DNA from: Candidatus Heimdallarchaeota archaeon B3_Heim
GTDB lineage: Archaea; Asgardarchaeota; Heimdallarchaeia; Hodarchaeales; Hodarchaeaceae
Direction: 5' to 3'
Assembly (NCBI GenBank): GCA_003144275.1
Contig: NJBF01000010.1
Coordinates: 27,861 to 91,860 of the forward strand
Length of the DNA: 64,000 bases
Notes under the pieces: generated by a model
What the model saw: the letters and a program-made list of their open reading frames with translations, nothing else
What the model was told of the DNA's origin: nothing
The model's database searches: none
In this document: piece by piece, positions 1-64,000 of the stretch
Position numbering within the stretch: the stretch's first letter is position 1
Layout: the number at the start of each line of letters is the position of its first letter
Translations under genes and position numbers: made by a program

Positions 1-209
1 TTTGAATAAATTCTGAATTAATAATTTTCCAGTTAAAACTATTCCCTTCTCATCCCAATAGGAAGTAAGCAATTGAATTTATTCAATTTTTGATAAATCT
101 ACTCTAGGTACGAATTGGATTTCACATTTTTCCTTCTGGAAATATGGTGTAATATTTAAGGAACTGAGACTCTAATATATCAGACCCCAATTTGAAATGG
201 AGATAAACT

Positions 210-1424
210 ATGTCGGATGAAGATGATAAGAAGTCTTCTCCCCAGGATAGCCCAGATTATACTTCCATACTTGAGAAACAAATAGAATCAGATATTACCG
301 CCATGGAAATGGAAGAATTCTATTTAAAGGCACAAGTGGATCTAGAAAATGCGCTAACTGATGGTGGTGATTTTCTTCACATTCTAGAAGATGCCTACTC
401 CCATTCCCATACAACAGAGGAGGAAGAACAGAAGAAATTCGAACAATTTGGGTTATTTCACTCTCAAAAAACTGAAGAAATTGTAATGTTAACATGTTTC
501 AAGGATTCTGGACGTCCTTTATTTGAGATTTGTCTCTCAGATAAGGCTAGCTGCCAAACTTCCTTGAGTTTTATTTTAAATGCTATGAAAAATTACGTTC
601 GATATAAACTTGGGGAACTCATTGAAGAATTATCCTTGGAATCTCAAACAATTCATTTCTTTGTGATCGAGGAGAAATACATAATTTCAATTGTCACAAC
701 AAAACAAATCACTAGAGACAGAATCGGACAACTCGCAGTACAGATTGTTACGATCATGAAACGGTACTCCGATGAGCGATTACGGGCAAGTACTGACTTT
801 AAACAAGAAGTACTAAAAACAATAGACGGTTTTCAAGCTTCTTTTGTTAAAGAACACCATACACTTAAAATAATTCTAATCGGAGACGGTGCAGTCGGGA
901 AAACATCGATTAGAAGACAATATCTGGGAGAAGGGTTCAGGAATGATTATCAGATGACCATAGGAGCTGATTTAGCAAGTAAAGAGTCACCTGTTTTATA
1001 TTCCGGTGGAAGGCAAGTCAAATACTTAATTTGGGATCTTGCTGGTCAGCCTCGGTTTGAAGGAGTCCGAAAAGCTTATTATATGTCCGCTATGGGAGCT
1101 ATTGTGGTTTTTGATACCACTCGTGTTGAGAGTTTTCAAAACACTGTTGGGTGGATGAATGAATTTTGGAAACTTAATGGTAGGGGACCAGTTCCTATTA
1201 TTATATTAGGAAATAAAGCGGATTTACGTGATGAAGGGGTAATGGGTGTTTCTGATGCAAAAGCTAGAAAATTTGCTAGTACACTCTCTCATGTGGCTAA
1301 ACAATATAGGGGTTTTGACATTCATTATCTCCCAACAAGTGCGAAAACAGGTTTAAATATCAATTTAGCATTTGAGTTATTGGGAGAGGCAGTAATGGAC
1401 TTTTTTGAATCAGTAAAGAAATGA
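210..1424 (+). CDS. Rab/Ras-like small GTPase with an N-terminal roadblock/longin-like extension of about 200 aa
   Basis: All five G motifs are present in the C-terminal half: G1 GDGAVGKTS, switch-I YQMTIGADL (Rab-type TIGxDF), G3 WDLAGQPRF, G4 GNKADL, G5 TSAKTG. The N-terminal 200 aa have an alternating beta/alpha pattern (EIVMLTCFKDSGRPLFEICL...) that resembles a roadblock/longin fold. Confidence 0.75.
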   Translation: MSDEDDKKSSPQDSPDYTSILEKQIESDITAMEMEEFYLKAQVDLENALTDGGDFLHILEDAYSHSHTTEEEEQKKFEQFGLFHSQKTEEIVMLTCFKDSGRPLFEICLSDKASCQTSLSFILNAMKNYVRYKLGELIEELSLESQTIHFFVIEEKYIISIVTTKQITRDRIGQLAVQIVTIMKRYSDERLRASTDFKQEVLKTIDGFQASFVKEHHTLKIILIGDGAVGKTSIRRQYLGEGFRNDYQMTIGADLASKESPVLYSGGRQVKYLIWDLAGQPRFEGVRKAYYMSAMGAIVVFDTTRVESFQNTVGWMNEFWKLNGRGPVPIIILGNKADLRDEGVMGVSDAKARKFASTLSHVAKQYRGFDIHYLPTSAKTGLNINLAFELLGEAVMDFFESVKK

Positions 1425-1616
1425 TGAACTGTGGTTCAGAGCTTTAAGAGAAATTCTGGGATTATAGGCGAATCACAGTGTACTACGGGTTTTTTCTCTT
1501 CCTAATTGTGAGGATTTTTTAAGCATAGCAAGTAATGTTAACCTGACTAAGAGATAAAATGATAGCGGAGTATGCTTGAAGAAAAGTAATCTTCCTCCCT
1601 ATTTCCATAGTTTTAG

Positions 1617-2360
1617 GTGAAATTAATGGATAGAGACTTTATATTAGCGAGAGAGGCACAATTAACATATTCTAATAATGCTGCATCGGGATTCAATCCA
1701 GTAGGAGAATCTCTTGTTCGTTGGCAAGGAACATTAACTTATACAACAAACAGGGGAAGGAATATGTTCACATTTGAGATTTTCCTCCCAGAGTACTTTC
1801 CCAATGTACCTCCAGTTGTAACTGCAATTGGGTGGATGGATCATCCAAATATTGATAAAGATGGATTTATTCAGTTACGGATTCTGGATAATTGGCGAGC
1901 GGAATTTCATCTCTACCAGGTGATTATTGCTTTAAAAAATCTCATGTCTCGTGTACCACCAACCCCACGCGGAGAAACAGCTAAGTCAGTACGCGATACT
2001 ATGGTGAGAATAACTGAACCAGCAATTGAAAACAGAGATTCTAGATCAGCTGCAGAAACAAAAGCATTACGTACAGAATTAACTGCGAAGAATGCTCAAT
2101 TAACTGCAAAGGATGAAGAATTGGCCAGATTAAGAGCTAGGTCCATGATGAGCTCCGAGGAGTCATCAAAGACTCTGAGAATGAAAGTTACCGATCAACA
2201 AGTGCTAGAATCTGAACGAATTGCCATTTCTGATCTCCTATCATCATTAGAAGATCGATATACTGCTGGTGAGATCTCAATCTTTGAATATTCACGTTTA
2301 TACAAGAAATATACCAAAGAGCTTTATTTACTCCGGAAACAGTTAGAATACTTGAGCTAG
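1617..2360 (+). CDS. ESCRT-I Vps23/TSG101-like protein: UEV (catalytically inactive E2 fold) domain plus a C-terminal coiled coil
   Basis: The N-terminal ~120 aa follow the TSG101 UEV layout (beta-hairpin 'tongue', conserved ...YFPNVPPVV...HPNIDKDGFIQLRILDNW... segment, no catalytic Cys). A long heptad coiled coil follows (TELTAKNAQLTAKDEELARLRAR). The gene sits in the ESCRT cluster. Confidence 0.55.
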   Translation: MKLMDRDFILAREAQLTYSNNAASGFNPVGESLVRWQGTLTYTTNRGRNMFTFEIFLPEYFPNVPPVVTAIGWMDHPNIDKDGFIQLRILDNWRAEFHLYQVIIALKNLMSRVPPTPRGETAKSVRDTMVRITEPAIENRDSRSAAETKALRTELTAKNAQLTAKDEELARLRARSMMSSEESSKTLRMKVTDQQVLESERIAISDLLSSLEDRYTAGEISIFEYSRLYKKYTKELYLLRKQLEYLS

Positions 2361-2369
2361 GTAAAAACA

Positions 2370-2990
2370 ATGTCATTTCCTCAAAACTTATCACACAGAT
2401 GGGATCTAGAAGCCCGATTATTTGCGAATATTGGGACTCTCGATTTAATTTCACGTACTTATGATCGTGGAGAGATCGATTCGAGTACATATCATAAACA
2501 GCATAGAACCCTTCTAACTAGTATTATAGAAACACGTGCAGAGTTAGAACAGTATAATTTTGATGTTGATAGATTTATTGAAGAAGAAGGAATTAGCCAA
2601 CTTTTCCCTTCGGGTCTTTCAAAACTCAAAATGACTGAAGGAGCCGGTGATAATGCCTATAGTCGAATTGATTATTCAAGCATAAAGAAACTTCCAACAA
2701 TTGCTGCGGAGTTTGTAGCAAATGCGATTGAATTACTAGATCTTCTACATTTAGAATCAATCGCAACTGTTGATCGAGTGTTACCCTATCTTGATGAAAT
2801 TCACGATATCTTAGTTAGAGTACCAATGTATGGAAATGATCATTGGGTAACACAGGACATAAATCAGTGGATTAACTGGATGGATAAACAAAAACCAGGA
2901 CAATTATTGAAAAACAAGGAGATTAAGAAATTAGAATTACAAGGTTCTCGCTGGCTTTCTGACTTCAGAAGGGAACTAAAAAATCTATAA
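2370..2990 (+). CDS. putative ESCRT-I Vps28-like helical protein
   Basis: 206 aa, predicted all-helical, starts 10 bp downstream of the UEV gene on the same strand. Size and position match Asgard Vps28 homologues. No diagnostic motif was recognised. Confidence 0.35.
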   Translation: MSFPQNLSHRWDLEARLFANIGTLDLISRTYDRGEIDSSTYHKQHRTLLTSIIETRAELEQYNFDVDRFIEEEGISQLFPSGLSKLKMTEGAGDNAYSRIDYSSIKKLPTIAAEFVANAIELLDLLHLESIATVDRVLPYLDEIHDILVRVPMYGNDHWVTQDINQWINWMDKQKPGQLLKNKEIKKLELQGSRWLSDFRRELKNL

Positions 2991-2999
2991 GAATCGTTC

Positions 3000-4346
3000 T
3001 TATAAAAGATTAGTTTTACCAGTTCTTATAAGCAGCTCTGTCCTTTCTTCAGCAATTTTCGCTAATTCAAATTCAAATTGTTTCAAGAGTTCGAAATATT
3101 CACGACCCGCTACTTTTTTACGGCCTTCTTTTAGTTCCTGTAAGGCTCGTTTTGATGCAAGTTCATGAATGCGCAAGTCTCGTAGTCTTTCCTCTAAAAA
3201 ACCATTAACAAAATCTGGGATATTCTCTGGACTCTTACTTGGAGGCTTATTGGAGGAAGATGGGGTACTTTTATGGTTCTGAAAATTTAATGCTGCAAGG
3301 ATTTTTTCCTGATAAATTTCCGAAGACCAATCACGGAATGGTTCATTGATATACAAGTCACTTGGACGACCTAGATAACTCAACTTCAGTGAATTGAATA
3401 TCCGAATAAGATTTTGAGCATCAGACTGTATGACAAAATCTCGTTTAATAGCAGTTATTAAAAGCTTATCCCGCTTTAAAAATCCAGAGTTCTTTTTTTG
3501 TACATCCATTAGCGCTTTGGGAGAGAATTCATCACAAATGATAGTTTTATGGCTTAAAACATTAGTCCTCTTTTTCTGAAGTAATACAATCCTATCCGTT
3601 GTAATAATTAAATCAATAGTAGTCTTCCTAAAGCTATCATTATTGAGATCTAAATTTGAAAAATAGCCAATACCCAATTCACCTGGGATTAAGACGAAAA
3701 TATCGAGACATCGGGCTAGGTGTTTTCGCGTTTCATCAAATAAATCACATTTTTTCTCTACTTGTTCTATAAGGGCGGAGATAGTTTCAAGTTTCGATAC
3801 AACCGTCTGATCAAAGCTCGCTATATGTTTTTGAAATAGAGAGATTTGCAAAGATGAGTTACGAAAAGAATTCTCCGATATTGGGTGACGTACTACATTA
3901 TGGTAGATTCTTTGGAGCTTTGAAGCATATTCCTGAAATTCATTCAAAGTAAAATTTTCAATTTTCTTTGTCTCTAGAAAGATTTTATCAATCAGATTGC
4001 CAGGAATGAGAAATTGTTTGCGAAAGGAACGTAATCTTGACTCCAATTGGCCAGTTCGTTTTAAGAGGATAACAGGACGATATCCTACGTGCTTGAGAGA
4101 TCGTTTAAGGACAAAAATTTCTTCTAATAAGTCCGCTTTTCCATTTTTAATGTGGTCAAATGCTTCAATATTTGGTGATCCACAGGAACACTTGAGTTGG
4201 GAACCAGTCATAAGAGATCGTGTTGCGCATTGTTGACAAAAAGTAGCACCGCAATCTAAACACTTGTGTACCTCCGAAGAAACGAGTGCTGAACCACAAA
4301 AGGAACAGTAACCCGTCGACTCAGAAGAAGACGAACTAAGACCCAA
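3000..4346 (-). CDS. zinc-ribbon protein with a long helical/PH-like C-terminal region, unknown function
   Basis: The N-terminus carries two Cys4 zinc ribbons (CSFCGS...CLDCGATFCQQC...CSCGSP). The remainder is helical with a beta-rich middle segment. It is convergent with the Vps28-like gene inside the ESCRT locus. Confidence 0.5.
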   Translation of the reverse strand: MGLSSSSSESTGYCSFCGSALVSSEVHKCLDCGATFCQQCATRSLMTGSQLKCSCGSPNIEAFDHIKNGKADLLEEIFVLKRSLKHVGYRPVILLKRTGQLESRLRSFRKQFLIPGNLIDKIFLETKKIENFTLNEFQEYASKLQRIYHNVVRHPISENSFRNSSLQISLFQKHIASFDQTVVSKLETISALIEQVEKKCDLFDETRKHLARCLDIFVLIPGELGIGYFSNLDLNNDSFRKTTIDLIITTDRIVLLQKKRTNVLSHKTIICDEFSPKALMDVQKKNSGFLKRDKLLITAIKRDFVIQSDAQNLIRIFNSLKLSYLGRPSDLYINEPFRDWSSEIYQEKILAALNFQNHKSTPSSSNKPPSKSPENIPDFVNGFLEERLRDLRIHELASKRALQELKEGRKKVAGREYFELLKQFEFELAKIAEERTELLIRTGKTNLL

Positions 4347-4687
4347 AGACGTTCCCTATCTATCATAGAATGAATGTAGATTTTTAAGTAAATATAACAT
4401 TACAGAAAGATGACAAGAAAGGAACAAGTAGAGGAGGAAAAGTTCTAGCGCTATTTTGAATTTATCATTTACTAAGAACCTGAAATTCCAATTCTTCCAG
4501 AAAAAGCAATATCCTCCTCATAAATCCCATTTTTCATCTTCCTACTCTCCATAGAGAACTGTTTCTTGACGAAAAGAATAAACAAATTCTCTACTCTGAT
4601 TTCTAGTATCGTATTGTAAAAAATTATAAATAAAGAACTTTGAAGTCTAATTGAACTTAACATAATTAAATCTCGAGGAACAATAAG

Positions 4688-5407
4688 ATGGGCCTTAGAC
4701 GTATAGAAGAGAAAATAACTCAGGAAGCGGCAATGAAGGTAAAGGGTAGTCAATTGGCCCTCTTGTCTCTCAATGAGATGAGTAAAAAGATAAGAAATTT
4801 ACACAAAGAACTTCAGAAGCTAGAATCTCAATATAAATCTGACATTAAGAAGAATCCCGACCTAGCCCAGAAGGTTATGAAACTAAGGGAGGAGCTAGGA
4901 CTTCCTCTTGCAATTGGAATATATGATGTAGGTAAAAAACCTTCATTCAAATCACGACTGCAGGGAAATGATGAATATATTAACTATTTAGGACTAAGAA
5001 TTATAGAGATTGGTAAACAGATACGGAATCATACAGGGGGTATCTTAAGCGTATCAGAATTAATCTTGAAACTTAATGATGAAAGTAAAGGAATTGTGGT
5101 TTCTATTTCAGACGTCAATAACGCTTTGGAACTTTTAACTTCGAATGGATTAATTCATCAGATACGAACACTCGTAGGAATGAAAATTATCGAGTTTATT
5201 GACCCAGAACTGACACAAGATCATCAACGTATACTTGAGTTGGCAGCACAGGCTAATGGCCAGCTTTCAATGACTGAATTAGTTCAAAAATCAACTTGGA
5301 CAATAGAACGAGTAGAACGATCTATAGAAGTTTTGATCAATAAAAAAGTAGCAATCAAATCTAATACCTTAGATGGCATATTAATATCATTTCCAGGTGT
5401 AGGATAG
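4688..5407 (+). CDS. ESCRT-II Vps22/EAP30-like protein (tandem winged-helix)
   Basis: 239 aa with an N-terminal helical hairpin followed by two winged-helix-like units, which is the EAP30 size and architecture. It lies directly upstream of two ESCRT-III genes and Vps4. Confidence 0.5.
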   Translation: MGLRRIEEKITQEAAMKVKGSQLALLSLNEMSKKIRNLHKELQKLESQYKSDIKKNPDLAQKVMKLREELGLPLAIGIYDVGKKPSFKSRLQGNDEYINYLGLRIIEIGKQIRNHTGGILSVSELILKLNDESKGIVVSISDVNNALELLTSNGLIHQIRTLVGMKIIEFIDPELTQDHQRILELAAQANGQLSMTELVQKSTWTIERVERSIEVLINKKVAIKSNTLDGILISFPGVG

Positions 5408-5606
5408 TTCTCTTACATTACAATACAGTCATTTAGAAATAATTTTATGCTTAAAAAGGTGTAAAACATTCTCCTATTCTCTCTGAATACTCTTCTGGTA
5501 ACATTTAGAGGAGCACTATAGTAAGTCTTAAGAAGAACTCCTTGTTTACCTAGCTTAAGATATTTAACTGAAAGAAGATACTCATTTCAGATAAGCTAGA
5601 TGAGAG

Positions 5607-6287
5607 TTGAAAATACAAGTGAAACGACTTAAAGGGTTTTTAACGGGATCGAAACCATCTTCATCAACTGAAACAAAAGCGAAGTTAAAAAGAACCATAA
5701 ATCAAATGGAAATAAAGGTAAAAAACTATTCAAGGCAATCTGATGAGCAATATGAGTTAGCACGTCGACTGTTAAAATCTGGGAACAAACCTGGAGCTCA
5801 ACAAGCTCTGAAGCGACGTGAGCTATATTTGACCCAGACAACGAACACTCATAGCAAGATAGCAAACTTACAACGTATCATTGAAACGCTTGATATTTCT
5901 GCAGATAACGTTACTTTAACAGAGACACTAGCGCAGGCACAAATTGCAATTGATAGCAATGTTGAAGCAGCTTCGCCTGAAAGGACAGAAGAAGTAATGA
6001 TGTCCTTAGAGGATTCCATAGAAATGGTTTCAGATATGGAGGACTCTCTTACAGATACCTCGATAACTGAAATCGGAATGGATGTTGAAGCAGATGATCG
6101 AATATCTATGCAAATGGCGGAATTAGAAGCGGAATTATCATCGGGTTCTCTTCCAGCAAGTGAAACAAGTGTTTCTGCAACACCTAGTTCCCCAATATCA
6201 GAAAACACCGCTGGAAAAAAACGTGAAGCAGACAAAAAGAAATTAGATGAGATGCGGAAACAGATTGAAGAAGGTTTGAGGTCATAA
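5607..6287 (+). CDS. ESCRT-III / Snf7-family protein (Vps20/32/60-like)
   Basis: Basic N-terminal helical hairpin (KAKLKRTINQMEIKVKNY...ARRLLKSGNKPGAQQALKRRELY) and an acidic C-terminal half (EDSIEMVSDMEDSL...ELEAELSS), as in Snf7/CHMP proteins. Tandem with a second paralogue and Vps4. Confidence 0.6.
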   Translation: MKIQVKRLKGFLTGSKPSSSTETKAKLKRTINQMEIKVKNYSRQSDEQYELARRLLKSGNKPGAQQALKRRELYLTQTTNTHSKIANLQRIIETLDISADNVTLTETLAQAQIAIDSNVEAASPERTEEVMMSLEDSIEMVSDMEDSLTDTSITEIGMDVEADDRISMQMAELEAELSSGSLPASETSVSATPSSPISENTAGKKREADKKKLDEMRKQIEEGLRS

Positions 6288-6289
6288 AC

Positions 6290-6904
6290 ATGGTTTTTGA
6301 TAAATTTGGTCAATGGCTTAAAGGTGGAGGAAGTGGAGCCAGTTCTACACGGAAGTGGATCGTTCGACTTCGAATGGTTGAAAAACGAATGTTACGTCAA
6401 CGGAAAAAATTGCTAAAAGAAGAAAAAAATATGTTAAAAGAAGTTGAGAAATCCATAGAAGATGGTGATATGTCAACTGCTAGACTATTAGCAAAGGATG
6501 TAGCCAAAAACCGTAATATGGCCCGCGCATGCCAACAAATGGCTAGCAGGGTAAAAGGGATCAAGTTTAAGTTAGAACAAGCAGCTGCTACACAAGCAAT
6601 TGGAAAGGATTTGAAAGGACTCGTACGCACACTTCATACAATGAATGCCGAATTAAAAATTCCACAGCTTGAAGGTGTTCTTCAACAAATGGAAATCGAA
6701 ACAGAGCGAGTTGATATTGCAACAGAAGCAATGGATGAAGGATTTGAGATGATGACAACCGATGGAGAAGAAGATGAAGTGGTTGAAAAAATCCTTGGAG
6801 AGATAAGCGCGTCTAAAGCAGCTACAGCTGATTTTGGTCTTCCTTCTCCCGATATACGGTCCCAAGAATTACAAAAAGAACTAGAAAAAATAAAGAAAAG
6901 CTGA
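6290..6904 (+). CDS. ESCRT-III / Snf7-family protein (Vps2/24/46-like) with a C-terminal MIM-like helix
   Basis: Shows the CHMP-like polarity (basic N-terminal, acidic C-terminal) and a C-terminal amphipathic helix (DIRSQELQKELEKIKK) resembling a MIM1 motif that would bind the Vps4 MIT domain. Start is 2 bp after the preceding ESCRT-III stop. Confidence 0.65.
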   Translation: MVFDKFGQWLKGGGSGASSTRKWIVRLRMVEKRMLRQRKKLLKEEKNMLKEVEKSIEDGDMSTARLLAKDVAKNRNMARACQQMASRVKGIKFKLEQAAATQAIGKDLKGLVRTLHTMNAELKIPQLEGVLQQMEIETERVDIATEAMDEGFEMMTTDGEEDEVVEKILGEISASKAATADFGLPSPDIRSQELQKELEKIKKS

Positions 6905-6956
6905 CTACAAATCACTTTTCTTCTTAAGTAGGTAAGTATGTTTACGTGGTGATACC

Positions 6957-8099
6957 ATGGGTTCTCCTTTATTTGAAGCAGCTAAAAAGAATGCTAGCTT
7001 GGCTTATAAGCTGGATCAAAGTGGACAGACTCAGCAAGCAGTCAAATATTATGTATCTGCAGCTGAACAGTTACAAAAACTCATTAATTTTACTGACGAT
7101 TCAAATATGAAAAATCTCTATTATCACAAAGCAATGGAATATATTTTGCGTGTGAAGGAAATTCGAGGAATAATCGAACCATCTGAAACCCCGACCCCTT
7201 CTTCCGCTCCATCCCCAAAAAGTGACGAAATTTCCGATGCTATTTCAAGTGTTATCGTTCGAGAGAAACCAAACGTGAAGTGGGAAGACGTTGCAGGAAT
7301 GGAGGAGGCTAAACGTGCATTAAGAGAAGCCGTCATCTTACCTATGTCTCGACCTGATTTATTCAAAGGTGCACGTAAACCATGGAAAGGAATTTTGATG
7401 TATGGTCCCCCTGGTTGTGGGAAAACTTATCTATGTAAGGCGGTAGCTTCTGAAGTGGAATCAACCTTTTTTTCAGTAAGTGCAGCGAATTTAATAAGTA
7501 AATGGTTGGGGGAGTCAGAAAAGCTCGTAAATGAACTCTATGAAAGAGCAGTAGAAGAAGCCCCGTCCATAATTTTCTTTGACGAAATCGATGCTTTGGC
7601 AGGAACACGAGGCGGGAGTTCTGAAGGAGAGGCAATGCGAAGAGTGAAAACACAACTATTACAAGCAGTAGAAGGTTTTGCTACTGGTGATGAACTACTG
7701 GTCACTATAGGAGCAACGAATACGCCTTGGGATATCGATGCTGCAATGCGTAGACGTTTTGAACGTCGTGTTTATGTAACACTCCCAGCAAGGGAAGCAA
7801 GGGAGGTAATGTTTTCAATTCATACAAAAGGGATTCCCATGGGTGCAGATGTTGATTTTAAAGCATTAGCTGAAATTACAGGCGGATATACGGCTGCAGA
7901 TATTGCTTTAGTGTGTCGTGAATCCTTGATGCAACCGATTCGTGAACTGGATGCAGAAGGGGCCCTAACCGATATGACTGTACAAGTACGAGCTCCGAAA
8001 GCAGTTGATTTTCATAATGCCATGATGCATATTCGTCCCTCAGTCGCTCCAGATGAGCTTGCGCGATATGATAAATGGCGCGATAAATTTGGAGGGTAG
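6957..8099 (+). CDS. vps4: Vps4-like AAA+ ATPase (MIT domain + AAA cassette)
   Basis: N-terminal three-helix MIT-like domain (AAKKNASLAYKLDQSGQTQQAVKYYVSAAEQLQKL), Walker A GPPGCGKTY, Walker B IIFFDEIDAL, second region of homology ATNTPWDIDAAMRRRF, and a C-terminal Vps4 helix. Confidence 0.9.
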   Translation: MGSPLFEAAKKNASLAYKLDQSGQTQQAVKYYVSAAEQLQKLINFTDDSNMKNLYYHKAMEYILRVKEIRGIIEPSETPTPSSAPSPKSDEISDAISSVIVREKPNVKWEDVAGMEEAKRALREAVILPMSRPDLFKGARKPWKGILMYGPPGCGKTYLCKAVASEVESTFFSVSAANLISKWLGESEKLVNELYERAVEEAPSIIFFDEIDALAGTRGGSSEGEAMRRVKTQLLQAVEGFATGDELLVTIGATNTPWDIDAAMRRRFERRVYVTLPAREAREVMFSIHTKGIPMGADVDFKALAEITGGYTAADIALVCRESLMQPIRELDAEGALTDMTVQVRAPKAVDFHNAMMHIRPSVAPDELARYDKWRDKFGG

Positions 8100-8141
8100 A
8101 GAAACCTCATCCATCTTTACCAATTCATGAGCTGTTAATGG

Positions 8142-8915
8142 ATGGCCGAATTACAACGAAAAAAGGAAAAGGTTGACAAGAAAAAAACTTCAGTTGATGT
8201 ACTTGAAGATGTACTTCAGCAAGTAACAGCAGACAAACCGAAATCAACTAAGATAGAAGCTCCAAAAATCAAACAAAAACCTTTAACGAATACTTTACCT
8301 TATTCCCAGTTTCATAAATCGCAATCAAAGGTCGAACAAACGATAACTGTGAAGTCCGAACGAATTTCATTAGCTGAGCTAAAACCTGGTACCGTTCATC
8401 CTAATGTAAAACCGATTTTACCTGGTTGGGTTACAAAGCCATGGCGATGGATGATTCCAGAGGATCCTGAATTAAAACAGCAGTGGTTGCTTACCTGGGG
8501 GGATTTCTTACTTGCATTTGCACGTGTGTTAAACCAACATATACTCGATCTCCAGGAAGTTAGCCTAGTCTACCCATTTCAAAATGGGGTACTTCATAAA
8601 AAGCTGTCAATTCCACAGTTAAAAGCTATTTCTGAGTATTTAATTGAGCAAGAAAATGCCTCATGGTGGGATACAGACGAAACACAACTTAGGGTATACT
8701 GGAAGACCCTCAATTCTTTTGCCGAGGAAATTTTCAATTATTCCTTCCAAAACGGATTTGAAATGATCACACTTTATGATATGGTCAAAATGAATCAGTC
8801 TTGGTCATCCCTTCCACCTAAGGATCTTGCTATTATTATGAAACTCATGGTAAAGTCAAAGAAAGCTACATGGGCGGACTCAGAACAGAAAACAATAGAA
8901 TTTGTTTTTTTTTAA
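8142..8915 (+). CDS. hypothetical protein at the end of the ESCRT locus (possible Vps25-like winged-helix protein)
   Basis: 257 aa, same strand and 42 bp downstream of vps4. Basic N-terminal tail followed by mixed alpha/beta. No motif recognised; the Vps25 suggestion rests on synteny only. Confidence 0.3.
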   Translation: MAELQRKKEKVDKKKTSVDVLEDVLQQVTADKPKSTKIEAPKIKQKPLTNTLPYSQFHKSQSKVEQTITVKSERISLAELKPGTVHPNVKPILPGWVTKPWRWMIPEDPELKQQWLLTWGDFLLAFARVLNQHILDLQEVSLVYPFQNGVLHKKLSIPQLKAISEYLIEQENASWWDTDETQLRVYWKTLNSFAEEIFNYSFQNGFEMITLYDMVKMNQSWSSLPPKDLAIIMKLMVKSKKATWADSEQKTIEFVFF

Positions 8916-9026
8916 TGTATCATTTCAGGTGTAAAAGACATCTACAAAACTTCTTAACATCGTTTTTTAATGGATTAACTGTCACTTAAATGCAGAAAGG
9001 ATTGATATTATAAGGAGTTTCTTCAA

Positions 9027-9680
9027 ATGACAACCCCTATACAAGAAGAAGAATTGCTCACGCCTCTAGAAGATTATTTAAAAGCAGGTGTCCACATTGG
9101 AACATCTAGCGGAATGAAAAGCATGGATTGGGCGATCTATCGTACTCGAAACGATGGGCTTTACGTTTTAGATGTCCATAAAACTGATGATCGTATACGT
9201 ACTGCAGCAAAATTCCTTGCACGTCAAGATACGTCACGAGTGGCTGCATGTAGTGTCAGGGCATACGGAATTTATCCTGTAGAAATGTTCTGCAAAGTGA
9301 CAGGAGCAGAGCCTATTACTGGAAGATTTATTCCGGGAATTTTCACGAATCCAAGCATCAAAGGAAGATATAATTTTATCGAACCCACTAGCATATTAAT
9401 TACTGATCCTCACTTCGATCATCAAGCTCTGAAAGAAGCTTATCGAATGGGAATCCCTGTTATTTCTCTTGTTGACACTGATAACACAATAAGTAATATT
9501 GATCTTGCTATTCCTTGTAACAACAAAGGGCGTAATTCCTTAGCCATGATATTCTGGTTATTAACAAAGGAAATTCTTAGAGAACGTGGTGAATTAACAC
9601 CAGAAAAAGATGCTCAATTAAGGGTAGAATTATTTAGAGCCCCACGAGGTCGACGACCCCTGAGCGATGATGGATTTTAA
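9027..9680 (+). CDS. rps2: 30S ribosomal protein uS2
   Basis: Archaeal S2 signature segments YLKAGVHIGT...DGLYVLDVHKTDDRIRTAAKFL...LITDPHFDHQALKEAYRMGIPVISLVDTDN. Confidence 0.85.
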   Translation: MTTPIQEEELLTPLEDYLKAGVHIGTSSGMKSMDWAIYRTRNDGLYVLDVHKTDDRIRTAAKFLARQDTSRVAACSVRAYGIYPVEMFCKVTGAEPITGRFIPGIFTNPSIKGRYNFIEPTSILITDPHFDHQALKEAYRMGIPVISLVDTDNTISNIDLAIPCNNKGRNSLAMIFWLLTKEILRERGELTPEKDAQLRVELFRAPRGRRPLSDDGF

Positions 9681-9696
9681 CAGGTGAATTAGCACT

Positions 9697-9900
9697 ATGA
9701 TGATCCCTATACGGTGTTATACTTGCGGAAAAGTTATTGCCCACTATTATGATGATTTTTTAGACGGCATGAAAGCTGGTAAGGAAGCATCAGAACTACT
9801 AGATTCATTTGATCTAAAGCGATACTGCTGCAGAAGAATGTTAATTACACACGTAGAGCTTATTGATGATATTCTTACTTTTTCAAGCCCAGTTCGTTAA
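9697..9900 (+). CDS. rpoN: DNA-directed RNA polymerase subunit N (Rpb10 homologue)
   Basis: 67 aa with MIPIRCYTCGKVI...YCCRRML, the conserved zinc-bundle CX2C...CC motif of RpoN/Rpb10. Lies directly downstream of rps2. Confidence 0.85.
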   Translation: MMIPIRCYTCGKVIAHYYDDFLDGMKAGKEASELLDSFDLKRYCCRRMLITHVELIDDILTFSSPVR

Positions 9901-9904
9901 TTTC

Positions 9905-10013
9905 AGCCCCGTAGTGTAGTGGTCCATCACAGAGAGTTCTATAGTACGAGTTCACAAAGCGTAGAACCATGGAGAAATACTCTCTAACCTCAGTTCGAAT
10001 CTGAGCGGGGCTA
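9905..10013 (+). tRNA. intron-containing tRNA gene (about 109 nt with a ~43-nt intron in the anticodon loop); anticodon not resolved
   Basis: Perfect 7-bp acceptor stem (AGCCCCG / CGGGGCT), U8, D-arm GTG...AGTGGTCCA...CAC with G18G19, anticodon stem GAGAG/CTCTC, T-arm CTCAG-TTCGAAT-CTGAG, discriminator A. A 43-nt insertion (9937-9979) sits between the anticodon-loop 5' side and the 3' stem. The mature loop could read U-U-C-A-A or U-U-C-U-A depending on the splice junction. Confidence 0.7.
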
Positions 10014-10029
10014 TCTTAGGAGGAATTAC

Positions 10030-10941
10030 GTGGTCAAACAAATAGGTATCCTAAGTAGAAATAAAGACTATTTCCCAACAACACGATTACTTAAGGATAT
10101 CAACCAAAGAAATGATATCTCTGGTGTTTTTCTATCAACACAATATGTTTTTCCATTAATTAGTTCTTCAGGTGCTGATGCTCGATTTGCGAACCAATCC
10201 TTACTCCCACTCTTGGGGATTGTTCCACGTATTGGAAGATCTCAAACAGATTTGGGTATATTATGTTTGAAGCATTTTGAATTAATGAATATTCCAAGTA
10301 CTCTTTCAGCAGAGGCTCTTTTTCTTTCACGAGATAAGTTTCGCTGCTATCAGGCGTTATCAAAGATAAAAGGTGTACAATTACCTAGAACTATATTAAT
10401 TAATAACTCATTTCAGGCCGACCAGTTGTTAAAAGCTTTTAAATTTCCAGTGGTCATAAAACTACCTGACGCGACCCGAGGAAGTGGAAGTATGTTAGCG
10501 CCTAATCCAAAAACAGCAGAAGAGATCATTGAATCACTATTTATGCGATCTTCTGAACCAATTATGATCCAAGAATATCTTCGATCTGGGCCTCTACATA
10601 CATCTCCTCCGTCTGCGGATATCCGAGTAATCTACATAGGAAAGGAGATCATTGGCAGCATGAAACGAATAGCCCCAACTGGAGAATGGCGAACAAATTT
10701 TGCCCTTGGAGCTAATTGTGAAGCATATCAGTTGTTGGCTGAAGACGAAGAGCTAGTACATCAAATAGCAGAAAGAATTGGAATTGAAGTAGCTGGAATA
10801 GATCTTTTTCCTACCCAAAATGGGTTTTACATCCTTGAGGTAAACGCCTGTCCAGGATGGAAAGCATTTGAAATGGCCAATCCCAAGATAAACGTTGCTC
10901 AAAAAATAATTGATTATCTACTGAGAAAAATACGTCGGTAG
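10030..10941 (+). CDS. ATP-grasp family ligase (RimK/LysX/CofF-like)
   Basis: C-terminal ATP-grasp signatures (VVIKLPDATRGSGSM..., IMIQEYL, DIRVIYIGKEIIG, AGIDLF...FYILEVNACPGW). Start codon not verified. Confidence 0.7.
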   Translation: MVKQIGILSRNKDYFPTTRLLKDINQRNDISGVFLSTQYVFPLISSSGADARFANQSLLPLLGIVPRIGRSQTDLGILCLKHFELMNIPSTLSAEALFLSRDKFRCYQALSKIKGVQLPRTILINNSFQADQLLKAFKFPVVIKLPDATRGSGSMLAPNPKTAEEIIESLFMRSSEPIMIQEYLRSGPLHTSPPSADIRVIYIGKEIIGSMKRIAPTGEWRTNFALGANCEAYQLLAEDEELVHQIAERIGIEVAGIDLFPTQNGFYILEVNACPGWKAFEMANPKINVAQKIIDYLLRKIRR

Positions 10942-11039
10942 AGAGAAAACCTAATATATCCCACGGAGAAATTTTCTCAATCTTAGGAGTCATAATACTC
11001 AAATTTTGAAAATAATAACTGATTCCACTGAAAGGATTA

Positions 11040-12005
11040 ATGGTGAGCAGTACTAACGATTTTACCAAGCTAACAATAGCAAAAGAGGTACGAGGTCGAC
11101 TTCAAGAAGAATTTCCCAGTTTAATGGCACTAGCTGCGACTCCTCCTGCGGAAGTAATGAAACGCTGTGAAGTAAGTAAGTCTTCCGCGGAACGGGCTGT
11201 CAATCAAGCTCGAAAAATCATCGGGATGAATCAACCGACTACCGCAGCATCATTATTAAAGAAAGAGTTAGATAGACCAAGAATTACGACCTCTTCACAG
11301 TCTCTAGATGATATATTGGGAGGAGGTATAACAGTAGGATCCATAACGGAGTTTAGTGGGGCATTTGCGACAGGAAAAACTCAGATATCATTCCAGTTAT
11401 GTTTAAACGTTCAAAGATCAGTGGAGGATGGCGGGTTAGCAGGAAAAGCATTATTTTTAGATACTGAAAACACTTTTGCACCAGCTCGAGTAGCAGAGAT
11501 GGCATATTCCTACACAGATGATCCAAGTGAATATTTACAGAATATCTTAGTGAGTCGAGCCTATAATACAGATCATCAGATACAGCTCATAGATAAGGCA
11601 GACAAAATACTTGAGAAGAATAATATACGACTAATAATAATTGATTCTATGGCCTCACATTTTCGTGCTGAATTTCCCGGTAAAGAGAATCTTCCACGGC
11701 GTCAACAGACACTAATGGCCCATGCAGAAACCCTCCAAAGATTAGCTGAATCATACAATTTGGCTATAATCACAACTAATCAAATCCTCAGTAATCCTGA
11801 TAATTTATTTTCGGGGGCGAATAATTTAGAACCTGCATTGGGATTCGCTTGGGGTCATAGACCAACTCATAGAATTTTGTTACGAAAATCACGAGGGACG
11901 GCACGTATTGCACGAATATTTGATTCTCCCGAACTGGCAGAACGAGAAGCAGTATACCATATTACACCTCAAGGTATACGTGATGGCCCTCCTCTTGATT
12001 ACTAA
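11040..12005 (+). CDS. radA: DNA repair and recombination protein RadA
   Basis: N-terminal HhH-like domain then a RecA/Rad51 core: Walker A GAFATGKTQ, Walker B LIIIDSM, L1/L2-like loops. 321 aa. Confidence 0.85.
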   Translation: MVSSTNDFTKLTIAKEVRGRLQEEFPSLMALAATPPAEVMKRCEVSKSSAERAVNQARKIIGMNQPTTAASLLKKELDRPRITTSSQSLDDILGGGITVGSITEFSGAFATGKTQISFQLCLNVQRSVEDGGLAGKALFLDTENTFAPARVAEMAYSYTDDPSEYLQNILVSRAYNTDHQIQLIDKADKILEKNNIRLIIIDSMASHFRAEFPGKENLPRRQQTLMAHAETLQRLAESYNLAIITTNQILSNPDNLFSGANNLEPALGFAWGHRPTHRILLRKSRGTARIARIFDSPELAEREAVYHITPQGIRDGPPLDY

Positions 12006-12138
12006 CATCGGTATATTCTTATTTCATAAAAAGAGAAAGCCGTAACTGTCTCGAATACTCATTTGAGAAAATTAAGACGGTTTTTCCGTAACCTAGTCAA
12101 TAAAATAAAAATGACAAACAGATAACTGAGGCACAAGA

Positions 12139-12909
12139 TTGAACAAATCAAATGGAAATTCTTTCAGCTACTTTCATAAGGTAGCAGAAGTAAAAATAAA
12201 GTCCCCTACTGTCGTTATCCAAGGGTTACCTGGCATGGGGCTAATTGGGAAGATTGCCGCTAATTTCTTAATCGATCAGTATGATGGTGTTGAAATAGCC
12301 CGAATATACAGTTCATTTTTCCCCCCCGTTGTCCAAATTGACAATGAACAGGGGATTGGTCAATTAGCTCGTATGGAAATTTATGCCATAACCAAATCGA
12401 CTCCGAACTTATTAATTTTGACAGGAGATGCACAACCTCACGATATAGGTATTATTCAAGTACTAAACGAAGTACTTGATTTCGTCATTGAACTGAAAGC
12501 TGAAACGGTTGTGTGTTTAGGTGGATTAAGGGCATTGGAAGAAGGACCAGAAGTTGCTGCATTCGGATATAATGAAGAAACTATGAAATGGTTAGAGGAG
12601 TATGATATCACTCCATTAAAGGGAGGAGAAATAACAGGAGCGGTTGGTGTATTCTCGGCCTTAGCAGCTGAAAAAGGGTTACGAAGTTTCGGATTACTTG
12701 GAAAATTAACGCTTGTCGGTACTGACCCGTTAGCCAGCAAAAATCTGTTGAAACACTTAGCAAAACTCTTCTCACTGGATTATAAGTATGAAGATTTGGA
12801 TGGAATCATAGAGGAAGCCGTTCAGAAAAATGACTTACTTCACAAAGCTGAGGAAGCAGAAAGCTCATCAGAGGATGAAAGCTCCCGAGGACCAAGTTAT
12901 TACATTTAA
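12139..12909 (+). CDS. PAC2-family protein (proteasome assembly chaperone-like, COG1938)
   Basis: N-terminal VVIQGLPGMGLIGKIAANFLI matches the conserved GxPGxGxVG motif of archaeal PAC2/PbaB-type proteins. ~250 aa with an acidic C-terminal tail. Confidence 0.55.
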   Translation: MNKSNGNSFSYFHKVAEVKIKSPTVVIQGLPGMGLIGKIAANFLIDQYDGVEIARIYSSFFPPVVQIDNEQGIGQLARMEIYAITKSTPNLLILTGDAQPHDIGIIQVLNEVLDFVIELKAETVVCLGGLRALEEGPEVAAFGYNEETMKWLEEYDITPLKGGEITGAVGVFSALAAEKGLRSFGLLGKLTLVGTDPLASKNLLKHLAKLFSLDYKYEDLDGIIEEAVQKNDLLHKAEEAESSSEDESSRGPSYYI

Positions 12910-12910
12910 T

Positions 12911-14209
12911 TCAATGAGAGAATAAATTATTCCTTTCAGCGAATTGTAACCGTCGTCGAAATAGCGCGGTAATAAAAAAAGATGCAATCATCAGTGATAG
13001 CATAAATAGTAATCCACCAACTGGGGACTGGAACATATCAAGTAATGCACCAAAGACTGTGGGAGAAATAGAGCTAATAACAAGCCCTAGGGAAAAAACA
13101 ATTGAATAAAAAAAGGTTCTATCTTTCGCAGGAACTAAATCAGCCTGTAATGCTTGTAAAGTGCCTCCAGCCAAATAAAAACCAACAGCAAAGGTAGAAA
13201 ATCCGAAAATAATAACCAAAATCTCCGAAAAACCTAGAGTAATTATAATTAGTCCCATGATCGCAATACTAGAGATTAGTGCGGAAATAAGTATTATCCG
13301 CGTTCTTCCACGCGGACCCAATCGATCTGACTTGACAGCACCATAGATATCAGAGATAGATCCAAATAAAAGGATCAAGCTTGTTAAGACTCCTGCAAAG
13401 AAAGCATCCACAGAATAGAAATTTTTCAGTAGGGTCGTTGTAAAATAGCTAATTGATCGGTAAACTCCTCCTCGTAAAGCGCTAATTAAAATAATGAGTG
13501 CTAAACTAGTTAAAATCCAGTTTCGATGGGGAGAAGATCGAATTGAAAGGTTGTTTGATACATTAGTTACCAGTTTCTTCTCTTCCTTCGCTATTACTAA
13601 AGATTCAAAACGAGAAACCAGATTTTGAAGAAAAAGCCATAACATAAGGAATATTACAAGAAGTATACAAAATACTCCAAGGAAGAAAAAGGTTAAACGC
13701 CATGTGAACACAAAAATGGCTAGGGTTAGGGTACTGAAAGGACTCACAGCAGTTCCAATGACACCTGCTGCATGGTTGATAGCCATAGCTTTTCCACGAT
13801 TGTGTTCTGAGAAAGAATTCGCACAAACGCCTAATCCTACAGGATGATAAGTTGTACAACCAAGACCAAGAATAATATTTCCAATAAATAATCCAAAAAA
13901 GTCATTGGCTGTCGTGATACTAAAACAGGAAACAGCAAAAAGAAGGACTCCCATAAGGACAATGAAAAATCCTGTGACTGGTTTTTTACCTAAATAACCA
14001 ATTAATGGGGAGGTAAAGGCCATGATTAAAGAAGGAAGAGAACCTAAGATACCCATTTCAAGATAATTGAGAGGAATGTCATCAATAATGAGAATAAGTA
14101 AAGCTGGAAAGGCATACAATAGCACATGATGAATAAAATGAGAGATTGACATAAATCCTAGCAATTGGTGCCGAATATTCAAAGCCAAAACAGATACCTC
14201 TGGTATCAC
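12911..14209 (-). CDS. MFS-type transporter
   Basis: 432 aa, about 12 predicted TM helices in two 6-helix halves, hydrophobic composition typical of the major facilitator superfamily. Confidence 0.65.
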   Translation of the reverse strand: MIPEVSVLALNIRHQLLGFMSISHFIHHVLLYAFPALLILIIDDIPLNYLEMGILGSLPSLIMAFTSPLIGYLGKKPVTGFFIVLMGVLLFAVSCFSITTANDFFGLFIGNIILGLGCTTYHPVGLGVCANSFSEHNRGKAMAINHAAGVIGTAVSPFSTLTLAIFVFTWRLTFFFLGVFCILLVIFLMLWLFLQNLVSRFESLVIAKEEKKLVTNVSNNLSIRSSPHRNWILTSLALIILISALRGGVYRSISYFTTTLLKNFYSVDAFFAGVLTSLILLFGSISDIYGAVKSDRLGPRGRTRIILISALISSIAIMGLIIITLGFSEILVIIFGFSTFAVGFYLAGGTLQALQADLVPAKDRTFFYSIVFSLGLVISSISPTVFGALLDMFQSPVGGLLFMLSLMIASFFITALFRRRLQFAERNNLFSH

Positions 14210-14225
14210 AAGGAAAAAAGGATTC

Positions 14226-14828
14226 TTAATTTTTCTTTCGGATTTTTACTAGTTTGATCCCCACACCAAGAAGAACACCACACAAAAGGACAATAGACAG
14301 AAGAATTAAAGTCCATGAAAATGCATGTTCAAATGCAAACCGAAGAATAGCCCAAGGTAGACAAATAAAAGCGGCAAATAATTCAATTATTAGAATACGT
14401 AAGCCCCATTTCTGCCAAAACCAGACACGGTCTAGTGTGCCGCTTTTTCCTTCAAGAACTTTCATGTGGGATAATCCTGCTTGGATATAGCATGCATAGG
14501 AAAACATAGCAAGAAGAAACAAGAGAATAAAAATTATGATCATATAAGAATAATGACTTGGCCAGTAATCTGTAATAATTGAATCGGGTAACCATTGACG
14601 AATCGTATCAACGAAACCAAACTGATCTCCAATTGGTTCATCTAAAAAATTATACTGATTGGAACCAATTCTTTCAGCATTTACTGAAACCAGAAAAATT
14701 GAAGCTGTTAAGAAAAATCCTGCTAAAATAGCAGCTGCGGTAGAGAAATGGCCGAGTAAATCCAAAGCGGATTCTTTAACTATCAATCCTTCATCATAGG
14801 CTTTCTTGCGGTCATCATCAGACATCAA
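14226..14828 (-). CDS. membrane protein, unknown function
   Basis: 200 aa with 4-5 hydrophobic helices. Co-directional between two MFS genes. Confidence 0.45.
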   Translation of the reverse strand: MMSDDDRKKAYDEGLIVKESALDLLGHFSTAAAILAGFFLTASIFLVSVNAERIGSNQYNFLDEPIGDQFGFVDTIRQWLPDSIITDYWPSHYSYMIIIFILLFLLAMFSYACYIQAGLSHMKVLEGKSGTLDRVWFWQKWGLRILIIELFAAFICLPWAILRFAFEHAFSWTLILLSIVLLCGVLLGVGIKLVKIRKKN

Positions 14829-14912
14829 AATTAATCACCCAGAAATGAAATGAACTTACGAGTCATTAGACGATTATATTTTTTAACTCTTTGGCCACTA
14901 AATAGAGGGAAT

Positions 14913-16280
14913 TTAACTTATCTTGGATTCAAGATTTGGTTTAACAGGTTCATCAACAAAATAAAAGGCTAATCCACCAAGGATCCGTAACAACATCACT
15001 ACAAGGACAAGAGTATAAATTGCTGGCCATTTACCAAGAATAGGAATGAGAAATTCAGCGAGGACACCCATAGACAAAGATCCAAGGAACGTAGCAAGGC
15101 CCATAATGAGTTGATATGCACCCACATACTTACCTTTTGAGTCTTCAGGAGCAGAGTCAATGATATAAGCGGTTGTGGTGATGAAATACAACCCGTAACC
15201 AATTCCACCAATAAGGTTACCGATGGCCAATTCTACCCAATTTCTCGCAAAGAACAGAACTAATGGTATTAAGAACATTATTTTACGTCCATTAAATCCA
15301 ATTTTCTTGCCGTATTTGTCAATCAACTTTCCTCCAATAGACAGGGAAAAGATTTGGAACGCCATATGCGTTGCCCAAAGAAAACTATATTGACTTGGAG
15401 TGGTATATCGCTCACGAATAAACCCAAAAATAGGCCAACCAGTCGACATACTGAAGTCCATGAAGGCACTAATTAATACAAAACGAGTAAAGGTGGGATT
15501 TTCTCGAAACGGAGCCAGAATGTTTTGAAAAGAAAATCTAGCCGCCATTCGATCCGAGATACCATTAGGTGGATTGTGAGAATGCAATTTGAGTTCAGAA
15601 TTTCCATTGGGGTTTGTTTCTTGTAACCAGAAGAGAGAAATTAGGCCAGCGGTAAGAAATCCAATGCCTCCAATGCGATAAATTATCTGATACTGAGACG
15701 CATAGTCTGTTGAAAGAAATGGAATAAGCCACCCTGAAATAAGAAAGACTATCATGGTAAAAATAACGGTTATCGTTGTAATACGACCAATATAAGAACC
15801 TCTTGTTTCCTCATGAGATGAATCACCCAAGAATGCGATCCAAGAAGGGGTAAAGATACTGAAAGCCAACGAATAAATGATCATGGCAATCAGTAAGAAA
15901 ATAGGATCAGTGATCATAGGAAAAAGAAAGCTCATGACGGCAGAAATTAAGAGACCTGTCACTAAAAATGGTTTTCTGCCATATTTATCACTTAAGTGAC
16001 CAAAAGGTAATTGAACTGCTAACTGAATTAAATTTCTCATACTAGTGATGATTGAAAGAAGAATCGGGGAGGCCTGAATAAAAACCGCATAAATTTGGGA
16101 ATAAGTAGACACGATAAAATGGCCAGTGTCTTTTCCAATGGCTATTCCATAGATAGCTCCCTTCTTATTCTTGATTGTCAATGGTTCATCAGAAATAACC
16201 TCTAAGGGAGGATTAATCGCAATATCTGTCACGGTCTTCTCGAAAAAACGAATTCTCAGTGAAAGGAAATAGATTGTCAC
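14913..16280 (-). CDS. MFS-type transporter
   Basis: 455 aa with 12 TM helices and an MFS-like loop motif after TM2 (GHLSDKYGRKP). Confidence 0.7.
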   Translation of the reverse strand: MTIYFLSLRIRFFEKTVTDIAINPPLEVISDEPLTIKNKKGAIYGIAIGKDTGHFIVSTYSQIYAVFIQASPILLSIITSMRNLIQLAVQLPFGHLSDKYGRKPFLVTGLLISAVMSFLFPMITDPIFLLIAMIIYSLAFSIFTPSWIAFLGDSSHEETRGSYIGRITTITVIFTMIVFLISGWLIPFLSTDYASQYQIIYRIGGIGFLTAGLISLFWLQETNPNGNSELKLHSHNPPNGISDRMAARFSFQNILAPFRENPTFTRFVLISAFMDFSMSTGWPIFGFIRERYTTPSQYSFLWATHMAFQIFSLSIGGKLIDKYGKKIGFNGRKIMFLIPLVLFFARNWVELAIGNLIGGIGYGLYFITTTAYIIDSAPEDSKGKYVGAYQLIMGLATFLGSLSMGVLAEFLIPILGKWPAIYTLVLVVMLLRILGGLAFYFVDEPVKPNLESKIS

Positions 16281-16718
16281 TAAGGAAGGAGAAGGAGAAG
16301 AAAGAGTCGAGATCGACTCTGTTTCTTACTTTTTTTTGTTCAAGCTCTCTGATAGAGAACTGAGAACTCGATGAAATTCAGAAGACTTTCTCTAGTAAAA
16401 AAAGAAATAAATTACAAAAATCACAATAAACTATACTGAAAAACGATTTACTTAATAAAGTCAGATGCAAAGTTTCAAACAAGGTGGGAAAGGGAAAATA
16501 GGGCACCCGGCACAGAAGAAATCGTATATAAGTCTTGCGAAAAGGTTTATAAAGAAGGAAAAAGGCATTGTGTACAGTGGTGATTGAGGTCAGGCGCTCA
16601 CCCTAGGTGGCAATTTATTTTCCCCGTGGTTTTAGCAAGAAAGAGAATATTCTCGCATTTATTTATTGCATTAAAGTGAGAGAGCCCTAACGTATAGAGC
16701 AGAGAATCCCAATACGGA

Positions 16719-17738
16719 ATGCTAACGCCTCGACCAGAAAATCACAAGTTAGAGAAGGAACGTTCAGGAATGGCACTTATGAAAGAGGCAAAAGCAAAAC
16801 CACAGAAAAAAGGCCAAGTAGAAGACGAGGAAGAAATCCTCGAATGTAAAAACTGTGGATCAACAGATATCGTAGCAGATGAAAATAGAGGCGAATTGAT
16901 CTGTGAAAAATGCGGGTACGTACTGGAAACACGACTAATAGATGAAGGACCCGAATGGCGAGCATTTAATAGCGAAGAACGAGATAAACGAAGTCGAGTA
17001 GGATCGCCAAGCACATTTTCAGTACATGATAAAGGATTATCAACCATTATAGGATATGAAAACCGAGATACATTCGGAAATAAACTAACCGCATCACGAC
17101 GAGCACAAATCTACCGATTACGAAAATGGCAGATACGGACAAGAGTCCATAGCTCCATGGATCGAAATCTGGCATTCGCAATGTCAGAAATGGATCGGCT
17201 AGCATCACAACTAGGCATCCCACGAAATGTGAAAGAAACATCCGCGATCATCTATCGAAAAGCCATAGAGAAACGGTTGGTGCGCGGACGCTCCATAGAA
17301 GCTATGGTGGCAGCAACGATCTACGCATCCGCACGGGTACGACGAGTCCCCAGAACACTCGATGAAATCGCAAAAGAATCACGGATCACGAAAAAAGAAC
17401 TGGGACGCTGTTATCGACTCTTATTACGCGAACTATACTTAAATATCCCGTTAGCCAGCCCAATAGACTATTTGGTGCGCTTTGGAACAGAACTAAGACT
17501 CTCAGGAGTATGTCAACGAAAAGCCGCAGAAATCCTAAAACGCGCGAAAGCCGGGGGATTGACAGCAGGGAAAGACCCAACCGGCCTAGCCGCCGCCGCA
17601 ATCTATATCAGCGGAATAATCAACGGAGAACGACGGACACAACGGGAAATAAGTGAAGTTGCGCACGTTACCGAAGTTACAGTGAGAAATCGCTACAAAG
17701 AGCTTGTGCGTAAGCTTAGTATTGAGATTACCGTCTAG
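16719..17738 (+). CDS. tfb: transcription initiation factor IIB (TFB)
   Basis: N-terminal Zn ribbon (CKNCGS...CEKCG), B-finger/linker, then two cyclin-fold repeats (KETSAIIYRKAIEK...RSIEAMVAATIYASAR and ...AAEILKRAKAGGLTAGKDPTGLAAAAIYISG). The true start may be the internal Met (MALMKEAKAK). Confidence 0.9.
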   Translation: MLTPRPENHKLEKERSGMALMKEAKAKPQKKGQVEDEEEILECKNCGSTDIVADENRGELICEKCGYVLETRLIDEGPEWRAFNSEERDKRSRVGSPSTFSVHDKGLSTIIGYENRDTFGNKLTASRRAQIYRLRKWQIRTRVHSSMDRNLAFAMSEMDRLASQLGIPRNVKETSAIIYRKAIEKRLVRGRSIEAMVAATIYASARVRRVPRTLDEIAKESRITKKELGRCYRLLLRELYLNIPLASPIDYLVRFGTELRLSGVCQRKAAEILKRAKAGGLTAGKDPTGLAAAAIYISGIINGERRTQREISEVAHVTEVTVRNRYKELVRKLSIEITV

Positions 17739-17951
17739 ACGGTATCTCCATTCTTTTTTATCTTTTTCGGGGAGTTCGAACTACTTACGGATGATTTAAT
17801 AGTAGTCCATTTTTTTTTGTCATTAGTAATTCTAAATATCAAGGGTTTCTAACACCCTCCGTATCGAGTCTTCTTGACTGGAGACAATGAAAACGCAAAA
17901 ACGTTATAATCTAGAGGAATTTCATAAAATGAGCTATGGAGGATTTCAAAT

Positions 17952-18836
17952 ATGACTGCAATTAGAGAGCCAGGCAAAATAAATCCAGACACTACGTTAA
18001 TCGATTTTGGCTTTTCAGATGTTCTTGGGGTTGGAGGAGTTTATCTGATTGAATCAGGAAAATCATGTTTAATTGATAGTGGGACTACAACTGGAGCTCC
18101 ACGTATCATTAAGAAGTTAAAAGAACTAAATGCCTTTCCGCCTGATTACATCCTATTAACTCACTCTCATTGGGATCATTGTCAAGGTGTTCCTTTATTA
18201 AGGGAAAAAGCTATGAAAGAGCAAAAATCCGTACAGGTGCTAGCCTCTGAGGTAGCTATTCCTTTACTAGCTGATCAATCCTTTAATGAAGTATTTCATG
18301 CAAAAGAGAGGTTTCAGAATATTCAAGATGTAGGTTCCTTAAAAGAAGGGGATACAGTAGATCTCGACGGAATTTTACTGAAGATATACAGCACACCTGG
18401 GCATTCAAAAGATCAAATTTCTATCCTTGACGAGAAAAATAAAAATCTCTTTGTCGGTGATACCTTTGGTATGAAAGTAGCTAATAATGCTTTTCTGTCC
18501 TCAATTATGCCTCCTTTTTGTAATAAAGATGATTTCACTTCTACCATTCAAAAACTAAAACAAATTGATTATGACAGCATTAGTTTAGCCCACTTTGGTT
18601 TAATTTATGATAATGAAGCTAGGAGTATATTAGATGAGGCACAGACGATTTTTAACCAGACTTGGCAAATTTTCGAAACAGCGGAACAAAATAACCAACT
18701 AGATGATATGAAATATGTTTATCAGTTAATTATGCAAGAGATAAAACCCACCATACCTGAATTTGAGTTACAGAAAACCTCTATGCGAATAATACTAAAG
18801 GGAATTAATGGTTTTAGGCGAATTGTCAGGAAATAA
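17952..18836 (+). CDS. MBL-fold metallo-hydrolase
   Basis: HxHxDH motif (LTHSHWDHCQG), downstream His/Asp ligands (TPGHS, GDTF, AHFG). Confidence 0.75.
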   Translation: MTAIREPGKINPDTTLIDFGFSDVLGVGGVYLIESGKSCLIDSGTTTGAPRIIKKLKELNAFPPDYILLTHSHWDHCQGVPLLREKAMKEQKSVQVLASEVAIPLLADQSFNEVFHAKERFQNIQDVGSLKEGDTVDLDGILLKIYSTPGHSKDQISILDEKNKNLFVGDTFGMKVANNAFLSSIMPPFCNKDDFTSTIQKLKQIDYDSISLAHFGLIYDNEARSILDEAQTIFNQTWQIFETAEQNNQLDDMKYVYQLIMQEIKPTIPEFELQKTSMRIILKGINGFRRIVRK

Positions 18837-19031
18837 CCGATTTCCACCGCGACTATAATGATGAAAGAGGTTCTGGGATGGCAGGTGGACGGATATAAAA
18901 TTGCTAATGGTATTATTTGAGCCTTTCATTCCATCGTCTTTTCTACAGAAGACCAGGTAATATTACGTGCAGGAATCATTTCTTTTTTGAACTCATTAGG
19001 AATCTTCATATCATCGTCAGGTGATTTATGA

Positions 19032-19640
19032 ATGTATTTTTCTAATAAACTCGGAAATCGGGAGGTTCTTGGATTTTTACTCTTTTTTGGTCCACTCCAG
19101 TTTATCATAACAGTGTTAATTGCAGAAGGAATTGCAGATTCTTATAATTCTAGTCTTTATTATGTTAGTTCATTAGGTGTGGGTACAACAGCATTCCTTT
19201 TCAATACTACTGTGCTTATCCTCGGATTATGTGTCCTTTTAGGCACATATTTTTTCTACAAAGAATATGCAGTACGAGTACCCACCCTTTTCCTTTTACT
19301 CACCGCCATTTGTGCCATCGGAGTTGGTATCTTTCCTGAAGACAGTCCTCCTTTTCACGGAATTTTCACAGGCTTTGTATTTTTATTTGCTGCGATTTTT
19401 CTAATTTCTTCAATTAAGATAGACCAATCGTTCACTCTTGTTTCCATGACAATTTTAGGAGGAGTTATTCTCAGCGCAAGTATACTCTTTCTTCCCTATC
19501 TTGGTTTGGAGGTGGAAGATCCTCAAACATTTTTAGGTTTTATGAAGGGTACACTGGAACGCTTTATTATATATCCCACCTTATCAGGCTTTCTTGTCCT
19601 CAGTGGGTATCTAAGTAGAAAGACAGAAGCTAATGGATAA
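19032..19640 (+). CDS. integral membrane protein, unknown function
   Basis: 202 aa with 6 hydrophobic segments. Confidence 0.45.
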   Translation: MYFSNKLGNREVLGFLLFFGPLQFIITVLIAEGIADSYNSSLYYVSSLGVGTTAFLFNTTVLILGLCVLLGTYFFYKEYAVRVPTLFLLLTAICAIGVGIFPEDSPPFHGIFTGFVFLFAAIFLISSIKIDQSFTLVSMTILGGVILSASILFLPYLGLEVEDPQTFLGFMKGTLERFIIYPTLSGFLVLSGYLSRKTEANG

Positions 19641-19733
19641 TCAAATGGAATGAATTTTCCATCATCTGATCATTCCAAATGATTTTTGGCTTCTTGAATT
19701 TCCACATGTACAAATATTTTTAAAGAATTCTCG

Positions 19734-20234
19734 TTGTCCCTTGAAAAGAATGATGGGATACTCTTGGCTGTCCGTATACGAGAAATAACAGAAAACGATT
19801 TCACCGCGGTTCGAAAGATTTTTGTTGAATCCAGTAGCTTTCATGAACAGGTTGACTCAATATTTGCTTCTATTAAAGAGGCGGATCAAATATGGCTAAA
19901 TTATATTACTACTATTTTACAGCAGGATGATTTCAAAATCTACGTTGCGCTACACGGCGAACAGATTGTCGGTTTCTGTGTTGGTCAGATAATTGAAAAA
20001 CCGCCTATATATCAAGTGAAAAAAATTGGCCAGGTCAATAATATTGCCGTGAAAGAAGGCCATAAACGACAAGGGGTTGGTAAGGCATTATTAGAGACAA
20101 TAAAAGCTTGGTTCATGACTCAGCAGGTGAATCACATCGAACTATTAGTCGCTACAAATAATCCCCAATCTCTAGGGTTTTGGAAAAAAATGGGAGGGAG
20201 AGAGTTCATGAAAAAGATGGTTATTCGATTCTAA
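19734..20234 (+). CDS. GNAT-family N-acetyltransferase
   Basis: Acetyl-CoA binding motif A (Q/RxxGxG/A: RQGVGKALL) and typical GNAT beta-strand spacing. Confidence 0.7.
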   Translation: MSLEKNDGILLAVRIREITENDFTAVRKIFVESSSFHEQVDSIFASIKEADQIWLNYITTILQQDDFKIYVALHGEQIVGFCVGQIIEKPPIYQVKKIGQVNNIAVKEGHKRQGVGKALLETIKAWFMTQQVNHIELLVATNNPQSLGFWKKMGGREFMKKMVIRF

Positions 20235-20302
20235 GTCTTTACATGCAATAAATGTGAAAAAATTAAAAAAAAATAGGTGAAAAGAGGATTTCTATTCACT
20301 GA

Positions 20303-20878
20303 TTAAGACAAGATCTGGTCAACTTCAGGACGAGTGAGAACATACAAACTAAATATACCAAATATTGTCCCCATTGGCATTGCTAATAGACTGAGGACGC
20401 TGATGAGGATAGAACCAGAATGGCCATTTTTCTGATAATTCATTAAGCGACGGCCGTTGATGATTGCTAGAACGCCATAAATTAGGATAAATATGGCTAC
20501 AAACCCGAGAACAAGCATGATAAACAGGAAAATTCCATAAGAGTTTTCTAACGAGCCTGCAGGTACAGAAGACATTCCCTTAAATAGATCAGGCATTGAA
20601 ACCATAGTTTGGTCAGAGAAAAACATGGACATCAAGGCCGCAATGAGTCCAAGTATACCAGCAATTAACAAAGCGAAAACTCCGAAGATTACTTCTACTA
20701 TTCCAACCACTTGAATATATCCTCGGTATTCACTTGCATGAGATTTCGGGTCATTATAGGTTGAATATTTATGTGATGAATACTTTGATCCACATTCTTG
20801 GCAAAATAGATCCTCACTGCCTCCGGTAGATCCACAATTAGAGCAAATATATTTTGACATGATAGGTTCATCCTCCAA
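20303..20878 (-). CDS. zinc-ribbon membrane protein
   Basis: N-terminal CxxC...CxxC ribbon (CSNCGS...CQECGS) followed by 4 TM helices. Confidence 0.5.
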   Translation of the reverse strand: MEDEPIMSKYICSNCGSTGGSEDLFCQECGSKYSSHKYSTYNDPKSHASEYRGYIQVVGIVEVIFGVFALLIAGILGLIAALMSMFFSDQTMVSMPDLFKGMSSVPAGSLENSYGIFLFIMLVLGFVAIFILIYGVLAIINGRRLMNYQKNGHSGSILISVLSLLAMPMGTIFGIFSLYVLTRPEVDQILS

Positions 20879-21113
20879 TTTCTTTTTAGTTAAGGATGGT
20901 TGTGTATAAACACATGATTGAGACTTATTTAAGAATTAAGATAGGGGCGAAAATGCTCTCGTGAATATTAGCTTCAAGCGTTCAGAATATTTTTTCTAAT
21001 TCCGATCATGATTACCAGTTCAGTCATCAGTCTAATACATGAAAAAGACTTATTGAGTTATTGTAACTATTGTTCTTAGCTTTTCTGATTAGTAAACTTA
21101 TTTACATTTTTAC

Positions 21114-22658
21114 TTATATCTCAATTTCAACGGTAGGCTTTTTTTTCTGTTCTGTTTTTGATGCCAGTCGCGCTCGTGCCTGAACCCAGGTACGTAATGC
21201 CGTAATATCTTCCTTCATCAATCGGGATAGTGGAACCATATTTTCCAAGGCATTCATGATATCTGTGGTTTCGACTTCACGATCCTCAGAAAAAGCATCG
21301 AACATAGCTGTGATGAGGGTTTGTTCTATTTCTGCTCCGGAATAGCCTTTACTTAACCCAACCAGTGTTCTCATATCAAATTTTTCTGTTTCACGCCCTC
21401 TTTTCTTAATATGGATAGAGAAGATATCTTCACGTTCCTTTGGGGAAGGTAAGTCTAAAAAGAAGATTTCATCAAATCTACCTTTTCTCATGAGTTCAGG
21501 AGGCAATCGCTGGACATTATTGGCGGTTGCGATTACAAATACTGGTTTTTTCTTCTCTTGAAGCCAAGTAATAAAAGTCCCAAACACTCTGCTTGTTGTT
21601 CCTGCATCCGTAAGATTACTGGACTGTACTCCCGCAAATCCTTTCTCTATTTCATCAATCCATAGAATAGAAGGAGAAACAGATTCAGCTGTTTTTATAG
21701 CGTTCCGAATATTCTGTTCACTCTCACCAACAACTCCTCCAAACACCTTTCCTACATCAAATCGTAGTAAGGGTAATTTCCATAATGAAGCTACTGCTTG
21801 GGCAGTAAGCGATTTTCCTGTTCCAGGAATGCCAATCAACATCAGACCTGAGGGAAAGGGTAATCCATACTCTCTTGCTTTTTCAGTAAAGCCTCGATTA
21901 CGGATGGTTAACCATTCTTTTAAGTGTTCTAATCCTCCAATATTATCAAAGTGTTCGCTAGAATGATAATATTCCAGTATTCCTGATTTACGAATAATTT
22001 GTTCTTTTTCTTGGATTATAATTGCAGGGTCAAACCGTTTTACTTCGACAAGTGATTTGGCAAAGACATTTTCTGCCTCATCCACAGTAAGTCCAAGAGC
22101 TGATTTTAGGACAGCTTCCCTTTCTTCCTCGGTTAAACTGATATCAACTCTAGGATTCATTTTTAATGGTTCAATAATTCCTTCTAGAACAGTATCCAAT
22201 AGCTCTAAGGTTGGAAAATCAAAGTCGACAACATTAATCATTTTTTCTAATTCAATTGGTACTTCCAAAACTGGAGAAACAAGAATACATGTTTTTTTCA
22301 AATTATTAAGGTGAATTTTGAGGTCACGAAGTTTTCGAATAACCACTGGATCTTTCATAAAAGGATGAAAGTCTTTTAACATGAAGATCGCGGGCCTCGG
22401 GTAATCGGTAATGAATGTTAACGCAGCAAAAGGATCCACTGCTTCCCCATCCAATTTTTTACCTAGAAAATCCGAAAACCCTTCTGTCGTACTCCAAATG
22501 ATCAATTGTTTCTCTGATTTTACAGCAAGAGTATTCAACATAACAGCCACCCTTTCCTCTTCCCAAGTGGTGATATAGATGAGAGAGTAACGAGCACGAA
22601 TTAAAATATCAACCTTTTTTTGTTGATCCTCACTAACCTTTTTCATAGAGGTCACCAA
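21114..22658 (-). CDS. Ycf46-like AAA+ ATPase
   Basis: 514 aa with a ~250-aa N-terminal domain, then Walker A GIPGTGKSL and Walker B ILWIDEIEKGF, with sensor-1/arginine-finger regions. Length and layout match the Ycf46 family as I recall it. Confidence 0.7.
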   Translation of the reverse strand: MVTSMKKVSEDQQKKVDILIRARYSLIYITTWEEERVAVMLNTLAVKSEKQLIIWSTTEGFSDFLGKKLDGEAVDPFAALTFITDYPRPAIFMLKDFHPFMKDPVVIRKLRDLKIHLNNLKKTCILVSPVLEVPIELEKMINVVDFDFPTLELLDTVLEGIIEPLKMNPRVDISLTEEEREAVLKSALGLTVDEAENVFAKSLVEVKRFDPAIIIQEKEQIIRKSGILEYYHSSEHFDNIGGLEHLKEWLTIRNRGFTEKAREYGLPFPSGLMLIGIPGTGKSLTAQAVASLWKLPLLRFDVGKVFGGVVGESEQNIRNAIKTAESVSPSILWIDEIEKGFAGVQSSNLTDAGTTSRVFGTFITWLQEKKKPVFVIATANNVQRLPPELMRKGRFDEIFFLDLPSPKEREDIFSIHIKKRGRETEKFDMRTLVGLSKGYSGAEIEQTLITAMFDAFSEDREVETTDIMNALENMVPLSRLMKEDITALRTWVQARARLASKTEQKKKPTVEIEI

Positions 22659-22671
22659 TGTTCAGTATATG

Positions 22672-22890
22672 TTATCGTCTAGCTGTAACCCGAGTGGTGG
22701 CCTCTACTGGACGTTGATAGTAATCTCTCTTGAAGTCTCTATTTGTAACCTCGCCGAGGGCCTCATCAAGAAATCTGGTTGTTTCTGTACAGGATTTTCC
22801 TTTTACCCCATTCACTGTATATGAAATATCCCCTTTTTCATCAATAGTGATTTCTAATTCTATATTGTCAGCACTCATTGACCTACCCAC
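22672..22890 (-). CDS. small conserved hypothetical protein (DUF2997-like), co-transcribed with the AAA ATPase
   Basis: 72 aa. Its start overlaps the stop of the upstream DUF1257-like ORF by 16 bp, and it ends 14 bp before the AAA gene start. Confidence 0.4.
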   Translation of the reverse strand: MGRSMSADNIELEITIDEKGDISYTVNGVKGKSCTETTRFLDEALGEVTNRDFKRDYYQRPVEATTRVTARR

Positions 22891-23285
22891 CCTCGTTTAA
22901 CAACTAGTAATTTAATTTCCCCAATTTCATTGATATACCTTGATTTAATGCGATATCCCTTTTTCCTAAGTTCACCCAAAACTTTGGTGACTGCGTATTC
23001 CTTCTGGATTTCATTTGCAAATTGCCGTCGGTTTTTTCCAATCGCTGCTGCTGCGCCATACCAATCTGCTAAAATTTGATATGACGAATCTTTCGCTTTA
23101 ATGAAACCTACATCAAATTCTCCAGTTGTTTTGATAACAATATCCCCTTTTCGGGTTCTTCGATTATAACCTCTTATCGTCGAGTTCTCTTCTACTTCAT
23201 ATTGTAGATTTTCAAGGGTTTTCAATAGACAGTTTCTGTCTGTGATCTTTGTTTTAAGTTTTGTAAAATGTGACATGATTTTCAT
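22875..23285 (-). CDS. conserved hypothetical protein (DUF1257/Ycf35-like)
   Basis: 136 aa, first gene of a three-gene co-directional unit (this gene, the 72-aa ORF, the AAA ATPase). From memory, this family is the small protein encoded next to ycf46 in cyanobacterial operons. Confidence 0.4.
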   Translation of the reverse strand: MKIMSHFTKLKTKITDRNCLLKTLENLQYEVEENSTIRGYNRRTRKGDIVIKTTGEFDVGFIKAKDSSYQILADWYGAAAAIGKNRRQFANEIQKEYAVTKVLGELRKKGYRIKSRYINEIGEIKLLVVKRGWVGQ

Positions 23286-23463
23286 ACTCCTCTAATTGTT
23301 ACATTCATTGAGAGACACAGGTGTATTGATAAATTCAGAGACGGACTGAGTTAGGATGATGAATGCAAACTCTACGAAAAATTCGTTCGCATATCAGAGG
23401 AGCAATTTCATTGAGATTCGTATACGGATGACATGAAAGGTAGAATTTTTTACACTTTTTCAA

Positions 23464-23478
23464 CCCGTGTAACACGGG
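23464..23478. promoter_or_regulatory. perfect 15-bp palindrome CCCGTGTAACACGGG, candidate operator; a half-site repeat CCCGTGTAAC lies at 23664-23673
   Basis: Read directly. A 7-bp inverted repeat around a central A, with a second copy of the left half 200 bp downstream and about 25 bp upstream of the small RHH-like ORF. Confidence 0.35.
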
Positions 23479-23698
23479 ATACTACTCTCTTAGAAGTATG
23501 ATTTACTCTTTCCAAATGTTTTTCGTCATTTTCACTGACCTCTCCCATTTATGGCACACATGGGCTCACCAATCCCCCCCCATAACCACCACTCCAGCAC
23601 TAATCTTGGAAGTATTTAAATAAAAGAGAAAAAGTACCTGTTGACACGTCATTACCAGAAATACCCGTGTAACCTGGATTTGATGGGGATATTAAGAT

Positions 23699-23899
23699 AT
23701 GAGTACTCAGAAACGAGATCAACAGGGAAAATTTACGTCTGAAAATCCTAGAAGATTCATTATGAGAGTAACAGCCCAAGAAAAAAAATTAGTTGAAAAA
23801 TTCCGTCAAATAAAACCTTCTAAAAGTACTAATAATAATCACTCTTTAGAGGAACTTCAAGCCTTAATTCGTAAACGGGTCGACAATATAGAATTGTAA
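23699..23899 (+). CDS. small basic protein, possible ribbon-helix-helix DNA-binding protein
   Basis: 66 aa. RRFIMRVTAQEKKLVEKFRQ fits a beta-strand followed by a helix, as in the RHH/CopG/MobC-like N-terminus. Preceded by palindromic sites. Weak. Confidence 0.3.
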   Translation: MSTQKRDQQGKFTSENPRRFIMRVTAQEKKLVEKFRQIKPSKSTNNNHSLEELQALIRKRVDNIEL

Positions 23900-24279
23900 T
23901 ATTCAAGTATAAAATCAGTCTGAAACGTGAAATAACGGTGAATTTAAGAAGATAAGCGGGTATTATTGCTCCTCCTCAACAAGTGCTCCTAGATAGGTCA
24001 TGAATGGGAGGAACCAGCCTAGAAATCAAGCTACCGATGGGCAATATTTTGATTTCTGGGTCTTTATATGTATTGAATAGACTTCGCCGAATTTGAGTTT
24101 TTCATTTTCGGAAAAAATCACATTTTTTCGTCATTCTATAATGATTTTTGGGAGTGTATTAATGATTTAATATCAAGATGACCGAATATCAGAAAAAATC
24201 CTTTGTACCCCATTTTATTTCATAATGGGGATCTCTTATGGGGTAACAAACTTTTTCACACTCGTTATAAACCCCAATT

Positions 24280-26172
24280 TCAAGGGTTTCGCCGTTTTCT
24301 GATTACAGGAAAAACTGCTAGGACTAGTAACAAATATGTAAAGCCTGGAGAGATGGTAGGAGTTGTTGGTTCTGTTGTGGTGGTAACTGTGGATTTTTCC
24401 GTGGTTGATATAATTTCAGAAGTTGTTGTATTTGTTGTAGTGGTGGTCGTTGATGTTGTGGTGTTCGTCGTGGATACATGTTCAGAAGCATCATATACAA
24501 TACTTAGCAGTTCTACTTGAAAATAGAGATCTCCATCACCATATGCCTCTTCTGAGAGTATAGTGAAATTCTTTACCTGATTGATTGCCATGCCAATTAA
24601 CGCTTCTTCAAATTTTAGGAGGAAAGCAGAGCGGGCTTCTGGATAAAAAGCTAGTATATCAGGGGGGACAGTTTGTTCTATGGAGAGATAGATATTGTTT
24701 AGTTCGACATTTGTATATCCAGGAACTTCAACACTATAATTGTTATCTTCATATAATGTATGACGGACATTGACAATATCTCCCCAATCGGCAGTATTTT
24801 CTTGGGGTTGATCAGACCAAGCAATGGCTGTATAAGTTGGATCATGATAGATTTCTCCACCGTACCATTCTGGAAATTCTGTAAACGTCAAATAAAGGAA
24901 TTGGTTTACCACTTCAGTGTGTTGGCCTGCTCCTGGAAGTACGATATTTGGTGCTATTTTAGATGCCACAAACACGGTAGATGACCAAGCAAGCGAAAGT
25001 TCTACCGTAAAATATGCTTTTGCTACATTGGTGAATGTCCAACCACTTGGATCAAACAAAGTAACGTATACATCACGATTTACGTCAGGATCAATGTTGA
25101 AGGGGGCGAAATCTAACTCTCTAAGTTTGTAGGTCATCTTATCCTTAAAACTAGTCCAAAAGAATACATTACCATTGTTTTCAACGTCAATTGTTGGATT
25201 TTCTGGATCATCTAAGTGAGTAGCATATTGAGGATTGCTAACTGTCTCTACATCAAACCAGTTTGTGGCAGTGATAACAGTCAAACCAAAGGCATCAGCC
25301 CTGCTCATTCTTAGTTTGGCATCATTCTCAATATAGAACGCCATTTCTGGTAGAGTAATGCTTACACTGTCCGGAAATATCCCTGAACTTCCATATGTAC
25401 TCATATCAATACCTTGTAAAGCAGCAGGAACATCTAGAGTATAGCTGGGGGATTCTATAAAAGGAGAGCCTTCCCAAATCCCTGCGTTGGCAGCAATAAA
25501 GGCAGCATCATCACCTATCGTCGCAAAGAAACTTGATTCACCGATGTGATACTTTGTCTCAACTGTTCCTAGATTGATTGTAATTGCAGGAGTGGTTGGT
25601 AATTCAATCTCTTCTACCTCAAATGAGTATTCAAATGCAAGATGATCAAGAACTGAAACAGCCACAATATCTTGCCCATATATATTACCTTTAGTATCTG
25701 GAAGCTGCAAACCAGCTGCACTGAGGATATCTGGCCCTCTCAGTTCCACATCAACATCTTGCCATAAAACTAACATATTAGTATAATTGATTCCAAAGTT
25801 ATACCCTGTTACAGTTTGTTCAAAGCTAGCTTCATAATCAAAGTGAGGAATTCGATAGGAAGTATGAGGAGCTAAGTTAGCGTTTAACGCATCAGCCAAT
25901 TCTTGAACTGCAAACGTATATCCCATATAGAGATTATTGCCACTATCCATTCGTAAGGAATCTGCACCAGTACTTTTGGAATAAGCAATTAATCCCATAA
26001 AATTGTTTGTTACGAAAGCCTCAGTCCCCCAAGGAGTATTGTAGTGTTGAACTAATTGCTGGAAGGGGGCTGTTGCATTGACATGGAATATATTTGACTC
26101 AAGAGCTGCAGATGAACCTGGTAAGAGAGAATCCCCAAGAGCCTCGAGAATGGTAACTACATCAAGAGGCAA
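24280..26172 (-). CDS. cell-surface (S-layer-like) protein with a Thr-rich linker and PGF-CTERM sorting signal; N-terminal part apparently supplied by 26173..26508
   Basis: C-terminus is ...TTTSTTTTTTNTTTSEIISTTEKSTVTTTTEPTTPTISPGFTYLLLVLAVFPVIRKRRNP (PGF + TM helix + basic tail). The predicted start is a TTG immediately after an in-frame TAA. No signal peptide at this N-terminus. Confidence 0.6.
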   Translation of the reverse strand: MPLDVVTILEALGDSLLPGSSAALESNIFHVNATAPFQQLVQHYNTPWGTEAFVTNNFMGLIAYSKSTGADSLRMDSGNNLYMGYTFAVQELADALNANLAPHTSYRIPHFDYEASFEQTVTGYNFGINYTNMLVLWQDVDVELRGPDILSAAGLQLPDTKGNIYGQDIVAVSVLDHLAFEYSFEVEEIELPTTPAITINLGTVETKYHIGESSFFATIGDDAAFIAANAGIWEGSPFIESPSYTLDVPAALQGIDMSTYGSSGIFPDSVSITLPEMAFYIENDAKLRMSRADAFGLTVITATNWFDVETVSNPQYATHLDDPENPTIDVENNGNVFFWTSFKDKMTYKLRELDFAPFNIDPDVNRDVYVTLFDPSGWTFTNVAKAYFTVELSLAWSSTVFVASKIAPNIVLPGAGQHTEVVNQFLYLTFTEFPEWYGGEIYHDPTYTAIAWSDQPQENTADWGDIVNVRHTLYEDNNYSVEVPGYTNVELNNIYLSIEQTVPPDILAFYPEARSAFLLKFEEALIGMAINQVKNFTILSEEAYGDGDLYFQVELLSIVYDASEHVSTTNTTTSTTTTTTNTTTSEIISTTEKSTVTTTTEPTTPTISPGFTYLLLVLAVFPVIRKRRNP

Positions 26173-26508
26173 TTAATCTCGAAAAGTTATCCATTGTTCC
26201 AATTTTTCTAAGGCTGAATAAGACAATTCAATCCCAGATCTATTCACATAATTCATATAGAATTGGAGATCAGTTTCAGGGACTGAATCTGTTCCTTCCA
26301 CTCCAGATCCAAGATCGTAAATTACATCAGGGTTAGCCGCATTTGGGTAAAGATCAATTTCAACAGCAAAGTGATCTTCACTGAAATTATGACCAGCATA
26401 ATCGGTTGCTTCACTAATAGTGAAATACGGACTAATTAACGCTAGAATACAGAAAATAACTAAGAAGAAAGACTTAGGGTTTCTCATATTTTTTTCTCTC
26501 AACCACAT
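26173..26508 (-). pseudogene. signal-peptide-bearing N-terminal fragment in the same frame as 24280..26172, separated by a single TAA
   Basis: MRNPKSFFLVIFCILALISPYFTISEA is a clear Sec signal peptide. The stop at 26173-26175 is in frame with, and directly abuts, the downstream 630-aa ORF. Possible disrupted gene, readthrough or sequencing error. Confidence 0.45.
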
Positions 26509-26781
26509 TCTATCTAGAAAATTTGCTCAAAATAATTTGTTCAAAACAATATTTGATCTCTATTAAAAGGTTTTTTTCTATTACGTGAATCCCTATTAAC
26601 AAAATCTTACGGTGGGTATATCAATCTCTCTTCTCTACGAAGTATCCTTATTCTATTATCCAATGTGATGTTTTTTTAACGGATTTCACAGTTTAGCATT
26701 TATTATAAGCTCGAGGGAAACCCTCTCCTTATGCAAGGACTTAGCCCCAAAGTGGCAATCAATGGGAGAGAATATTAATTT

Positions 26782-27873
26782 ATGGCACCTTCCTTTATCC
26801 CTGGATTGGAATTATCTCGTATTTTTTTTGAAGAAGCAGTTAAACCAATTTTAACTCAAAATTATCCTTTATTGAGGTATGATGCGGCATTGATCGGTCC
26901 TGGATCCGAGGTGTTGGAGTTCGATGATCCTGTATCCTCAGATCATCACTGGGGGCCCCGTCTGCAGTTATTCTTAGAAGAAACAGACTACTCAAAGAAT
27001 AGAAATGAGATAAGTTTACTGCTACGGCAAAAATTACCTTATAGTATCCGAGGTTATTCGACACATTGGAGCGAACCTGACCCATCAGACGCCATGAATC
27101 AGTTCTTAGAACCAAGATCTTCAGGCCTAGTAAACCATCGTGTGGAAATCTACAGCATAAGCGCTTATTTAATGAAGGTTTTAAACATTGAAACCACTGA
27201 GTTAACGAATATTGATTGGCTCATTTTACCTGAGCAAAGACTATTAGAATTAACATCTGGTAAAGTGTACCATCATGGCCACGGGGAAATACTAAAGGTA
27301 CGAAAATTCTTCAATTATTATCCTGACAATGTCTGGCACTATAAACTAGTGTCCGAATGGGATCACATTGCGGAAGAAATCGCTTTCGTTGGTCGATCTG
27401 TTACAAGAGGAGATGATTTAGGATCTAGACTAGAAGCAGCTCGACTTGTGAGAAGTATTATTAGACTAGCATTTATCTTAAGCAAGAAATACATTCCTTA
27501 TCCTAAATGGTTTGCCTACTCGTTTTCTTTCATTCCTATTGCCATTCATCTACAACCTGCATTACTTGCTATTTTGAAACAAAATAGTTGGCAAAAACGG
27601 GAGGAACTTCTTTGCAACGCCTATCTTCTTCTACTTGATTATCAAAATTCACTACAAATTACTCCTGAAATTGTTTTGAAACCTGCACAATTTCACTCTC
27701 GTGATCAAACTGTTATTGATGTTCAGAAGATAATCGTAGAGTTAAAAAAGCTACTAAACTCCCCCCTGGATAAAGTAAAATACTCTATAGGTTCTGTAGA
27801 TCAATTCATTGATGATACTCATATACTCACTGATGCTAGTTTTGCAGAAAAAGCAAGGGTTTTTTACTACTAA
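26782..27873 (+). CDS. hypothetical protein (363 aa)
   Basis: Long ORF with coding-like composition. No motif recognised. Confidence 0.4.
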   Translation: MAPSFIPGLELSRIFFEEAVKPILTQNYPLLRYDAALIGPGSEVLEFDDPVSSDHHWGPRLQLFLEETDYSKNRNEISLLLRQKLPYSIRGYSTHWSEPDPSDAMNQFLEPRSSGLVNHRVEIYSISAYLMKVLNIETTELTNIDWLILPEQRLLELTSGKVYHHGHGEILKVRKFFNYYPDNVWHYKLVSEWDHIAEEIAFVGRSVTRGDDLGSRLEAARLVRSIIRLAFILSKKYIPYPKWFAYSFSFIPIAIHLQPALLAILKQNSWQKREELLCNAYLLLLDYQNSLQITPEIVLKPAQFHSRDQTVIDVQKIIVELKKLLNSPLDKVKYSIGSVDQFIDDTHILTDASFAEKARVFYY

Positions 27874-27917
27874 TTTCATTACTAAACGATAATAAGCGTT
27901 GAAATTTTATTTTCTTT

Positions 27918-28886
27918 ATGCGAAAACTGAGCCCTAAAGTCGCAATCATTGGGGGGGGAAATGTTGGGATCCGTTATGCTTATGCCTTAATGATTAAAGG
28001 GCTTGCACGTCATATTATTGTTGTAGATATCGATATACAAAAAGTACAGGGAGAAATCATGGATTTATCCCATGGTATTCCATATACTTCACCTGTTAAA
28101 TTAGAAGTAGGAGCTTACGAGGATATCCAAGGTTCTGATCTCGTGGTGATTACTGCAGGAAAAAATCGTAAACCTGGAGAATCACGCTTAGAATTAACTA
28201 AAGCTAATGTCGCCCTTTACAAAGAAATTATACCTCAAATCATGAAATATGCTCCTTCAGCTCTTTTTCTGGTAGTGACAAATCCTGTTGATATTTTATC
28301 TTATACCGCATATAAAATCTCAAATAAACCTGAATCAGAGGTAATCGGTGCGGGTACAGTTTTAGATACTGCTCGTTTTCGCAATCTCATCGCTGCTCAT
28401 TGCAAAGTTGATCCTCGGAATGTTCATGGCTATATCTTAGGTGAGCATGGTGAAACAGAATTTCCTGTCTGGAGTAGAGTTCTAGTTGGAGGTAACTTGA
28501 TTAAAGACTATTGTCCTATCTGTGAGAACTGTGATATCTGTAATCATGAAGAGGAACTTGATAAAATCTTTATTGAGGTACGTGATTCTGGTGCAAAGAT
28601 AATCAAGAAGAAAAGAGAGACCTCATATGGTATCGGTTTAGCACTTGTAAGGATCACCGAGGCTATCTTTAATGATGAAAATGCAATTTTACCTGTTTCC
28701 TGCTTAGTGAATGGCTTTCTTGACATTCATGATGTGTATCTGAGTTTACCCGCAATAATTACTAAAAATGGTGTTAAGAAAGTTCTGGAAATCAAGCTAA
28801 ATGAACAAGAACAACTACTATTAATAAAATCTGCCAATAAATTAAAGGAAAAGATAAAAGAAATTATGGCCCTTCTGGAAAAATGA
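27918..28886 (+). CDS. L-lactate/malate dehydrogenase family oxidoreductase with an inserted Cys4 cluster
   Basis: NAD-binding KVAIIGGGNVGIRYAYAL, ITAGKNRKPGESRLEL (substrate-binding Arg), catalytic GEHGETE. Insertion DYCPICENCDICNHEE between the catalytic loop and the C-terminal domain. Confidence 0.85.
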   Translation: MRKLSPKVAIIGGGNVGIRYAYALMIKGLARHIIVVDIDIQKVQGEIMDLSHGIPYTSPVKLEVGAYEDIQGSDLVVITAGKNRKPGESRLELTKANVALYKEIIPQIMKYAPSALFLVVTNPVDILSYTAYKISNKPESEVIGAGTVLDTARFRNLIAAHCKVDPRNVHGYILGEHGETEFPVWSRVLVGGNLIKDYCPICENCDICNHEEELDKIFIEVRDSGAKIIKKKRETSYGIGLALVRITEAIFNDENAILPVSCLVNGFLDIHDVYLSLPAIITKNGVKKVLEIKLNEQEQLLLIKSANKLKEKIKEIMALLEK

Positions 28887-29165
28887 ATATCTGAGAAAAA
28901 ATCCCTCTGTTTATTTTCTGGAGAAAGAATCACATACCAAATCTTACTTATCTCTTTCTCAAATTATCTTACCATTTTCCTGATCTTTTGACATAAAAAT
29001 TGTCTAAATTAATAAATATTTAGTTAAACTCAATTGTTTATAATTTGTGATAATATTTGTCTTTTAAATATTATAGGGAAATAATTTCTATCTCCAAATG
29101 TCTGTTACTTTTATAGGGTTAGATTTTTAAGGAAAATTTACCTAAATCTACAAAGTGATTAAAAT

Positions 29166-30461
29166 ATGGCAGCTGGCAAAACTGATTTATTATATATTTT
29201 TTTAGGATTGGTTCTTACTATATCTGTTTTTGCGTCTGGAACAGGAAAAATTACCCAGATTACAACAAATGTGCAGATTCCATCAGTAGGGTTGGTTGGG
29301 ACATGGATGGATGACACAGGATATAATGAAACATTTGAAATTGTCAATGAAAATGCTACCCATTTCATATTAGATATTTATGGAAATGATACAATTCCCA
29401 TTACCTCTTATGTTAGTAAAGCTGTATGGATTGATTATTCGTATCTATGGGAAGGAATTATGGGGTGGCCAGGCTGGATTAGTGTTAATGGGTTAACCAT
29501 AGGAGAAAAAGTAACAGTAGGTGATTCATCCTTTGAAGTTGTTAGCGTAGATTACCTCACCACCCCGTTAGGCACATATTCAGTTTATATAGTTAATGCA
29601 ACGGACGGTCGTTCTTATAATTATGGCGTGAACACTGGATTTCTGCTTGGATACCGTTCTGGTTCTAGTTTCCACTTTCTTACCGCAACCAACGGAGATT
29701 TGAGTAAGGATTCTTACCAAGGCGGTGTCCACGTTCCTTTTGTGGGTTTTCGTGCTGTTTATCTACTGGATGGAGGTGTCAATGAAACTGTCGTGATTAC
29801 AGGGGAGAATTCTTCCCATTATTTCGTAGATCTGTTTACTGATGGGATTCTCATTGATCAGTCCTTTATTTCTAAATTCATTTGGATGGATCGAGTGTAT
29901 CTATGGAATGGAATTATGGGGTGGCCTATTTGGATCAATGTCACGGATTTAACTCTCGGTCAAAATGTAACACTCGGTATAGAAAGCTATGAGGTTATCG
30001 ATAAGACTAGCCTTACGGTACCGGTTGGTGATTTTGTAGTGTGGAATATATCAAGAACACTAGAAAATAGGACGTATTGGTATGAAGTTAGCTCCGGCCT
30101 TCTTATTGCCTATGCCTTCCCTAATGAATATCACTACCTTGCTGCTACTAATGCAGTTAATGAAACAGAATCTACAACCACTGAACCGCTAACTACTACA
30201 TCTCCTCCTACAACTACTACACCGGGAACAGAAACTACAACCACTGAACCTGAAACGACAGAACCACTAATCAGTTCTACTACGACTGCCTCCTCGGAAG
30301 ATTCTACGAGTGATGAATCTGAAACTACCACTTCAGAAAGTGATTCATCCATAACAAACGATTCCACTGTTCCTTCACTCTCACCAGGCTTTTCTCTTCC
30401 TGTAGGACTAATAACTATCGGGATAATATTTCGGATAATTAGGAATCGTAAAAAGAAATAA
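29166..30461 (+). CDS. secreted glycoprotein candidate with an internal tandem duplication, Thr/Ser-rich linker and PGF-CTERM anchor
   Basis: Signal peptide (LLYIFLGLVLTISVFASG). Two homologous ~95-aa units (VWIDYSYLWEGIMGWPGWISVNGLTIGEKVTVG... / IWMDRVYLWNGIMGWPIWINVTDLTLGQNVTLG...). More than 10 NxS/T sequons. C-terminus ...TTTEPLTTTSPPTTTTPGTETTTTEPETTE...SLSPGFSLPVGLITIGIIFRIIRNRKKK. Confidence 0.65.
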   Translation: MAAGKTDLLYIFLGLVLTISVFASGTGKITQITTNVQIPSVGLVGTWMDDTGYNETFEIVNENATHFILDIYGNDTIPITSYVSKAVWIDYSYLWEGIMGWPGWISVNGLTIGEKVTVGDSSFEVVSVDYLTTPLGTYSVYIVNATDGRSYNYGVNTGFLLGYRSGSSFHFLTATNGDLSKDSYQGGVHVPFVGFRAVYLLDGGVNETVVITGENSSHYFVDLFTDGILIDQSFISKFIWMDRVYLWNGIMGWPIWINVTDLTLGQNVTLGIESYEVIDKTSLTVPVGDFVVWNISRTLENRTYWYEVSSGLLIAYAFPNEYHYLAATNAVNETESTTTEPLTTTSPPTTTTPGTETTTTEPETTEPLISSTTTASSEDSTSDESETTTSESDSSITNDSTVPSLSPGFSLPVGLITIGIIFRIIRNRKKK

Positions 30462-30508
30462 ATTTCTTTCTCTTCTTTTTTTTTGTTTCCCCAAGTAAAT
30501 AGAGGGAA

Positions 30509-31090
30509 TTAATTAATAGCTTGAAAATCTACATCAATCTTCGAGTTTAATATACTGATTTGTAATTGTGAGTTCTTTGTTTGCTGCACACGCCAAATAG
30601 GGTGCTGAGAAAGCAAGCTTCTTTCTACAAATGTTTGATTCATTCTATTTAACGTGACTCCAATTAGCTTCACATTCGTTGAATCCGAAAATGCTTTAGT
30701 TTTTAATTTTCTCTTTATATAGTGATTTAGATGAAACCAATAAATTTTAGTTGAGGGTAAAGATCGTGCAAGTTTCATTAATTTTGATAATTTTACTTTC
30801 TTACATTCTATCCAAATGTCAATCTCAGGTTTCATTTCGTGGGGAATTTCTGGATTTCTGAAAGCCACCAAATCAGGTTTAAATCTTCGATATCGAAACT
30901 TAGGCTCTATAATGAGTTTTCTATTCATCTTGTAGAAATAGAGATAGGCGAGGAGTTTAAGGGTAATGTGTAAGGTTGATTCAGTTTTTTTCTTTATTAA
31001 AATCACAGTTTGTCGATTAACACATCCATTATCTAGAGAATACTCAATCTTCAAGTTGATTTTTAAGGGAATGGGCACTACATTTTCCAC
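30509..31090 (-). CDS. hypothetical protein, possible PD-(D/E)xK nuclease fold
   Basis: ...FKPDLVAFRNPEIPHEMKPEIDIWIECKKV... fits PD-x(n)-D/E-x-K. No partner methyltransferase gene adjacent. Confidence 0.3.
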   Translation of the reverse strand: MENVVPIPLKINLKIEYSLDNGCVNRQTVILIKKKTESTLHITLKLLAYLYFYKMNRKLIIEPKFRYRRFKPDLVAFRNPEIPHEMKPEIDIWIECKKVKLSKLMKLARSLPSTKIYWFHLNHYIKRKLKTKAFSDSTNVKLIGVTLNRMNQTFVERSLLSQHPIWRVQQTKNSQLQISILNSKIDVDFQAIN

Positions 31091-31125
31091 GCAATCAGTC
31101 TTATTTGGTTGATAAACTTAGGTTG

Positions 31126-31995
31126 TCAAGAAACTATTCCAAATATTTCCTTGATAATCTTAGCTGCAGCATATCCAGTAATACCAGATTTATCATGTTT
31201 AGGGTTAATTTCGACTATATCAAAGAATTTAATTGGTAATCCTGCTAATTCATGTATTAAGTCTACAACATTGGAAGTTGATAGTCCCGCTGGTTCAGGA
31301 TTTCCTACACCGGGAGCATATGCAGGATCAAGAACATCTAAATCGATGGAAAGGTAAATTTGATCTAAATGGCCCGTTCTTTCCTTAATTTTTTTCTCCA
31401 AATTCTCTATTCCAAGGCGAAGGACTTCCTTTCTTGTGACAATTAAAATTCCTTTTTCGTTTGCAAAATCAATTTGTTCTTTTGTTGCAGCTCTAATGCC
31501 AACTTGAACAATATTTTGAGATTTAATCTCCGTATACTCTAAAACTCTTCGTAATACACATGCATGGGAATATTTGCTACCTTCATAGGTATCATAAAGA
31601 TCAGGATGAGCATCAAAGTAAATTATACCCGTATTTTTTGGGTTTATTGCATGTAAGCAAAGATAAGTGATTAAGTGGTCACCCCCTAAGAACATTATTG
31701 GTTCTTCGGTCCTATGTTTTTCTATCTGGTCACTAATACTGCTGATGATCTCGCTAAAATTCTTATCTTTTGTGTCTATGTTTCCAAGATCATTAATTTT
31801 CCATCGTTGGGATAATTCAATTCCTGTCTCTGTAAAAGTGTTGTAAATCTTTGATGATGTAGCGTTTCTAATATAATTCGGACCTTGTATAGCACCAAAT
31901 CTGTAAGAGGATGACTTATCCCATGAAATTCCAAGAACAAGAAGATCTCGCGCTTCTTTGTTAATATTTGTAGTTAAACTGAAAAAATCACTCAT
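31126..31995 (-). CDS. speB: agmatinase / arginase-family ureohydrolase
   Basis: Mn-binding motifs GGDHLITY, DAHPD, SIDLDVLDPAYAPG. Confidence 0.8.
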   Translation of the reverse strand: MSDFFSLTTNINKEARDLLVLGISWDKSSSYRFGAIQGPNYIRNATSSKIYNTFTETGIELSQRWKINDLGNIDTKDKNFSEIISSISDQIEKHRTEEPIMFLGGDHLITYLCLHAINPKNTGIIYFDAHPDLYDTYEGSKYSHACVLRRVLEYTEIKSQNIVQVGIRAATKEQIDFANEKGILIVTRKEVLRLGIENLEKKIKERTGHLDQIYLSIDLDVLDPAYAPGVGNPEPAGLSTSNVVDLIHELAGLPIKFFDIVEINPKHDKSGITGYAAAKIIKEIFGIVS

Positions 31996-32205
31996 AGGTT
32001 CACCTACTTGTGCTTAAACAAATTCTGACTTCACTATAGATGTCATTAAGAAGATTATCTAGATTCTATTTATTTACCTCTAATGAGTAATAATCCACTA
32101 TACTGGTGTAGGTAGAATTAGTGGTTGAGGGATAATGGCAACCGTGGGAGACTAATATTATGAAGAAACCTATACTGAATTCTCTGTATTAACAGGTGCA
32201 ACAGG

Positions 32206-32787
32206 TTGAGTAAGAAGAAACAACGATGTGAATGGGCGGGTGAGGAACCACAAATGCGAAATTATCATGATGAGGAGTGGGGAGTACCAGTTCATGATGA
32301 TCGAGAGCTATTTGAATTGTTAATTTTAGAAGGAGCACAGGCTGGTTTGAGCTGGGCTACTATCTTAAAACGACGAGAAGGTTATCGTAAAGCTTTCGTG
32401 AATTTTGACATTAATAAAGTAGCTCAATTTTCAGACAAAGATTTCGATCATTTAATTGTGAATGAAGCTATTATACGTAATAAATTGAAGGTCAAGAGCG
32501 CAATAAATAATGCACAGAGATTCATTGAAGTACAAAACGAATTTGGTTCATTTAACAAATATATCTGGTCGTTTATTGATCATAAACCCATCCATAACCA
32601 ATTTGTTTCGCTTTCCGAAATCCCAGCATCAACACCTCTTTCAGTAAGAATAAGCAAGGATCTGAAAAAACGTGGTTTTAATTTTATTGGTCCGACGATC
32701 TGTTATGCGTATATGCAATCCATAGGTATGGTTAATGACCACGTAGTAAATTGTTTTCGATATAACACCATTAAGAATATGGAATGA
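32206..32787 (+). CDS. tag: DNA-3-methyladenine glycosylase I
   Basis: CEWAGEEP..YHDEEWGVP...ELFELLILEGAQAGLSWATIL, the Tag Zn-snap/HhH family signature. Confidence 0.8.
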   Translation: MSKKKQRCEWAGEEPQMRNYHDEEWGVPVHDDRELFELLILEGAQAGLSWATILKRREGYRKAFVNFDINKVAQFSDKDFDHLIVNEAIIRNKLKVKSAINNAQRFIEVQNEFGSFNKYIWSFIDHKPIHNQFVSLSEIPASTPLSVRISKDLKKRGFNFIGPTICYAYMQSIGMVNDHVVNCFRYNTIKNME

Positions 32788-32899
32788 AGTTTTTGGCGAT
32801 TGTTATGTTGCTTGATTAGATTTCTTATATATTTCCACTAATTAATCAGACTGACGAACAATTTTAAAACCTAACAAGTTTTTCAAGAATTGTTTCATT

Positions 32900-34564
32900 A
32901 TGTCTTTAGTTTACATGAAAGTATTGGAGAAAGATCCAAAGACATACGATTGGGAGTTTAAAAAGAGATTCCCTGAAGTTGAACATATTTATGAGTTGAT
33001 AAAGACCAGAATTGGGGAACAGGGACGTGTTCTTGAAATTGGGAGTGGAACAGGACGATTAGCGATTGATATAGCTAAACAGGGGTTAGAAGTAACTGCA
33101 ATTGATGTTTCTGAAGAGATGATCAACCATGCAAGAATAACTGCGGGAAAAGAGAATATAGACTTGGAGTTCATCATTGGTAACTTCCTTGCTCTTCCTA
33201 TATTCGAACAACTTCAAGAATCTGGATCATTTGATTTCATTATCTCCACATTTGCTTTATCTGAAATGTCTCCTCTTCAACAAACATTATTCCTGAAACA
33301 AATATCCCTTTTACTAAAACAGGAAGGAATTTGCTTTCTGGTTACCGATACCGCCCCTAGTTCAGGAATATCCAAGATAGGTTTTTCGATTAGAAATTTT
33401 ATTCGTGCGCAAGTTTCGATTTTTAAGGACATCCCCTCCACAAACCCTGTAAAGAAAGTAGAGACTAAAATCGATCCCTTTTTTGAAAGTACACTTCAAT
33501 TTCAAAAGAAAACAATCAAGTTATTCGAAATCACTAAGAAAGTTGAAGACTCAGCCATATCTGAAGAGCTTCCATCCGTTAAAGCTATTTTAGGATCATA
33601 TTCACAATTAAAAACTGCTTATTGTATCGTCAATGGAATATTGACAAGAAAGAGCGTACCTCCTGGCTTATATCGGATTGGGAATCCACGAAGAAATTCA
33701 CCAGTTCTGGTAACTGCAAATTACTATTGGACGGTAGATTCTGTATTTAAACTTCTTCACAAGGAGACTATTGATTGCTTTCTATTAATAGTAGATTCAA
33801 ATGGAATAAATGTGTGGTGTGCTGCAGGGGGAGGCCATTTTACACATACACAAATATTAGACGCAATTAGGTTATTTGATGTCAAAGAAATGATTGATCA
33901 TTCTACCATAATATTACCTCAATTATCAGCAACAGGAGTAGATCGAAAGGAATTGTCTAAAGCAGGTTGGAAACCAGTTTTTGGCCCCGTAGATATCAAA
34001 AATGTTAATACATTTCTAGAATCATTCACAAAAAAATCTAAAACAGCGATGGTTGAGTTTAACTTAGCATTTAGAACTCTAATGGGAATACAACATGCGT
34101 TCTTTATTAGTTGTGTTCTTTTCCTCCCTTTGTTACTGATTCTTGGTATTTTAGCGGCTATAGAGATTCCATTGACATCTTTTTGGTTTTCTGTTGTATT
34201 TCAGCTGTTTATCCTCGGTTGGATTATTAATATGCTATTTATTTGGGGTTACCCAATTTTTAACTTCACATCTTCTTTCTTTAAAAAGGGCCTTTCAGTA
34301 GCAATAATCAACTCAATTGTGGTTTTATTTTATCTGATAACTCAGATAAAGATCATATCTTTGTATAGCTTAATTTTCTGGGTCGCTTTGGTTACTGTAG
34401 TGAGTTTATTCATAATTCTAGATCTTGCTGGGAACACCCCTTTTACTAATCACTTAGATGTTGAAAGCGATCTGACTCTGTTCATGGTACCGGCATTGAT
34501 TCTTTGCCTTATTGCGATATTTATTCCGTTGGTTAGTTCAGATATTAAACACTTATTATTTTGA
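32900..34564 (+). CDS. hgcA: fusion protein: N-terminal class-I SAM-dependent methyltransferase domain + HgcA-like corrinoid-binding domain + C-terminal 5-TM domain
   Basis: aa 40-160 carry MTase motif I VLEIGSGTGRLAID, post-I acidic residue (EVTAIDVS) and motif IV-like FDFIIS. aa ~250-370 carry SPVLVTANYYWTVDSV...DSNGINVWCAAGGGHF (HgcA cap-helix motif N(V/I)WCA(A/G)GK, with K replaced by G). aa ~390-554 carry 5 hydrophobic helices. Confidence 0.7.
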   Translation: MSLVYMKVLEKDPKTYDWEFKKRFPEVEHIYELIKTRIGEQGRVLEIGSGTGRLAIDIAKQGLEVTAIDVSEEMINHARITAGKENIDLEFIIGNFLALPIFEQLQESGSFDFIISTFALSEMSPLQQTLFLKQISLLLKQEGICFLVTDTAPSSGISKIGFSIRNFIRAQVSIFKDIPSTNPVKKVETKIDPFFESTLQFQKKTIKLFEITKKVEDSAISEELPSVKAILGSYSQLKTAYCIVNGILTRKSVPPGLYRIGNPRRNSPVLVTANYYWTVDSVFKLLHKETIDCFLLIVDSNGINVWCAAGGGHFTHTQILDAIRLFDVKEMIDHSTIILPQLSATGVDRKELSKAGWKPVFGPVDIKNVNTFLESFTKKSKTAMVEFNLAFRTLMGIQHAFFISCVLFLPLLLILGILAAIEIPLTSFWFSVVFQLFILGWIINMLFIWGYPIFNFTSSFFKKGLSVAIINSIVVLFYLITQIKIISLYSLIFWVALVTVVSLFIILDLAGNTPFTNHLDVESDLTLFMVPALILCLIAIFIPLVSSDIKHLLF

Positions 34565-34567
34565 AAT

Positions 34568-34843
34568 GTGATAGAGATGGTAGCTGTTATATTTATTGAG
34601 AGGTGTAATGGATGTGCTTGGTGTCTAGATGTCTGTCCACATCAAATAATAATTTTAACTAATGATAAAAAGGCTGAGATCGTTAATGAAGAACGATGTA
34701 TAGAATGTGGGGCATGTGCATTACAATGTCCAAGAGATGCAATACTAGCTCATCCACTTGGATGTGGTTGTGTTTCTAGTGTGGTACGGAAGAAGGTTCG
34801 TAAATTGCTACATCTACCTGAGAAGTCCAAGCAGTGCTGTTAG
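34568..34843 (+). CDS. hgcB: HgcB-like 2x[4Fe-4S] ferredoxin with a C-terminal Cys-Cys
   Basis: Two CxxCxxCxxxCP motifs (CNGCAWCLDVCP, CIECGACALQCP), an extra Cys (GCGC) and a terminal ...SKQCC. Starts 4 bp after the hgcA-like stop. Confidence 0.7.
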   Translation: MIEMVAVIFIERCNGCAWCLDVCPHQIIILTNDKKAEIVNEERCIECGACALQCPRDAILAHPLGCGCVSSVVRKKVRKLLHLPEKSKQCC

Positions 34844-34918
34844 TGTTTCGAATTATCAAGCTTTAAATTCGTAATTCTAATGAAATTCTTCTTAAAAAAC
34901 TAAATTCTCTTAATAATC

Positions 34919-35455
34919 ATGCTGCGTAGCGAATTTCCTTTCAAAATTTCAGTAGTAAGTTCCCCTGATAAACTAGCAGAGTCTATGTTGCAAAACTACA
35001 GAGAATTAAAACCTAGCGATGATACATCGCCTCCTAGTTATGAGATAAAGATGGATGTCAGCGGCATTTCCGTTCGTCTCCATATTAAGCAAATCCAGTT
35101 AGGAAACAAAATTCCGACCTCTCGTATGAAAGAATTTCAAGGATCCATAGGAATGATATATATTTTTGAAAATAAAGATTTAACTTTGTTCAATGAAGTT
35201 AAAACTGATTATTATACCTTCGAACATCTTTATAAGACTGTGAATATACAACCTGTATTTCTAGGGGTGGGAAATAAACAAGATTCAAACGTAATGAAAC
35301 ACATCCACCAGACACTAAAAGAAATGAATCATAAGCTAGATGAGCTTGAACAGAACAGAAATAATTCTTTCACTCAACTTATTCGATCTGTTATCATTAA
35401 GTCTAAATCTTTTCAATCTACAACTCAAGGATCGTGTGATATTAATTTAGAATAA
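34919..35455 (+). CDS. small GTPase-like protein with a degenerate P-loop (possible pseudo-GTPase)
   Basis: Retains a G4-like FLGVGNKQD (NKxD) and small-GTPase size, but G1 is degenerate (KISVVSSPDKLAES) and G3 is absent. Confidence 0.3.
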   Translation: MLRSEFPFKISVVSSPDKLAESMLQNYRELKPSDDTSPPSYEIKMDVSGISVRLHIKQIQLGNKIPTSRMKEFQGSIGMIYIFENKDLTLFNEVKTDYYTFEHLYKTVNIQPVFLGVGNKQDSNVMKHIHQTLKEMNHKLDELEQNRNNSFTQLIRSVIIKSKSFQSTTQGSCDINLE

Positions 35456-35490
35456 TTATACAGTTAAAATAACGATACGGTAGAGGAATA

Positions 35491-36630
35491 TCATAAATCT
35501 GATAAAAGCCTTCCCCAGACTCTTAATAATTGATTAATTTGCTCTTCCCGTATAAGTTCTGAATCTTCTTCATCATCACCAAAGGAAAACTTCATTGTTT
35601 CTGTTGTTTCACCAATATAAAGATCGAGTAATGCCTCAGCTGAGAATAATCTGAGTTTCGCCTCACTATGTTGTGCAATCTCTTCAATGATTAGATCTTT
35701 GAGCCCAATGGCGATATCCTTTATTACGGAATAACCTGTTTCAAAGAACTGTTTCTGAAATTTTCGTGTTAGAAGAAGATCAAGCATGAAAGATTTATCG
35801 ATTGCCATAAAAAACTCGTTACCATAGATAAAACGGAGTTTCCTTATACTAGAAGTACCAAATACAAGAAATCGAGGCTTAGAGTTAAATAATGTTGAAA
35901 GTAATCCAATTATTGCCGCAAAATATCCTCCAAGAAGTACATCATCCTCAACATCATAAGAAAAGGGAATATCTCCCCCATCTTGATGAGAGATTAAACA
36001 CCAACTCGTTGGAGAAATATAATCAGCTTTTTCTGCCTTTTTTCTTAAATAATAATGAAATAACAAACATTCCTCTAAGGATAGAACTCCAAAATTTGAT
36101 CCTGATCTTCCAACAATTACTTCAACTTGGTTATTTTCAATGTAAGATGGATTGATATCAAGGATGATATTTTGGAGCTGCTTGGTTATTTTTTCTTGAT
36201 CTTGCTGGTTTGCGTCTTCAATACTCGTGGCATAAAGAATTGATGCTTGACCAACTAGTACAGCGGTCATGATTTCCTTAATATTGAACGGAATCCCCTC
36301 TTTTGCTGAGATTAACATAAGAGTTGTCGCTGGATTACTAATGATGAAATAAAAATGATTATGTAGCGAGACAATAAAAATTTCTGCCGTTTTTGTTCCT
36401 GAGTACTGCGGAAGATCGAAAGTTATACTTGCAATGCCTTCACCAAATAACTCCTCTCCGAATGTGCCAAGACCTTTTAGAAAATCTACAACAATTTGTT
36501 GAAATTCGTCTCTCGGTTCGCCGAATGTCCACTTTACTTCCTCTCCCTCAACAAAGATTGCCCAGTGTTCATGTTCTGTCATTTGCAATATAATCCTTAA
36601 TTCTGGAAAAGGAGTATCAGGCTTCTCCAA
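35491..36630 (-). CDS. hypothetical protein with repeated roadblock/longin-like modules
   Basis: 379 aa. Three segments of about 110 aa with a beta-beta-alpha-beta-beta-alpha pattern. Convergent with the GTPase-like gene. Confidence 0.3.
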   Translation of the reverse strand: MEKPDTPFPELRIILQMTEHEHWAIFVEGEEVKWTFGEPRDEFQQIVVDFLKGLGTFGEELFGEGIASITFDLPQYSGTKTAEIFIVSLHNHFYFIISNPATTLMLISAKEGIPFNIKEIMTAVLVGQASILYATSIEDANQQDQEKITKQLQNIILDINPSYIENNQVEVIVGRSGSNFGVLSLEECLLFHYYLRKKAEKADYISPTSWCLISHQDGGDIPFSYDVEDDVLLGGYFAAIIGLLSTLFNSKPRFLVFGTSSIRKLRFIYGNEFFMAIDKSFMLDLLLTRKFQKQFFETGYSVIKDIAIGLKDLIIEEIAQHSEAKLRLFSAEALLDLYIGETTETMKFSFGDDEEDSELIREEQINQLLRVWGRLLSDL

Positions 36631-37165
36631 GCTTCGCTGTTGAGATCATTAGATTTTCTACATTATTAGGTGTAAAAAAGCCATCAAAATCTCCAAATCG
36701 TTGAATATATTCAACAATATGATTGGTTGTTCCTATTGGCATCGTGAAAATTTGTTTAATTCCTTCTGATTCACTTCCAATTACTCCATCAGATGTAAAT
36801 TGCACACCACGAGATTTTTGGATTTCCACAACCTTAACTATGTCTTTCACGAGGTATGCCAGATGATGCACGCGAGAATCATATTTTTGACAATATTTCT
36901 CTACAATAGAATCTTCATTTAACCCCTCAGAAATGACTATTACAGGCGAAGTGTCATGAAGTTTGATACATGTGGTAATGGCATTCGCTCTGAGGATTTT
37001 AAAGTTCTTAAATTCACGATAGGGTAATAAATTCATCATAGCTCGCATTGTTGGTATTCGTTCTCCCATTTTCACCCTGTAGGCAACATGATCCAATTTA
37101 ACAATCAATTTATTTAATCCTGATTCATTAAAGTTCTCTATTACCTGTTTGAGGTCATTTGACAT
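36617..37165 (-). CDS. VOC-family protein related to the 4-hydroxyphenylpyruvate dioxygenase C-terminal domain
   Basis: HHLAY...GIKQIFT...EYIQRFGDFDGFFTPNNVENL resembles the HPPD C-terminal metal-binding motifs (H, H, E; FIQR; GF..GNF). Confidence 0.5.
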   Translation of the reverse strand: MSNDLKQVIENFNESGLNKLIVKLDHVAYRVKMGERIPTMRAMMNLLPYREFKNFKILRANAITTCIKLHDTSPVIVISEGLNEDSIVEKYCQKYDSRVHHLAYLVKDIVKVVEIQKSRGVQFTSDGVIGSESEGIKQIFTMPIGTTNHIVEYIQRFGDFDGFFTPNNVENLMISTAKLGEA

Positions 37166-37343
37166 GATATTTCCTTTCCTAATTCTAAAGCTTCATTAGA
37201 ACTTCTGAATAGAAGGTGTTTATATCTTTAATAATAGGTACGATTAACAGTTTATTAATAATTATCTATTTAATAATTTCTGGATATTTTGATATAGTGG
37301 TTTATTGAAAAATGATAGACTAGTTTATTCACGTGGTTAAACA

Positions 37344-39077
37344 TCAGGAGTCGTTACTAATCCACCAAAGTTTTTCATAGGGTGATTCTTTGTAGGTGTT
37401 ATCGATTACCGAGAATTCCGTACCGATAAACTTCATCATTGTTTTTTTGACTTCGTTGGGATTAAACGTTAAAAGAAGATTTGACTCATACAATTTCTTG
37501 TATAAAAAAGGATCAAGTTGATTTTGGAGTTGATTATAAGGCAGTGGTTTTCCTTCTGCGATAAGAATATTCTTGACAATATCTATTATCCATTCTTCCA
37601 ACTCTTCGCTTGTAATTGGGCGGTAAATCCTTTTTTCTTCTTTTAATGGCTTTTTGAAGATGAAAAAATAGTCCCCTTGCTGAGAGCCCTCAGGTTGAAA
37701 TAAACTTTTAGCCGATGCACGAGCTGGAGGATGATAAACTACTCTTTCAAACAAAAAACCTGTTTGAATTACGGATCGGTATAGGATATTACGAATTGAC
37801 AAACTTGGATTATGGAATGTTACCGTACAGTATTTTTCCCGTTTTAATATTGAATATATTTTGTGAAAAGCCTGTCTGAGAAGCTGCTCGTAAATTGCAA
37901 GGTCTTTGTTCTGTCTGGAATTAGCGATTATTTCATTACGTAAGATATCATCATACCCCTCTAGGATGTTTATCCAGGCCCCCCAAAGGTATAATAGTTC
38001 CCCATACTGAATGGAATGTCCATATGGAGGATCAGTAATAATAAAATCTACTGAATTTTGAGGAATGAGCTCTAATTGAGTGATGTTGGAATTTATTAAG
38101 AAAAAACTTGGTAGAGTTGCTTCGTGGAGCTCTTCAATACTGTTTACTTCTTTTATATGTTTTATCTTCAGTTTCAAGTCCTTTTTAGCCCGATATAATC
38201 CTTGCTTTCCCATAACTGCACGTTCGAATAATTGCCAAACATTTGATTCCATATAATGGGGGCAGTACCAATAGCTAGGTTGAATCCAAGACGAACTAAA
38301 GGGGCGGGATGGCCGCACGGGGGTCATCTTTGAGGCTAAGTGAACCAAACTAGAAAAAGCAAAAAGAAATGATTCTCTAAGGTCGGATTCACAGATCTTT
38401 TTAATCCGATCAAGTAATTTAGCAAGTGCAATCAGGTTTCTATATGTATAAAGATCATCAATGTTGTCATACCGCTCTTTTTTAAGGAAGGCTTTCCCAC
38501 CTGAATAATAAAGAGGGTTTTCAGGAAACCAATAGTTCAAGAGCCCTTTAGAATTAAAAAAACTGTCTATGGAATGATTTTGTATTTCATTATACCTATC
38601 GCGATCAAATGACTGTACCTTTTCTACTTTTTTTCCGTCTTGAGGACAGACATAACGCCTGTCGAATAACTTTGAATCTTGCCAAGAAAAACAGGTTGCA
38701 GGTATAATATTTCCACATTTTGGACAATTTGTTGAATAAAGATTCGAAATATCATTTTTTACATCCGCTTCTATAGCTCTAAATTCTTTTACTATTCTCA
38801 TATGTGAGATATAGCGCAATGTGTTTCTCGTGACAAATATTGAAACAGGATTAATGTCAATCCCAATAGCTTTTCTTCCTAAATGCAAGGCTTCTCCAAT
38901 AGTAACTCCACTTCCACAAAATGGATCTAAAACGATCTCTCCTGAATCATGAGTGTAGTGTTTGATATATTCTTGTATGAGTCGTTCTTGTTTTCGTCCA
39001 AAAAATTTGTGCATTACATACATTGACGAATGACCTTGAGAGGGAACTACTTTCTCAATAGGTGAAGAATTAGTCAT
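37344..39077 (-). CDS. DNA methyltransferase (N6-adenine/N4-cytosine, alpha-class order), apparently orphan
   Basis: Motif I LDPFCGSGVT (aa ~50), motif IV IITDPPYG (aa ~340), intervening region with a Cys4 ribbon (CPKCG...CPQDG). No restriction endonuclease-like neighbour. Confidence 0.75.
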   Translation of the reverse strand: MTNSSPIEKVVPSQGHSSMYVMHKFFGRKQERLIQEYIKHYTHDSGEIVLDPFCGSGVTIGEALHLGRKAIGIDINPVSIFVTRNTLRYISHMRIVKEFRAIEADVKNDISNLYSTNCPKCGNIIPATCFSWQDSKLFDRRYVCPQDGKKVEKVQSFDRDRYNEIQNHSIDSFFNSKGLLNYWFPENPLYYSGGKAFLKKERYDNIDDLYTYRNLIALAKLLDRIKKICESDLRESFLFAFSSLVHLASKMTPVRPSRPFSSSWIQPSYWYCPHYMESNVWQLFERAVMGKQGLYRAKKDLKLKIKHIKEVNSIEELHEATLPSFFLINSNITQLELIPQNSVDFIITDPPYGHSIQYGELLYLWGAWINILEGYDDILRNEIIANSRQNKDLAIYEQLLRQAFHKIYSILKREKYCTVTFHNPSLSIRNILYRSVIQTGFLFERVVYHPPARASAKSLFQPEGSQQGDYFFIFKKPLKEEKRIYRPITSEELEEWIIDIVKNILIAEGKPLPYNQLQNQLDPFLYKKLYESNLLLTFNPNEVKKTMMKFIGTEFSVIDNTYKESPYEKLWWISNDS

Positions 39078-39170
39078 TATTACATCCAGCTTAGAACGAG
39101 CTACTTTGAATGTTTCTTTTATTTATCGCTAAGAAGTACCTTACAAAACTTTATAATAAACCAATTAACG

Positions 39171-40619
39171 ATGCTCAAACCAGTTGAGTTAATCATGGCT
39201 AATATTACAGCTCCTATAAATAAACGTTCAACCCGCGGGAACATATTATTATGGTCTATGTATGATTTGGCCAATACAGTGTTTTCTATGGGGATAGTTT
39301 CCCTAACAGTGATTAAATTTTTTACTTTACTTGGTATGCAGCAAGGATTAAGCTGGAGTGAATCAAATTTCCTTGCTGGATTGGCTGGTTCAATATCTAC
39401 GATATTTGTGGCTTTAACAATACCTTTTATGGGAGCTATAAGCGACAAAAGTGGAGAACGAAAAAGCAAAGTTGTCCTTTTAGGGGTTCTTTGTATACTA
39501 TCTACAGGAATTGTTTATTTCTTTGTTAATTTTTGGATTGCTTTTTTCCTATTTATCATCGCTAATATTACTTATCAGTGGGGGAACCTATTCTATGATG
39601 CCATGATTCCTCATATTTGTGCCGAAGATGAAATTGGTAAAGTTTCAGCAACTGGAGTGGCTATTGGATATGTAGGATCATTTATTGCTATTGCAATTCT
39701 ATTTATATTGCCATTTGTCGGAATACTAGATCATACTCCATTACGAGAGGATGGAGTCCCATTAAGCGCTCCAATTGAAGAAGGAGGAATACCTATTTCC
39801 TTTGACCAGATTGTTTTAGGTGAGTTTCAGTGGATGTGGTTAATTTGCGCACTTGCTTTTCTTATTACAGCAATACCTTTTCTCTGGGTAACTGAAAGAA
39901 CGAAGAAAGAAACTCACTCCACTAGTAGTGTAGTAAAGAGTGCGTTTTCTGAACTAAAAATAACGACCAGAGAAGTAGTTACTTATCGCGATATGTTATT
40001 TTTCATGATTGGTTGGATTTTAACGGTAGATGTAGTTAATACAATTATTGCATACATGCTACCTGCAGCAGAGGATGCTTGGGGACTCTCAGGTACAATG
40101 CCCCTTATACTAATTTTCGTAGGGGTTATCGGAGCCAGCGTATTGACCTTAGCAATTGGTCCAGTATCTGATAAACAGGGGCCTAAAATGGCATTCCTTA
40201 TAGTAGGAGTAGGATACTTATTCACCCTTGTAATAGCGGTTTTAGCTGATACAAATGATCCTAGCTTAGGTGGAGTTTGGCTTGTTTTACTATTTATTGC
40301 AGCATTAATTATTGGTGGAGCTCAAGGTTCAACTTGGGTCGCCAATAGACAGATGGTAATTGAATTAGCCCCTGAAGATAAAGTGGGACAATACTTCGGG
40401 TTTAGCAAATTAGTCAGTAAAGGTGGCAGTGCTATAGGTATGTCCATTTTTGCAGCAGTATTATCAATTACTCAGGAGATAACTGGAAGTATACCAACTT
40501 CGTATCGTGTAGGATTCATCGTTCTTGGTGTAATATATATTATTGGACTGTTTTTCTTAATGTTAGTTAAGGATCATCACAAAGACTATTTAGCTGGTAA
40601 AAGAGCTCCCTTTGACTGA
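39171..40619 (+). CDS. MFS-type transporter
   Basis: 482 aa with 12 TM helices. Confidence 0.7.
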   Translation: MLKPVELIMANITAPINKRSTRGNILLWSMYDLANTVFSMGIVSLTVIKFFTLLGMQQGLSWSESNFLAGLAGSISTIFVALTIPFMGAISDKSGERKSKVVLLGVLCILSTGIVYFFVNFWIAFFLFIIANITYQWGNLFYDAMIPHICAEDEIGKVSATGVAIGYVGSFIAIAILFILPFVGILDHTPLREDGVPLSAPIEEGGIPISFDQIVLGEFQWMWLICALAFLITAIPFLWVTERTKKETHSTSSVVKSAFSELKITTREVVTYRDMLFFMIGWILTVDVVNTIIAYMLPAAEDAWGLSGTMPLILIFVGVIGASVLTLAIGPVSDKQGPKMAFLIVGVGYLFTLVIAVLADTNDPSLGGVWLVLLFIAALIIGGAQGSTWVANRQMVIELAPEDKVGQYFGFSKLVSKGGSAIGMSIFAAVLSITQEITGSIPTSYRVGFIVLGVIYIIGLFFLMLVKDHHKDYLAGKRAPFD

Positions 40620-40648
40620 ATCACTTATGAAAATTGTTTTAGATTCCA

Positions 40649-41290
40649 ATGAAGCAAATAATCCTTTCGGATTTCGATGGAACTATTATCCTCAAAGATA
40701 GTGCTCTATACATTTTAGAACGATATGGTTCTGGAAATTGGAGAAAATATGACGATCAGCTGTTAAAAGGGGAAATTTCTTTAGAGGAGTGCCTTTCTAA
40801 GCAGTTTTCGTCAATAAATGTCACACAAGCTGATATTATACATGTGCTTGATGGAAAGATCGCTTTCAGACCGAATTTTAAAAATTTCGTGCTTTCTTGT
40901 GAAAAATTTCAAATTCCACTGGTTATTGTGTCAGCTGGACTAGATTTTGTTATTGACCATTTTTTAAGTAAAATTGATATCAGCTATCCCATTCCAATTA
41001 TTTCTGGTGTTCCTAAATATAATTTAAAGGGACTTTCGTTTGACTTTCCAAAATTGAAGCACAAATATTCTAAAAATTTTAAAGAAGATCTTGTGATCCA
41101 ATATCAAGTGAAAGGTTATTCTGTTATTTACATTGGGGATGGAAGTGGGGATTTTCACGCAGCTAAAAGAGCCGATATTGTATATGCTGTAAAGGACTCC
41201 GCTTTAGCAAGGATCTGCAGTGAGAATGAAATTAGTTTTCACTCATTTCTAGATTTTGCATCAATTATACAATATCTAAGAACACCTTGA
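40649..41290 (+). CDS. HAD-superfamily phosphatase (PSP/MtnX-like subfamily)
   Basis: Motif I ILSDFDGTI, motif II VVSAG, motif III/IV K...IYIGDGSGD. Confidence 0.7.
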   Translation: MKQIILSDFDGTIILKDSALYILERYGSGNWRKYDDQLLKGEISLEECLSKQFSSINVTQADIIHVLDGKIAFRPNFKNFVLSCEKFQIPLVIVSAGLDFVIDHFLSKIDISYPIPIISGVPKYNLKGLSFDFPKLKHKYSKNFKEDLVIQYQVKGYSVIYIGDGSGDFHAAKRADIVYAVKDSALARICSENEISFHSFLDFASIIQYLRTP

Positions 41291-41389
41291 GATCTTATGA
41301 TCTAAAACAAATTTCATCTTTGTTCCGAATTAGTATTGCTTATTAATTACTAGTAATGAGAATCAGATACAACCAATATTGAGTATGAA

Positions 41390-42127
41390 TTGAGTGAAAA
41401 AATCATGTTAAGAGATAAAGACAAATCATTTCTTAAATACGAAGTGACTGGTGCCCCAGCGTTCGCAGTGGTACGAATTACGATAGATAATCCAGGTCAA
41501 AAAGTTCGAGCCGAAGGTGGATCCATGGTATACATGGATGGACATGTTAACATGGAAACTAAATCAGCTGGTGGAGTTATGCGTGGTTTGAAGAGGAAAT
41601 TTTCTGGCGAATCAATGTTCCAAAACTTTTTTTCGATTCCTGATGGTTCTCCACCAGGAATGGTAGCTTTTGCTCATGGAGCTCCAGGGGATATTGTTCA
41701 CCTTCATTTAGCACAAGGAGAAGAATGGATTCTTAGTCGAGACGCATATATCTGTGGAACAACTAGTGTCGCAGTAACGTCGAAATTTGGAGGATTCAAG
41801 GGAGTTTTGGGTGGTGAAGGTCTAATGCTGACCAAAATCATGGCTGAAGCTGACGGGGATGTGTGGATAGGGGGGTATGGATATGTTGAACGACATGAAT
41901 TAGAACCAGATCAGGAGTTTGTCGTGGATAACGGAGTTATGATGGCATATCAAGCAGGCATGCAACATAAAGTTTCAAAAGTAGGTGGTCGGAAGAGTTT
42001 TATGCTCGGTGGAGAAGGAGTGGTGATTCGTTATACTGGTCCCGGTGTTGTGTATACACAGAATCGTGAGATTGGATTATTAGCTTCCTTACTTCTCCCA
42101 TATCTCCCAGTGGGTCGTAGTAGCTAA
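41390..42127 (+). CDS. AIM24/DUF124-family protein
   Basis: 245 aa, Gly-rich beta-rich repeats (GGEGLMLTKI...GGEGVVIRYTGPG) typical of the TIGR00266/AIM24 family. Confidence 0.5.
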   Translation: MSEKIMLRDKDKSFLKYEVTGAPAFAVVRITIDNPGQKVRAEGGSMVYMDGHVNMETKSAGGVMRGLKRKFSGESMFQNFFSIPDGSPPGMVAFAHGAPGDIVHLHLAQGEEWILSRDAYICGTTSVAVTSKFGGFKGVLGGEGLMLTKIMAEADGDVWIGGYGYVERHELEPDQEFVVDNGVMMAYQAGMQHKVSKVGGRKSFMLGGEGVVIRYTGPGVVYTQNREIGLLASLLLPYLPVGRSS

Positions 42128-42193
42128 CTTACCCCTTTATCTCCCTTCATTCCCTTTTTTCTATTTCTAAAAAAGATAAAATCTCCCTTTTAC

Positions 42194-43465
42194 ATGTTGC
42201 AGATGGTGCCCATAATGCCATCAGATGTTCTAGAACGCTTTTTAAAATACGTTACAATCCACACAACTAGTAAGGAGGATGAGGAAACTATTCCAAGTAC
42301 TAAACGGCAGTTTGACCTTGCAAATTTACTTGTTCAGGAGCTCAAAGAACTTGGAATAGTGGATGCCACTGTATCCGATGAATGTTATGTCATTGCAACT
42401 CTACCATCAAATTTAACACCCGAGATTACCAAGATTGTACCTGTAGTTTGCTTTTTTGCTCATATGGATACTTCTCCAGAAGAAGCAGGAGATAATATCA
42501 AACCCCAAAATGTTAATAACTATCAAGGAGGTGACATACAACTTCCTGGAAATCTAGACCTTGTAATATCACCTAAAGAAACACCCGCGCTGCTGAAATT
42601 CGTTGGTAGTGATATAATAACATCTGATGGGACTACATTGTTAGGAGGAGATGATAAAGCCGGAGTGGCTGCAATTATGGCTGCTTTAACAAAATTGAAG
42701 GCCGATCCTAAATTAAAACACGGAACTATCAAAATTGTGTTTACTCCAGATGAAGAGGTAGGTCGTGGTGTTGATGGACTTGATGTTGACTCCTTAATGG
42801 CAGATTTTGGATATACGATTGATGGGGATGAAATGGGAGTTTTAGAATCTGAAACATTTAATGCCGCAGGAGGGGATATACAGATAACGGGTTTTAACTG
42901 TCATCCAGGGTATGCTAAAGGTAAAATGATAAATGCTATCAGAATTCTAGCTGATATTATTCAAAATTTCCCTATAGATGAGTCACCTGAAACAACAGAA
43001 AAGAAAAAAGGTTATTATCATCCATATGAATCTTCAGCTTCTGTTAATGAGGCAAAGTTAAAGTTTATTATTAGAGATTTTGATTTTGAACAGCTTAAAC
43101 AAAAGATTCGGAATGTAGAAGAGTTTACAAATCATATTCAACAAAAATATCCTTCTTCCCACATCAATTTAACTATCAAAGAATCGTACAAAAACATGAA
43201 ATATAAGATAGATGAAGTCCCTGAAGTTATGATGAATGCCGAGGAAGCAATCAAACGAACAGGCATTCCTGTTATCAAGAAAGCTATACGTGGAGGAACA
43301 GATGGCGCTCATTTAAGTTATCGTGGTCTACCAACTCCGAATATATTTTCTGGAGCGATGAATTTTCATAGTAAAAAGGAATTTGTTCCCGTTATCGCCT
43401 TGGAGAAATCAGTTGAAACAATTATAAATCTAGTGCAAATTTACGTTGAGAGAGCTTCTGAATGA
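42194..43465 (+). CDS. pepT: peptidase T (tripeptide aminopeptidase, M20B)
   Basis: HMDTSPE, GGDDKAGVAAIM, FTPDEEVG, RGGTDGAHLSYRGLPT M20 metal-ligand motifs. Confidence 0.8.
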   Translation: MLQMVPIMPSDVLERFLKYVTIHTTSKEDEETIPSTKRQFDLANLLVQELKELGIVDATVSDECYVIATLPSNLTPEITKIVPVVCFFAHMDTSPEEAGDNIKPQNVNNYQGGDIQLPGNLDLVISPKETPALLKFVGSDIITSDGTTLLGGDDKAGVAAIMAALTKLKADPKLKHGTIKIVFTPDEEVGRGVDGLDVDSLMADFGYTIDGDEMGVLESETFNAAGGDIQITGFNCHPGYAKGKMINAIRILADIIQNFPIDESPETTEKKKGYYHPYESSASVNEAKLKFIIRDFDFEQLKQKIRNVEEFTNHIQQKYPSSHINLTIKESYKNMKYKIDEVPEVMMNAEEAIKRTGIPVIKKAIRGGTDGAHLSYRGLPTPNIFSGAMNFHSKKEFVPVIALEKSVETIINLVQIYVERASE

Positions 43466-43614
43466 TCACCAATGGAAGAATTTTGTTAATACAGTCCACC
43501 TTAACACTCACCTGTATAGAAACAAACCTATACAGATATTAGCCTTGTTTAGAATTAGAAAATCTTTTAGAAGATACAATATATCATTTATCTACATAGG
43601 ATGAACGAGTAATT

Positions 43615-46600
43615 ATGGCAACCCGAAACGAAAAACTGGTTCGGATAGAGCTTCCCTCTACTTCTGGGGTAGAAGTTGAGATTAGAGAAAGCAGAGATCG
43701 GTACGTACTGAATTTTTTCCAGAATGATAGACAAATAAATACCGCTTCTCTCTCTCAAAACAAGCTTAATCAGGATAGGCTAGTGGATCTCTTAAGTGAG
43801 GCCGGAGTGGAATTTTTTAGTTTTTCTGCAATATTTGAAATCGCTGATCTACTTGTGAATACAATTAAAGATGAATTTCAAGCTTTTTCCATAGAAGATG
43901 AACCTGCTTCAACTCCAATAACGCATGATGTTAATGATGTGACTGAAAAGTTCGGTATACTAACTGAAGATGTACTAGAAGAGGAGGATGAGATTGTTGA
44001 AGATACAGTCTCAGCAACATCAAGTAAGATTCTGACAATTCCTCCTGGAGATAAAGAACTAAAAAAGATCAAAATGCTACACTCGAAATCAGGATTTGCC
44101 ACAATATATTATACTCCCGAAGGAAAATTTGCTATAGTCTTATCTCGCAATGATGAATTGTTACTGAGAAAAGTCTATTCTAAAGACGATGTAAATCAAG
44201 ACAAGGTTGTAGAATTAATCAGTGAATCAGGAATTGATTTTCTTTCCTTTTCTGCAATATATGATTCTGCAGAGCAAATTGAATCACTAATCTTAAATCC
44301 AGAGAAATTTGAATCAGAAGATACTGTCTCAATTCCTCAAATGGACACTATAGTTGATGTCGCTGATCCTTCACCTATTTTAAAGTCGAAATCAGCAGCT
44401 ACCTCAGAACAAGATGAAGTGACACTCGTTGATTTATCCGATTTTGATACGTCTGAATTCAATAAGGCTGATGATTTTGATAAATTTATCAACAAGGTTA
44501 AAGAAGTCGTAGAAGTAGGACAACCTCTTCCTGTTAAGGAAGTGGAGATTGCTCATTCGGGTGGAGTGGATTGTATTATCCTCAGAAAATTTGATGATTG
44601 GTTTTTACGTTTTCGCAAGTCTGATGGTTCAATATCTGCCCCTACAGAAATAAAAATTGATCAGGATGAAATCGCTCGTCTGATAAATCAGGAAATCCCC
44701 CAAATTTCTTTTAGTTACTTGTATGATGCTTCAGAATTGATTTTTCAAACTATTGGTGGTTTAGCAACAAAGCCAATGGACCAAATCATCATTAATGTGG
44801 CTGTTGGTCACTTCTTAAGAATTATTGAACAGAATGAAGCAAAGGGGAATCTTAAAGCCGCATCGAAAATCACTGAGGTTTTGCTTAAGCGTTTTCGTAA
44901 AGAAAACAATTCTAAGGGTATTCTACGATTTGGGAGAAAACTTGTAAAGTCTCTGATAGATCAAGGAAAAGATTCCAAAGTTGTGAAGCTCCAATCTGAA
45001 TTGATCTCAGATCTACTCAAAATTGATTTGGAATCATCTGTTGAATTCGTATTTGAATCTATAGAGATGCTGGCCGATCAAAATAAACATCTTAATGCAG
45101 CTAATTTATGTGATTTAGTTTTGGATTACTACTTGTCTGAAAAAATAGTACCTGATTCAATATCAACAATCTTACTCTTAGCTAAAAAACAAGCGGAGTA
45201 TTATAAGCATGCTCGACTACCAGTAGTAATGTGGGAGAATGCTCTTCGTTATGCCCACTTTGCCCTAAAAGAGATAGGAGCAAGTGGGGACACATTCTCA
45301 AAGGAACAAAGAGATGGATTCTTGGAGGACATTATTTTCTTAGTTGACTCTGCACTGGGAGTACAAGAAGAACGTAAAGCTAATTTTGAAATTCTGAGCA
45401 CGCTTGAAGAGACAACACAATTATTAAAAGAGATTCAAGAAAAATCCCATTATCAAAGATACGTTAATCGATTAATCCTCACCTTGGAGACTCAGGGAAA
45501 GAAGGAAAAAGCTTTAGAAATCACATTGGAAGCTTCAAAAGCACTAATGAATTCAGAAACATATGTAAAAGCGTGTGAACTTAGTAATCAAGCAATAAAA
45601 TTGTTTTATGAATTGAAAAAGGTTGAAGAAGCTGTTGATTTTAGTCTTGGAGTAGTGAGGGGACTCACTGAATTAGAAGAAATAGAGGCTGCAAAAAATT
45701 ATTTGCAGTTTGTTGAAGATCTCATTAGTAAAGCATACAAAGATAGTGATTCTCGTCGAATAGAAAAACAGCTCGCAATGGGCGATTTACTGGGGAAATT
45801 AGGGATGAAAGATCGCGCTAAATCCTTTATTCAGACCGCTCTTCAAACAATTGCAGATCCTAAGAAAAGGGAGAAAATTGTTCTGAAATATGTAGATGAA
45901 ATGCATGTGAGTCATGCTTTTCTTACCGCTCAAGAGATGATTAATTTAGAATTATCTCGGTTGTTGGAAACAAAGAAAATAAAGGATGTAATAAAATTTT
46001 GTTGCCAATTTATAGACAAATTAAGAGAGTATGGCCAAAGCGATATGATTTTCGAATATATTCGGTACATCTCTAGTTTAATGTTACAGTCAGATCATAG
46101 TGATTATAATTTACTGCAGAAGTTCATAAAAGATCTATTGACAACGAATGAGGTTGATAGAGCGGCGTTAATCTTGGATCAGCTAGTAATCCTCCAAGGT
46201 AAACAAAGTGATTATACGAGAGCAATTGATTCAATAAGTCGTTTTGTTGACCATCTTTTGGAAAGTACTCAAAGAGTCGATCTTGTCCAAAAATACGTTT
46301 TTGAGATTGCTGAAGCTTATAGACGGATGGGAGACGATCAAGGAGCGCTCGAAGTGTTGGTAAAATATCAGGAAGTCCTACTTGATTATTCAGTTGAATT
46401 ATCACAGAAAATTACTGACATCATACTAAAAGAATATGAGGCAAAAGAAGAGTATAAGAAATGTATAGAAATTGTGACTAACATCATTGATAGGCAATTA
46501 GAACAGAACATGTTTCAAGACGCATACATTTTTAGTGTTCAAAATGCTCGTTATATAGAGAGCTCTGGCAGCATTCCTGATGTCATCAAATATCTCGGAA

Positions 46601-49212
46601 AAATGAGAAATAGATTTTTAGAATTTGACAGGTTTGAAGACGCAGCTAAAATGACCGATTTAATATTTAGATTCGGTAAAACTCATCAACAATACAAGAT
46701 CGCCATCCAATCAATAAAAGAATATGCAAAAATTACTCTAGATAACGAAGACTATTTATCTGCTATCAAATTCGCTCTTAATGTCGCAAATCTCTTTGAG
46801 GAAGACAATAAACCAGATAAAGCACTTGAATTTCTTCATATGATATTCAATATTACTTTTAAACATATCAAAGAGCCTTCTCTTCAAGTATTTCGCAAGA
46901 TAATAGAAATTCATCGCGAGAAAGATGACTTCAAGAAAATCACAAAGAAAGTCGTTGATCCGTTATTAACAAAATATCCAGATGTCGCGCTACTTACGGT
47001 CGTGAATGAGGTTCTTTCTCCTCCACTCGGGGATTACATTAAGTATTCTGAAAAGTTCTTTGATCAACTAATTGAATCTTCTTCATTAACCTTTGACAGT
47101 GCAGATGGTATAATTTCATTAGTTAACCTTGTGTATGGAAGTGCGTTTGTAGATCTAGGAGATAGGTTGGTATATAAATACACAAATAAACTGACAGAGT
47201 TCGGTTTTGCTGTTGAGGCAATGAAATTAATGTCAATATTGTCAGAAAGATCAAGTTTACCATTTTCGGATCTTTTAAATAAATCTCTGGACTTCGTTCA
47301 AAATTTAGTTCAAAAAACTAACATTGAAAAAGCAAGAGAGTTTACAGATAAGTTGATTCAACATATTACAACTAACCCTGAACTATCTGCAGAGAAAAAT
47401 CACCTAGGAGCAAAAGTCAGTGATAAATTTGCACAAATGGTAGCGTTTGAGAATCCTGATCTAGCCTCAGAGTATGCTTATCTTGCTGCAGATTATCTAC
47501 GAGGAGCAAATGACTTTGATGGAGTAGTTACTATCTATAATAATCTCGCAACTCAATATTCATCCTCAAAAAGAGCCATTCGTACATTTGAGAGAGGAAT
47601 ATACATTTGTAGTAAATTTAAGGCCAAAAAACACGAAGCACAACTACTAGTTTTACTCACAAAATACCTTTGCACTATTTCAGACGACTCTGTTTTAGCA
47701 GCTTTTCAACAAACAATAGAAAAACTGGAAGAATTGGAGGATCTGGATGAACTCTTCAGAAATTGTTGTGAGATAATTACCGTGGCAATTTCAACTGATA
47801 ATCTTAATCTCGTATCAAGATATCTAGAATATATGAGTAAATTAGCCAATATGATAAACCGTTCAGAGGATATAGGTGGAATTCTGGTTTTCATGTTAAA
47901 TTACGTTACTGACATAAACGATACTGAGAAAGCAAAGAAAATTAGAAATAATATTGAGGAATTGGGTATACAGCCCAAGAAATTTAAGAAGGACTTTAAA
48001 CGCCTTTCAGAAGAACGTAGCAACTTTTTGAAGTCAAAATCAGTAAAAGACAGACAATTAATCGAAGTTGAAGCAGTAACTCCAACTTTGGTTAACACAG
48101 AGGAAATAATTACACCGATTGAAGAACCCCTTTTAGATAAAGTCATTGAGCCCGATACCGAAGAAGAAGATAAAGAGATTGTCGATTTCATTAAAGGAAT
48201 CAAATCAGAATCACCACTACCAGAACAAATGGAAACTCCACAGGTAATTCAAGAACCAGAACCTCAAATCTCTCAATTATTGGAAGATAAACCATCTTTG
48301 AAGGGGCAACCGCAAATAAGCGGTGAAGTTTTGGAAATCCCTCCGAAAGAGGATGGGACCGAAGTATCCACCATACTGAGTGATGATGAAGTTTCGAGCT
48401 TATTTTCACTTGATCCTTCCCCTGAAGAGGTTTCACAAGTGTCATCATCAATTGAAGAAGAATTATTCCCTGAAGTTGGCCAACATGGCAAAGAAGGTGT
48501 AACACTATCCGATAATGAAGTAACCACACTGTTTAGCGCTCGAGAAGATTCCAAAATGAGGGGAGCTGATGTGTTACGATCACTGTCTGAACAAGAACCC
48601 TCTGCTAGTGAGGAAGAATGGGAAGTCGATACATTTGGGCGTTTATTGAAAAAAGAAGCAACAACTCCTTCACCAGATAAAATCAGTGAACCTAAACCAG
48701 TAATATCTCCTACTATTGTTGAAGATACGTCTGGAACTCCAGATATAAGTACTCTAGAATCATCCTATAAACCCAAAGAAGAAGTAGTAAAACCCACCCA
48801 ATTAAAGTCGCTTCAATTAGAACCTGATTTGGAAAGTGAGAAAAAGAAACAGCTTCAAAGTCTACCTGATCTTGAAGAATTAGAAATGGCGCTAGTAGAT
48901 ACAGAGAGCGTGTTACCTCCTAGACACGAACCAGAACCAACTGAAGAAACGAAAAGTCTGTTCGATAAAGACATAACCAGTTCTTTAGACTCTGTTGTGG
49001 ATGCCCTTGTTGAAGACGAATCTGGTGACACACAAGATATCTTTGGAATTCCAGAAGTGTCCTACGAGGAAATCTCCGAACCACAAACTTCAAAACCAGC
49101 TGAAGTGAAACCACCTGATTTAATAGATTTATTTTCAGACGCGTTATCTGAATTAGGATCAATAACTGGGGAATCTGGAAAGAAAGGCAAGGAAAAGAAG
49201 AAAAAGAAGTAG
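43615..49212 (+). CDS. giant (1865 aa) protein: triplicated N-terminal domain, long alpha-helical solenoid, acidic disordered C-terminal tail ending in a poly-Lys stretch
   Basis: Uninterrupted 5.6-kb ORF. Three N-terminal repeats share the core ...(F/I)(F/L)SFSAI(F/Y)(E/D)... (aa ~60-80, ~200-220, ~355-375). aa ~400-1450 are helical. aa ~1480-1865 are P/E/S/D-rich with repeated [ST]LF motifs and a terminal KKGKEKKKKK. Confidence 0.8.
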   Translation: MATRNEKLVRIELPSTSGVEVEIRESRDRYVLNFFQNDRQINTASLSQNKLNQDRLVDLLSEAGVEFFSFSAIFEIADLLVNTIKDEFQAFSIEDEPASTPITHDVNDVTEKFGILTEDVLEEEDEIVEDTVSATSSKILTIPPGDKELKKIKMLHSKSGFATIYYTPEGKFAIVLSRNDELLLRKVYSKDDVNQDKVVELISESGIDFLSFSAIYDSAEQIESLILNPEKFESEDTVSIPQMDTIVDVADPSPILKSKSAATSEQDEVTLVDLSDFDTSEFNKADDFDKFINKVKEVVEVGQPLPVKEVEIAHSGGVDCIILRKFDDWFLRFRKSDGSISAPTEIKIDQDEIARLINQEIPQISFSYLYDASELIFQTIGGLATKPMDQIIINVAVGHFLRIIEQNEAKGNLKAASKITEVLLKRFRKENNSKGILRFGRKLVKSLIDQGKDSKVVKLQSELISDLLKIDLESSVEFVFESIEMLADQNKHLNAANLCDLVLDYYLSEKIVPDSISTILLLAKKQAEYYKHARLPVVMWENALRYAHFALKEIGASGDTFSKEQRDGFLEDIIFLVDSALGVQEERKANFEILSTLEETTQLLKEIQEKSHYQRYVNRLILTLETQGKKEKALEITLEASKALMNSETYVKACELSNQAIKLFYELKKVEEAVDFSLGVVRGLTELEEIEAAKNYLQFVEDLISKAYKDSDSRRIEKQLAMGDLLGKLGMKDRAKSFIQTALQTIADPKKREKIVLKYVDEMHVSHAFLTAQEMINLELSRLLETKKIKDVIKFCCQFIDKLREYGQSDMIFEYIRYISSLMLQSDHSDYNLLQKFIKDLLTTNEVDRAALILDQLVILQGKQSDYTRAIDSISRFVDHLLESTQRVDLVQKYVFEIAEAYRRMGDDQGALEVLVKYQEVLLDYSVELSQKITDIILKEYEAKEEYKKCIEIVTNIIDRQLEQNMFQDAYIFSVQNARYIESSGSIPDVIKYLGKMRNRFLEFDRFEDAAKMTDLIFRFGKTHQQYKIAIQSIKEYAKITLDNEDYLSAIKFALNVANLFEEDNKPDKALEFLHMIFNITFKHIKEPSLQVFRKIIEIHREKDDFKKITKKVVDPLLTKYPDVALLTVVNEVLSPPLGDYIKYSEKFFDQLIESSSLTFDSADGIISLVNLVYGSAFVDLGDRLVYKYTNKLTEFGFAVEAMKLMSILSERSSLPFSDLLNKSLDFVQNLVQKTNIEKAREFTDKLIQHITTNPELSAEKNHLGAKVSDKFAQMVAFENPDLASEYAYLAADYLRGANDFDGVVTIYNNLATQYSSSKRAIRTFERGIYICSKFKAKKHEAQLLVLLTKYLCTISDDSVLAAFQQTIEKLEELEDLDELFRNCCEIITVAISTDNLNLVSRYLEYMSKLANMINRSEDIGGILVFMLNYVTDINDTEKAKKIRNNIEELGIQPKKFKKDFKRLSEERSNFLKSKSVKDRQLIEVEAVTPTLVNTEEIITPIEEPLLDKVIEPDTEEEDKEIVDFIKGIKSESPLPEQMETPQVIQEPEPQISQLLEDKPSLKGQPQISGEVLEIPPKEDGTEVSTILSDDEVSSLFSLDPSPEEVSQVSSSIEEELFPEVGQHGKEGVTLSDNEVTTLFSAREDSKMRGADVLRSLSEQEPSASEEEWEVDTFGRLLKKEATTPSPDKISEPKPVISPTIVEDTSGTPDISTLESSYKPKEEVVKPTQLKSLQLEPDLESEKKKQLQSLPDLEELEMALVDTESVLPPRHEPEPTEETKSLFDKDITSSLDSVVDALVEDESGDTQDIFGIPEVSYEEISEPQTSKPAEVKPPDLIDLFSDALSELGSITGESGKKGKEKKKKK

Positions 49213-49215
49213 TGC

Positions 49216-50364
49216 TTAATCTTTCCTTGATTTTCCATACATATCAGGATCATAAAGAGGATATTTCTGTATTTTTACTTCATGCATCTTATTTCTGACT
49301 TGGAATTGTATAATTTCATTTTCAATATTGTACTCTGGTAGTATGTAACCCATCCCAATACCAATGTTTAAAATGGGAGAAAAACCTCCAGATGAAATGA
49401 CACCTATTTCTTTTTCCCCTTGGAACAATTTTAATCCTGAACGGGGGCTAGGCCCTCTTTTCATAGAAATTAAGCCTACTCGAATCTTTTGGAGAGGTTT
49501 TTCTTTCAATATTTCAAGTTGGGGCTTACCTATAAAGGAAGATTTGTTTATATGAATAAACGGAGGAAAAAATAAGTCCGCTTCAAGTGGATTAATACTT
49601 TCTGATATATCATTTCCATAGAGATGATAACCAGCTTCCAATCTTAGAGAATCGCGTGCTCCCAACCCACAGGGTTTTATGTTAAATTGCTTACCTTCCA
49701 CAAGTAATTTCATCCAGACATTGACCGCATTTGTATTTTCTTCATTTGATGTATTAAATACAATAATTTCATAGCCTGACTCTCCAGTATACCCTGTACC
49801 TGAGACAATTACATCACAGCTTCCAATTGTTGTTTGTAAAATATTCCAAGAAGAAGGAGGGGATGCATTCTCTGGTATAACTCGTTTTAACACAGCTTCT
49901 GCCTTCGGACCTTGTAAGGCATACATCGCAGATGAAGGTGAAATATTAATTATTTCGATTTCCAATTTGGAAAAGTCATTAATCAAGACTGATAATAATT
50001 TAATCCAGTGTAGGATCTTTTCATAATTTCCTGCATTCCAAACCAGCAACCACTTATTTTCTTCGATACGTTCAAAGACTAAATCATCTCGAAAGCCTCC
50101 AAGTTCATTGAGCATGAAAGTATATGATGCTCTTCCTATATTAGTTTTCGAAAGGTCTCTTGGCACCAGAGCGTTGAGAAATTTTTCAGAATCCTTTCCT
50201 TGAATCCACATTCGTCCCATATGAGAAACATCAAACAAACCAACAGCATTCCTAACCGCCATATGTTCCTCAATAATGGATGTATACATTACAGGCATTT
50301 GAAAGCCTGCAAAATCTACGATATCGCCATTTTCTGCATGCCAAGCATATAATTGTGTTTGCAT
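49216..50364 (-). CDS. gcvT: glycine cleavage system T protein (aminomethyltransferase)
   Basis: N-terminal AVRNAVGLFDVSHMGRMWIQG and overall GcvT fold length (382 aa). Confidence 0.85.
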   Translation of the reverse strand: MQTQLYAWHAENGDIVDFAGFQMPVMYTSIIEEHMAVRNAVGLFDVSHMGRMWIQGKDSEKFLNALVPRDLSKTNIGRASYTFMLNELGGFRDDLVFERIEENKWLLVWNAGNYEKILHWIKLLSVLINDFSKLEIEIINISPSSAMYALQGPKAEAVLKRVIPENASPPSSWNILQTTIGSCDVIVSGTGYTGESGYEIIVFNTSNEENTNAVNVWMKLLVEGKQFNIKPCGLGARDSLRLEAGYHLYGNDISESINPLEADLFFPPFIHINKSSFIGKPQLEILKEKPLQKIRVGLISMKRGPSPRSGLKLFQGEKEIGVISSGGFSPILNIGIGMGYILPEYNIENEIIQFQVRNKMHEVKIQKYPLYDPDMYGKSRKD

Positions 50365-50544
50365 TTGTTTTCACAACATTTTTTGAATTTTTCTACGTTT
50401 CAAGCCTAAATTTGGCTATAAAAGGAGAATAATTATCTGAAAACAGGTTATTATTTATGAATTAATGAACTTTGTAATAAAGAAAAGAAGGATAAGAAAT
50501 TTTTTTTAAAACTATTGTCAATTTAATTTTATAAACAGTAGAAT

Positions 50545-51891
50545 GTGTGTGGAATTAATTTGACCGATGATCCAACATTTAAAAAAATCCGAGGTATTCT
50601 TAAAGCTCATCATGAGTATTGGAATAATGCTATCCCCTTAATTGCTTCAGAAAATTTAACAAGCCCTGCAGTAAGAGAAGTAGCGATTTCTGATTTAGCA
50701 CATAGGTATGCAGAAGGATGGATAGGGGAACGAGTCTATCCAGGTAATGAATATTTCGATGATATGGAAGAACTAACTTTAAAACTCTTGAAACAACTAT
50801 ATAAGGCTCCTTTTATAGATGCCCGTCCTATATCAGGTGTTGTAGCCAACCTAACTGTCTATACTGCTTTTACAAAAGCTCACGATAAAATGATGGCAAT
50901 TTCAATACCTGTAGGAGGGCATATCAGCTCTGGCCCTCTTTCTGCGAAGTCAGGTTCATTTATTGGAGGAACAGCAGGTGCCGTTTCAAGGTTAGATGTT
51001 GAATATATACCTTTTGATCGATATGGATTAAATATTGATGTTGATGCGGCAATAACAGCATTCCGTGAAAAAGAACCAAAGCTTGTTCAGTTTGGCGCAA
51101 GTGTTTTCCTCTTTCCTCATCCGCTTGAGGAACTTATTCCTGTTGCTCATGAAATAGGAGCTCATGTGAATTACGATGCAGCCCATGTAGCAGGATTGAT
51201 AGCGGGAAAACAATTCCAAGACCCCATAAAGGAAGGAACAGATACAATGACCATGTCAACACATAAAACTTTTCCTGGTCCTCAGAAAGGAATTGTAATA
51301 GCATCTAAAGATGAACTTGCAGAAAGGATCAAATCTGCTGCATTTCCTGGAATGACATCAAATCATCATTTAATGCATGTGGCTGGTCTTGCGGTAGCAG
51401 CTGCGGAATTTTTAAAATATGGTGAAGCATATGCAAAGCAAATTATTCTTAACGCAAAGGCCTTAGGACAAGCACTATATGAGCGTGGATTTAAGGTAGT
51501 ATGTCCTGATAAAGGGTTCACCGAATCACACACATTGTTAGTTGATATCACCAATTTCCAAGATGCAATCGGTTTGGGGGCGGATGTTGAACAAAGGTTA
51601 GAAAAGGCTCATATTGTTGCGAATAGAAATTTATTGCCTTGGGACATCTTAGAAAAACGTAATTATTTAAATCCCGGAGGGATTCGAATCGGATCTCAAG
51701 AAATTACTAGGCTTGGAATGAAAGAACCAGATATGATCACAATTGCAGATTTCTTTAAGTCTGTAATTGTGGACAGAAAGGATCCGCTTATTGTTGCACA
51801 GGAAGTATCAGAATTCAGAAAAGAATTCCAGAATATTCACTACGGATTTGAGACCACAATAAAGGCTTATGAATATATAAAAATAGTTTAG
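50545..51891 (+). CDS. glyA: serine hydroxymethyltransferase (archaeal type)
   Basis: LIASENLTSPAVREV, PLP-lysine region TMSTHKTFPGPQKG, 448 aa. Confidence 0.8.
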   Translation: MCGINLTDDPTFKKIRGILKAHHEYWNNAIPLIASENLTSPAVREVAISDLAHRYAEGWIGERVYPGNEYFDDMEELTLKLLKQLYKAPFIDARPISGVVANLTVYTAFTKAHDKMMAISIPVGGHISSGPLSAKSGSFIGGTAGAVSRLDVEYIPFDRYGLNIDVDAAITAFREKEPKLVQFGASVFLFPHPLEELIPVAHEIGAHVNYDAAHVAGLIAGKQFQDPIKEGTDTMTMSTHKTFPGPQKGIVIASKDELAERIKSAAFPGMTSNHHLMHVAGLAVAAAEFLKYGEAYAKQIILNAKALGQALYERGFKVVCPDKGFTESHTLLVDITNFQDAIGLGADVEQRLEKAHIVANRNLLPWDILEKRNYLNPGGIRIGSQEITRLGMKEPDMITIADFFKSVIVDRKDPLIVAQEVSEFRKEFQNIHYGFETTIKAYEYIKIV

Positions 51892-51922
51892 AATGGTAAA
51901 ACCTAATTTTTACCTTTCTTTT

Positions 51923-52249
51923 TTATTTCCAATCGTTGGTTGACAACCATTCCTCTACTGTTCCCCTGAGAATCTCCCATGGTTTGCTTGAATTAAGATT
52001 GAACGACTTTGCTTGTGCCCAATAACTTGACATTTTCCCTTCTGCTTCAGGATCCGCTTTATTCCTTTTTTGCCATCTTTGAATGACAACTATCCGTTTT
52101 TCCGCGTCATCAACAGATTGTACTAATAAAACGGCCGTCCACCAACGTCCACGACGTGATATTGTTTTTCCTTTAATTAAATGATAATAATCAGAACGAT
52201 AAGGGAAACTTTCTTTTGTTTTTTCATCTACCATTAGTAACACTCCCAT
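51923..52249 (-). CDS. hypothetical protein (108 aa)
   Basis: ORF only; no motif recognised. Confidence 0.3.
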   Translation of the reverse strand: MGVLLMVDEKTKESFPYRSDYYHLIKGKTISRRGRWWTAVLLVQSVDDAEKRIVVIQRWQKRNKADPEAEGKMSSYWAQAKSFNLNSSKPWEILRGTVEEWLSTNDWK

Positions 52250-52392
52250 TTTGTCTACTTAGGGCACATTTAAAACCAAAATAAAAAACTGGCTAGTCAT
52301 ACACAATTCGGGATAGCTCTTAAGATATATTTTTAAGAGGTGTCATTCAATTATTCTAGCATGAGTGGCTGTAAGTTAGAGTTGGTGTTTTT

Positions 52393-53415
52393 TTGAGCGA
52401 GTACGAAAGCTATATTCATTATGGGCGATTGGTAGTCCTTTTACAGTTTATTTTGATCCCTATTTACTTCTATTTGTTATCTTTTATTTTTGTAGGGGGT
52501 GTAATCTGGTTTTTAAAAACCCCAGATCTAGTTTTTCTTTCCGATTTCATTGTTTACGGAATTGGACCTCTCGTAATGGCTGTGCCTTTCTTTTTTTGGA
52601 CGTACGGAAAGAAATATCAAATTGGTGATGCATATGAAACCTTTGGACGCGAAGTATGGCGTTTACCGACAACAATTAAAGCTTTTTATGGATTTAATTT
52701 TCTACTAGGCATTATTTTTTTGTTTCCGTTGCTGGTGCCTGTTGTTTCCTTATTTGGAGGGTATTTCATTGCAGTGTATCTTTTTGGGTGGCGAGAGGAA
52801 GATAAAAAAATTTCCAACCAAAGGAAGACGCGGCTACTAACTCTATTATATTTTCCTTTACCATTGTTAGTTGTAATCGGATTTTATTTTGGATATGATC
52901 TATTAGGTACGCAATCAGGAATTTTTTCATTCTTCATCCAACTTATTGAATACTGGACATCACAAGTTGACCTCTTATATACATCTGCACTCATTTTAGC
53001 TGATTCAGCAACAATCGGAGGGGCTATTTATTTGATATATGAGGGAGCACAACAGGTTGATCGTGAGGTAGAAATTCCTGAAATTTTAATAACTCTAATT
53101 TCATTAGTTTGTTTTATAATACTGGAAACACTCTTTTTATTCTTCTCCGATAGTTTTGAAGGATTTCTTGTATGGATTCATATTGTAGTCGTTATACTTG
53201 GAGTTTTATTACTCATAATCAGGTATTGGAAAGGATTGTTGACAAGTCGCGATACAAGTATCATTGGTTGGTTGACACTACTAATCTTTCAGCTTGTGAA
53301 CTTTGCCACTGGAGCGTTAGAAACCATTAGCCGTTCTAGTGCAATTTTTATTGCATTTGCTATCTTCTTGTTCCTCTTTTGGGTGGCTTATCAACGTGCA
53401 GGAAAACGTTATTGA
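52393..53415 (+). CDS. integral membrane protein (8-9 TM), unknown function
   Basis: 340 aa, hydrophobic throughout. Confidence 0.5.
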   Translation: MSEYESYIHYGRLVVLLQFILIPIYFYLLSFIFVGGVIWFLKTPDLVFLSDFIVYGIGPLVMAVPFFFWTYGKKYQIGDAYETFGREVWRLPTTIKAFYGFNFLLGIIFLFPLLVPVVSLFGGYFIAVYLFGWREEDKKISNQRKTRLLTLLYFPLPLLVVIGFYFGYDLLGTQSGIFSFFIQLIEYWTSQVDLLYTSALILADSATIGGAIYLIYEGAQQVDREVEIPEILITLISLVCFIILETLFLFFSDSFEGFLVWIHIVVVILGVLLLIIRYWKGLLTSRDTSIIGWLTLLIFQLVNFATGALETISRSSAIFIAFAIFLFLFWVAYQRAGKRY

Positions 53416-53460
53416 TGGAGGTAATTGTTTTATTAGCTCCTCAACCCCTTTGCTAGTAGT

Positions 53461-54492
53461 ATGAGCTCTCACCAGAAGATTCCCCCAACCCAACAATTCC
53501 AATTTCGTTTAACTATTGAAGAATGGATGGCTAATGAGTTTGAAAGAGTAACTTTACAGTACTCTGCATTGTTGGATGTCATTGAACAGGTTCGATTTTA
53601 TGGTATTAATGGATTGATACAACTAGAGAATCAGAAAATCAGTCCCTTTTATTTTCATTTATCCGAAGAGCATGATGAAAAGTTTTTAATTATCATTTTC
53701 TCTATTCCTGTTTTTCAGTCTTTAGATTCGAATGCCCTAACGACAGGGATGGAGTATTTCTCTGCTATTCTAAAAAATATCTTCTGTGAAAATAAATCAG
53801 TGTCAGAATCGGAAATAATGGCATTTAACGATATTAAAAATCTGCCTTTAATTAGATCTCAGGATCAAGATATTATTCCTTATGAGGACTACGCAGAAAA
53901 AATTGAATTACAATTACGTATGAAAGTGCGAACTGGTATCCAGATCTTTCCTGTTGCTAAATTAATTGAAGATATTTCTACCAAATCTATGCAACATTTG
54001 AAAGAATTAAGAAAAGCTAAGGCAGCTCTTGTCACCATTCAATCAAATCTTCGAGAATATTCTGCCAGGATTGCCAACAAATATCGTATATCGGTCAAAC
54101 CATACTTGTTTAGAACTGCATTAGAAAATCGATTTGAACCATCTTTTATTTCAGTATTTTCTTTAGATGCAACAAGTCAAGTAAAAGATGATTTTTCCGT
54201 TCTAGTATTTACTACTGAGGTAATAAAGAGAATTAGTAAAAATGAACTGAAAATATTAATTGCTTATGAAATTATATATGATTTGTTAAAGGATAAATTC
54301 TCAAGGGGTTTAGTAGAACGAGAAATCTATCAAATTCTGTCAAATGGGAAAAAAAATGATCCGAATTTCTTCATTGTAAATGAACTGAAAAAATTTTTTA
54401 CAGAGGAAGAAATTTCAAATGCTCAAAATGCAATTAAACAGACAATAGAGGATCTTCTAGAAGAAAAATATCCCATTATGAGACTTGATTGA
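53461..54492 (+). CDS. hypothetical protein (343 aa)
   Basis: ORF with coding-like composition, directly upstream of the subunit-E-like gene. Confidence 0.4.
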   Translation: MSSHQKIPPTQQFQFRLTIEEWMANEFERVTLQYSALLDVIEQVRFYGINGLIQLENQKISPFYFHLSEEHDEKFLIIIFSIPVFQSLDSNALTTGMEYFSAILKNIFCENKSVSESEIMAFNDIKNLPLIRSQDQDIIPYEDYAEKIELQLRMKVRTGIQIFPVAKLIEDISTKSMQHLKELRKAKAALVTIQSNLREYSARIANKYRISVKPYLFRTALENRFEPSFISVFSLDATSQVKDDFSVLVFTTEVIKRISKNELKILIAYEIIYDLLKDKFSRGLVEREIYQILSNGKKNDPNFFIVNELKKFFTEEEISNAQNAIKQTIEDLLEEKYPIMRLD

Positions 54493-55162
54493 AGTCGAAA
54501 GTGAGATAATAGGTAGAGGAAAAAGAGTTATGTCAGATATTCAACAATTAGAGCAAGAAATCCTTCAGGACGCACAAAATAATGCGGAAAACATACTAAA
54601 AAAAGCAAAGAAGGAAGCTGATGAGATATTAAGCCAAGCGAAAAGTAAAAATAAAGAGCTAATGCAAAAGATGGAGAAAGAACAACTCGAAAGACAAGAA
54701 ATCGAAGTACAGCGGGAACTTTCACGAATTAGGATCAAGAATAAAATTGAAATCGAGAATCTAAAAGAATCTCTTGTACAAGAGATATTTGATGATAGCA
54801 TAAATAAAATCAAACAGATGCGCGAACAAAAAGACAAAAGATACCTGAATGCTCTTTCTGATCTTATAATTTTAAGTGGAACGATCTTAGAAGGCGGAGA
54901 AATGAGTATCACTTTACACCCTAGTGATGCACAAACCATCGAAGAAAATTCCTTGGAAGCTGAAATCGCAAAAAAAACTGGAACCAGCACCAAAATCAAT
55001 GTATCTTCCAAGGAGCAAGATCTTATAAATGGCGGTGTGATTTTCCAAAAAGGATCTTTAATTGTTAATAACACTTTTAATGCTATTTTTGATCGGAGAA
55101 AAGAAGCAATAAGAAATAAATTGAATTCTGTCGTTTTCAACAAGGGGAGTAAAGGAGAATAA
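54485..55162 (+). CDS. V/A-type ATPase subunit E-like protein (lone copy)
   Basis: N-terminal ~110-aa coiled coil (IQQLEQEILQDAQNNAENILKKAKKEADEIL...) and a C-terminal globular part with GGVIFQKGSLIVNNTFNAIFDRRKEAIR, matching the subunit-E C-terminal signature. The likely real start is MSDIQQ at ~54530. No other ATPase subunits nearby. Confidence 0.5.
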   Translation: MIEVESEIIGRGKRVMSDIQQLEQEILQDAQNNAENILKKAKKEADEILSQAKSKNKELMQKMEKEQLERQEIEVQRELSRIRIKNKIEIENLKESLVQEIFDDSINKIKQMREQKDKRYLNALSDLIILSGTILEGGEMSITLHPSDAQTIEENSLEAEIAKKTGTSTKINVSSKEQDLINGGVIFQKGSLIVNNTFNAIFDRRKEAIRNKLNSVVFNKGSKGE

Positions 55163-55164
55163 AA

Positions 55165-55977
55165 GTGCATAAAAGATATAGACAGTATCAAAAAAAGAAA
55201 ATTTCAGTCTTAACGACACAAAAAGATTCTCTTCATAGAGTATATGGATCGGTACGCCCCATGATACGTAAAATCATTCGACCAAGCATCATCGTGTTTG
55301 TGATAATGCTTTCTTTAGGTATTTTGCCTTCTACCCAGCCCAAGATGATTCAACTGCATATTGCAAAAGCACAATCCATATCTCCACTATTAGAAATTCA
55401 ACAAGTGAATCTTGAAGTCGAAAAAAACGGCAAATATCAACTTCTGGAAGAATTAGTACTTGACGAACCTACTACAGGTAAAGAAACATTGATACCACAG
55501 CTCGTTAATAACTCTAAACTTCGAGTCAATGCTTCCTATTCAACAATTATTGGAAATCCAGAATCAATTGTTATTCACATCTTTGCGGTAAAGGTATACG
55601 AAGTCCTAACAGGACAAAGTGCCAACCTCACATGGGACAGTCACATGGGACAATCAAGATACAGTGAAGATAATCCTGAAGAATTAATATTACCTCCGAA
55701 TTCTTCGAAATCAGAAGTTATAATTATTCCATACCTTGCATTACCGACATATGGGAATTATAAATTCGTATTTACTGTTCAATATCATGTTTATGGGGGA
55801 GAAACGGTAGCTACAGAAGTTTATTTTGCTAAAAATATGTCTTTCGAGTTCGTTGAGAGTTTACCCGAGCCTCCGTATATTTTGTACTTCCTTTTTTACA
55901 GTGTATTACTTGTTTTAATTGCATTTGTCACTTTGGGAGTATATGGAACTCGTAAATATAAGGATTTAGAGATATAA
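55165..55977 (+). CDS. membrane-anchored hypothetical protein
   Basis: N-terminal TM helix after a basic leader, beta-rich body, C-terminal TM helix. Confidence 0.4.
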   Translation: MHKRYRQYQKKKISVLTTQKDSLHRVYGSVRPMIRKIIRPSIIVFVIMLSLGILPSTQPKMIQLHIAKAQSISPLLEIQQVNLEVEKNGKYQLLEELVLDEPTTGKETLIPQLVNNSKLRVNASYSTIIGNPESIVIHIFAVKVYEVLTGQSANLTWDSHMGQSRYSEDNPEELILPPNSSKSEVIIIPYLALPTYGNYKFVFTVQYHVYGGETVATEVYFAKNMSFEFVESLPEPPYILYFLFYSVLLVLIAFVTLGVYGTRKYKDLEI

Positions 55978-55981
55978 TTAT

Positions 55982-56878
55982 TTATTCTTGAGTCTTGACT
56001 TCAAATCCCAAAACTGGCGAATCTAAATATTTTTGATTATAATCAGTAATTCTCATATTGATTAGCTGTAAAAATATTCGATTTCTATTATTTGCAACAA
56101 GTGAAAAAACCGCCAATGTCCCAGAATCTAACGATTCATGAAAGTATTCCGATTTTTCCACAAAATCTTGCGTATGACTCGTGGATGCGTTGTAAATTTT
56201 GACTTTGTAAGTAACTCGGAAGAATTGAGGGTGAGGCATTTTTAAGACGAGTTTTAACAGGAAAGGTTCGTCCAGATGGGCATGCGATGGGCCCTCTAAT
56301 GATAACGTAATATCTTTCCACGATACTGTGTTTTCGGCTGTTAATTCTGGTAATATTTCCGGTATCTCGAATAGTTCTCGTGTGAGTTGCTCATGAACAG
56401 AAAGAAAGTCAAATTCTTCATTAAATAGATAATCAACGGTATATGGATGAGATGTGTAAGAATCTACTCTGTAGATATTGAAACCTGGTGATTGAGAGTT
56501 AATCTTAGTTGGATCTAATACAAGTCCAAAGGATTGGGAATGCATACTCTGATATGTTCGCTGGGTTTCTATATCTGTACCTGAAAAAAACAAGCCTAAT
56601 CCAGGATGAGTGTGAGCCCAACCTACGATTACCTCTCCTTGGTCAATTCGTTCAAAAGAAATTAAAGAAAAAACCTTTTCATAATCACTTATATCTACAA
56701 AGACAGATGAACCGGCACCAATGGGGATAATATCAGTTACAATTATCGATTCATCGTTAATTCGACCCAAGATTAATCCAATACATTCTCTCCAATAACG
56801 TGACCTTTCTAGAGGATTAGCATTCTCGAGTGCGAACTTTAGAAATTTTTTGTAGACTTCCTTTGGAATTTGGATCAT
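55982..56878 (-). CDS. JAB1/MPN/Mov34 (JAMM) metalloprotease-domain protein with a C-terminal extension
   Basis: JAMM motif E...HTHPGLGLFFSGTD (HxHx7Sx2D) at aa ~85-105, preceded by a conserved Glu. A ~150-aa C-terminal domain follows. Confidence 0.75.
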   Translation of the reverse strand: MIQIPKEVYKKFLKFALENANPLERSRYWRECIGLILGRINDESIIVTDIIPIGAGSSVFVDISDYEKVFSLISFERIDQGEVIVGWAHTHPGLGLFFSGTDIETQRTYQSMHSQSFGLVLDPTKINSQSPGFNIYRVDSYTSHPYTVDYLFNEEFDFLSVHEQLTRELFEIPEILPELTAENTVSWKDITLSLEGPSHAHLDEPFLLKLVLKMPHPQFFRVTYKVKIYNASTSHTQDFVEKSEYFHESLDSGTLAVFSLVANNRNRIFLQLINMRITDYNQKYLDSPVLGFEVKTQE

Positions 56879-56893
56879 ATAGGCATCCCAATG

Positions 56894-57673
56894 CTAGGAA
56901 AGAATTTTAATTGCGTGAATAAGGATTCCAGAGTAAACAATTGAACGAAATTTAGGCCGCATTATATGTTTTTTTGGGTTAACATTGAAATCTCTACGAG
57001 TAATCTCAAATACTTGCTGTAATTCAAAAGCCGAATTTTGATTGATTTTCTCAACAGTTTGTTCTACTTGTCCCCAATTAGGTACAAAGCAGATTAAATG
57101 CCCACCACCAATTAAAGTTGGAGCAATGGAATCAATTGCCTCGAAAGGGGTTGAAAAATCTAAAAAAAATGCATCAAGAAGTGGAACATTAAAAGATTCA
57201 CGTATATCTTGAACTTGGAATGTAATGTTGTTTTGCAATCCAGTCATTTGGATATTTTGCTCTGCGTTGCGTAGATGCTTCTCGTTTACATCAAAAGAGT
57301 ATACATGTCCATCAGGAGCTACTGCCCAAGCAAGAAATGTAGTTAAGGCCCCCGATCCAGTACCTGCTTCCCCAACGTTCATACCATTCCCTACTCCTGC
57401 TACGCTACAAGCTACAGCACAATCGTCCGCATACAATATTTGTGTTTTTAAGGTAAAAGAACGGAGGAAGTCTCTAGGTGAAGGTTTCAACAGCACTATT
57501 TGCCCCTTCGTTACTGAAATCACCTGTCCATATTTCAATCCGATAATCTTGTCATGATCTATTCGGCCAAGATGGGTTGATTTTTCTCCCTCGTTCTCTA
57601 GCCTGAAGATCCAAGATTTAGGTTTCCTCTCTGTGATTTCAACTGCTCTGACAATACACCCTTCTTTGAGCAT
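56894..57673 (-). CDS. trmI: tRNA (adenine-N1)-methyltransferase TrmI/Gcd14-like
   Basis: N-terminal beta-barrel region plus class-I MTase motif I VGEAGTGSGALTTFLAWAVAPDGHVYSFDVNE, as in TrmI. 15 bp upstream of the JAMM gene on the same strand. Confidence 0.65.
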   Translation of the reverse strand: MLKEGCIVRAVEITERKPKSWIFRLENEGEKSTHLGRIDHDKIIGLKYGQVISVTKGQIVLLKPSPRDFLRSFTLKTQILYADDCAVACSVAGVGNGMNVGEAGTGSGALTTFLAWAVAPDGHVYSFDVNEKHLRNAEQNIQMTGLQNNITFQVQDIRESFNVPLLDAFFLDFSTPFEAIDSIAPTLIGGGHLICFVPNWGQVEQTVEKINQNSAFELQQVFEITRRDFNVNPKKHIMRPKFRSIVYSGILIHAIKILS

Positions 57674-57682
57674 TTTATCCTC

Positions 57683-58069
57683 TCATGCTAAATTGGTAAA
57701 AATTGTGGGAGGTGATTTAAGATTGATAATTGGAATAAATCGAATTAAACCAGTGTGGGCGTTTTCTAAGTCTTGCTCTTTTAGAAATTGAAGAAATGTA
57801 ATTTGGTTAACAGATTTTTGTAAATCATATCGGACTAATGATTGCCCTTCTTCTTCAAGCTCGGACTCTGTAGTAATAAAAAAGAGTACAGGTAATGCTC
57901 GGTAATCGAAATATCCAGGAAAAATAGCAAAAGAACTGTAAAAATATTTTTCTCCCTCTATCTTCCATTTAAAAATGGTAGAAGGTCTATCTGGACTAGA
58001 ACTTGTAATTAAGCGTACAAGATCTACAAAGCTCGATAATTCAATTCCATAGGCACTCGGTAATTCCAT
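57683..58069 (-). CDS. hypothetical small protein (possible roadblock/longin-like)
   Basis: 128 aa, alpha/beta. No motif recognised. Confidence 0.3.
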   Translation of the reverse strand: MELPSAYGIELSSFVDLVRLITSSSPDRPSTIFKWKIEGEKYFYSSFAIFPGYFDYRALPVLFFITTESELEEEGQSLVRYDLQKSVNQITFLQFLKEQDLENAHTGLIRFIPIINLKSPPTIFTNLA

Positions 58070-58083
58070 TAATCTAACCCTCT

Positions 58084-58851
58084 CTAAGTGGTCCTCTTCA
58101 GCCCAAAGAAGTTAAGCAATTGCTCTATCTCTTCCTCTGAGTCAACAATTCGTTTGTTGAATCCACGTCGATATTCTTTCTCATTTAAAGTATCAATCAT
58201 TATACTTACATTTCTTTTTCGAACAGGTGATAAATGCTGATCATATAAAACGAAAAGAGTTTTCTTCTCGAGATCAGCAACGACGTAGGCATCCGATGGG
58301 ATCATAACTGGGTCTATATGTTCTATCAATTTGTCTTTAGATACACGATAGATTCGTATAGGATTTGTACTAATTAAAGCAGTTAAGCGGGAATCTATTT
58401 CTTTCATTTTATCTTGAATAAAGTCCTCCTCTGTCTTGAATATATCAGGAGTAACATTCGATAGATATGAGAGAATAAGACCATGTGCATGTGATATAAT
58501 ACGTTTAAGCTGTCTCTTGAAAATAACACAGATAACTGAAGGCCTCTTATTCAGACGAGGATCTATTGTAAACATTGCATTAACAAAGAATGCATAAGCT
58601 AAACAAAGAAATTCTTCATTTGAAGGAACAGGTAATGGTCCAAAGATATCTCCGCTAATTTCTTCCCCGATTAGTGTCATTATACGGATTGACAGATTGA
58701 AGGCTTGATCTTCTGACACATGTTTTTCAGCGGAGTTGAAGATCACTTGAGGTCCTGCATCGGTGAAAATGCTTATTATTATTCCGACTACTGGACTCTC
58801 TGTTTTTACGGTCATCTTGAATCGCCGTTGATTAAATATTAGGATTCTCAC
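58084..58851 (-). CDS. hypothetical protein with an N-terminal longin/roadblock-like domain
   Basis: VVGIIISIFTDAGPQVIFN...LSIRIMTLIGEEI...FLCLAYAFFVN...SVICVIFK is a beta-beta-alpha-beta-beta pattern typical of longin/roadblock folds. Weak. Confidence 0.3.
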   Translation of the reverse strand: MRILIFNQRRFKMTVKTESPVVGIIISIFTDAGPQVIFNSAEKHVSEDQAFNLSIRIMTLIGEEISGDIFGPLPVPSNEEFLCLAYAFFVNAMFTIDPRLNKRPSVICVIFKRQLKRIISHAHGLILSYLSNVTPDIFKTEEDFIQDKMKEIDSRLTALISTNPIRIYRVSKDKLIEHIDPVMIPSDAYVVADLEKKTLFVLYDQHLSPVRKRNVSIMIDTLNEKEYRRGFNKRIVDSEEEIEQLLNFFGLKRTT

Positions 58852-58903
58852 TTAAAAATACAGCTAGACAATATCCTCAATCATCAGATTCAATTTTTAT
58901 ATG

Positions 58904-59983
58904 CTAAGGAATTACGTTTGTTTGGGTTGCCAGAGTCTTTGCTGCTTTTTTTGATAATCCTGTTTCGCCTAGAATCGTATAAATTGAATCCACTTTATGA
59001 GCCTTTCGTAATGCGCTTATGATTGATTCTGAATCTACTTCTTCTTCTAAATCATCTATGTTTGTAGGACAACCCGCTGATTCTAATATTTTTATTATTT
59101 GTTCATAATCTTGACCCTGTAATTTTGCCATTAGAATTGTCCCAAGGGCGACTCGCTCTCCATGAAGAATATCAATTCCTGTTGTTTCTGAATGTAAAGC
59201 TTGAGAAAATAAATGTTCTGAACCATACCCTACTCTTATATCATTAGAAGTTCCCATAAGGACTCCTGCGATAAGTAAAGCTTTCAATACCACTTTTATT
59301 GCATGTTCTTGATCTAATAATGCTTCTGAAACTTGATGTTGAAATAAGGAATCTGCACTTTGTAAAACTCCCCCAACAAATCTTGAGAATTTGACAGATT
59401 TTATCCTATGAGCATACCTCCAATCCCAGATAGCAGTCATTTTTCCAACGGTGTCACCAACCCCTGCCGCTAAATATCTAGGTAAGTCAGGATGTTGGAT
59501 AATTTTATCAATATCTGCAACGATAGCAACTGGAGGCCGACTTTCTCCGATATATGTCTCTGTAGGATCATTTAAAAAGATAAAAGGAGAAGCTATTCCA
59601 TCATGAGAGGTTGTGGTAGGTACAGAGATCAATTCTGTCTTTTGGTTGGCCTTAAATGAACAATATTTTCCAACATCAATTACTTTTCCTCCTCCCGCAC
59701 AAATCATGATATTAGATCCAGTATCTTTCACTCTATCTTGATAGGTTATGGCCGCTTCAAGGGAAGCCTCTTCCACAATCAAGGTGTCAAAGGGGATATC
59801 TTTATCTTCTAAAATTGCATAGACTTCCTCCCCTACAATCTGACGTGTTTTGGTACCTGAAAGAACCATCACTTTAGGTTTGAATCTCAAAGAATCAATT
59901 ATTTGCGGGATTTTATCAAGAATCGAATTACCAATAATGATAGATCTTGGTACGATCGATTCTAGAATCTCTGATCCCGGCAT
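58904..59983 (-). CDS. egsA: glycerol-1-phosphate dehydrogenase [NAD(P)+] (archaeal lipid backbone synthesis)
   Basis: Fe-ADH/DHQS-like fold: MVLSGTKT...GGGKVIDVGK (Gly-rich NAD-binding), ...PTTTSHDGIASP..., conserved His/Asp metal ligands. 359 aa. Confidence 0.7.
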   Translation of the reverse strand: MPGSEILESIVPRSIIIGNSILDKIPQIIDSLRFKPKVMVLSGTKTRQIVGEEVYAILEDKDIPFDTLIVEEASLEAAITYQDRVKDTGSNIMICAGGGKVIDVGKYCSFKANQKTELISVPTTTSHDGIASPFIFLNDPTETYIGESRPPVAIVADIDKIIQHPDLPRYLAAGVGDTVGKMTAIWDWRYAHRIKSVKFSRFVGGVLQSADSLFQHQVSEALLDQEHAIKVVLKALLIAGVLMGTSNDIRVGYGSEHLFSQALHSETTGIDILHGERVALGTILMAKLQGQDYEQIIKILESAGCPTNIDDLEEEVDSESIISALRKAHKVDSIYTILGETGLSKKAAKTLATQTNVIP

Positions 59984-60501
59984 TGTGAATCTATCCCTTA
60001 ATCTTACCTTTATAAGATTAATGACGCAATCCTTAAAAACTCCTGTGTGCGGGGGAGAGAACAGAGGAATTTAAAGCGAAGAATCACATTTCTCTTCGGG
60101 GAATTATGCTAAATCTTGTAATGGTTTCTTGTATCCATTCTAATATCTCCTAAATTTGTATCTTACTTATAAGGTATTAAATTAATACTGGATCGGATTA
60201 TACTCTTCAATTATAATATTGAGCAAAAAAAGAAAATATATAATTCCCTTTTCCCTTATTATATTAAGGCTCCCCCAATCATTCAGAATATTACCAAAAA
60301 ATATGAGGACAGGAATAATTTAACCCTCTTATGCTAAGAAATTTAATTTCTAAATTATCAACCAAACTTAGAAATTTAGATATGTTACTTGTAGCAGGCT
60401 GAATCTTTATTCAAGAGTGGATAATTAAATTAATCTTTACAGTATTGGGCAAAACTACGGATAAAAACCGCAAAGAAACAATTTAAAGGATAGAAACATG
60501 A

Positions 60502-62430
60502 ATGGACAATAAACATCCCATGTACAGTCGCGAATTAGCCATTGATCATTTAAAAGCTGATTTGATTAATGCTCTTCCCCCAAATGCACAGATATCTAAT
60601 GTTGAATTCGAAGGACCATTTGTTGTACTCTATTCTTTGAATCCGACAGTACTTATGGAAAATGGGGATGTCGTCAAAAGCTTAGCTAAGACTCTTCGTA
60701 AACGTATAGTTATACGTTCTGATGTGTCTGTAAGAAGAGAAAAGGAAGAGGCTAAGGCCAGAATCCGTGAAATTGTACCAGAAAATGCTGAAATAACAAA
60801 CATTATCTTTGATGATGAATTGGGAGAAGTTGTAATTGAGGCAAAGAAACCAGGCGCTGTAATTGGGAGAAGTGGAACAACTCTTCGTGAAATTGCCAGA
60901 GAGATATCTTGGAGACCTAAAGTGGTTAGATCTCCTCCTATTCAATCACAACTTATTAATACTATTCGCTACACTCTCACTAAGGATTCAGATAAACGTA
61001 AAAATGCTTTACTTAATATTGGTAAACGTATACATCGCCCACGAGTAATTAGAGATAATTTTATCCGTTTAACAGGTTTAGGAGGTTTCTCAGAAGTAGG
61101 ACGATCGTGTATGCTCTTGGAAACAGCAGAAACAAAAATTTTAATTGATACTGGTTTAAATGTGGGTGCTCGGGATCCCGGAGAAATGTTTCCTTATTTC
61201 AGTGCACCTGAATTCGACATAGCTCAATTGGATGCTGTTGTTATAACACATGCACATCTAGATCACAGTGGATTGGTTCCGTACCTGTATAAATGGGGAT
61301 ATCGTGGGCCTGTTTATGTGAATGATGCAACACTCTCCTTAATGACTCTCTTACAAAAGGATTACATAGAAGTGGCTGAAAGAGAGAATAAACTTGTTCC
61401 ATATAGTCAGAAAAACATAAGGGACATGATTCTACACACAATAACAAGAAGATATGGAGAAGTAACGGATCTTAGTGATGATGTTAGATTAACAATGACA
61501 CCTGCAGGGCATATTTTGGGATCGTCCATCTTACATCTTCATATCGGGGATGGGAAGTATAATCTTGCAGTTGCGAATGACTTCAAAGGAAAACGGTCAC
61601 GATTACTAGACCGTGCAAATACTCGATTTCCACGATTAGAGACAATAATTATGGAATCAACTTATGGAGGGCCTCGTGATGTTATGCCTCGAAGAGAAGA
61701 TGCGGAAATACAGCTCGTAAAAATAATTAATCAAACAATAAGGCGTGGTGGCAAGGTTCTTATTCCAACCTTAGCTGTAGGGAGAGCACAAGAACTCATG
61801 ATTGTATTAGCTCATTATTATAAACGTAGACAGCTAGTAAAGGTTCCTATTTATTTGGATGGACTTATTGCGGAAGCAGTAGCTATCCATTCATGTCATC
61901 CTGAATATTTATCTTCTTATTTACAAGACCAGATATTCAATGAGGGTCAAAATCCCTTCCTTGCAGAAATTTTCCATCCTGTAAAACAAAACGAAAGAAC
62001 TGGACTCCTACGAGGTGAACCTGCCGTAATTTTAGCCACTTCTGGGATGTTAACAGGAGGAAATTCAGTAGATTATTTCAAAAGGATGGCTGAAGATGCA
62101 CGAAACTCCATAGTGTTTGTCAGTTATCAAGCTGAAGGAACACTGGGTCGACGTATTGCCTCTGGAGTGAAAGAAATTCGTAGCATTGAAGATGGAAGGA
62201 TGAAGATGATGAGAGTTAATATGGATATCCACCAAATTGATGGTTTTAGTGGTCATTCAGACAGAGGAGAAATTATGAATTTCTTCCGTGAATTGAATCC
62301 TAAACCAGAACAAGTAATATTGATGCATGGTCTTAGAAATAAATCCCAATCATTGGCTCAATCTCTTTCTAAACGGTATCATGTCAAGGTTAAGGTACCT
62401 TATAATCTTGAAACTTTACGATTCAAATAG
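60502..62430 (+). CDS. archaeal CPSF1/FttA (KH domains + MBL + beta-CASP RNase)
   Basis: Two N-terminal KH-like domains, then HAHLDHSG (MBL motif 2), beta-CASP motifs and C-terminal H, ~640 aa. Confidence 0.85.
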   Translation: MDNKHPMYSRELAIDHLKADLINALPPNAQISNVEFEGPFVVLYSLNPTVLMENGDVVKSLAKTLRKRIVIRSDVSVRREKEEAKARIREIVPENAEITNIIFDDELGEVVIEAKKPGAVIGRSGTTLREIAREISWRPKVVRSPPIQSQLINTIRYTLTKDSDKRKNALLNIGKRIHRPRVIRDNFIRLTGLGGFSEVGRSCMLLETAETKILIDTGLNVGARDPGEMFPYFSAPEFDIAQLDAVVITHAHLDHSGLVPYLYKWGYRGPVYVNDATLSLMTLLQKDYIEVAERENKLVPYSQKNIRDMILHTITRRYGEVTDLSDDVRLTMTPAGHILGSSILHLHIGDGKYNLAVANDFKGKRSRLLDRANTRFPRLETIIMESTYGGPRDVMPRREDAEIQLVKIINQTIRRGGKVLIPTLAVGRAQELMIVLAHYYKRRQLVKVPIYLDGLIAEAVAIHSCHPEYLSSYLQDQIFNEGQNPFLAEIFHPVKQNERTGLLRGEPAVILATSGMLTGGNSVDYFKRMAEDARNSIVFVSYQAEGTLGRRIASGVKEIRSIEDGRMKMMRVNMDIHQIDGFSGHSDRGEIMNFFRELNPKPEQVILMHGLRNKSQSLAQSLSKRYHVKVKVPYNLETLRFK

Positions 62431-62446
62431 TTTGAAACATTAGAGA

Positions 62447-62935
62447 GTGAAAATGTCATTTAGAAAAGAATTAGGGTCGAAACAAAGGAAAGACATCATT
62501 TCTGCGATCATAGCACCTGGAATTTCACCAAACGTGTTGAAGAATAATGTTCAGTTTGTTCTGCGTGATGAGAAGAAATTAATGAACTATTTATTCGACA
62601 AAGAACAGCAAATTTCTTTTTTTTCTTTTGAAAATATGTATCTACCCACCTTGAAATTTGTTCGTAAGCATGCAGAACTTGACTTCCCTTCTGTACAGGT
62701 CGATGAAGGTGCTGTGAAATTTGTGATTAATGGTGCGGATATATTTTCTCAAGGAATTGTGAAATTTAACAAAGATTTTTCTGAAAATACCATTGTTACA
62801 ATCATCAATCCACAGGATTCTGTATTAAGTATAGGAAAATGCCTGTTTTCTTCTAGAGATCTTTTAACCGCGAAAGGAAAGAGCATTATCAATCTCCATT
62901 ATCTAGGAGATAAAATTTGGGAAGAAGACGTATGA
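62447..62935 (+). CDS. PUA-domain protein
   Basis: C-terminal GAVKFVINGADIFSQGIV...VTIINPQDSVLSIGKCLFSSRDL is PUA-like. 162 aa. Downstream of aCPSF1. Confidence 0.55.
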   Translation: MKMSFRKELGSKQRKDIISAIIAPGISPNVLKNNVQFVLRDEKKLMNYLFDKEQQISFFSFENMYLPTLKFVRKHAELDFPSVQVDEGAVKFVINGADIFSQGIVKFNKDFSENTIVTIINPQDSVLSIGKCLFSSRDLLTAKGKSIINLHYLGDKIWEEDV

Positions 62936-63053
62936 GAATGTTCGGTAGTTAATGAAAAAATGACTAACATTTTCTAATAACAGATAAATAATCTCAATAT
63001 TTCTCTCGACGCGGATTACTTTCTCAATGATTTGACGGAAAGGTCGTATTTAC

Positions 63054-63443
63054 ATGTCTTACAAGGTTTTACCAGAGTTAAAATATTTACCAGAGCATGA
63101 TTGGGCAAAGCGTGACGGAGAATACGTGTTAGTAGGAGTAACAGATTTTGCTCAAAAAACACTTAAAGATTTAGTCTATATTGAACTACCTGAAGTAGGA
63201 GAGACATTTAATTTCAAAGATGTAATAGGGTCGATTGAAAGTGTAAAAGCTGTCTCTGATTTAGTCTGTCCAATAAGTGGTGAAATAATTGAGATTAATG
63301 AAGCAGTGGTAGATGCTCCCGAAAAGGTTAATCAAGATCCATATTCAGAATGGCTTGTAAAAATAAAACCATCGGATCTGGAAACTGATTGGAGTAAATT
63401 GATGACCCCCGAAGAATATACCATCCAAATTTCTGAAGATTGA
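63054..63443 (+). CDS. gcvH: glycine cleavage system H protein
   Basis: Lipoyl-lysine motif ESVKAVSDL and overall GcvH pattern (VGVTDFAQ...), 129 aa. Confidence 0.85.
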   Translation: MSYKVLPELKYLPEHDWAKRDGEYVLVGVTDFAQKTLKDLVYIELPEVGETFNFKDVIGSIESVKAVSDLVCPISGEIIEINEAVVDAPEKVNQDPYSEWLVKIKPSDLETDWSKLMTPEEYTIQISED

Positions 63444-63512
63444 ATGAACAATCCCTCTACATTCTGTATTATTAGATGAATTCTCTTGGTTATCCCCAGA
63501 ACAAATATTTAT

Positions 63513-64000
63513 TTCATTGGAATGGGACTTTGTGGACTAAAGAGCTGCTCATTGCAAGCTCTTAAAATCCTCAAAATAGCGGATATTATTTTTGTGGAAA
63601 CATACACAAATTTCATCTCTGAAGGTAAACCTGAATTTTGGAACGAAATAAAACAAAAATTAGAACCACTATCAAGAAAGGATTTAGAGGAAAACGACCA
63701 TCTATTCTTAGAAAAAATAGAGGGAAAAATAATTGCCCTTCTCATACCTGGAGATCCGTTCATCGCAACAACTCACAATTCTATACGGATTGCTGCCACC
63801 AAAAAAGGCTACAAATGCAGGTTAATTCATAATTCCTCAATAATTTCAGCTGCTTCGTCTATTTCTGGACTATCCTCGTACAGTTTTGGTCGAACTGTAA
63901 CCTGTCCCTTTCGAAATAATAAAAGTGAGTTTCCTTACAGGATAATACAACAGAATAAATCTATTAATGCTCACACATTAGTTCTTCTTGATATAAATTT
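63513..64000 (+). CDS. dph5: diphthine synthase (Dph5), 3'-truncated by the window end; start codon uncertain
   Basis: My translation of the frame gives ...YFIGMGLCGLKSCSLQALKILKIADIIFVETYTNF...PGDPFIATTHNSIRIAA...GLSSYSFGRTV...HTLVLLDIN, matching the Dph5/tetrapyrrole-methylase-fold signatures. This ORF is absent from the supplied track because it has no stop within the window. Confidence 0.7.

Follow-up and report, generated by a model that had tools for sequence, protein, structure and literature searches.

A CpaM-like methyltransferase fused to a sister of HgcA in a Heimdallarchaeota archaeon

In the 64,000-nucleotide stretch of Candidatus Heimdallarchaeota archaeon B3_Heim analyzed here (the window), two adjacent ORFs probably make up a self-contained methyl-relay module of the HgcAB-like lineage, in which a formerly separate CpaM methyltransferase (MTase) is now fused N-terminally to the corrinoid protein. 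Judged by its sequence, that corrinoid protein is a sister of HgcA, not HgcA itself. The two-gene module is a variant of the CpaM + HgcAB-like system already known (NCBIfam NF043040 + NF043039), not a wholly new system.

The gene pair and its methyltransferase domain

Both ORFs of the first-pass annotation of this DNA were recovered at the same positions, and all of the motifs quoted there were found (VLEIGSGTG, VTAIDVSE, FDFIIS, SPVLVTANYYW, and SNGINVWCAAGGGH). The fusion ORF (32900..34564, + strand) starts with ATG and encodes a 554-aa protein consisting of a CpaM-type SAM methyltransferase, an HgcA-like corrinoid-binding domain, and a five-helix membrane domain. It is 100% identical to CEE45_05610 of B3_Heim, which GenBank names "hypothetical protein", in agreement with the Asgard-like archaeal host that had been proposed. 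The HgcB-like 2×[4Fe-4S] ferredoxin (34568..34843, + strand) is a separate ORF 3–12 nt 3′ of the fusion ORF and comprises 91 aa from the GTG at 34568 or 88 aa from the in-frame ATG at 34577, the latter agreeing with the start position in relatives. The ORFs, motifs, and profile matches all uphold the hgcAB-like architecture described previously. A TTTTAAAA box read directly from the sequence about 35 nt 5′ of the ATG (32862..32869, + strand) might conceivably be an archaeal TATA element. The scan for sigma-70 promoters and terminators is uninformative for an archaeal host, and a search for riboswitches and known RNAs found no Rfam family anywhere in the window.

The N-terminal domain of the fusion protein (aa 1–213; 32900..33538, + strand) bears the family-specific N-terminal motif LVYMKVLEKDPKTYD, SAM-binding motif I, VLEIGSGTG (aa 44–52; 33029..33055, + strand), and motif II, VTAIDVSE, with the acidic residue D69 (aa 65–72; 33092..33115, + strand). 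Pfam Methyltransf_25 matches the fusion protein with an E value of 1.9e-17, and in the AF2 model aa 1–213 adopt the complete seven-strand (β1–β7) class I MTase fold. Thus, with the fold complete and the motifs intact, the proposed class I SAM methyltransferase is genuine, and the objection foreseen for it, an incomplete Rossmann MTase fold, is answered by the full set of seven strands. Residues M6, L9, E10, P13, L45, G48, G50, G52, D69, M74, and E122 are invariant in the MTase alignment (A1), and G48, G50, G52, and D69 are unchanged across 53 family members.

The NCBIfam CpaM model (NF043040) matches aa 2–191 with 121.5 bits (3.3e-35), below its curated cut-off of 180, and the next-best MTase family reaches 45 bits. 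The domain aligns end to end with stand-alone CpaM proteins at 27–29% identity; the stand-alone CpaMs used in this comparison score 258–270 bits on the CpaM model, and bacterial fusions of the methyltransferase with the HgcA-like protein (MT~A) together with stand-alone CpaMs score 234–270 bits. By profile and alignment, then, the N-terminal domain is a diverged orthologue of NCBIfam CpaM, the "corrinoid protein-associated methyltransferase". The first-pass annotation had presented the MTase fusion as a novelty. The fusion is real, but its partner is not unprecedented, being a CpaM homologue (121.5 vs 45 bits), and the NCBIfam name together with the position of CpaM genes directly 5′ of those for HgcAB-like fusion proteins indicates that NCBI curators had already recognized the link between this methyltransferase and a corrinoid protein. 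Relative to the CpaM system, the novelty lies in the fusion state, not in the MTase partner. We found no paper on CpaM or on an N-terminal MTase domain of HgcA in the open-access and bioRxiv literature.

It is quite improbable that the methyltransferase acts on an unrelated substrate, either a small molecule or a lipid (for example, a quinone or phospholipid head group), with the corrinoid and membrane parts serving as an anchor or redox module. Source annotations as "UbiE/UbiG-like", matches to generic MTase families, and structural neighbors that include the phospholipid N-methyltransferase 8ys9 and CmoA are consistent with such a role. However, CpaM is by far the best match (UbiG and the rest reach at most 45 bits), MTases of the CpaM type were found only alongside HgcA-like proteins, in three fusion states, and an anchor would have no need of the corrinoid-binding residues and Cys307, all of which are invariant.

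The domain shares the class I SAM MTase fold of ArsM/AS3MT, but in the window module the methyl group would travel via a corrinoid. The only cysteine in the MTase domain, C145, is kept in 5 of 53 members. Because it has no conserved Cys, the domain is not an ArsM-type thiol-based metalloid methylase. ArsM identity was rejected: the As(III)-binding cysteines are absent, and ArsM-type models reach at most 30 bits against cut-offs of at least 240 (29.6 bits against 240 for the NCBIfam ArsM-type model).

Corrinoid protein, ferredoxin, and relationship to HgcA

A linker with two helices (aa 214–251; 33539..33652, + strand), which carries conserved residues and whose Cys242 is kept in 37 of 53 members, joins the MTase to the corrinoid-binding domain (aa 252–383; 33653..34048, + strand). 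The latter is recognized by Pfam CdhD (E 3.3e-16, profile positions 267–386 of 387) and by NCBIfam, PDB (2h9a and 4djd, E about 1e-10, by sequence), and Foldseek matches. Its cap-helix region, SNGINVWCAAGGGH (aa 300–313; 33797..33838, + strand), contains Cys307 (33818..33820), the presumed lower axial ligand of Co, and N304, W306, and C307 are invariant in all 53 sequences. Gly311 stands where true HgcA has Lys, which confirms the previously noted replacement (NVWCAAGG). The view of this cap helix as an unusual variant did not hold up, however: NVWCAAGGGH is the usual cap motif of the HgcAB-like lineage, and GK is restricted to true HgcA. The membrane domain (aa 389–545; 34064..34534, + strand) consists of five long helices in the AF2 model (H389–420, H426–449, H460–482, H488–512, and H518–545).

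The AF2 model of the whole protein has a pLDDT of 89.9 and a pTM of 0.84 and is confident across the junction between the MTase and the HgcA-like part. A Foldseek search of the PDB returned the HgcAB model 9a0b_A first (E 2e-12), followed by class I SAM MTases. For a natural triple fusion the AF2 pTM is 0.86, and the two pTM values suggest that the window protein and the triple fusion each form one compact assembly.

In the ferredoxin, the cluster cysteines (13/16/19/23 and 44/47/50/54) form two CxxCxxCxxxCP motifs, and CIECGAC, C66-G-C68 (GCGC), and a terminal C90-C91 pair are also present. The first-pass description of a ferredoxin of HgcB architecture, with these cluster motifs and a terminal CC, behind an HgcA-like ORF is therefore correct. 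NCBIfam HgcB (NF040864) is its top match (66 bits, 2.1e-18; below the cut-off of 99), and HgcAB_like gives 52 bits. Alignment with the true HgcB of locus L008 places C(M/I)ECGA, the Cys73 equivalent, and the C-terminal Cys pair in both proteins. Three Cys positions of HgcB have been implicated in Hg handling, and the window ferredoxin retains all three. Every archaeal orthologue has GCGC and a Cys-rich C-terminus; the Chloroflexota orthologues have no Cys tail at all.

Among models of the HgcA family, HgcAB_like (NF043039) fits the fusion ORF best, with 214 bits (3.5e-63), below its cut-off of 285, and HgcA (NF040863) gives 171 bits (3.5e-50), below its equivalog cut-off of 275. Custom HMMs score the window protein at 227 bits (HgcAB-like) and 193.5 bits (true HgcA). 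The model of the CFeSP large subunit, CdhE (NF003195), reaches 83.5 bits (cut-off 306) and only over profile positions 323–448 of 450. A better match to CdhD/CFeSP than to HgcA, which would have spoken against an HgcA relative, was thus not found, and generic CFeSP identity was rejected on the same scores (83.5 bits vs 171–214) and because the match to the PDB chains is confined to their last ~120 residues. The corrinoid-binding Rossmann-like domain is nevertheless homologous to that of the CFeSP large subunit AcsC/CdhE (2H9A, 2YCL, 4DJD), whose corrinoid is loaded by a dedicated methyltransferase, MeTr, as we likewise propose for the window module. The window protein differs from CFeSP in having neither the N-terminal [4Fe-4S] domain nor the TIM barrel, in its membrane anchoring, and in its cap-helix Cys ligand, and MeTr is a TIM-barrel methyl-THF enzyme whereas the window encodes a class I SAM MTase.

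In a neighbor-joining tree of the corrinoid-binding and membrane domains (120 sequences, Kimura distances, no CdhD/E outgroup), the true-HgcA clan has a bootstrap of 100/100 and the window protein lies outside it. Support is 65% for a monophyletic Asgard MT~A group and 18% for "Asgard + true HgcA", and the tree gives no firm branching order for true HgcA, Asgard MT~A, and bacterial HgcAB-like/MT~A. Together, the higher score for HgcAB-like than for HgcA and the position outside the true-HgcA clan bear out the earlier suggestion of a diverged paralogue and not a canonical HgcA.

Comparison with HgcAB of Pseudodesulfovibrio mercurii ND132 shows what is shared and what is not. Both have a Cys-on corrinoid domain with N-V-W-C followed by a five-helix membrane domain, an architecture of CFeSP-type corrinoid-binding domain and then five transmembrane helices that is characteristic of HgcA. 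Both also have an adjacent ferredoxin with CIECGAC, the C73 equivalent, and a C-terminal CC. SAM is the methyl source by experiment for HgcAB and, judging from the domain fusion, probably also for the window module, and ArsR-family regulators are common in the family. The window protein differs in its position relative to the true-HgcA clan, in having no Lys after the cap-helix Gly, and in its additional ~250 N-terminal residues of MTase and linker. The high-stringency HgcA motif, N[VI]WC[AS][AGS]GK, includes both Cys and Lys (Capo et al. 2022); the window protein has Cys307 but not the Lys.

These data bear directly on whether the pair is a bona fide mercury methylase, that is, a functional HgcAB orthologue in which the fusion makes SAM binding explicit, and they render it unlikely. 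The HgcA-type corrinoid domain with its invariant N-V-W-C, the five membrane helices, the ferredoxin with the C73 equivalent and terminal CC, and the identity of SAM as the HgcAB methyl donor (Zheng et al. 2024, PMC11588087) would all fit such an enzyme. However, the HgcA score is below both its own cut-off and the HgcAB_like score (171 < 275 and < 214), the custom HMMs favor HgcAB-like (227 vs 193.5 bits), the protein is excluded from the true-HgcA clan at 100% bootstrap, and the GK of the motif is absent. Fused HgcAB proteins form a clade of their own (Podar 2015, Lin 2023), represented for example by Pyrococcus furiosus and Methanococcoides methylutens. Neither of the two organisms with an HgcAB-like fusion that were tested produced MeHg, although Podar et al. 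caution that its absence in P. furiosus does not prove the fused enzyme inactive.

Distribution and fusion states

The MTase~HgcA-like architecture is present in 75 of the best 80 species-representative loci, among them the closed genomes of Promethearchaeum syntrophicum MK-D1 and Ca. Lokiarchaeum ossiferum, and an independent MAG (L009) has the same junction at 89% identity. The fusion is found in about 60 clusters at 90% identity and is the norm in Asgard archaea and some Chloroflexota; the idea that it is private to this gene was not sustained. The same comparative data, from L009, the 75 of 80 loci, and the two closed genomes, exclude the assembly chimera that had been named as a danger. 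That the source is a MAG is all that favors an assembly or gene-calling artefact joining an MTase gene to an hgcA-like gene. Its probability is negligible, given the same continuous ORF in the 89%-identical MAG, in the best loci, and on two closed chromosomes, the conserved linker residues, and the confident AF2 model across the junction.

The module occurs in three fusion states: (i) MT|A~B, in which a stand-alone CpaM (258–270 bits, cut-off 180) overlaps the start of an HgcAB-like fusion gene (372–379 bits, cut-off 285) in loci L005, L006, and L092; (ii) MT~A|B, with a separate ferredoxin, in the window, in L001–L004, and in 71 of 75 genome loci, where the ferredoxin lies 3′ of the fusion gene; and (iii) MT~A~B, the triple fusions (P0039, P0047, P0056, P0059, P0074, and eight further representatives). 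No MTase neighbor was found at three true hgcAB loci. Like the CpaM + HgcAB-like system, the window module combines a CpaM-type MTase, an HgcA-like corrinoid/membrane protein, and a 2×[4Fe-4S] ferredoxin; the cap motif NVWCAAGGGH is common to both, and the linkage of CpaM to an HgcA-like corrinoid protein is here covalent. The fusion point differs (MT~A|B vs MT|A~B), the ferredoxin not being on the same polypeptide as the HgcA-like protein, and this separate ferredoxin retains the HgcB-type terminal CC. The window branch is Asgard-specific and about 30–35% identical to bacterial forms. Current models leave the window fusion protein unnamed because it falls below both curated cut-offs (214 < 285; 121.5 < 180).

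Genomic context and a proposed methyl relay

Pfam scans of the 20 ORFs surrounding the pair revealed no Hg-, As-, or cobalamin-related neighbors; the only families found were arginase, Tag glycosylase, a glyoxalase-like protein, a DNA MTase, MFS transporters, TFB, SHMT, and FttA. A tblastn search of the whole 64 kb window with Loki-type ACR3 and ArsR gave no match, and ars, mer, or cobalamin genes lie nearby in 0 of 12 loci of the window's own subclade (Heimdall/Hod, GGGH/GGKH). Regulators of the ArsR/SmtB type lie next to the module in every branch of the family. Loki-type loci, which form the sister clade, have the gene order arsR<(DUF166>)acr3>MT~A>Fd, and acr3 ends a median of 28 bp before the fusion gene. 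A divergent ArsR/SmtB regulator (NF033788, 70 bits, cut-off 55; CxC(D/E) motif in 34 of 35) is present in 34 loci; a co-directional ACR3 arsenite efflux gene stands immediately 5′ in 29 loci (TIGR00832, 277 bits, E 3e-82; slightly below the curated cut-off of 283), and 26 loci encode next a small, Cys-rich protein resembling thioredoxin/ArsD (u112). The arsR–acr3 context extends to two cultured strains, MK-D1 (L039) and L. ossiferum (L088).

Because the module sits in an arsR–acr3 operon in this sister clade, arsenite is the best lead for its acceptor. The module would then methylate arsenic by way of its corrinoid, independently of ArsM and in concert with Acr3 efflux, which would refine the methyl relay rather than strictly rival it and which we regard as possible but doubtful. 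The divergent arsR and the acr3 directly 5′ of the fusion gene, including in the two cultured strains, and the u112 protein in 26 loci favor it. In ars operons, arsM often adjoins arsR and acr3, and the Loki-type module occupies that place. Arsenic also elicits a response from the ArsR encoded 5′ of hgcAB in ND132 (bioRxiv 10.1101/2022.10.17.512643), which points toward this acceptor. However, no ars genes neighbor the module in the window or in its own subclade, the ACR3 score is just under its cut-off of 283, regulators of the ArsR family are able to sense SAH or other metals, and common descent within Lokiarchaeia could account for part of the conserved gene order.

In the relay that we propose, the HgcB-like ferredoxin would reduce the protein-bound corrinoid to Co(I). 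The CpaM domain would bind and position SAM, from which Co(I) would take the methyl group; the products would be SAH and CH3-Co(III), the latter with Cys307 as its lower ligand. The methyl group would then pass to a thiophilic metal or metalloid, possibly other than mercury, held at the membrane face by the thiols of the ferredoxin GCGC motif and C-terminal CC, after which the cycle would restart; Hg(II) may be a side substrate. The scheme builds on what the sequences show: the identity of the domains, their intact motifs, conservation of the gene pair, its three fusion states, and a placement outside true HgcA. From these we infer that the corrinoid is methylated by the MTase, which way the methyl group travels, and what accepts it. 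The reactivation (AdoMet) module of MetH, with SAM-binding and cobalamin domains on one polypeptide, methylates Co(I) using reducing equivalents from flavodoxin or ferredoxin, and its role is repair. The concept is the same, but the fold is unrelated, and SAM would be the routine donor in the window module.

SAM-to-Co(I) transfer is established chemistry in the protein family, because the Co(I) of purified HgcAB is methylated by SAM and not by methyl-THF (Zheng et al. 2024, PMC11588087). The following points weigh against the relay. (i) Purified HgcAB has no MTase domain and is nonetheless methylated by SAM (Zheng et al. 2024, PMC11588087), so the SAM chemistry alone does not explain why CpaM would be needed. 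(ii) Delivery of the substrate by a thiol tail cannot be universal, because the Chloroflexota ferredoxins have none. (iii) For the window itself, the relay is weakened by the 0 of 12 loci with ars, mer, or cobalamin genes in its subclade. A further use of the same cofactors, corrinoid-dependent reductive dehalogenation of halomethanes, has lately been proposed for HgcAB; a 2026 preprint (10.64898/2026.04.26.720869) reports that the heterologously expressed proteins dechlorinate CCl4, and Co(I) and ferredoxin chemistry are compatible with it. We consider it very unlikely here, as reductive dehalogenation has no use for an obligately linked SAM methyltransferase whose SAM motifs are intact, and metal(loid)s are what the neighboring metalloregulator and Acr3 genes suggest.

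What HgcAB does natively and where its methyl group comes from have long been puzzling, and SAM was identified as the donor only in 2024, a result "unexpected" to the authors (Zheng et al. 2024, PMC11588087). A sister lineage whose HgcA-like protein always has a SAM MTase next to it or fused to it provides independent, comparative-genomic support for SAM-to-corrinoid transfer in the family, and the fusion is a natural construct with a defined donor site. The MTase fusion is standard in Asgard archaea. Screens based on the cap helix or on HMMs should not score environmental "hgcA-like" hits from this group as mercury methylators. The arsR–acr3 operon in Lokiarchaeia, including two cultured strains, yields a concrete hypothesis of corrinoid-dependent metalloid methylation. 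A tentative and doubtful extension is that the Asgard module uses SAM and its corrinoid to methylate arsenite or a different soft metalloid in a biomethylation pathway independent of ArsM, with obligate MTase coupling ancestral in the entire HgcA family and Hg methylation by HgcAB derived or accidental. If this is true, the native function of the HgcAB family would be directly testable in MK-D1 and Ca. Lokiarchaeum ossiferum.

Domain architecture and identity of the methyltransferase

The fusion ORF (32900..34564, + strand) begins with ATG and encodes 554 aa; the ferredoxin ORF (34568..34843, +) begins with GTG and encodes 91 aa. An ORF check confirmed these coordinates, which come from the first-pass annotation, and every peptide motif quoted there was found. 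The ferredoxin start is ambiguous: GTG 34568 is the first start codon, and the orthologues align from the in-frame ATG at 34577 (88 aa). The database entry 'hypothetical protein CEE45_05610' from Candidatus Heimdallarchaeota archaeon B3_Heim matches the window protein at 100% identity, confirming the Asgard host suspected from the sequence.

In a Pfam search of the fusion ORF, aa 44-143 matched Methyltransf_25 (1.9e-17) and aa 252-372 matched the C-terminal part of CdhD (3.3e-16). The AlphaFold2 model, for which 53 family members served as input, is confident (pLDDT 89.9). From N- to C-terminus it shows a class-I methyltransferase fold over aa 1-213, a pair of linker helices, a corrinoid-binding domain (aa 252-383), and five long membrane helices (aa 389-545). 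Thus, both the N-terminal SAM methyltransferase, complete with seven strands, and the five-helix membrane domain proposed after the HgcA-like region are present. Within the second of the linker helices, Cys242 (window 33623..33625) is shared by 37 of the 53 family members and could be close to the cap helix or the substrate site. The top Foldseek match in the PDB is 9a0b_A, an integrative model of HgcAB (E 2e-12), followed by many class-I SAM methyltransferases. Among solved structures, sequence similarity extends only to generic methyltransferases and CFeSP large subunits; the latter match over their last ~120 residues only, and a CFeSP identity was rejected.

The N-terminal domain scores best against NCBIfam NF043040, 'corrinoid protein-associated methyltransferase CpaM' (121.5 bits, versus ≤45 bits for UbiG and the rest), which rules out a generic or novel methyltransferase. 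The domain had been flagged as an unusual partner for HgcA; it is real but not unprecedented, its association with corrinoid proteins being already curated by NCBIfam. In three bacterial loci (L005, L006 and L092), the gene for a 212-aa methyltransferase runs into the start codon of a gene encoding an HgcA–ferredoxin fusion. Against CpaM, the stand-alone enzyme reaches 270 bits in L005 and 258 bits in L006; against HgcAB_like, the respective partners reach 379 and 372 bits. Over its first 250 residues the window protein is 27-29% identical to stand-alone CpaMs in a full-length alignment, with several motifs in common: N-terminal LVYMKxLExxPxxYD, SAM motif I, IDxSE, FDxIxST..SE, and T..K..E. 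Fused CpaM domains also score highly, at 270 bits in an Anaerolineae methyltransferase–HgcA-like protein (P0058) and 234 bits in a triple fusion (P0047). In the family alignment the SAM-binding residues are invariant; no cysteine is conserved in the methyltransferase, which rules out an ArsM-type metalloid enzyme.

Three fusion states were seen: a separate methyltransferase beside an HgcA–ferredoxin fusion, a methyltransferase–HgcA fusion beside a separate ferredoxin (as in the window), and all three modules on one polypeptide. This is a classical Rosetta-stone signature, by which the CpaM, HgcA-like and ferredoxin modules are predicted from sequence to be physically and functionally coupled. 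A methyltransferase neighbour was absent at the three canonical hgcAB loci examined, and no description of the methyltransferase domain was found in open-access papers or on bioRxiv.

The fusion ORF scores 214 bits against NCBIfam HgcAB_like (curated cut-off 285), 171 against HgcA (275), and 121.5 against CpaM (180), and the ferredoxin 66 bits against HgcB (99). Each is the best match of its kind, yet all fall below the cut-off, and the protein is therefore annotated as hypothetical. Among known systems, the uncharacterised pair of CpaM and an HgcAB-like protein (NCBIfam; 'fused HgcAB' literature) comes closest. The gene pair of the window differs from it in its fusion point, in its separate ferredoxin with the HgcB-type terminal CC kept, and in this divergence.

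Recurrence of the fusion

The methyltransferase–CdhD architecture (536-570 aa) recurs in about 60 clusters at 90% identity in a word-indexed search, from Heimdall-, Hod-, Loki- (Promethearchaeota), Odin-, Thor- and Hermodarchaeota as well as Anaerolineae. An exhaustive phmmer search of 1.84 billion representatives gave 62 matches at E≤1e-30; the best 150 include 17 methyltransferase–HgcA-like and 8 triple-fusion representatives, and 9 more with long N-termini fall outside these counts. When one genome per GTDB species was scanned, 75 of the 80 best loci held a complete fusion ORF. The fusion occurs in the closed chromosomes of Promethearchaeum syntrophicum MK-D1 and Ca. Lokiarchaeum ossiferum, and in an independent MAG (L009) whose ORF is 89% identical to that of the window. 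An assembly chimera is therefore excluded, and in Asgard archaea generally the fused form is the rule.

One contig, L017 (DATKTW010000069.1, labelled Candidatus Nanopelagicaceae bacterium), carries a typical Loki-type arsR-DUF166-acr3-fusion operon and is binned in an actinobacterial MAG. Its query-match statistics are the same as those of a Promethearchaeota contig (L016), and its assignment is probably a binning or labelling error.

Relationship to HgcA and HgcB

N-V-W-C is invariant in every relative, and the residues that follow sort by lineage: CAAGKGT in stand-alone true HgcA, CAAGGGH in HgcA–ferredoxin fusions and most methyltransferase–HgcA-like proteins, and CAARGN(D/N) in a large Loki-type group. 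The Lys-to-Gly replacement noted at first pass is thus present but is a lineage signature rather than a private variant. The corrinoid-site residues and Cys307 are invariant in the family alignment.

In a neighbour-joining tree of the corrinoid and membrane domains (120 proteins, 100 bootstraps), the true-HgcA clan has 100% support and leaves out all methyltransferase- or ferredoxin-fused proteins, including that of the window, in agreement with its earlier reading as a diverged HgcA paralogue. The window protein's subclade of 22 Asgard sequences also has 100% support, and all Asgard methyltransferase–HgcA-like proteins group together at 65%. Against our group HMMs, the window protein scores 227 bits for HgcAB-like, 194 for bacterial methyltransferase–HgcA-like, 193.5 for true HgcA, and 171 for Loki-type proteins. 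This placement agrees with the published split between a 'fused-hgcAB' clade, which includes Thor- and Lokiarchaeota, and a single-hgcA clade (Lin et al. 2023, PMC10083202). From its alignment, the same study discarded the 'first 327 positions' for poor alignment quality, a step that may explain how the methyltransferase domain escaped notice.

In 71 of the 75 complete loci, the gene immediately downstream of the fusion encodes a 2x[4Fe-4S] ferredoxin, and at least 3 of the remaining 4 end at a contig edge just past the fusion gene. Alignment of the window ferredoxin with the true HgcB of L008 bears out the proposed HgcB-like architecture: CIECGAC, the Cys73 equivalent (GCGC versus GVGC), and the terminal Cys pair, positions reported important for Hg methylation, are all kept. 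Every archaeal orthologue has GCGC and a Cys-rich C-terminus, with CC within the last eight residues in 51. Six Chloroflexota/Anaerolineae ferredoxins (L078, L080, L082, L083, L084, L086) stop right after the second cluster and have no Cys tail, which suggests either different substrate handling or a non-essential tail.

The window protein is predicted to work like HgcAB, yet it fails the HgcA tests of motif, score and clade, including the high-stringency motif N[VI]WC[AS][AGS]GK of the consensus hgcA protocol (Capo et al. 2022, PMC10087281). In Pyrococcus furiosus and Methanococcoides methylutens, both with fused HgcAB, methylmercury was not above controls. We consider genuine Hg methylation improbable as the function.

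Genomic context and candidate function

No Hg, As, cobalamin or C1-metabolism genes surround the window gene, and nothing except the gene pair is common to the neighbourhoods of this gene and the subclade's four other loci; the two genes form a module of their own. Elsewhere the window holds ordinary archaeal chromosomal genes (TFB, FttA, SHMT). Three ORFs have no Pfam match at E≤1e-5: a giant one of 1865 aa (43615..49212, +), one of 630 aa (24280..26172, −), and one of 448 aa (3000..4346, −). A 431-aa protein (29166..30461, +), also with no Pfam match, contains two copies of an internal repeat of ~190 aa, a stalk rich in Thr, Ser and Glu, and a hydrophobic anchor at the C-terminus that ends in RNRKKK; it is probably surface-anchored. 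A 577-aa DNA methyltransferase (37344..39077, −) has N-terminal N6_N4_Mtase/D12-class motifs and, around residue 340, an RMKL-like motif; the adjacent ORFs include no obvious restriction partner.

When neighbours were clustered over 78 loci, the Loki-type sister clade showed a conserved block: arsR in reverse, then (DUF166), acr3, the fusion gene, the ferredoxin gene, u112 and u120, all forward. An ArsR/SmtB regulator occurs in 34 loci (70 bits, cut-off 55; CxC(D/E) motif in 34 of 35) and an ACR3 arsenite efflux permease in 29 (277 bits, cut-off 283, E 3e-82). Between acr3 and the fusion gene the median gap is 28 bp, between fusion and ferredoxin genes 47 bp, and between ferredoxin gene and u112 28 bp. 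The order arsR, acr3, fusion, ferredoxin holds in both MK-D1 (L039, NZ_CP042905.2 3591868-3599394, operon at 1333..4994) and L. ossiferum (L088, 1382..5074), and the operon is found in 27 further loci among L012-L087. In ars operons, arsM often occupies the place that the module takes here. The small protein u112 (e.g., L023:5014-5352, +; homologues in 26 loci) always directly follows the HgcB-like gene and has no Pfam or NCBIfam match. Its CxC motif sits in a beta-alpha pattern resembling thioredoxin/ArsD, copies extended at the N-terminus by a Cys-rich stretch (CCGSS..CC) also occur, and it may be a metallochaperone.

A second recurrent context places MarR before the fusion and ferredoxin genes, with a cupin gene beyond. 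ArsR-family regulators also lie upstream of HgcAB-like fusions (L005, L006, L092) and true hgcAB (L008, L091), and the ArsR upstream of ND132 hgcAB reportedly responds to arsenic (bioRxiv 10.1101/2022.10.17.512643) and SAH. On L005, a bacterial metagenome contig ordered ArsR, two small unknown ORFs, CpaM, HgcAB-like, MerC, a MerC-family mercury transporter gene (PF03203; 5208-5639, +) overlaps the end of the HgcAB-like fusion gene.

In purified HgcAB, SAM rather than methyl-THF methylates Co(I) (Zheng et al. 2024, PMC11588087), and HgcB has been proposed both as the reductant of the corrinoid and as a carrier of Hg or MeHg via its cysteines (Cooper et al. 2020, PMC7305189). A SAM methyltransferase is linked to the HgcA-like domain by gene adjacency in some lineages and by fusion in others, and compact assemblies are predicted for the window protein (pTM 0.84) and a natural triple fusion (pTM 0.86). 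We consider a methyl relay from SAM through Co(I) to a thiophilic acceptor reasonably likely. The CpaM domain would deliver the methyl group to Co(I), the ferredoxin would supply the electron for (re)activation, and the methyl group would then pass to an acceptor presented by the ferredoxin thiol tail at the membrane. The best lead for that acceptor is arsenite, from the Loki-type operons; however, the window protein's own subclade offers no contextual support, and arsenite specifically seems a rather doubtful choice.

The fusion gives independent support for SAM as the methyl donor in the HgcA family, and its place in ars operons of cultured Lokiarchaeia opens the native function of this family to experiment.

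Follow-up and report, generated by a model that had tools for sequence, protein, structure and literature searches.

A giant solenoid protein of Hodarchaeales-type Asgard archaea with conserved peptides in a disordered tail: a possible cytoplasmic scaffold

The window analysed here, i.e., a 64,000-nucleotide stretch of Heimdallarchaeota DNA, contains a gene for a protein of 1865 residues, referred to below as the giant protein, in which three small N-terminal domains (N-domains) are followed by a long helical solenoid and by an acidic disordered tail with conserved peptide islands. We tentatively propose that it is a lineage-specific, soluble, cytoplasmic and multivalent scaffold, or hub, most likely acting at the inner face of the membrane. 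The rigid TPR-like solenoid, about 1100 residues long, would be the platform of this scaffold, and its head would consist of the three N-domains acting as binding modules, two of them attached through flexible acidic linkers and the third modelled as continuous with the solenoid. The tail would serve as a 381-residue string of docking peptides, with seven strong and two weaker islands, whose motifs would recruit partner proteins, and the end of the chain, a conserved acidic amphipathic peptide and then a polybasic patch, would provide electrostatic affinity for the membrane through its basic residues. Counted in favour of a scaffold are the lack of any enzymatic domain, signal peptide or transmembrane segment in the giant protein (the maximum 19-residue Kyte-Doolittle mean is 1.53) and the fact that its nearest structures are eukaryotic TPR scaffolds. 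The link to the membrane is suggested by relatives encoded outside the window and by the polybasic end, which could equally bind nucleic acids or interact intramolecularly with the acidic tail. The features of the gene are the following, with coordinates in the window, strand and the evidence for each.

43466..43614, + strand: upstream intergenic region, 149 bp (direct sequence reading)
43615..49212, + strand: whole gene, ATG start, 1865 codons plus stop
43630..43890, + strand: N-domain copy 1, aa 6-92, core EFFSFSAIFE (AF2 pLDDT ~85; HMM and hhalign repeat tests)
43891..44043, + strand: acidic flexible linker 1, aa 93-143, net charge -13 (pLDDT <50 over aa 91-139)
44044..44313, + strand: N-domain copy 2, aa 144-233, core DFLSFSAIYD (AF2; HMM and hhalign repeat tests)
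44314..44472, + strand: acidic flexible linker 2, aa 234-286, net charge -10 (pLDDT <50 over aa 234-269)
44473..44772, + strand: conserved helix and N-domain copy 3, aa 287-386, core QISFSYLYD (pLDDT 85-93)
44773..48066, + strand: predicted TPR-like alpha-solenoid, aa 387-1484 (AF2 mean pLDDT 85)
48067..49209, + strand: acidic disordered tail, aa 1485-1865 (composition, charge, TOP-IDP score, low conservation between islands)
48082..48195, + strand: two weaker islands, aa 1490-1501 PxLVxTxxIxxP and aa 1516-1527 EExDxEFVxVIK (conservation)
48376..48408, + strand: motif LSDDEVSSLFS, aa 1588-1598 (Phe 100% conserved)
48505..48534, + strand: motif LSDNEVTTLF, aa 1631-1640, second copy of the preceding motif (conservation)
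48610..48654, + strand: motif EEEWEVDTFGRLLKK, aa 1666-1680 (WxVDxFGRL in 41/41; 13/15 positions conserved)
48736..48759, + strand: motif TPDISTLE, aa 1708-1715, consensus TPDLSxLE (39/41)
49036..49074, + strand: motif DIFGIPEVSYEEI, aa 1808-1820 (FxVPEVxY in 41/41)
49105..49179, + strand: C-terminal acidic amphipathic peptide VKPPDLIDLFSDALSELGSITGESG, aa 1831-1855 (LFSDALSEL in 41/41)
49180..49209, + strand: polybasic end KKGKEKKKKK, aa 1856-1865 (five or more K/R among the final 12 residues, 41/41)

An earlier, sequence-only reading of this DNA had singled out the gene as the largest of the window, which it is, the runner-up encoding 642 aa. The same reading had noted that a mis-assembly of several genes would refute it; we give practically no credence to an artefact of that kind, whether mis-assembly or fusion. 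The frame is unbroken, with no internal stop over 5595 nt; orthologues of matching length (1806-1941 aa), with 43-95% identity to the window protein, are found in ~40 independent Hodarchaeales/Heimdallarchaeia assemblies, including two Mb-scale chromosome records with an intact ORF (CP070760.1 and CP070695.1), and a second contig, of 46.6 kb, carries the same gene at 95-97% identity. Mis-assembly is excluded by this recurrence of the full-length protein. Loss of the tail motifs in orthologues, the other outcome that would have told against the earlier reading, is not seen either, as they are kept down to 43% identity. The giant gene is present in all the species-representative genomes of the clade recovered by the scan, with one locus in each genome that holds it, and for this reason the protein is likely a core component of the organisation of these cells. 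Its phyletic range is restricted to Hodarchaeales-type Asgard archaea, the proposed closest relatives of eukaryotes.

At the N-terminus, the triplication described from the letters alone is real, but the folded unit covers ~85 aa and not ~150 aa; the longer period arises because acidic linkers separate the folded units. Identity between the copies is 21-24% in pairwise comparison, profile-profile comparison gives probabilities of 99/92/88% (E 1e-17 to 3e-6), and an HMM made from any one copy recovers both others. In the AF2 model, copy 1 adopts a four-strand beta meander plus two helices, and copy 3 (aa 303-386), preceded by a conserved helix that starts the region at aa 287, is modelled confidently as continuous with the first helices of the solenoid. 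Conservation over aa 287-386 reaches 66-73%, among the highest in the protein, and is 26% in linker 1. The number of N-domains varies from 2 to 6 across relatives, as expected of avidity-type binding modules, a role that the N-domains may well play. The nearest known systems listed for the N-domain are the WNK/OSR1 CCT (PF2-like) and IQGAP RGC domains, and a WNK CCT-like domain, of the kind that binds RFxV peptides, is among its weak fold neighbours, with a similarity that is not significant.

Regarding the middle of the protein, the claimed long TPR/HEAT-like helical region is borne out by the AF2 solenoid model, which spans aa 285-1484 and contains ~54 helices, each about 17 aa long and separated by turns of 3 residues, or ~27 TPR-like pairs. 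These pairs are predicted to be antiparallel and stacked in tandem as a solenoid, the arrangement that defines TPR-type architecture. No TPR model of Pfam reaches its gathering threshold (the best, TPR_14, has 15.8 bits vs a cut-off of 23.5), and weak TPR matches, with E up to 0.01, occur in 7 of 25 relatives. The nearest structures returned by Foldseek are Ski3, IFT139/TTC21B and Ctr9 (E 1e-11 to 1e-9, TM 0.1-0.2), and further top matches are SYF1-type spliceosome proteins and TSK/TONSL bound to H3.1. Ski3/TTC37, IFT139/TTC21B and Ctr9 are, like the giant protein, very long antiparallel helix-pair solenoids, and Ctr9 also has a long, charged and disordered C-terminal tail; however, with 11-14% identity, the TM values given above and no sequence homology, the resemblance is one of repeat type alone, and the N-domain array and the tail motifs belong only to the giant protein.

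Other solenoid classes fit less well. The region before the TPR-like part lacks the P-loop NTPase (NACHT or NB-ARC) that would be expected of a STAND NTPase-TPR protein of the MalT kind, and TPR_MalT appears below threshold in one relative (25.6 bits vs a cut-off of 45). Similarly, the N-terminus carries three small alpha/beta domains instead of the beta-propeller of protocoatomer-type coats. The Pfam matches HEAT_Nup120 (2/25 relatives) and SNAP (1/25) do not recur and are missing from the window protein, and were treated as helical-repeat noise.

The tail agrees with its earlier description as a disordered region of ~380 aa rich in P/E/S/D/T: E, S, P, D and T make up 52% of its 381 residues, it is disorder-like on the TOP-IDP scale, and it carries a net charge of -61 and then +6 across the last 15 residues. 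Its overall conservation is 25-36%, compared with ~60% for the folded parts, and its length is similar in all orthologues. Within it, nine islands, i.e., seven strong and two weaker, are conserved, and their order is unchanged across all the aligned orthologues. The first strong island has the family consensus ALSDxE[IV]xSLFS, and the pattern is found together with LSDNEVTTLF in 36/41 aligned sequences; that at aa 1666-1680 reads EEEWEVDxFGRLxKK, and that at aa 1808-1820 reads DIFxVPEVxYEEI. The C-terminal peptide, with consensus PPDLxDLFSDALSELGxISGE and a hydrophobic moment of 0.58, includes the LF motif DLIDLFSDALSEL (aa 1836-1848). LF and [ST]LF are enriched in the tail over shuffles of the tail itself (p ~3e-4). 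Four [ST]LF motifs had been pointed out beforehand, and three stand, as LSDDEVSSLFS, LSDNEVTTLF and DLIDLFSDALSEL have a 100% conserved Phe and patterns kept in 36-41 of the 41 aligned sequences, while ETKSLFDKD (F1783) is conserved in only 56%. The basic ending KKGKEKKKKK is present as described, and its richness in K/R recurs throughout the alignment. The best-conserved islands, at aa 1666-1680, 1708-1715 and 1808-1820, had been overlooked by that reading.

Substitution rates establish the selective constraint on these motifs: dN is 0.085-0.096 in the islands, 0.086-0.114 in the folded parts, and 0.19-0.28 in the rest of the tail and in the N-terminal linkers. The islands are thus constrained as strongly as folded domains; dN in the tail exceeds that in the folded parts by a factor of 2.5-3. 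We infer that the islands are binding sites. In having a disordered linker that ends in a short, highly conserved peptide, the tail follows, judging from its sequence, the plan of bacterial and archaeal hubs of the FtsZ-CTT/SSB-Ct type. In bacterial FtsZ and SSB, a disordered linker precedes a conserved C-terminal docking peptide, and that of FtsZ docks onto membrane anchors bearing a C-terminal amphipathic helix. FtsZ, SSB and the giant protein each combine such a linker, a conserved amphipathic C-terminal peptide and a few basic residues; they have no sequence relationship, and the giant tail has about nine islands over its 381 residues instead of one peptide. The scaffold grammar recognised beforehand, namely repeated domain, solenoid, tail with conserved motifs and basic end, is present, but FtsZ and SSB indicate that it is not exclusively eukaryotic.

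The more specific analogy drawn at that time, with DLF/DLL appendage-binding or clathrin-type motifs, fails. The clathrin box, DP[FW], FxDxF, WxxF, NPF and gamma-ear (GAE) patterns occur in 0-9 of the 41 aligned sequences and are never positionally conserved, and the MIM1, WH2 and PIP box motifs are not conserved across the same set. A relaxed FFAT core, [FY]x[DEST]Ax[DEST], is found as FSDALS in 40/41, without agreement to the strict EFFDAxE-like consensus, and matches to LIR-like and YxxPhi patterns (SYEEI) are too degenerate for interpretation. Endocytic adaptors such as epsin and AP180/CALM combine folded module(s), a disordered region with several short docking motifs, and membrane affinity. 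The giant protein shares with them the plan of folded module(s) plus a long motif-bearing disordered region, but none of the motif classes that define them is conserved in it, and no ENTH or ANTH domain was found in it. Cultured Hodarchaeales have been reported to be without endomembranes.

That no family can be assigned, as stated from the sequence, also holds with search tools: nothing in Pfam, NCBIfam or the PDB fits the giant protein, and literature searches returned no description of the family. In 1.84 billion proteins, the N-domain profile matched only 39 clusters, among which no eukaryotic proteins were recognised. The N-domain is a new domain family, and the helical family associated with it, described below, is also unnamed in current databases. 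Matches to the SPAG7 R3H domain (phmmer, E 0.049) and to a glyoxylate reductase (E 1.5) were put down to chance. Work on these archaea has focused so far on proteins with eukaryotic homologues; the construction of the giant protein, with its solenoid platform, its variable array of small domains of binding type and its constrained tail motifs, is of a style usual for eukaryotic cell biology, yet the family has no recognised eukaryotic homologue, and through its peptides, its domains and a probable link to the membrane it offers a testable entry point to how Hodarchaeales-type cells organise their cytoplasm or envelope.

Several relatives extend this picture. Distant paralogues with 22-27% identity (E 1e-111 to 1e-32) follow the same plan, with 2-6 N-domains, and retain the F..ALS.L peptide. 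No additional N-domain copies exist elsewhere in the window, but stand-alone N-domain proteins are encoded in other places (P0074, P0075/P0090, P0078 and L023 3521-3805), with tails of the KKKGFFGRLFGK type. The P0074 tail is identical at 9 of 12 positions to the C-terminus of E. coli MinD, EKKGFLKRLFGG (taken from NC_000913.3), which is a membrane-targeting helix. With hydrophobic moments of 0.38-0.43, these tails are predicted to form basic amphipathic MinD-like helices. They belong to relatives elsewhere in the genome, whereas the end of the window protein is formed by an acidic helix followed by KKGKEKKKKK. The stand-alone genes lie head-to-head with those of a second, all-helical family of ~1160 aa, a pairing not seen in the clade of genomes nearest to that of the window. 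Proteins of the second family terminate in a near-invariant consensus, EEKTQEAFGDLFDGLLDDMTSLMDPKER...KKKK, with the C-terminal peptide AFGDLFDGLLDDMTSLM, and thus have in common with the giant protein a C-terminal grammar of acidic amphipathic helix plus polybasic end. Their solenoids are not detectably homologous, given an hhalign probability of 25%. A search of 5.8 billion proteins with the C-terminal peptide profile returned only three short fragments, all from the giant and second helical families, and, as it missed the full-length positives, is uninformative on other carriers.

These relatives lend themselves to a different reading, which we regard as rather improbable, in which the system interacts with itself and the N-domains are the receptors for the LF-type peptides of the tail, chiefly the C-terminal DLFxxALSEL helix. 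Binding within one chain (in cis) would autoinhibit the giant protein; binding between chains (in trans), each with three domains and three or four motifs, would build head-to-tail polymers, or else a lattice or condensate. In a split version, a membrane-anchored stand-alone N-domain would recruit the second helical family via the DLF helix of the latter, similar to the recruitment of FtsZ by FtsA or SepF by way of the FtsZ C-terminal peptide. The co-occurrence of N-domain and acidic DLF helix with polybasic end in two forms (the giant fusion and the adjacent divergent genes), the three N-domains alongside three universally conserved LF motifs, and the peptide-binding CCT-like fold neighbour all speak for it; but the number of LF/ALSxL peptides does not scale with N-domain number in relatives with 4-6 copies, where such scaling is unsupported, the gene pairing is absent in one clade, and the CCT similarity is not significant. 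The more far-reaching form, that Hodarchaeales possess their own domain-peptide system, in which acidic amphipathic peptides of the DLF/LF type are bound by the ~85-aa N-domain as their receptor and a lattice or condensate forms at the membrane, is unlikely. Here, the split form would have its receptor anchored at the membrane by the MinD-like helix and recruiting the 1160-aa solenoid, and the giant form, with three receptors and three or four peptides per chain, would assemble head-to-tail. If true, the lattice or condensate might be used, for example, in the protrusions and vesicles of these cells, and eukaryotic-style multivalent motif-based scaffolding would have had an independent origin in the archaea proposed as the closest relatives of eukaryotes.

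A scaffold associated with nucleic acids or chromatin is similarly improbable. Basic proteins, for instance histones or ribosomal proteins, would find a chaperone in the acidic tail and its aromatic anchors, DNA or RNA would be bound at the polybasic end, and the TPR platform would function in the manner of Ctr9, Ski3, NASP or TONSL. The RNA- and chromatin-linked nature of the top Foldseek matches (Ski3, Ctr9, SYF1-type proteins, TSK/TONSL with H3.1), the strongly negative tail and the conserved W/F/Y in acidic contexts are consistent with it; however, the Foldseek TM values reflect repeat similarity alone, no nucleic-acid-binding domain was found in the giant protein, and the tail of the stand-alone relatives resembles the membrane tail of MinD and is not of a DNA-binding kind. 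It is still less probable that this is an ordinary TPR protein with a fast-evolving, low-complexity tail of no functional weight, as might be thought from the weak TPR matches in the window protein and its relatives and from the label "tetratricopeptide repeat protein" given by NCBI to some orthologues. This is contradicted by the conservation data, in which tail length is maintained and the nine islands, kept to 43% identity, evolve as slowly as folded domains; in addition, the C-terminal peptide persists in the distant paralogues, and the N-terminal array represents a new family.

As for the genomic setting, the neighbourhood comparison revealed no operon around the giant gene: its only conserved neighbours are gcvT, with which it is convergent, and SHMT, a housekeeping synteny, and the upstream genes vary. 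No functional clue comes from the neighbourhood. The window contains no Rfam elements. From its sequence context, the gene looks monocistronic; the upstream intergenic region includes a hairpin at 43513-43537 and an A/T-rich TATA-like stretch, and AGGATGA is positioned 8 nt ahead of the ATG.

The giant gene (43615-49212, +) begins with ATG and runs for 1865 codons without a stop, which makes it the largest ORF of the window, the second largest encoding 642 aa; G+C stays at 33-41% across the window, and no Rfam elements were found in it. The nearest relative of the protein (95% identity; best-matching segment of its locus 97% identical) is encoded in a 'Heimdallarchaeota archaeon' MAG, on a contig of 46.6 kb. 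Among 5.8 billion proteins searched there are 46 homologues, all from Hodarchaeales/Heimdallarchaeia-type Asgard MAGs, and 40 of these are apparently complete (over 1700 aa), with lengths of 1806-1941 aa, identities of 43-95%, and query coverage of 97-100%. A one-genome-per-species scan gave 14 loci, one in each genome, two of them on the Mb-scale chromosome records CP070760.1 and CP070695.1. Because orthologues of the same size recur across MAGs, at a single locus per genome and on these two chromosome records, mis-assembly or fusion of several genes is rejected, and the chance that the gene is an artefact is negligible. The sequence-only reading, which had described a single large ORF with N-terminal repeats, a helical region and a disordered tail, is essentially right, and the feature is real. 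Literature searches found no paper describing the family, and the protein is a member of a new family with a new domain, belonging to no named one.

The N-terminal triplication is borne out at several levels. The three copies are only 21-24% identical to one another and share the core [VI][DN]QDxxVxL[IL]S[ED][AS]G[IV][ED]F[FL]SFSAI[FY]D (PQISFSYLYD in copy 3); HMMs made separately from each copy's orthologues pick up the other two copies (single-sequence search, E 1e-16 to 3e-4), and profile-profile probabilities between copies are 99, 92, and 88%. AlphaFold2, given a 29-sequence alignment, predicts one common fold, in which an antiparallel meander of four strands leads into two helices (pLDDT 80-93). 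The repeat had been taken as ~150 aa long, a size that did not hold: since little conserved acidic linkers (aa 91-139 and 234-269, pLDDT < 50; net charge -13 and -10) separate the copies of this modelled fold, the folded unit is predicted to be about 85 aa, the remainder being linker. Copy 3 and the conserved helix before it are modelled with high confidence and are continuous with the initial helices of the solenoid.

For the solenoid (aa 387-1484), ~54 helices of about 17 residues with 3-residue turns are predicted at a mean pLDDT of 85, in agreement with the long helical region first noticed, and would form about 27 TPR-like pairs. Foldseek places three very long eukaryotic TPR scaffolds, Ski3, IFT139/TTC21B, and Ctr9, at the top of its PDB matches, then separase and SYF1-type proteins (E 1e-11 to 1e-7); TM-scores of 0.1-0.2 and identities of 11-14% place this likeness at the level of the repeat, with no specific family indicated. 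All Pfam TPR models scored below cut-off against the giant protein, and sporadic matches in its relatives (TPR_x; HEAT_Nup120 in 2/25; SNAP in 1/25) were taken as helical-repeat noise.

The tail (aa 1485-1865) is acidic and disorder-like, as proposed: E/S/P/D/T make up 52% of it, its net charge is -61, followed by +6 within the last 15 residues, and it scores as disorder-like on the TOP-IDP scale. No membrane-spanning hydrophobic segment was found anywhere in the protein. Across 41 aligned sequences its overall conservation is low, 25-36% as against about 60% in the folded parts, nine islands excepted.

Conserved islands of the tail (41 aligned sequences)
aa 1490-1501
aa 1516-1527
aa 1572-1576
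aa 1588-1598, LSDDEVsSLFS
aa 1631-1640, LSDnEVttLF
aa 1666-1680, EEEWEVDtFGRLlKK
aa 1708-1715, TPDIStLE
aa 1808-1820, DIFgIPeVsYeEI
aa 1831-1855, PDLiDLFSDALSELGSITGEsG, with the polybasic end next

Seven of the 11 aromatic residues of the tail are conserved at 98-100%, and LF and [ST]LF are commoner in it than in composition-preserving shuffles (p about 3e-4). Against orthologues of about 83% identity, the islands have a dN of 0.085-0.096, the same as the folded parts (0.086-0.114), and the rest of the tail and the N-terminal linkers evolve two to three times faster (0.19-0.28). Loss of the motifs in orthologues was thus clearly not seen, the islands being kept with dN at folded-domain level; among the motifs originally listed, the third, ETKSLFDKD, fares poorly, being conserved in 56% of sequences only.

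Searched against 1.84 billion representative proteins, the N-domain profile matched 39. Several of the weakest matches are partial and fall on repeat proteins of an unrelated kind; of the matches that were examined or carried a source name, none was recognised as eukaryotic. Distant full-length relatives (identity 22-27%, E 1e-111 to 1e-32), such as OLS27512.1 of Heimdallarchaeota LC_3, carry 2-6 N-domains, a homologous solenoid, and an acidic tail. [LI]F..ALS[DE]L stands close to the C-terminus of all complete ones, and the polybasic end is retained in many, which argues from sequence comparison that no other linear element is as old or as constrained as the C-terminal peptide. Three of the matched proteins (P0048, P0049, and P0050, including OLS27512.1) form a sub-family with 5-6 N-domains and two ALSxAL-type tail helices, in which an additional ~100-aa helical C-terminal domain replaces the polybasic end. 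P0057 (184 aa), in which a response-regulator receiver domain is joined to copy 2 of the N-domain from a close orthologue, is probably a chimera produced by assembly or gene calling.

The N-domain also occurs outside the giant family. Two soil-metagenome proteins, P0076 (L022 2713-3576) and P0077, carry it as an insertion in a domain of the Ras family (Pfam Ras, E 1e-10); the P-loop of this domain appears degenerate, and the proteins may be pseudo-GTPases. Stand-alone copies of 94-99 aa were found in other genomes, some of them beside genes of a second family of ~1160-aa all-helical proteins.

Stand-alone N-domain proteins
P0074, L018 6001-6300 (CP070760.1), end-to-end profile match
L019 4614-4910, N-domain homologue
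P0075/P0090, 'Ca. Hodarchaeum mangrovi', end-to-end profile match
P0078, end-to-end profile match
L023 3521-3805, end-to-end profile match

Second-family genes (~1160-aa all-helical proteins)
L018 2356-5801, minus strand
L019 953-4426, minus strand
L023 4001-7492

The stand-alone proteins end in KKKGFFGRLFGK, KKKSFLKRILGK, or KKKSLLEKLFKK, which are basic amphipathic tails. That of P0074, KKKGFFGRLFGK, is identical at 9/12 positions to the C-terminus of E. coli MinD, EEKKGFLKRLFGG (read from NC_000913.3), where MinD has an amphipathic helix that targets it to the membrane. The gene for the stand-alone protein and a second-family gene stand head-to-head, about 190 bp apart, in three lineages at species level; the clade closest to the window's own genome does not show this arrangement, nor does locus L024. 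The second family (32 members, P0104-P0135) is restricted to Hodarchaeales, its solenoid has no detectable homology to that of the giant protein, and its nearly invariant C-terminus, consensus EEKTQEAFGDLFDGLLDDMTSLMDPKER-KR-K-KKKK, repeats the layout of an acidic amphipathic 'DLF' helix with a polybasic end after it. Taken together, the stand-alone, second-family, and Ras-family findings point to the N-domain as a module that may work with long solenoids and acidic-helix/polybasic tails, putatively seated at the membrane in some members.

The reading with most support, though tentative and at somewhat less than even probability, is that the giant protein is a soluble, multivalent scaffold. 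The solenoid would be the platform, the N-domains avidity-type binding modules of variable number, and the tail islands docking peptides, with the basic end giving affinity for an anionic membrane surface; its working would resemble that of TPR scaffolds with a motif-bearing disordered tail. The general form of the earlier interpretation, a scaffold with a motif tail, stands, and its specific endocytic analogy does not, none of the motif classes alluded to being conserved in the tail; FFAT is matched by FSDALS through a relaxed pattern only. FtsZ and SSB, each with a disordered linker and a conserved C-terminal peptide, offer prokaryotic precedent for the logic of the tail.

It is also conceivable, if rather unlikely, that the N-domains bind the LF peptides of the protein's own tail, leading to autoinhibition or head-to-tail assembly. 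A chromatin- or RNA-linked acidic chaperone-scaffold seems improbable, and an ordinary TPR protein whose tail is of no importance more improbable still, this last reading being contradicted by the tail conservation data. As for where a scaffold would act, cultured Hodarchaeales reportedly lack an endomembrane system and yet form protrusions and vesicles (10.1101/2025.02.26.640444); this makes a vesicle-coat adaptor role of the eukaryotic kind unlikely, and action at the cell membrane more plausible. The taxon and the eukaryote-style architecture together make the protein worth pursuing.

The surroundings of the gene include several ordinary neighbours.

37344-39077, minus strand, DNA methyltransferase (N6_N4_Mtase/UPF0020)
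39171-40619, MFS transporter with an ATG22-like Pfam match
41390-42127, AIM24-family protein

Downstream, gcvT (49216-50364, -) runs towards the giant gene, their stop codons only 3 bp apart, and is followed by SHMT (50545-51891, +); this synteny is kept in the loci L001 and L002/L003 of other genomes and looks like housekeeping linkage without functional implication. Two adjacent ORFs, 52393-53415 (+) and 53461-54492 (+), encode proteins of 340 and 343 aa that have no Pfam/NCBIfam match and are not paralogous to each other, and a gene pair of equal sizes and position lies 3' of gcvT-SHMT in L002, the locus of a distant relative. In the spacer that separates the M20 peptidase gene from the giant gene, an inverted repeat (43513-43537, ctgtatag-N9-ctatacag) may be a terminator or regulatory hairpin.
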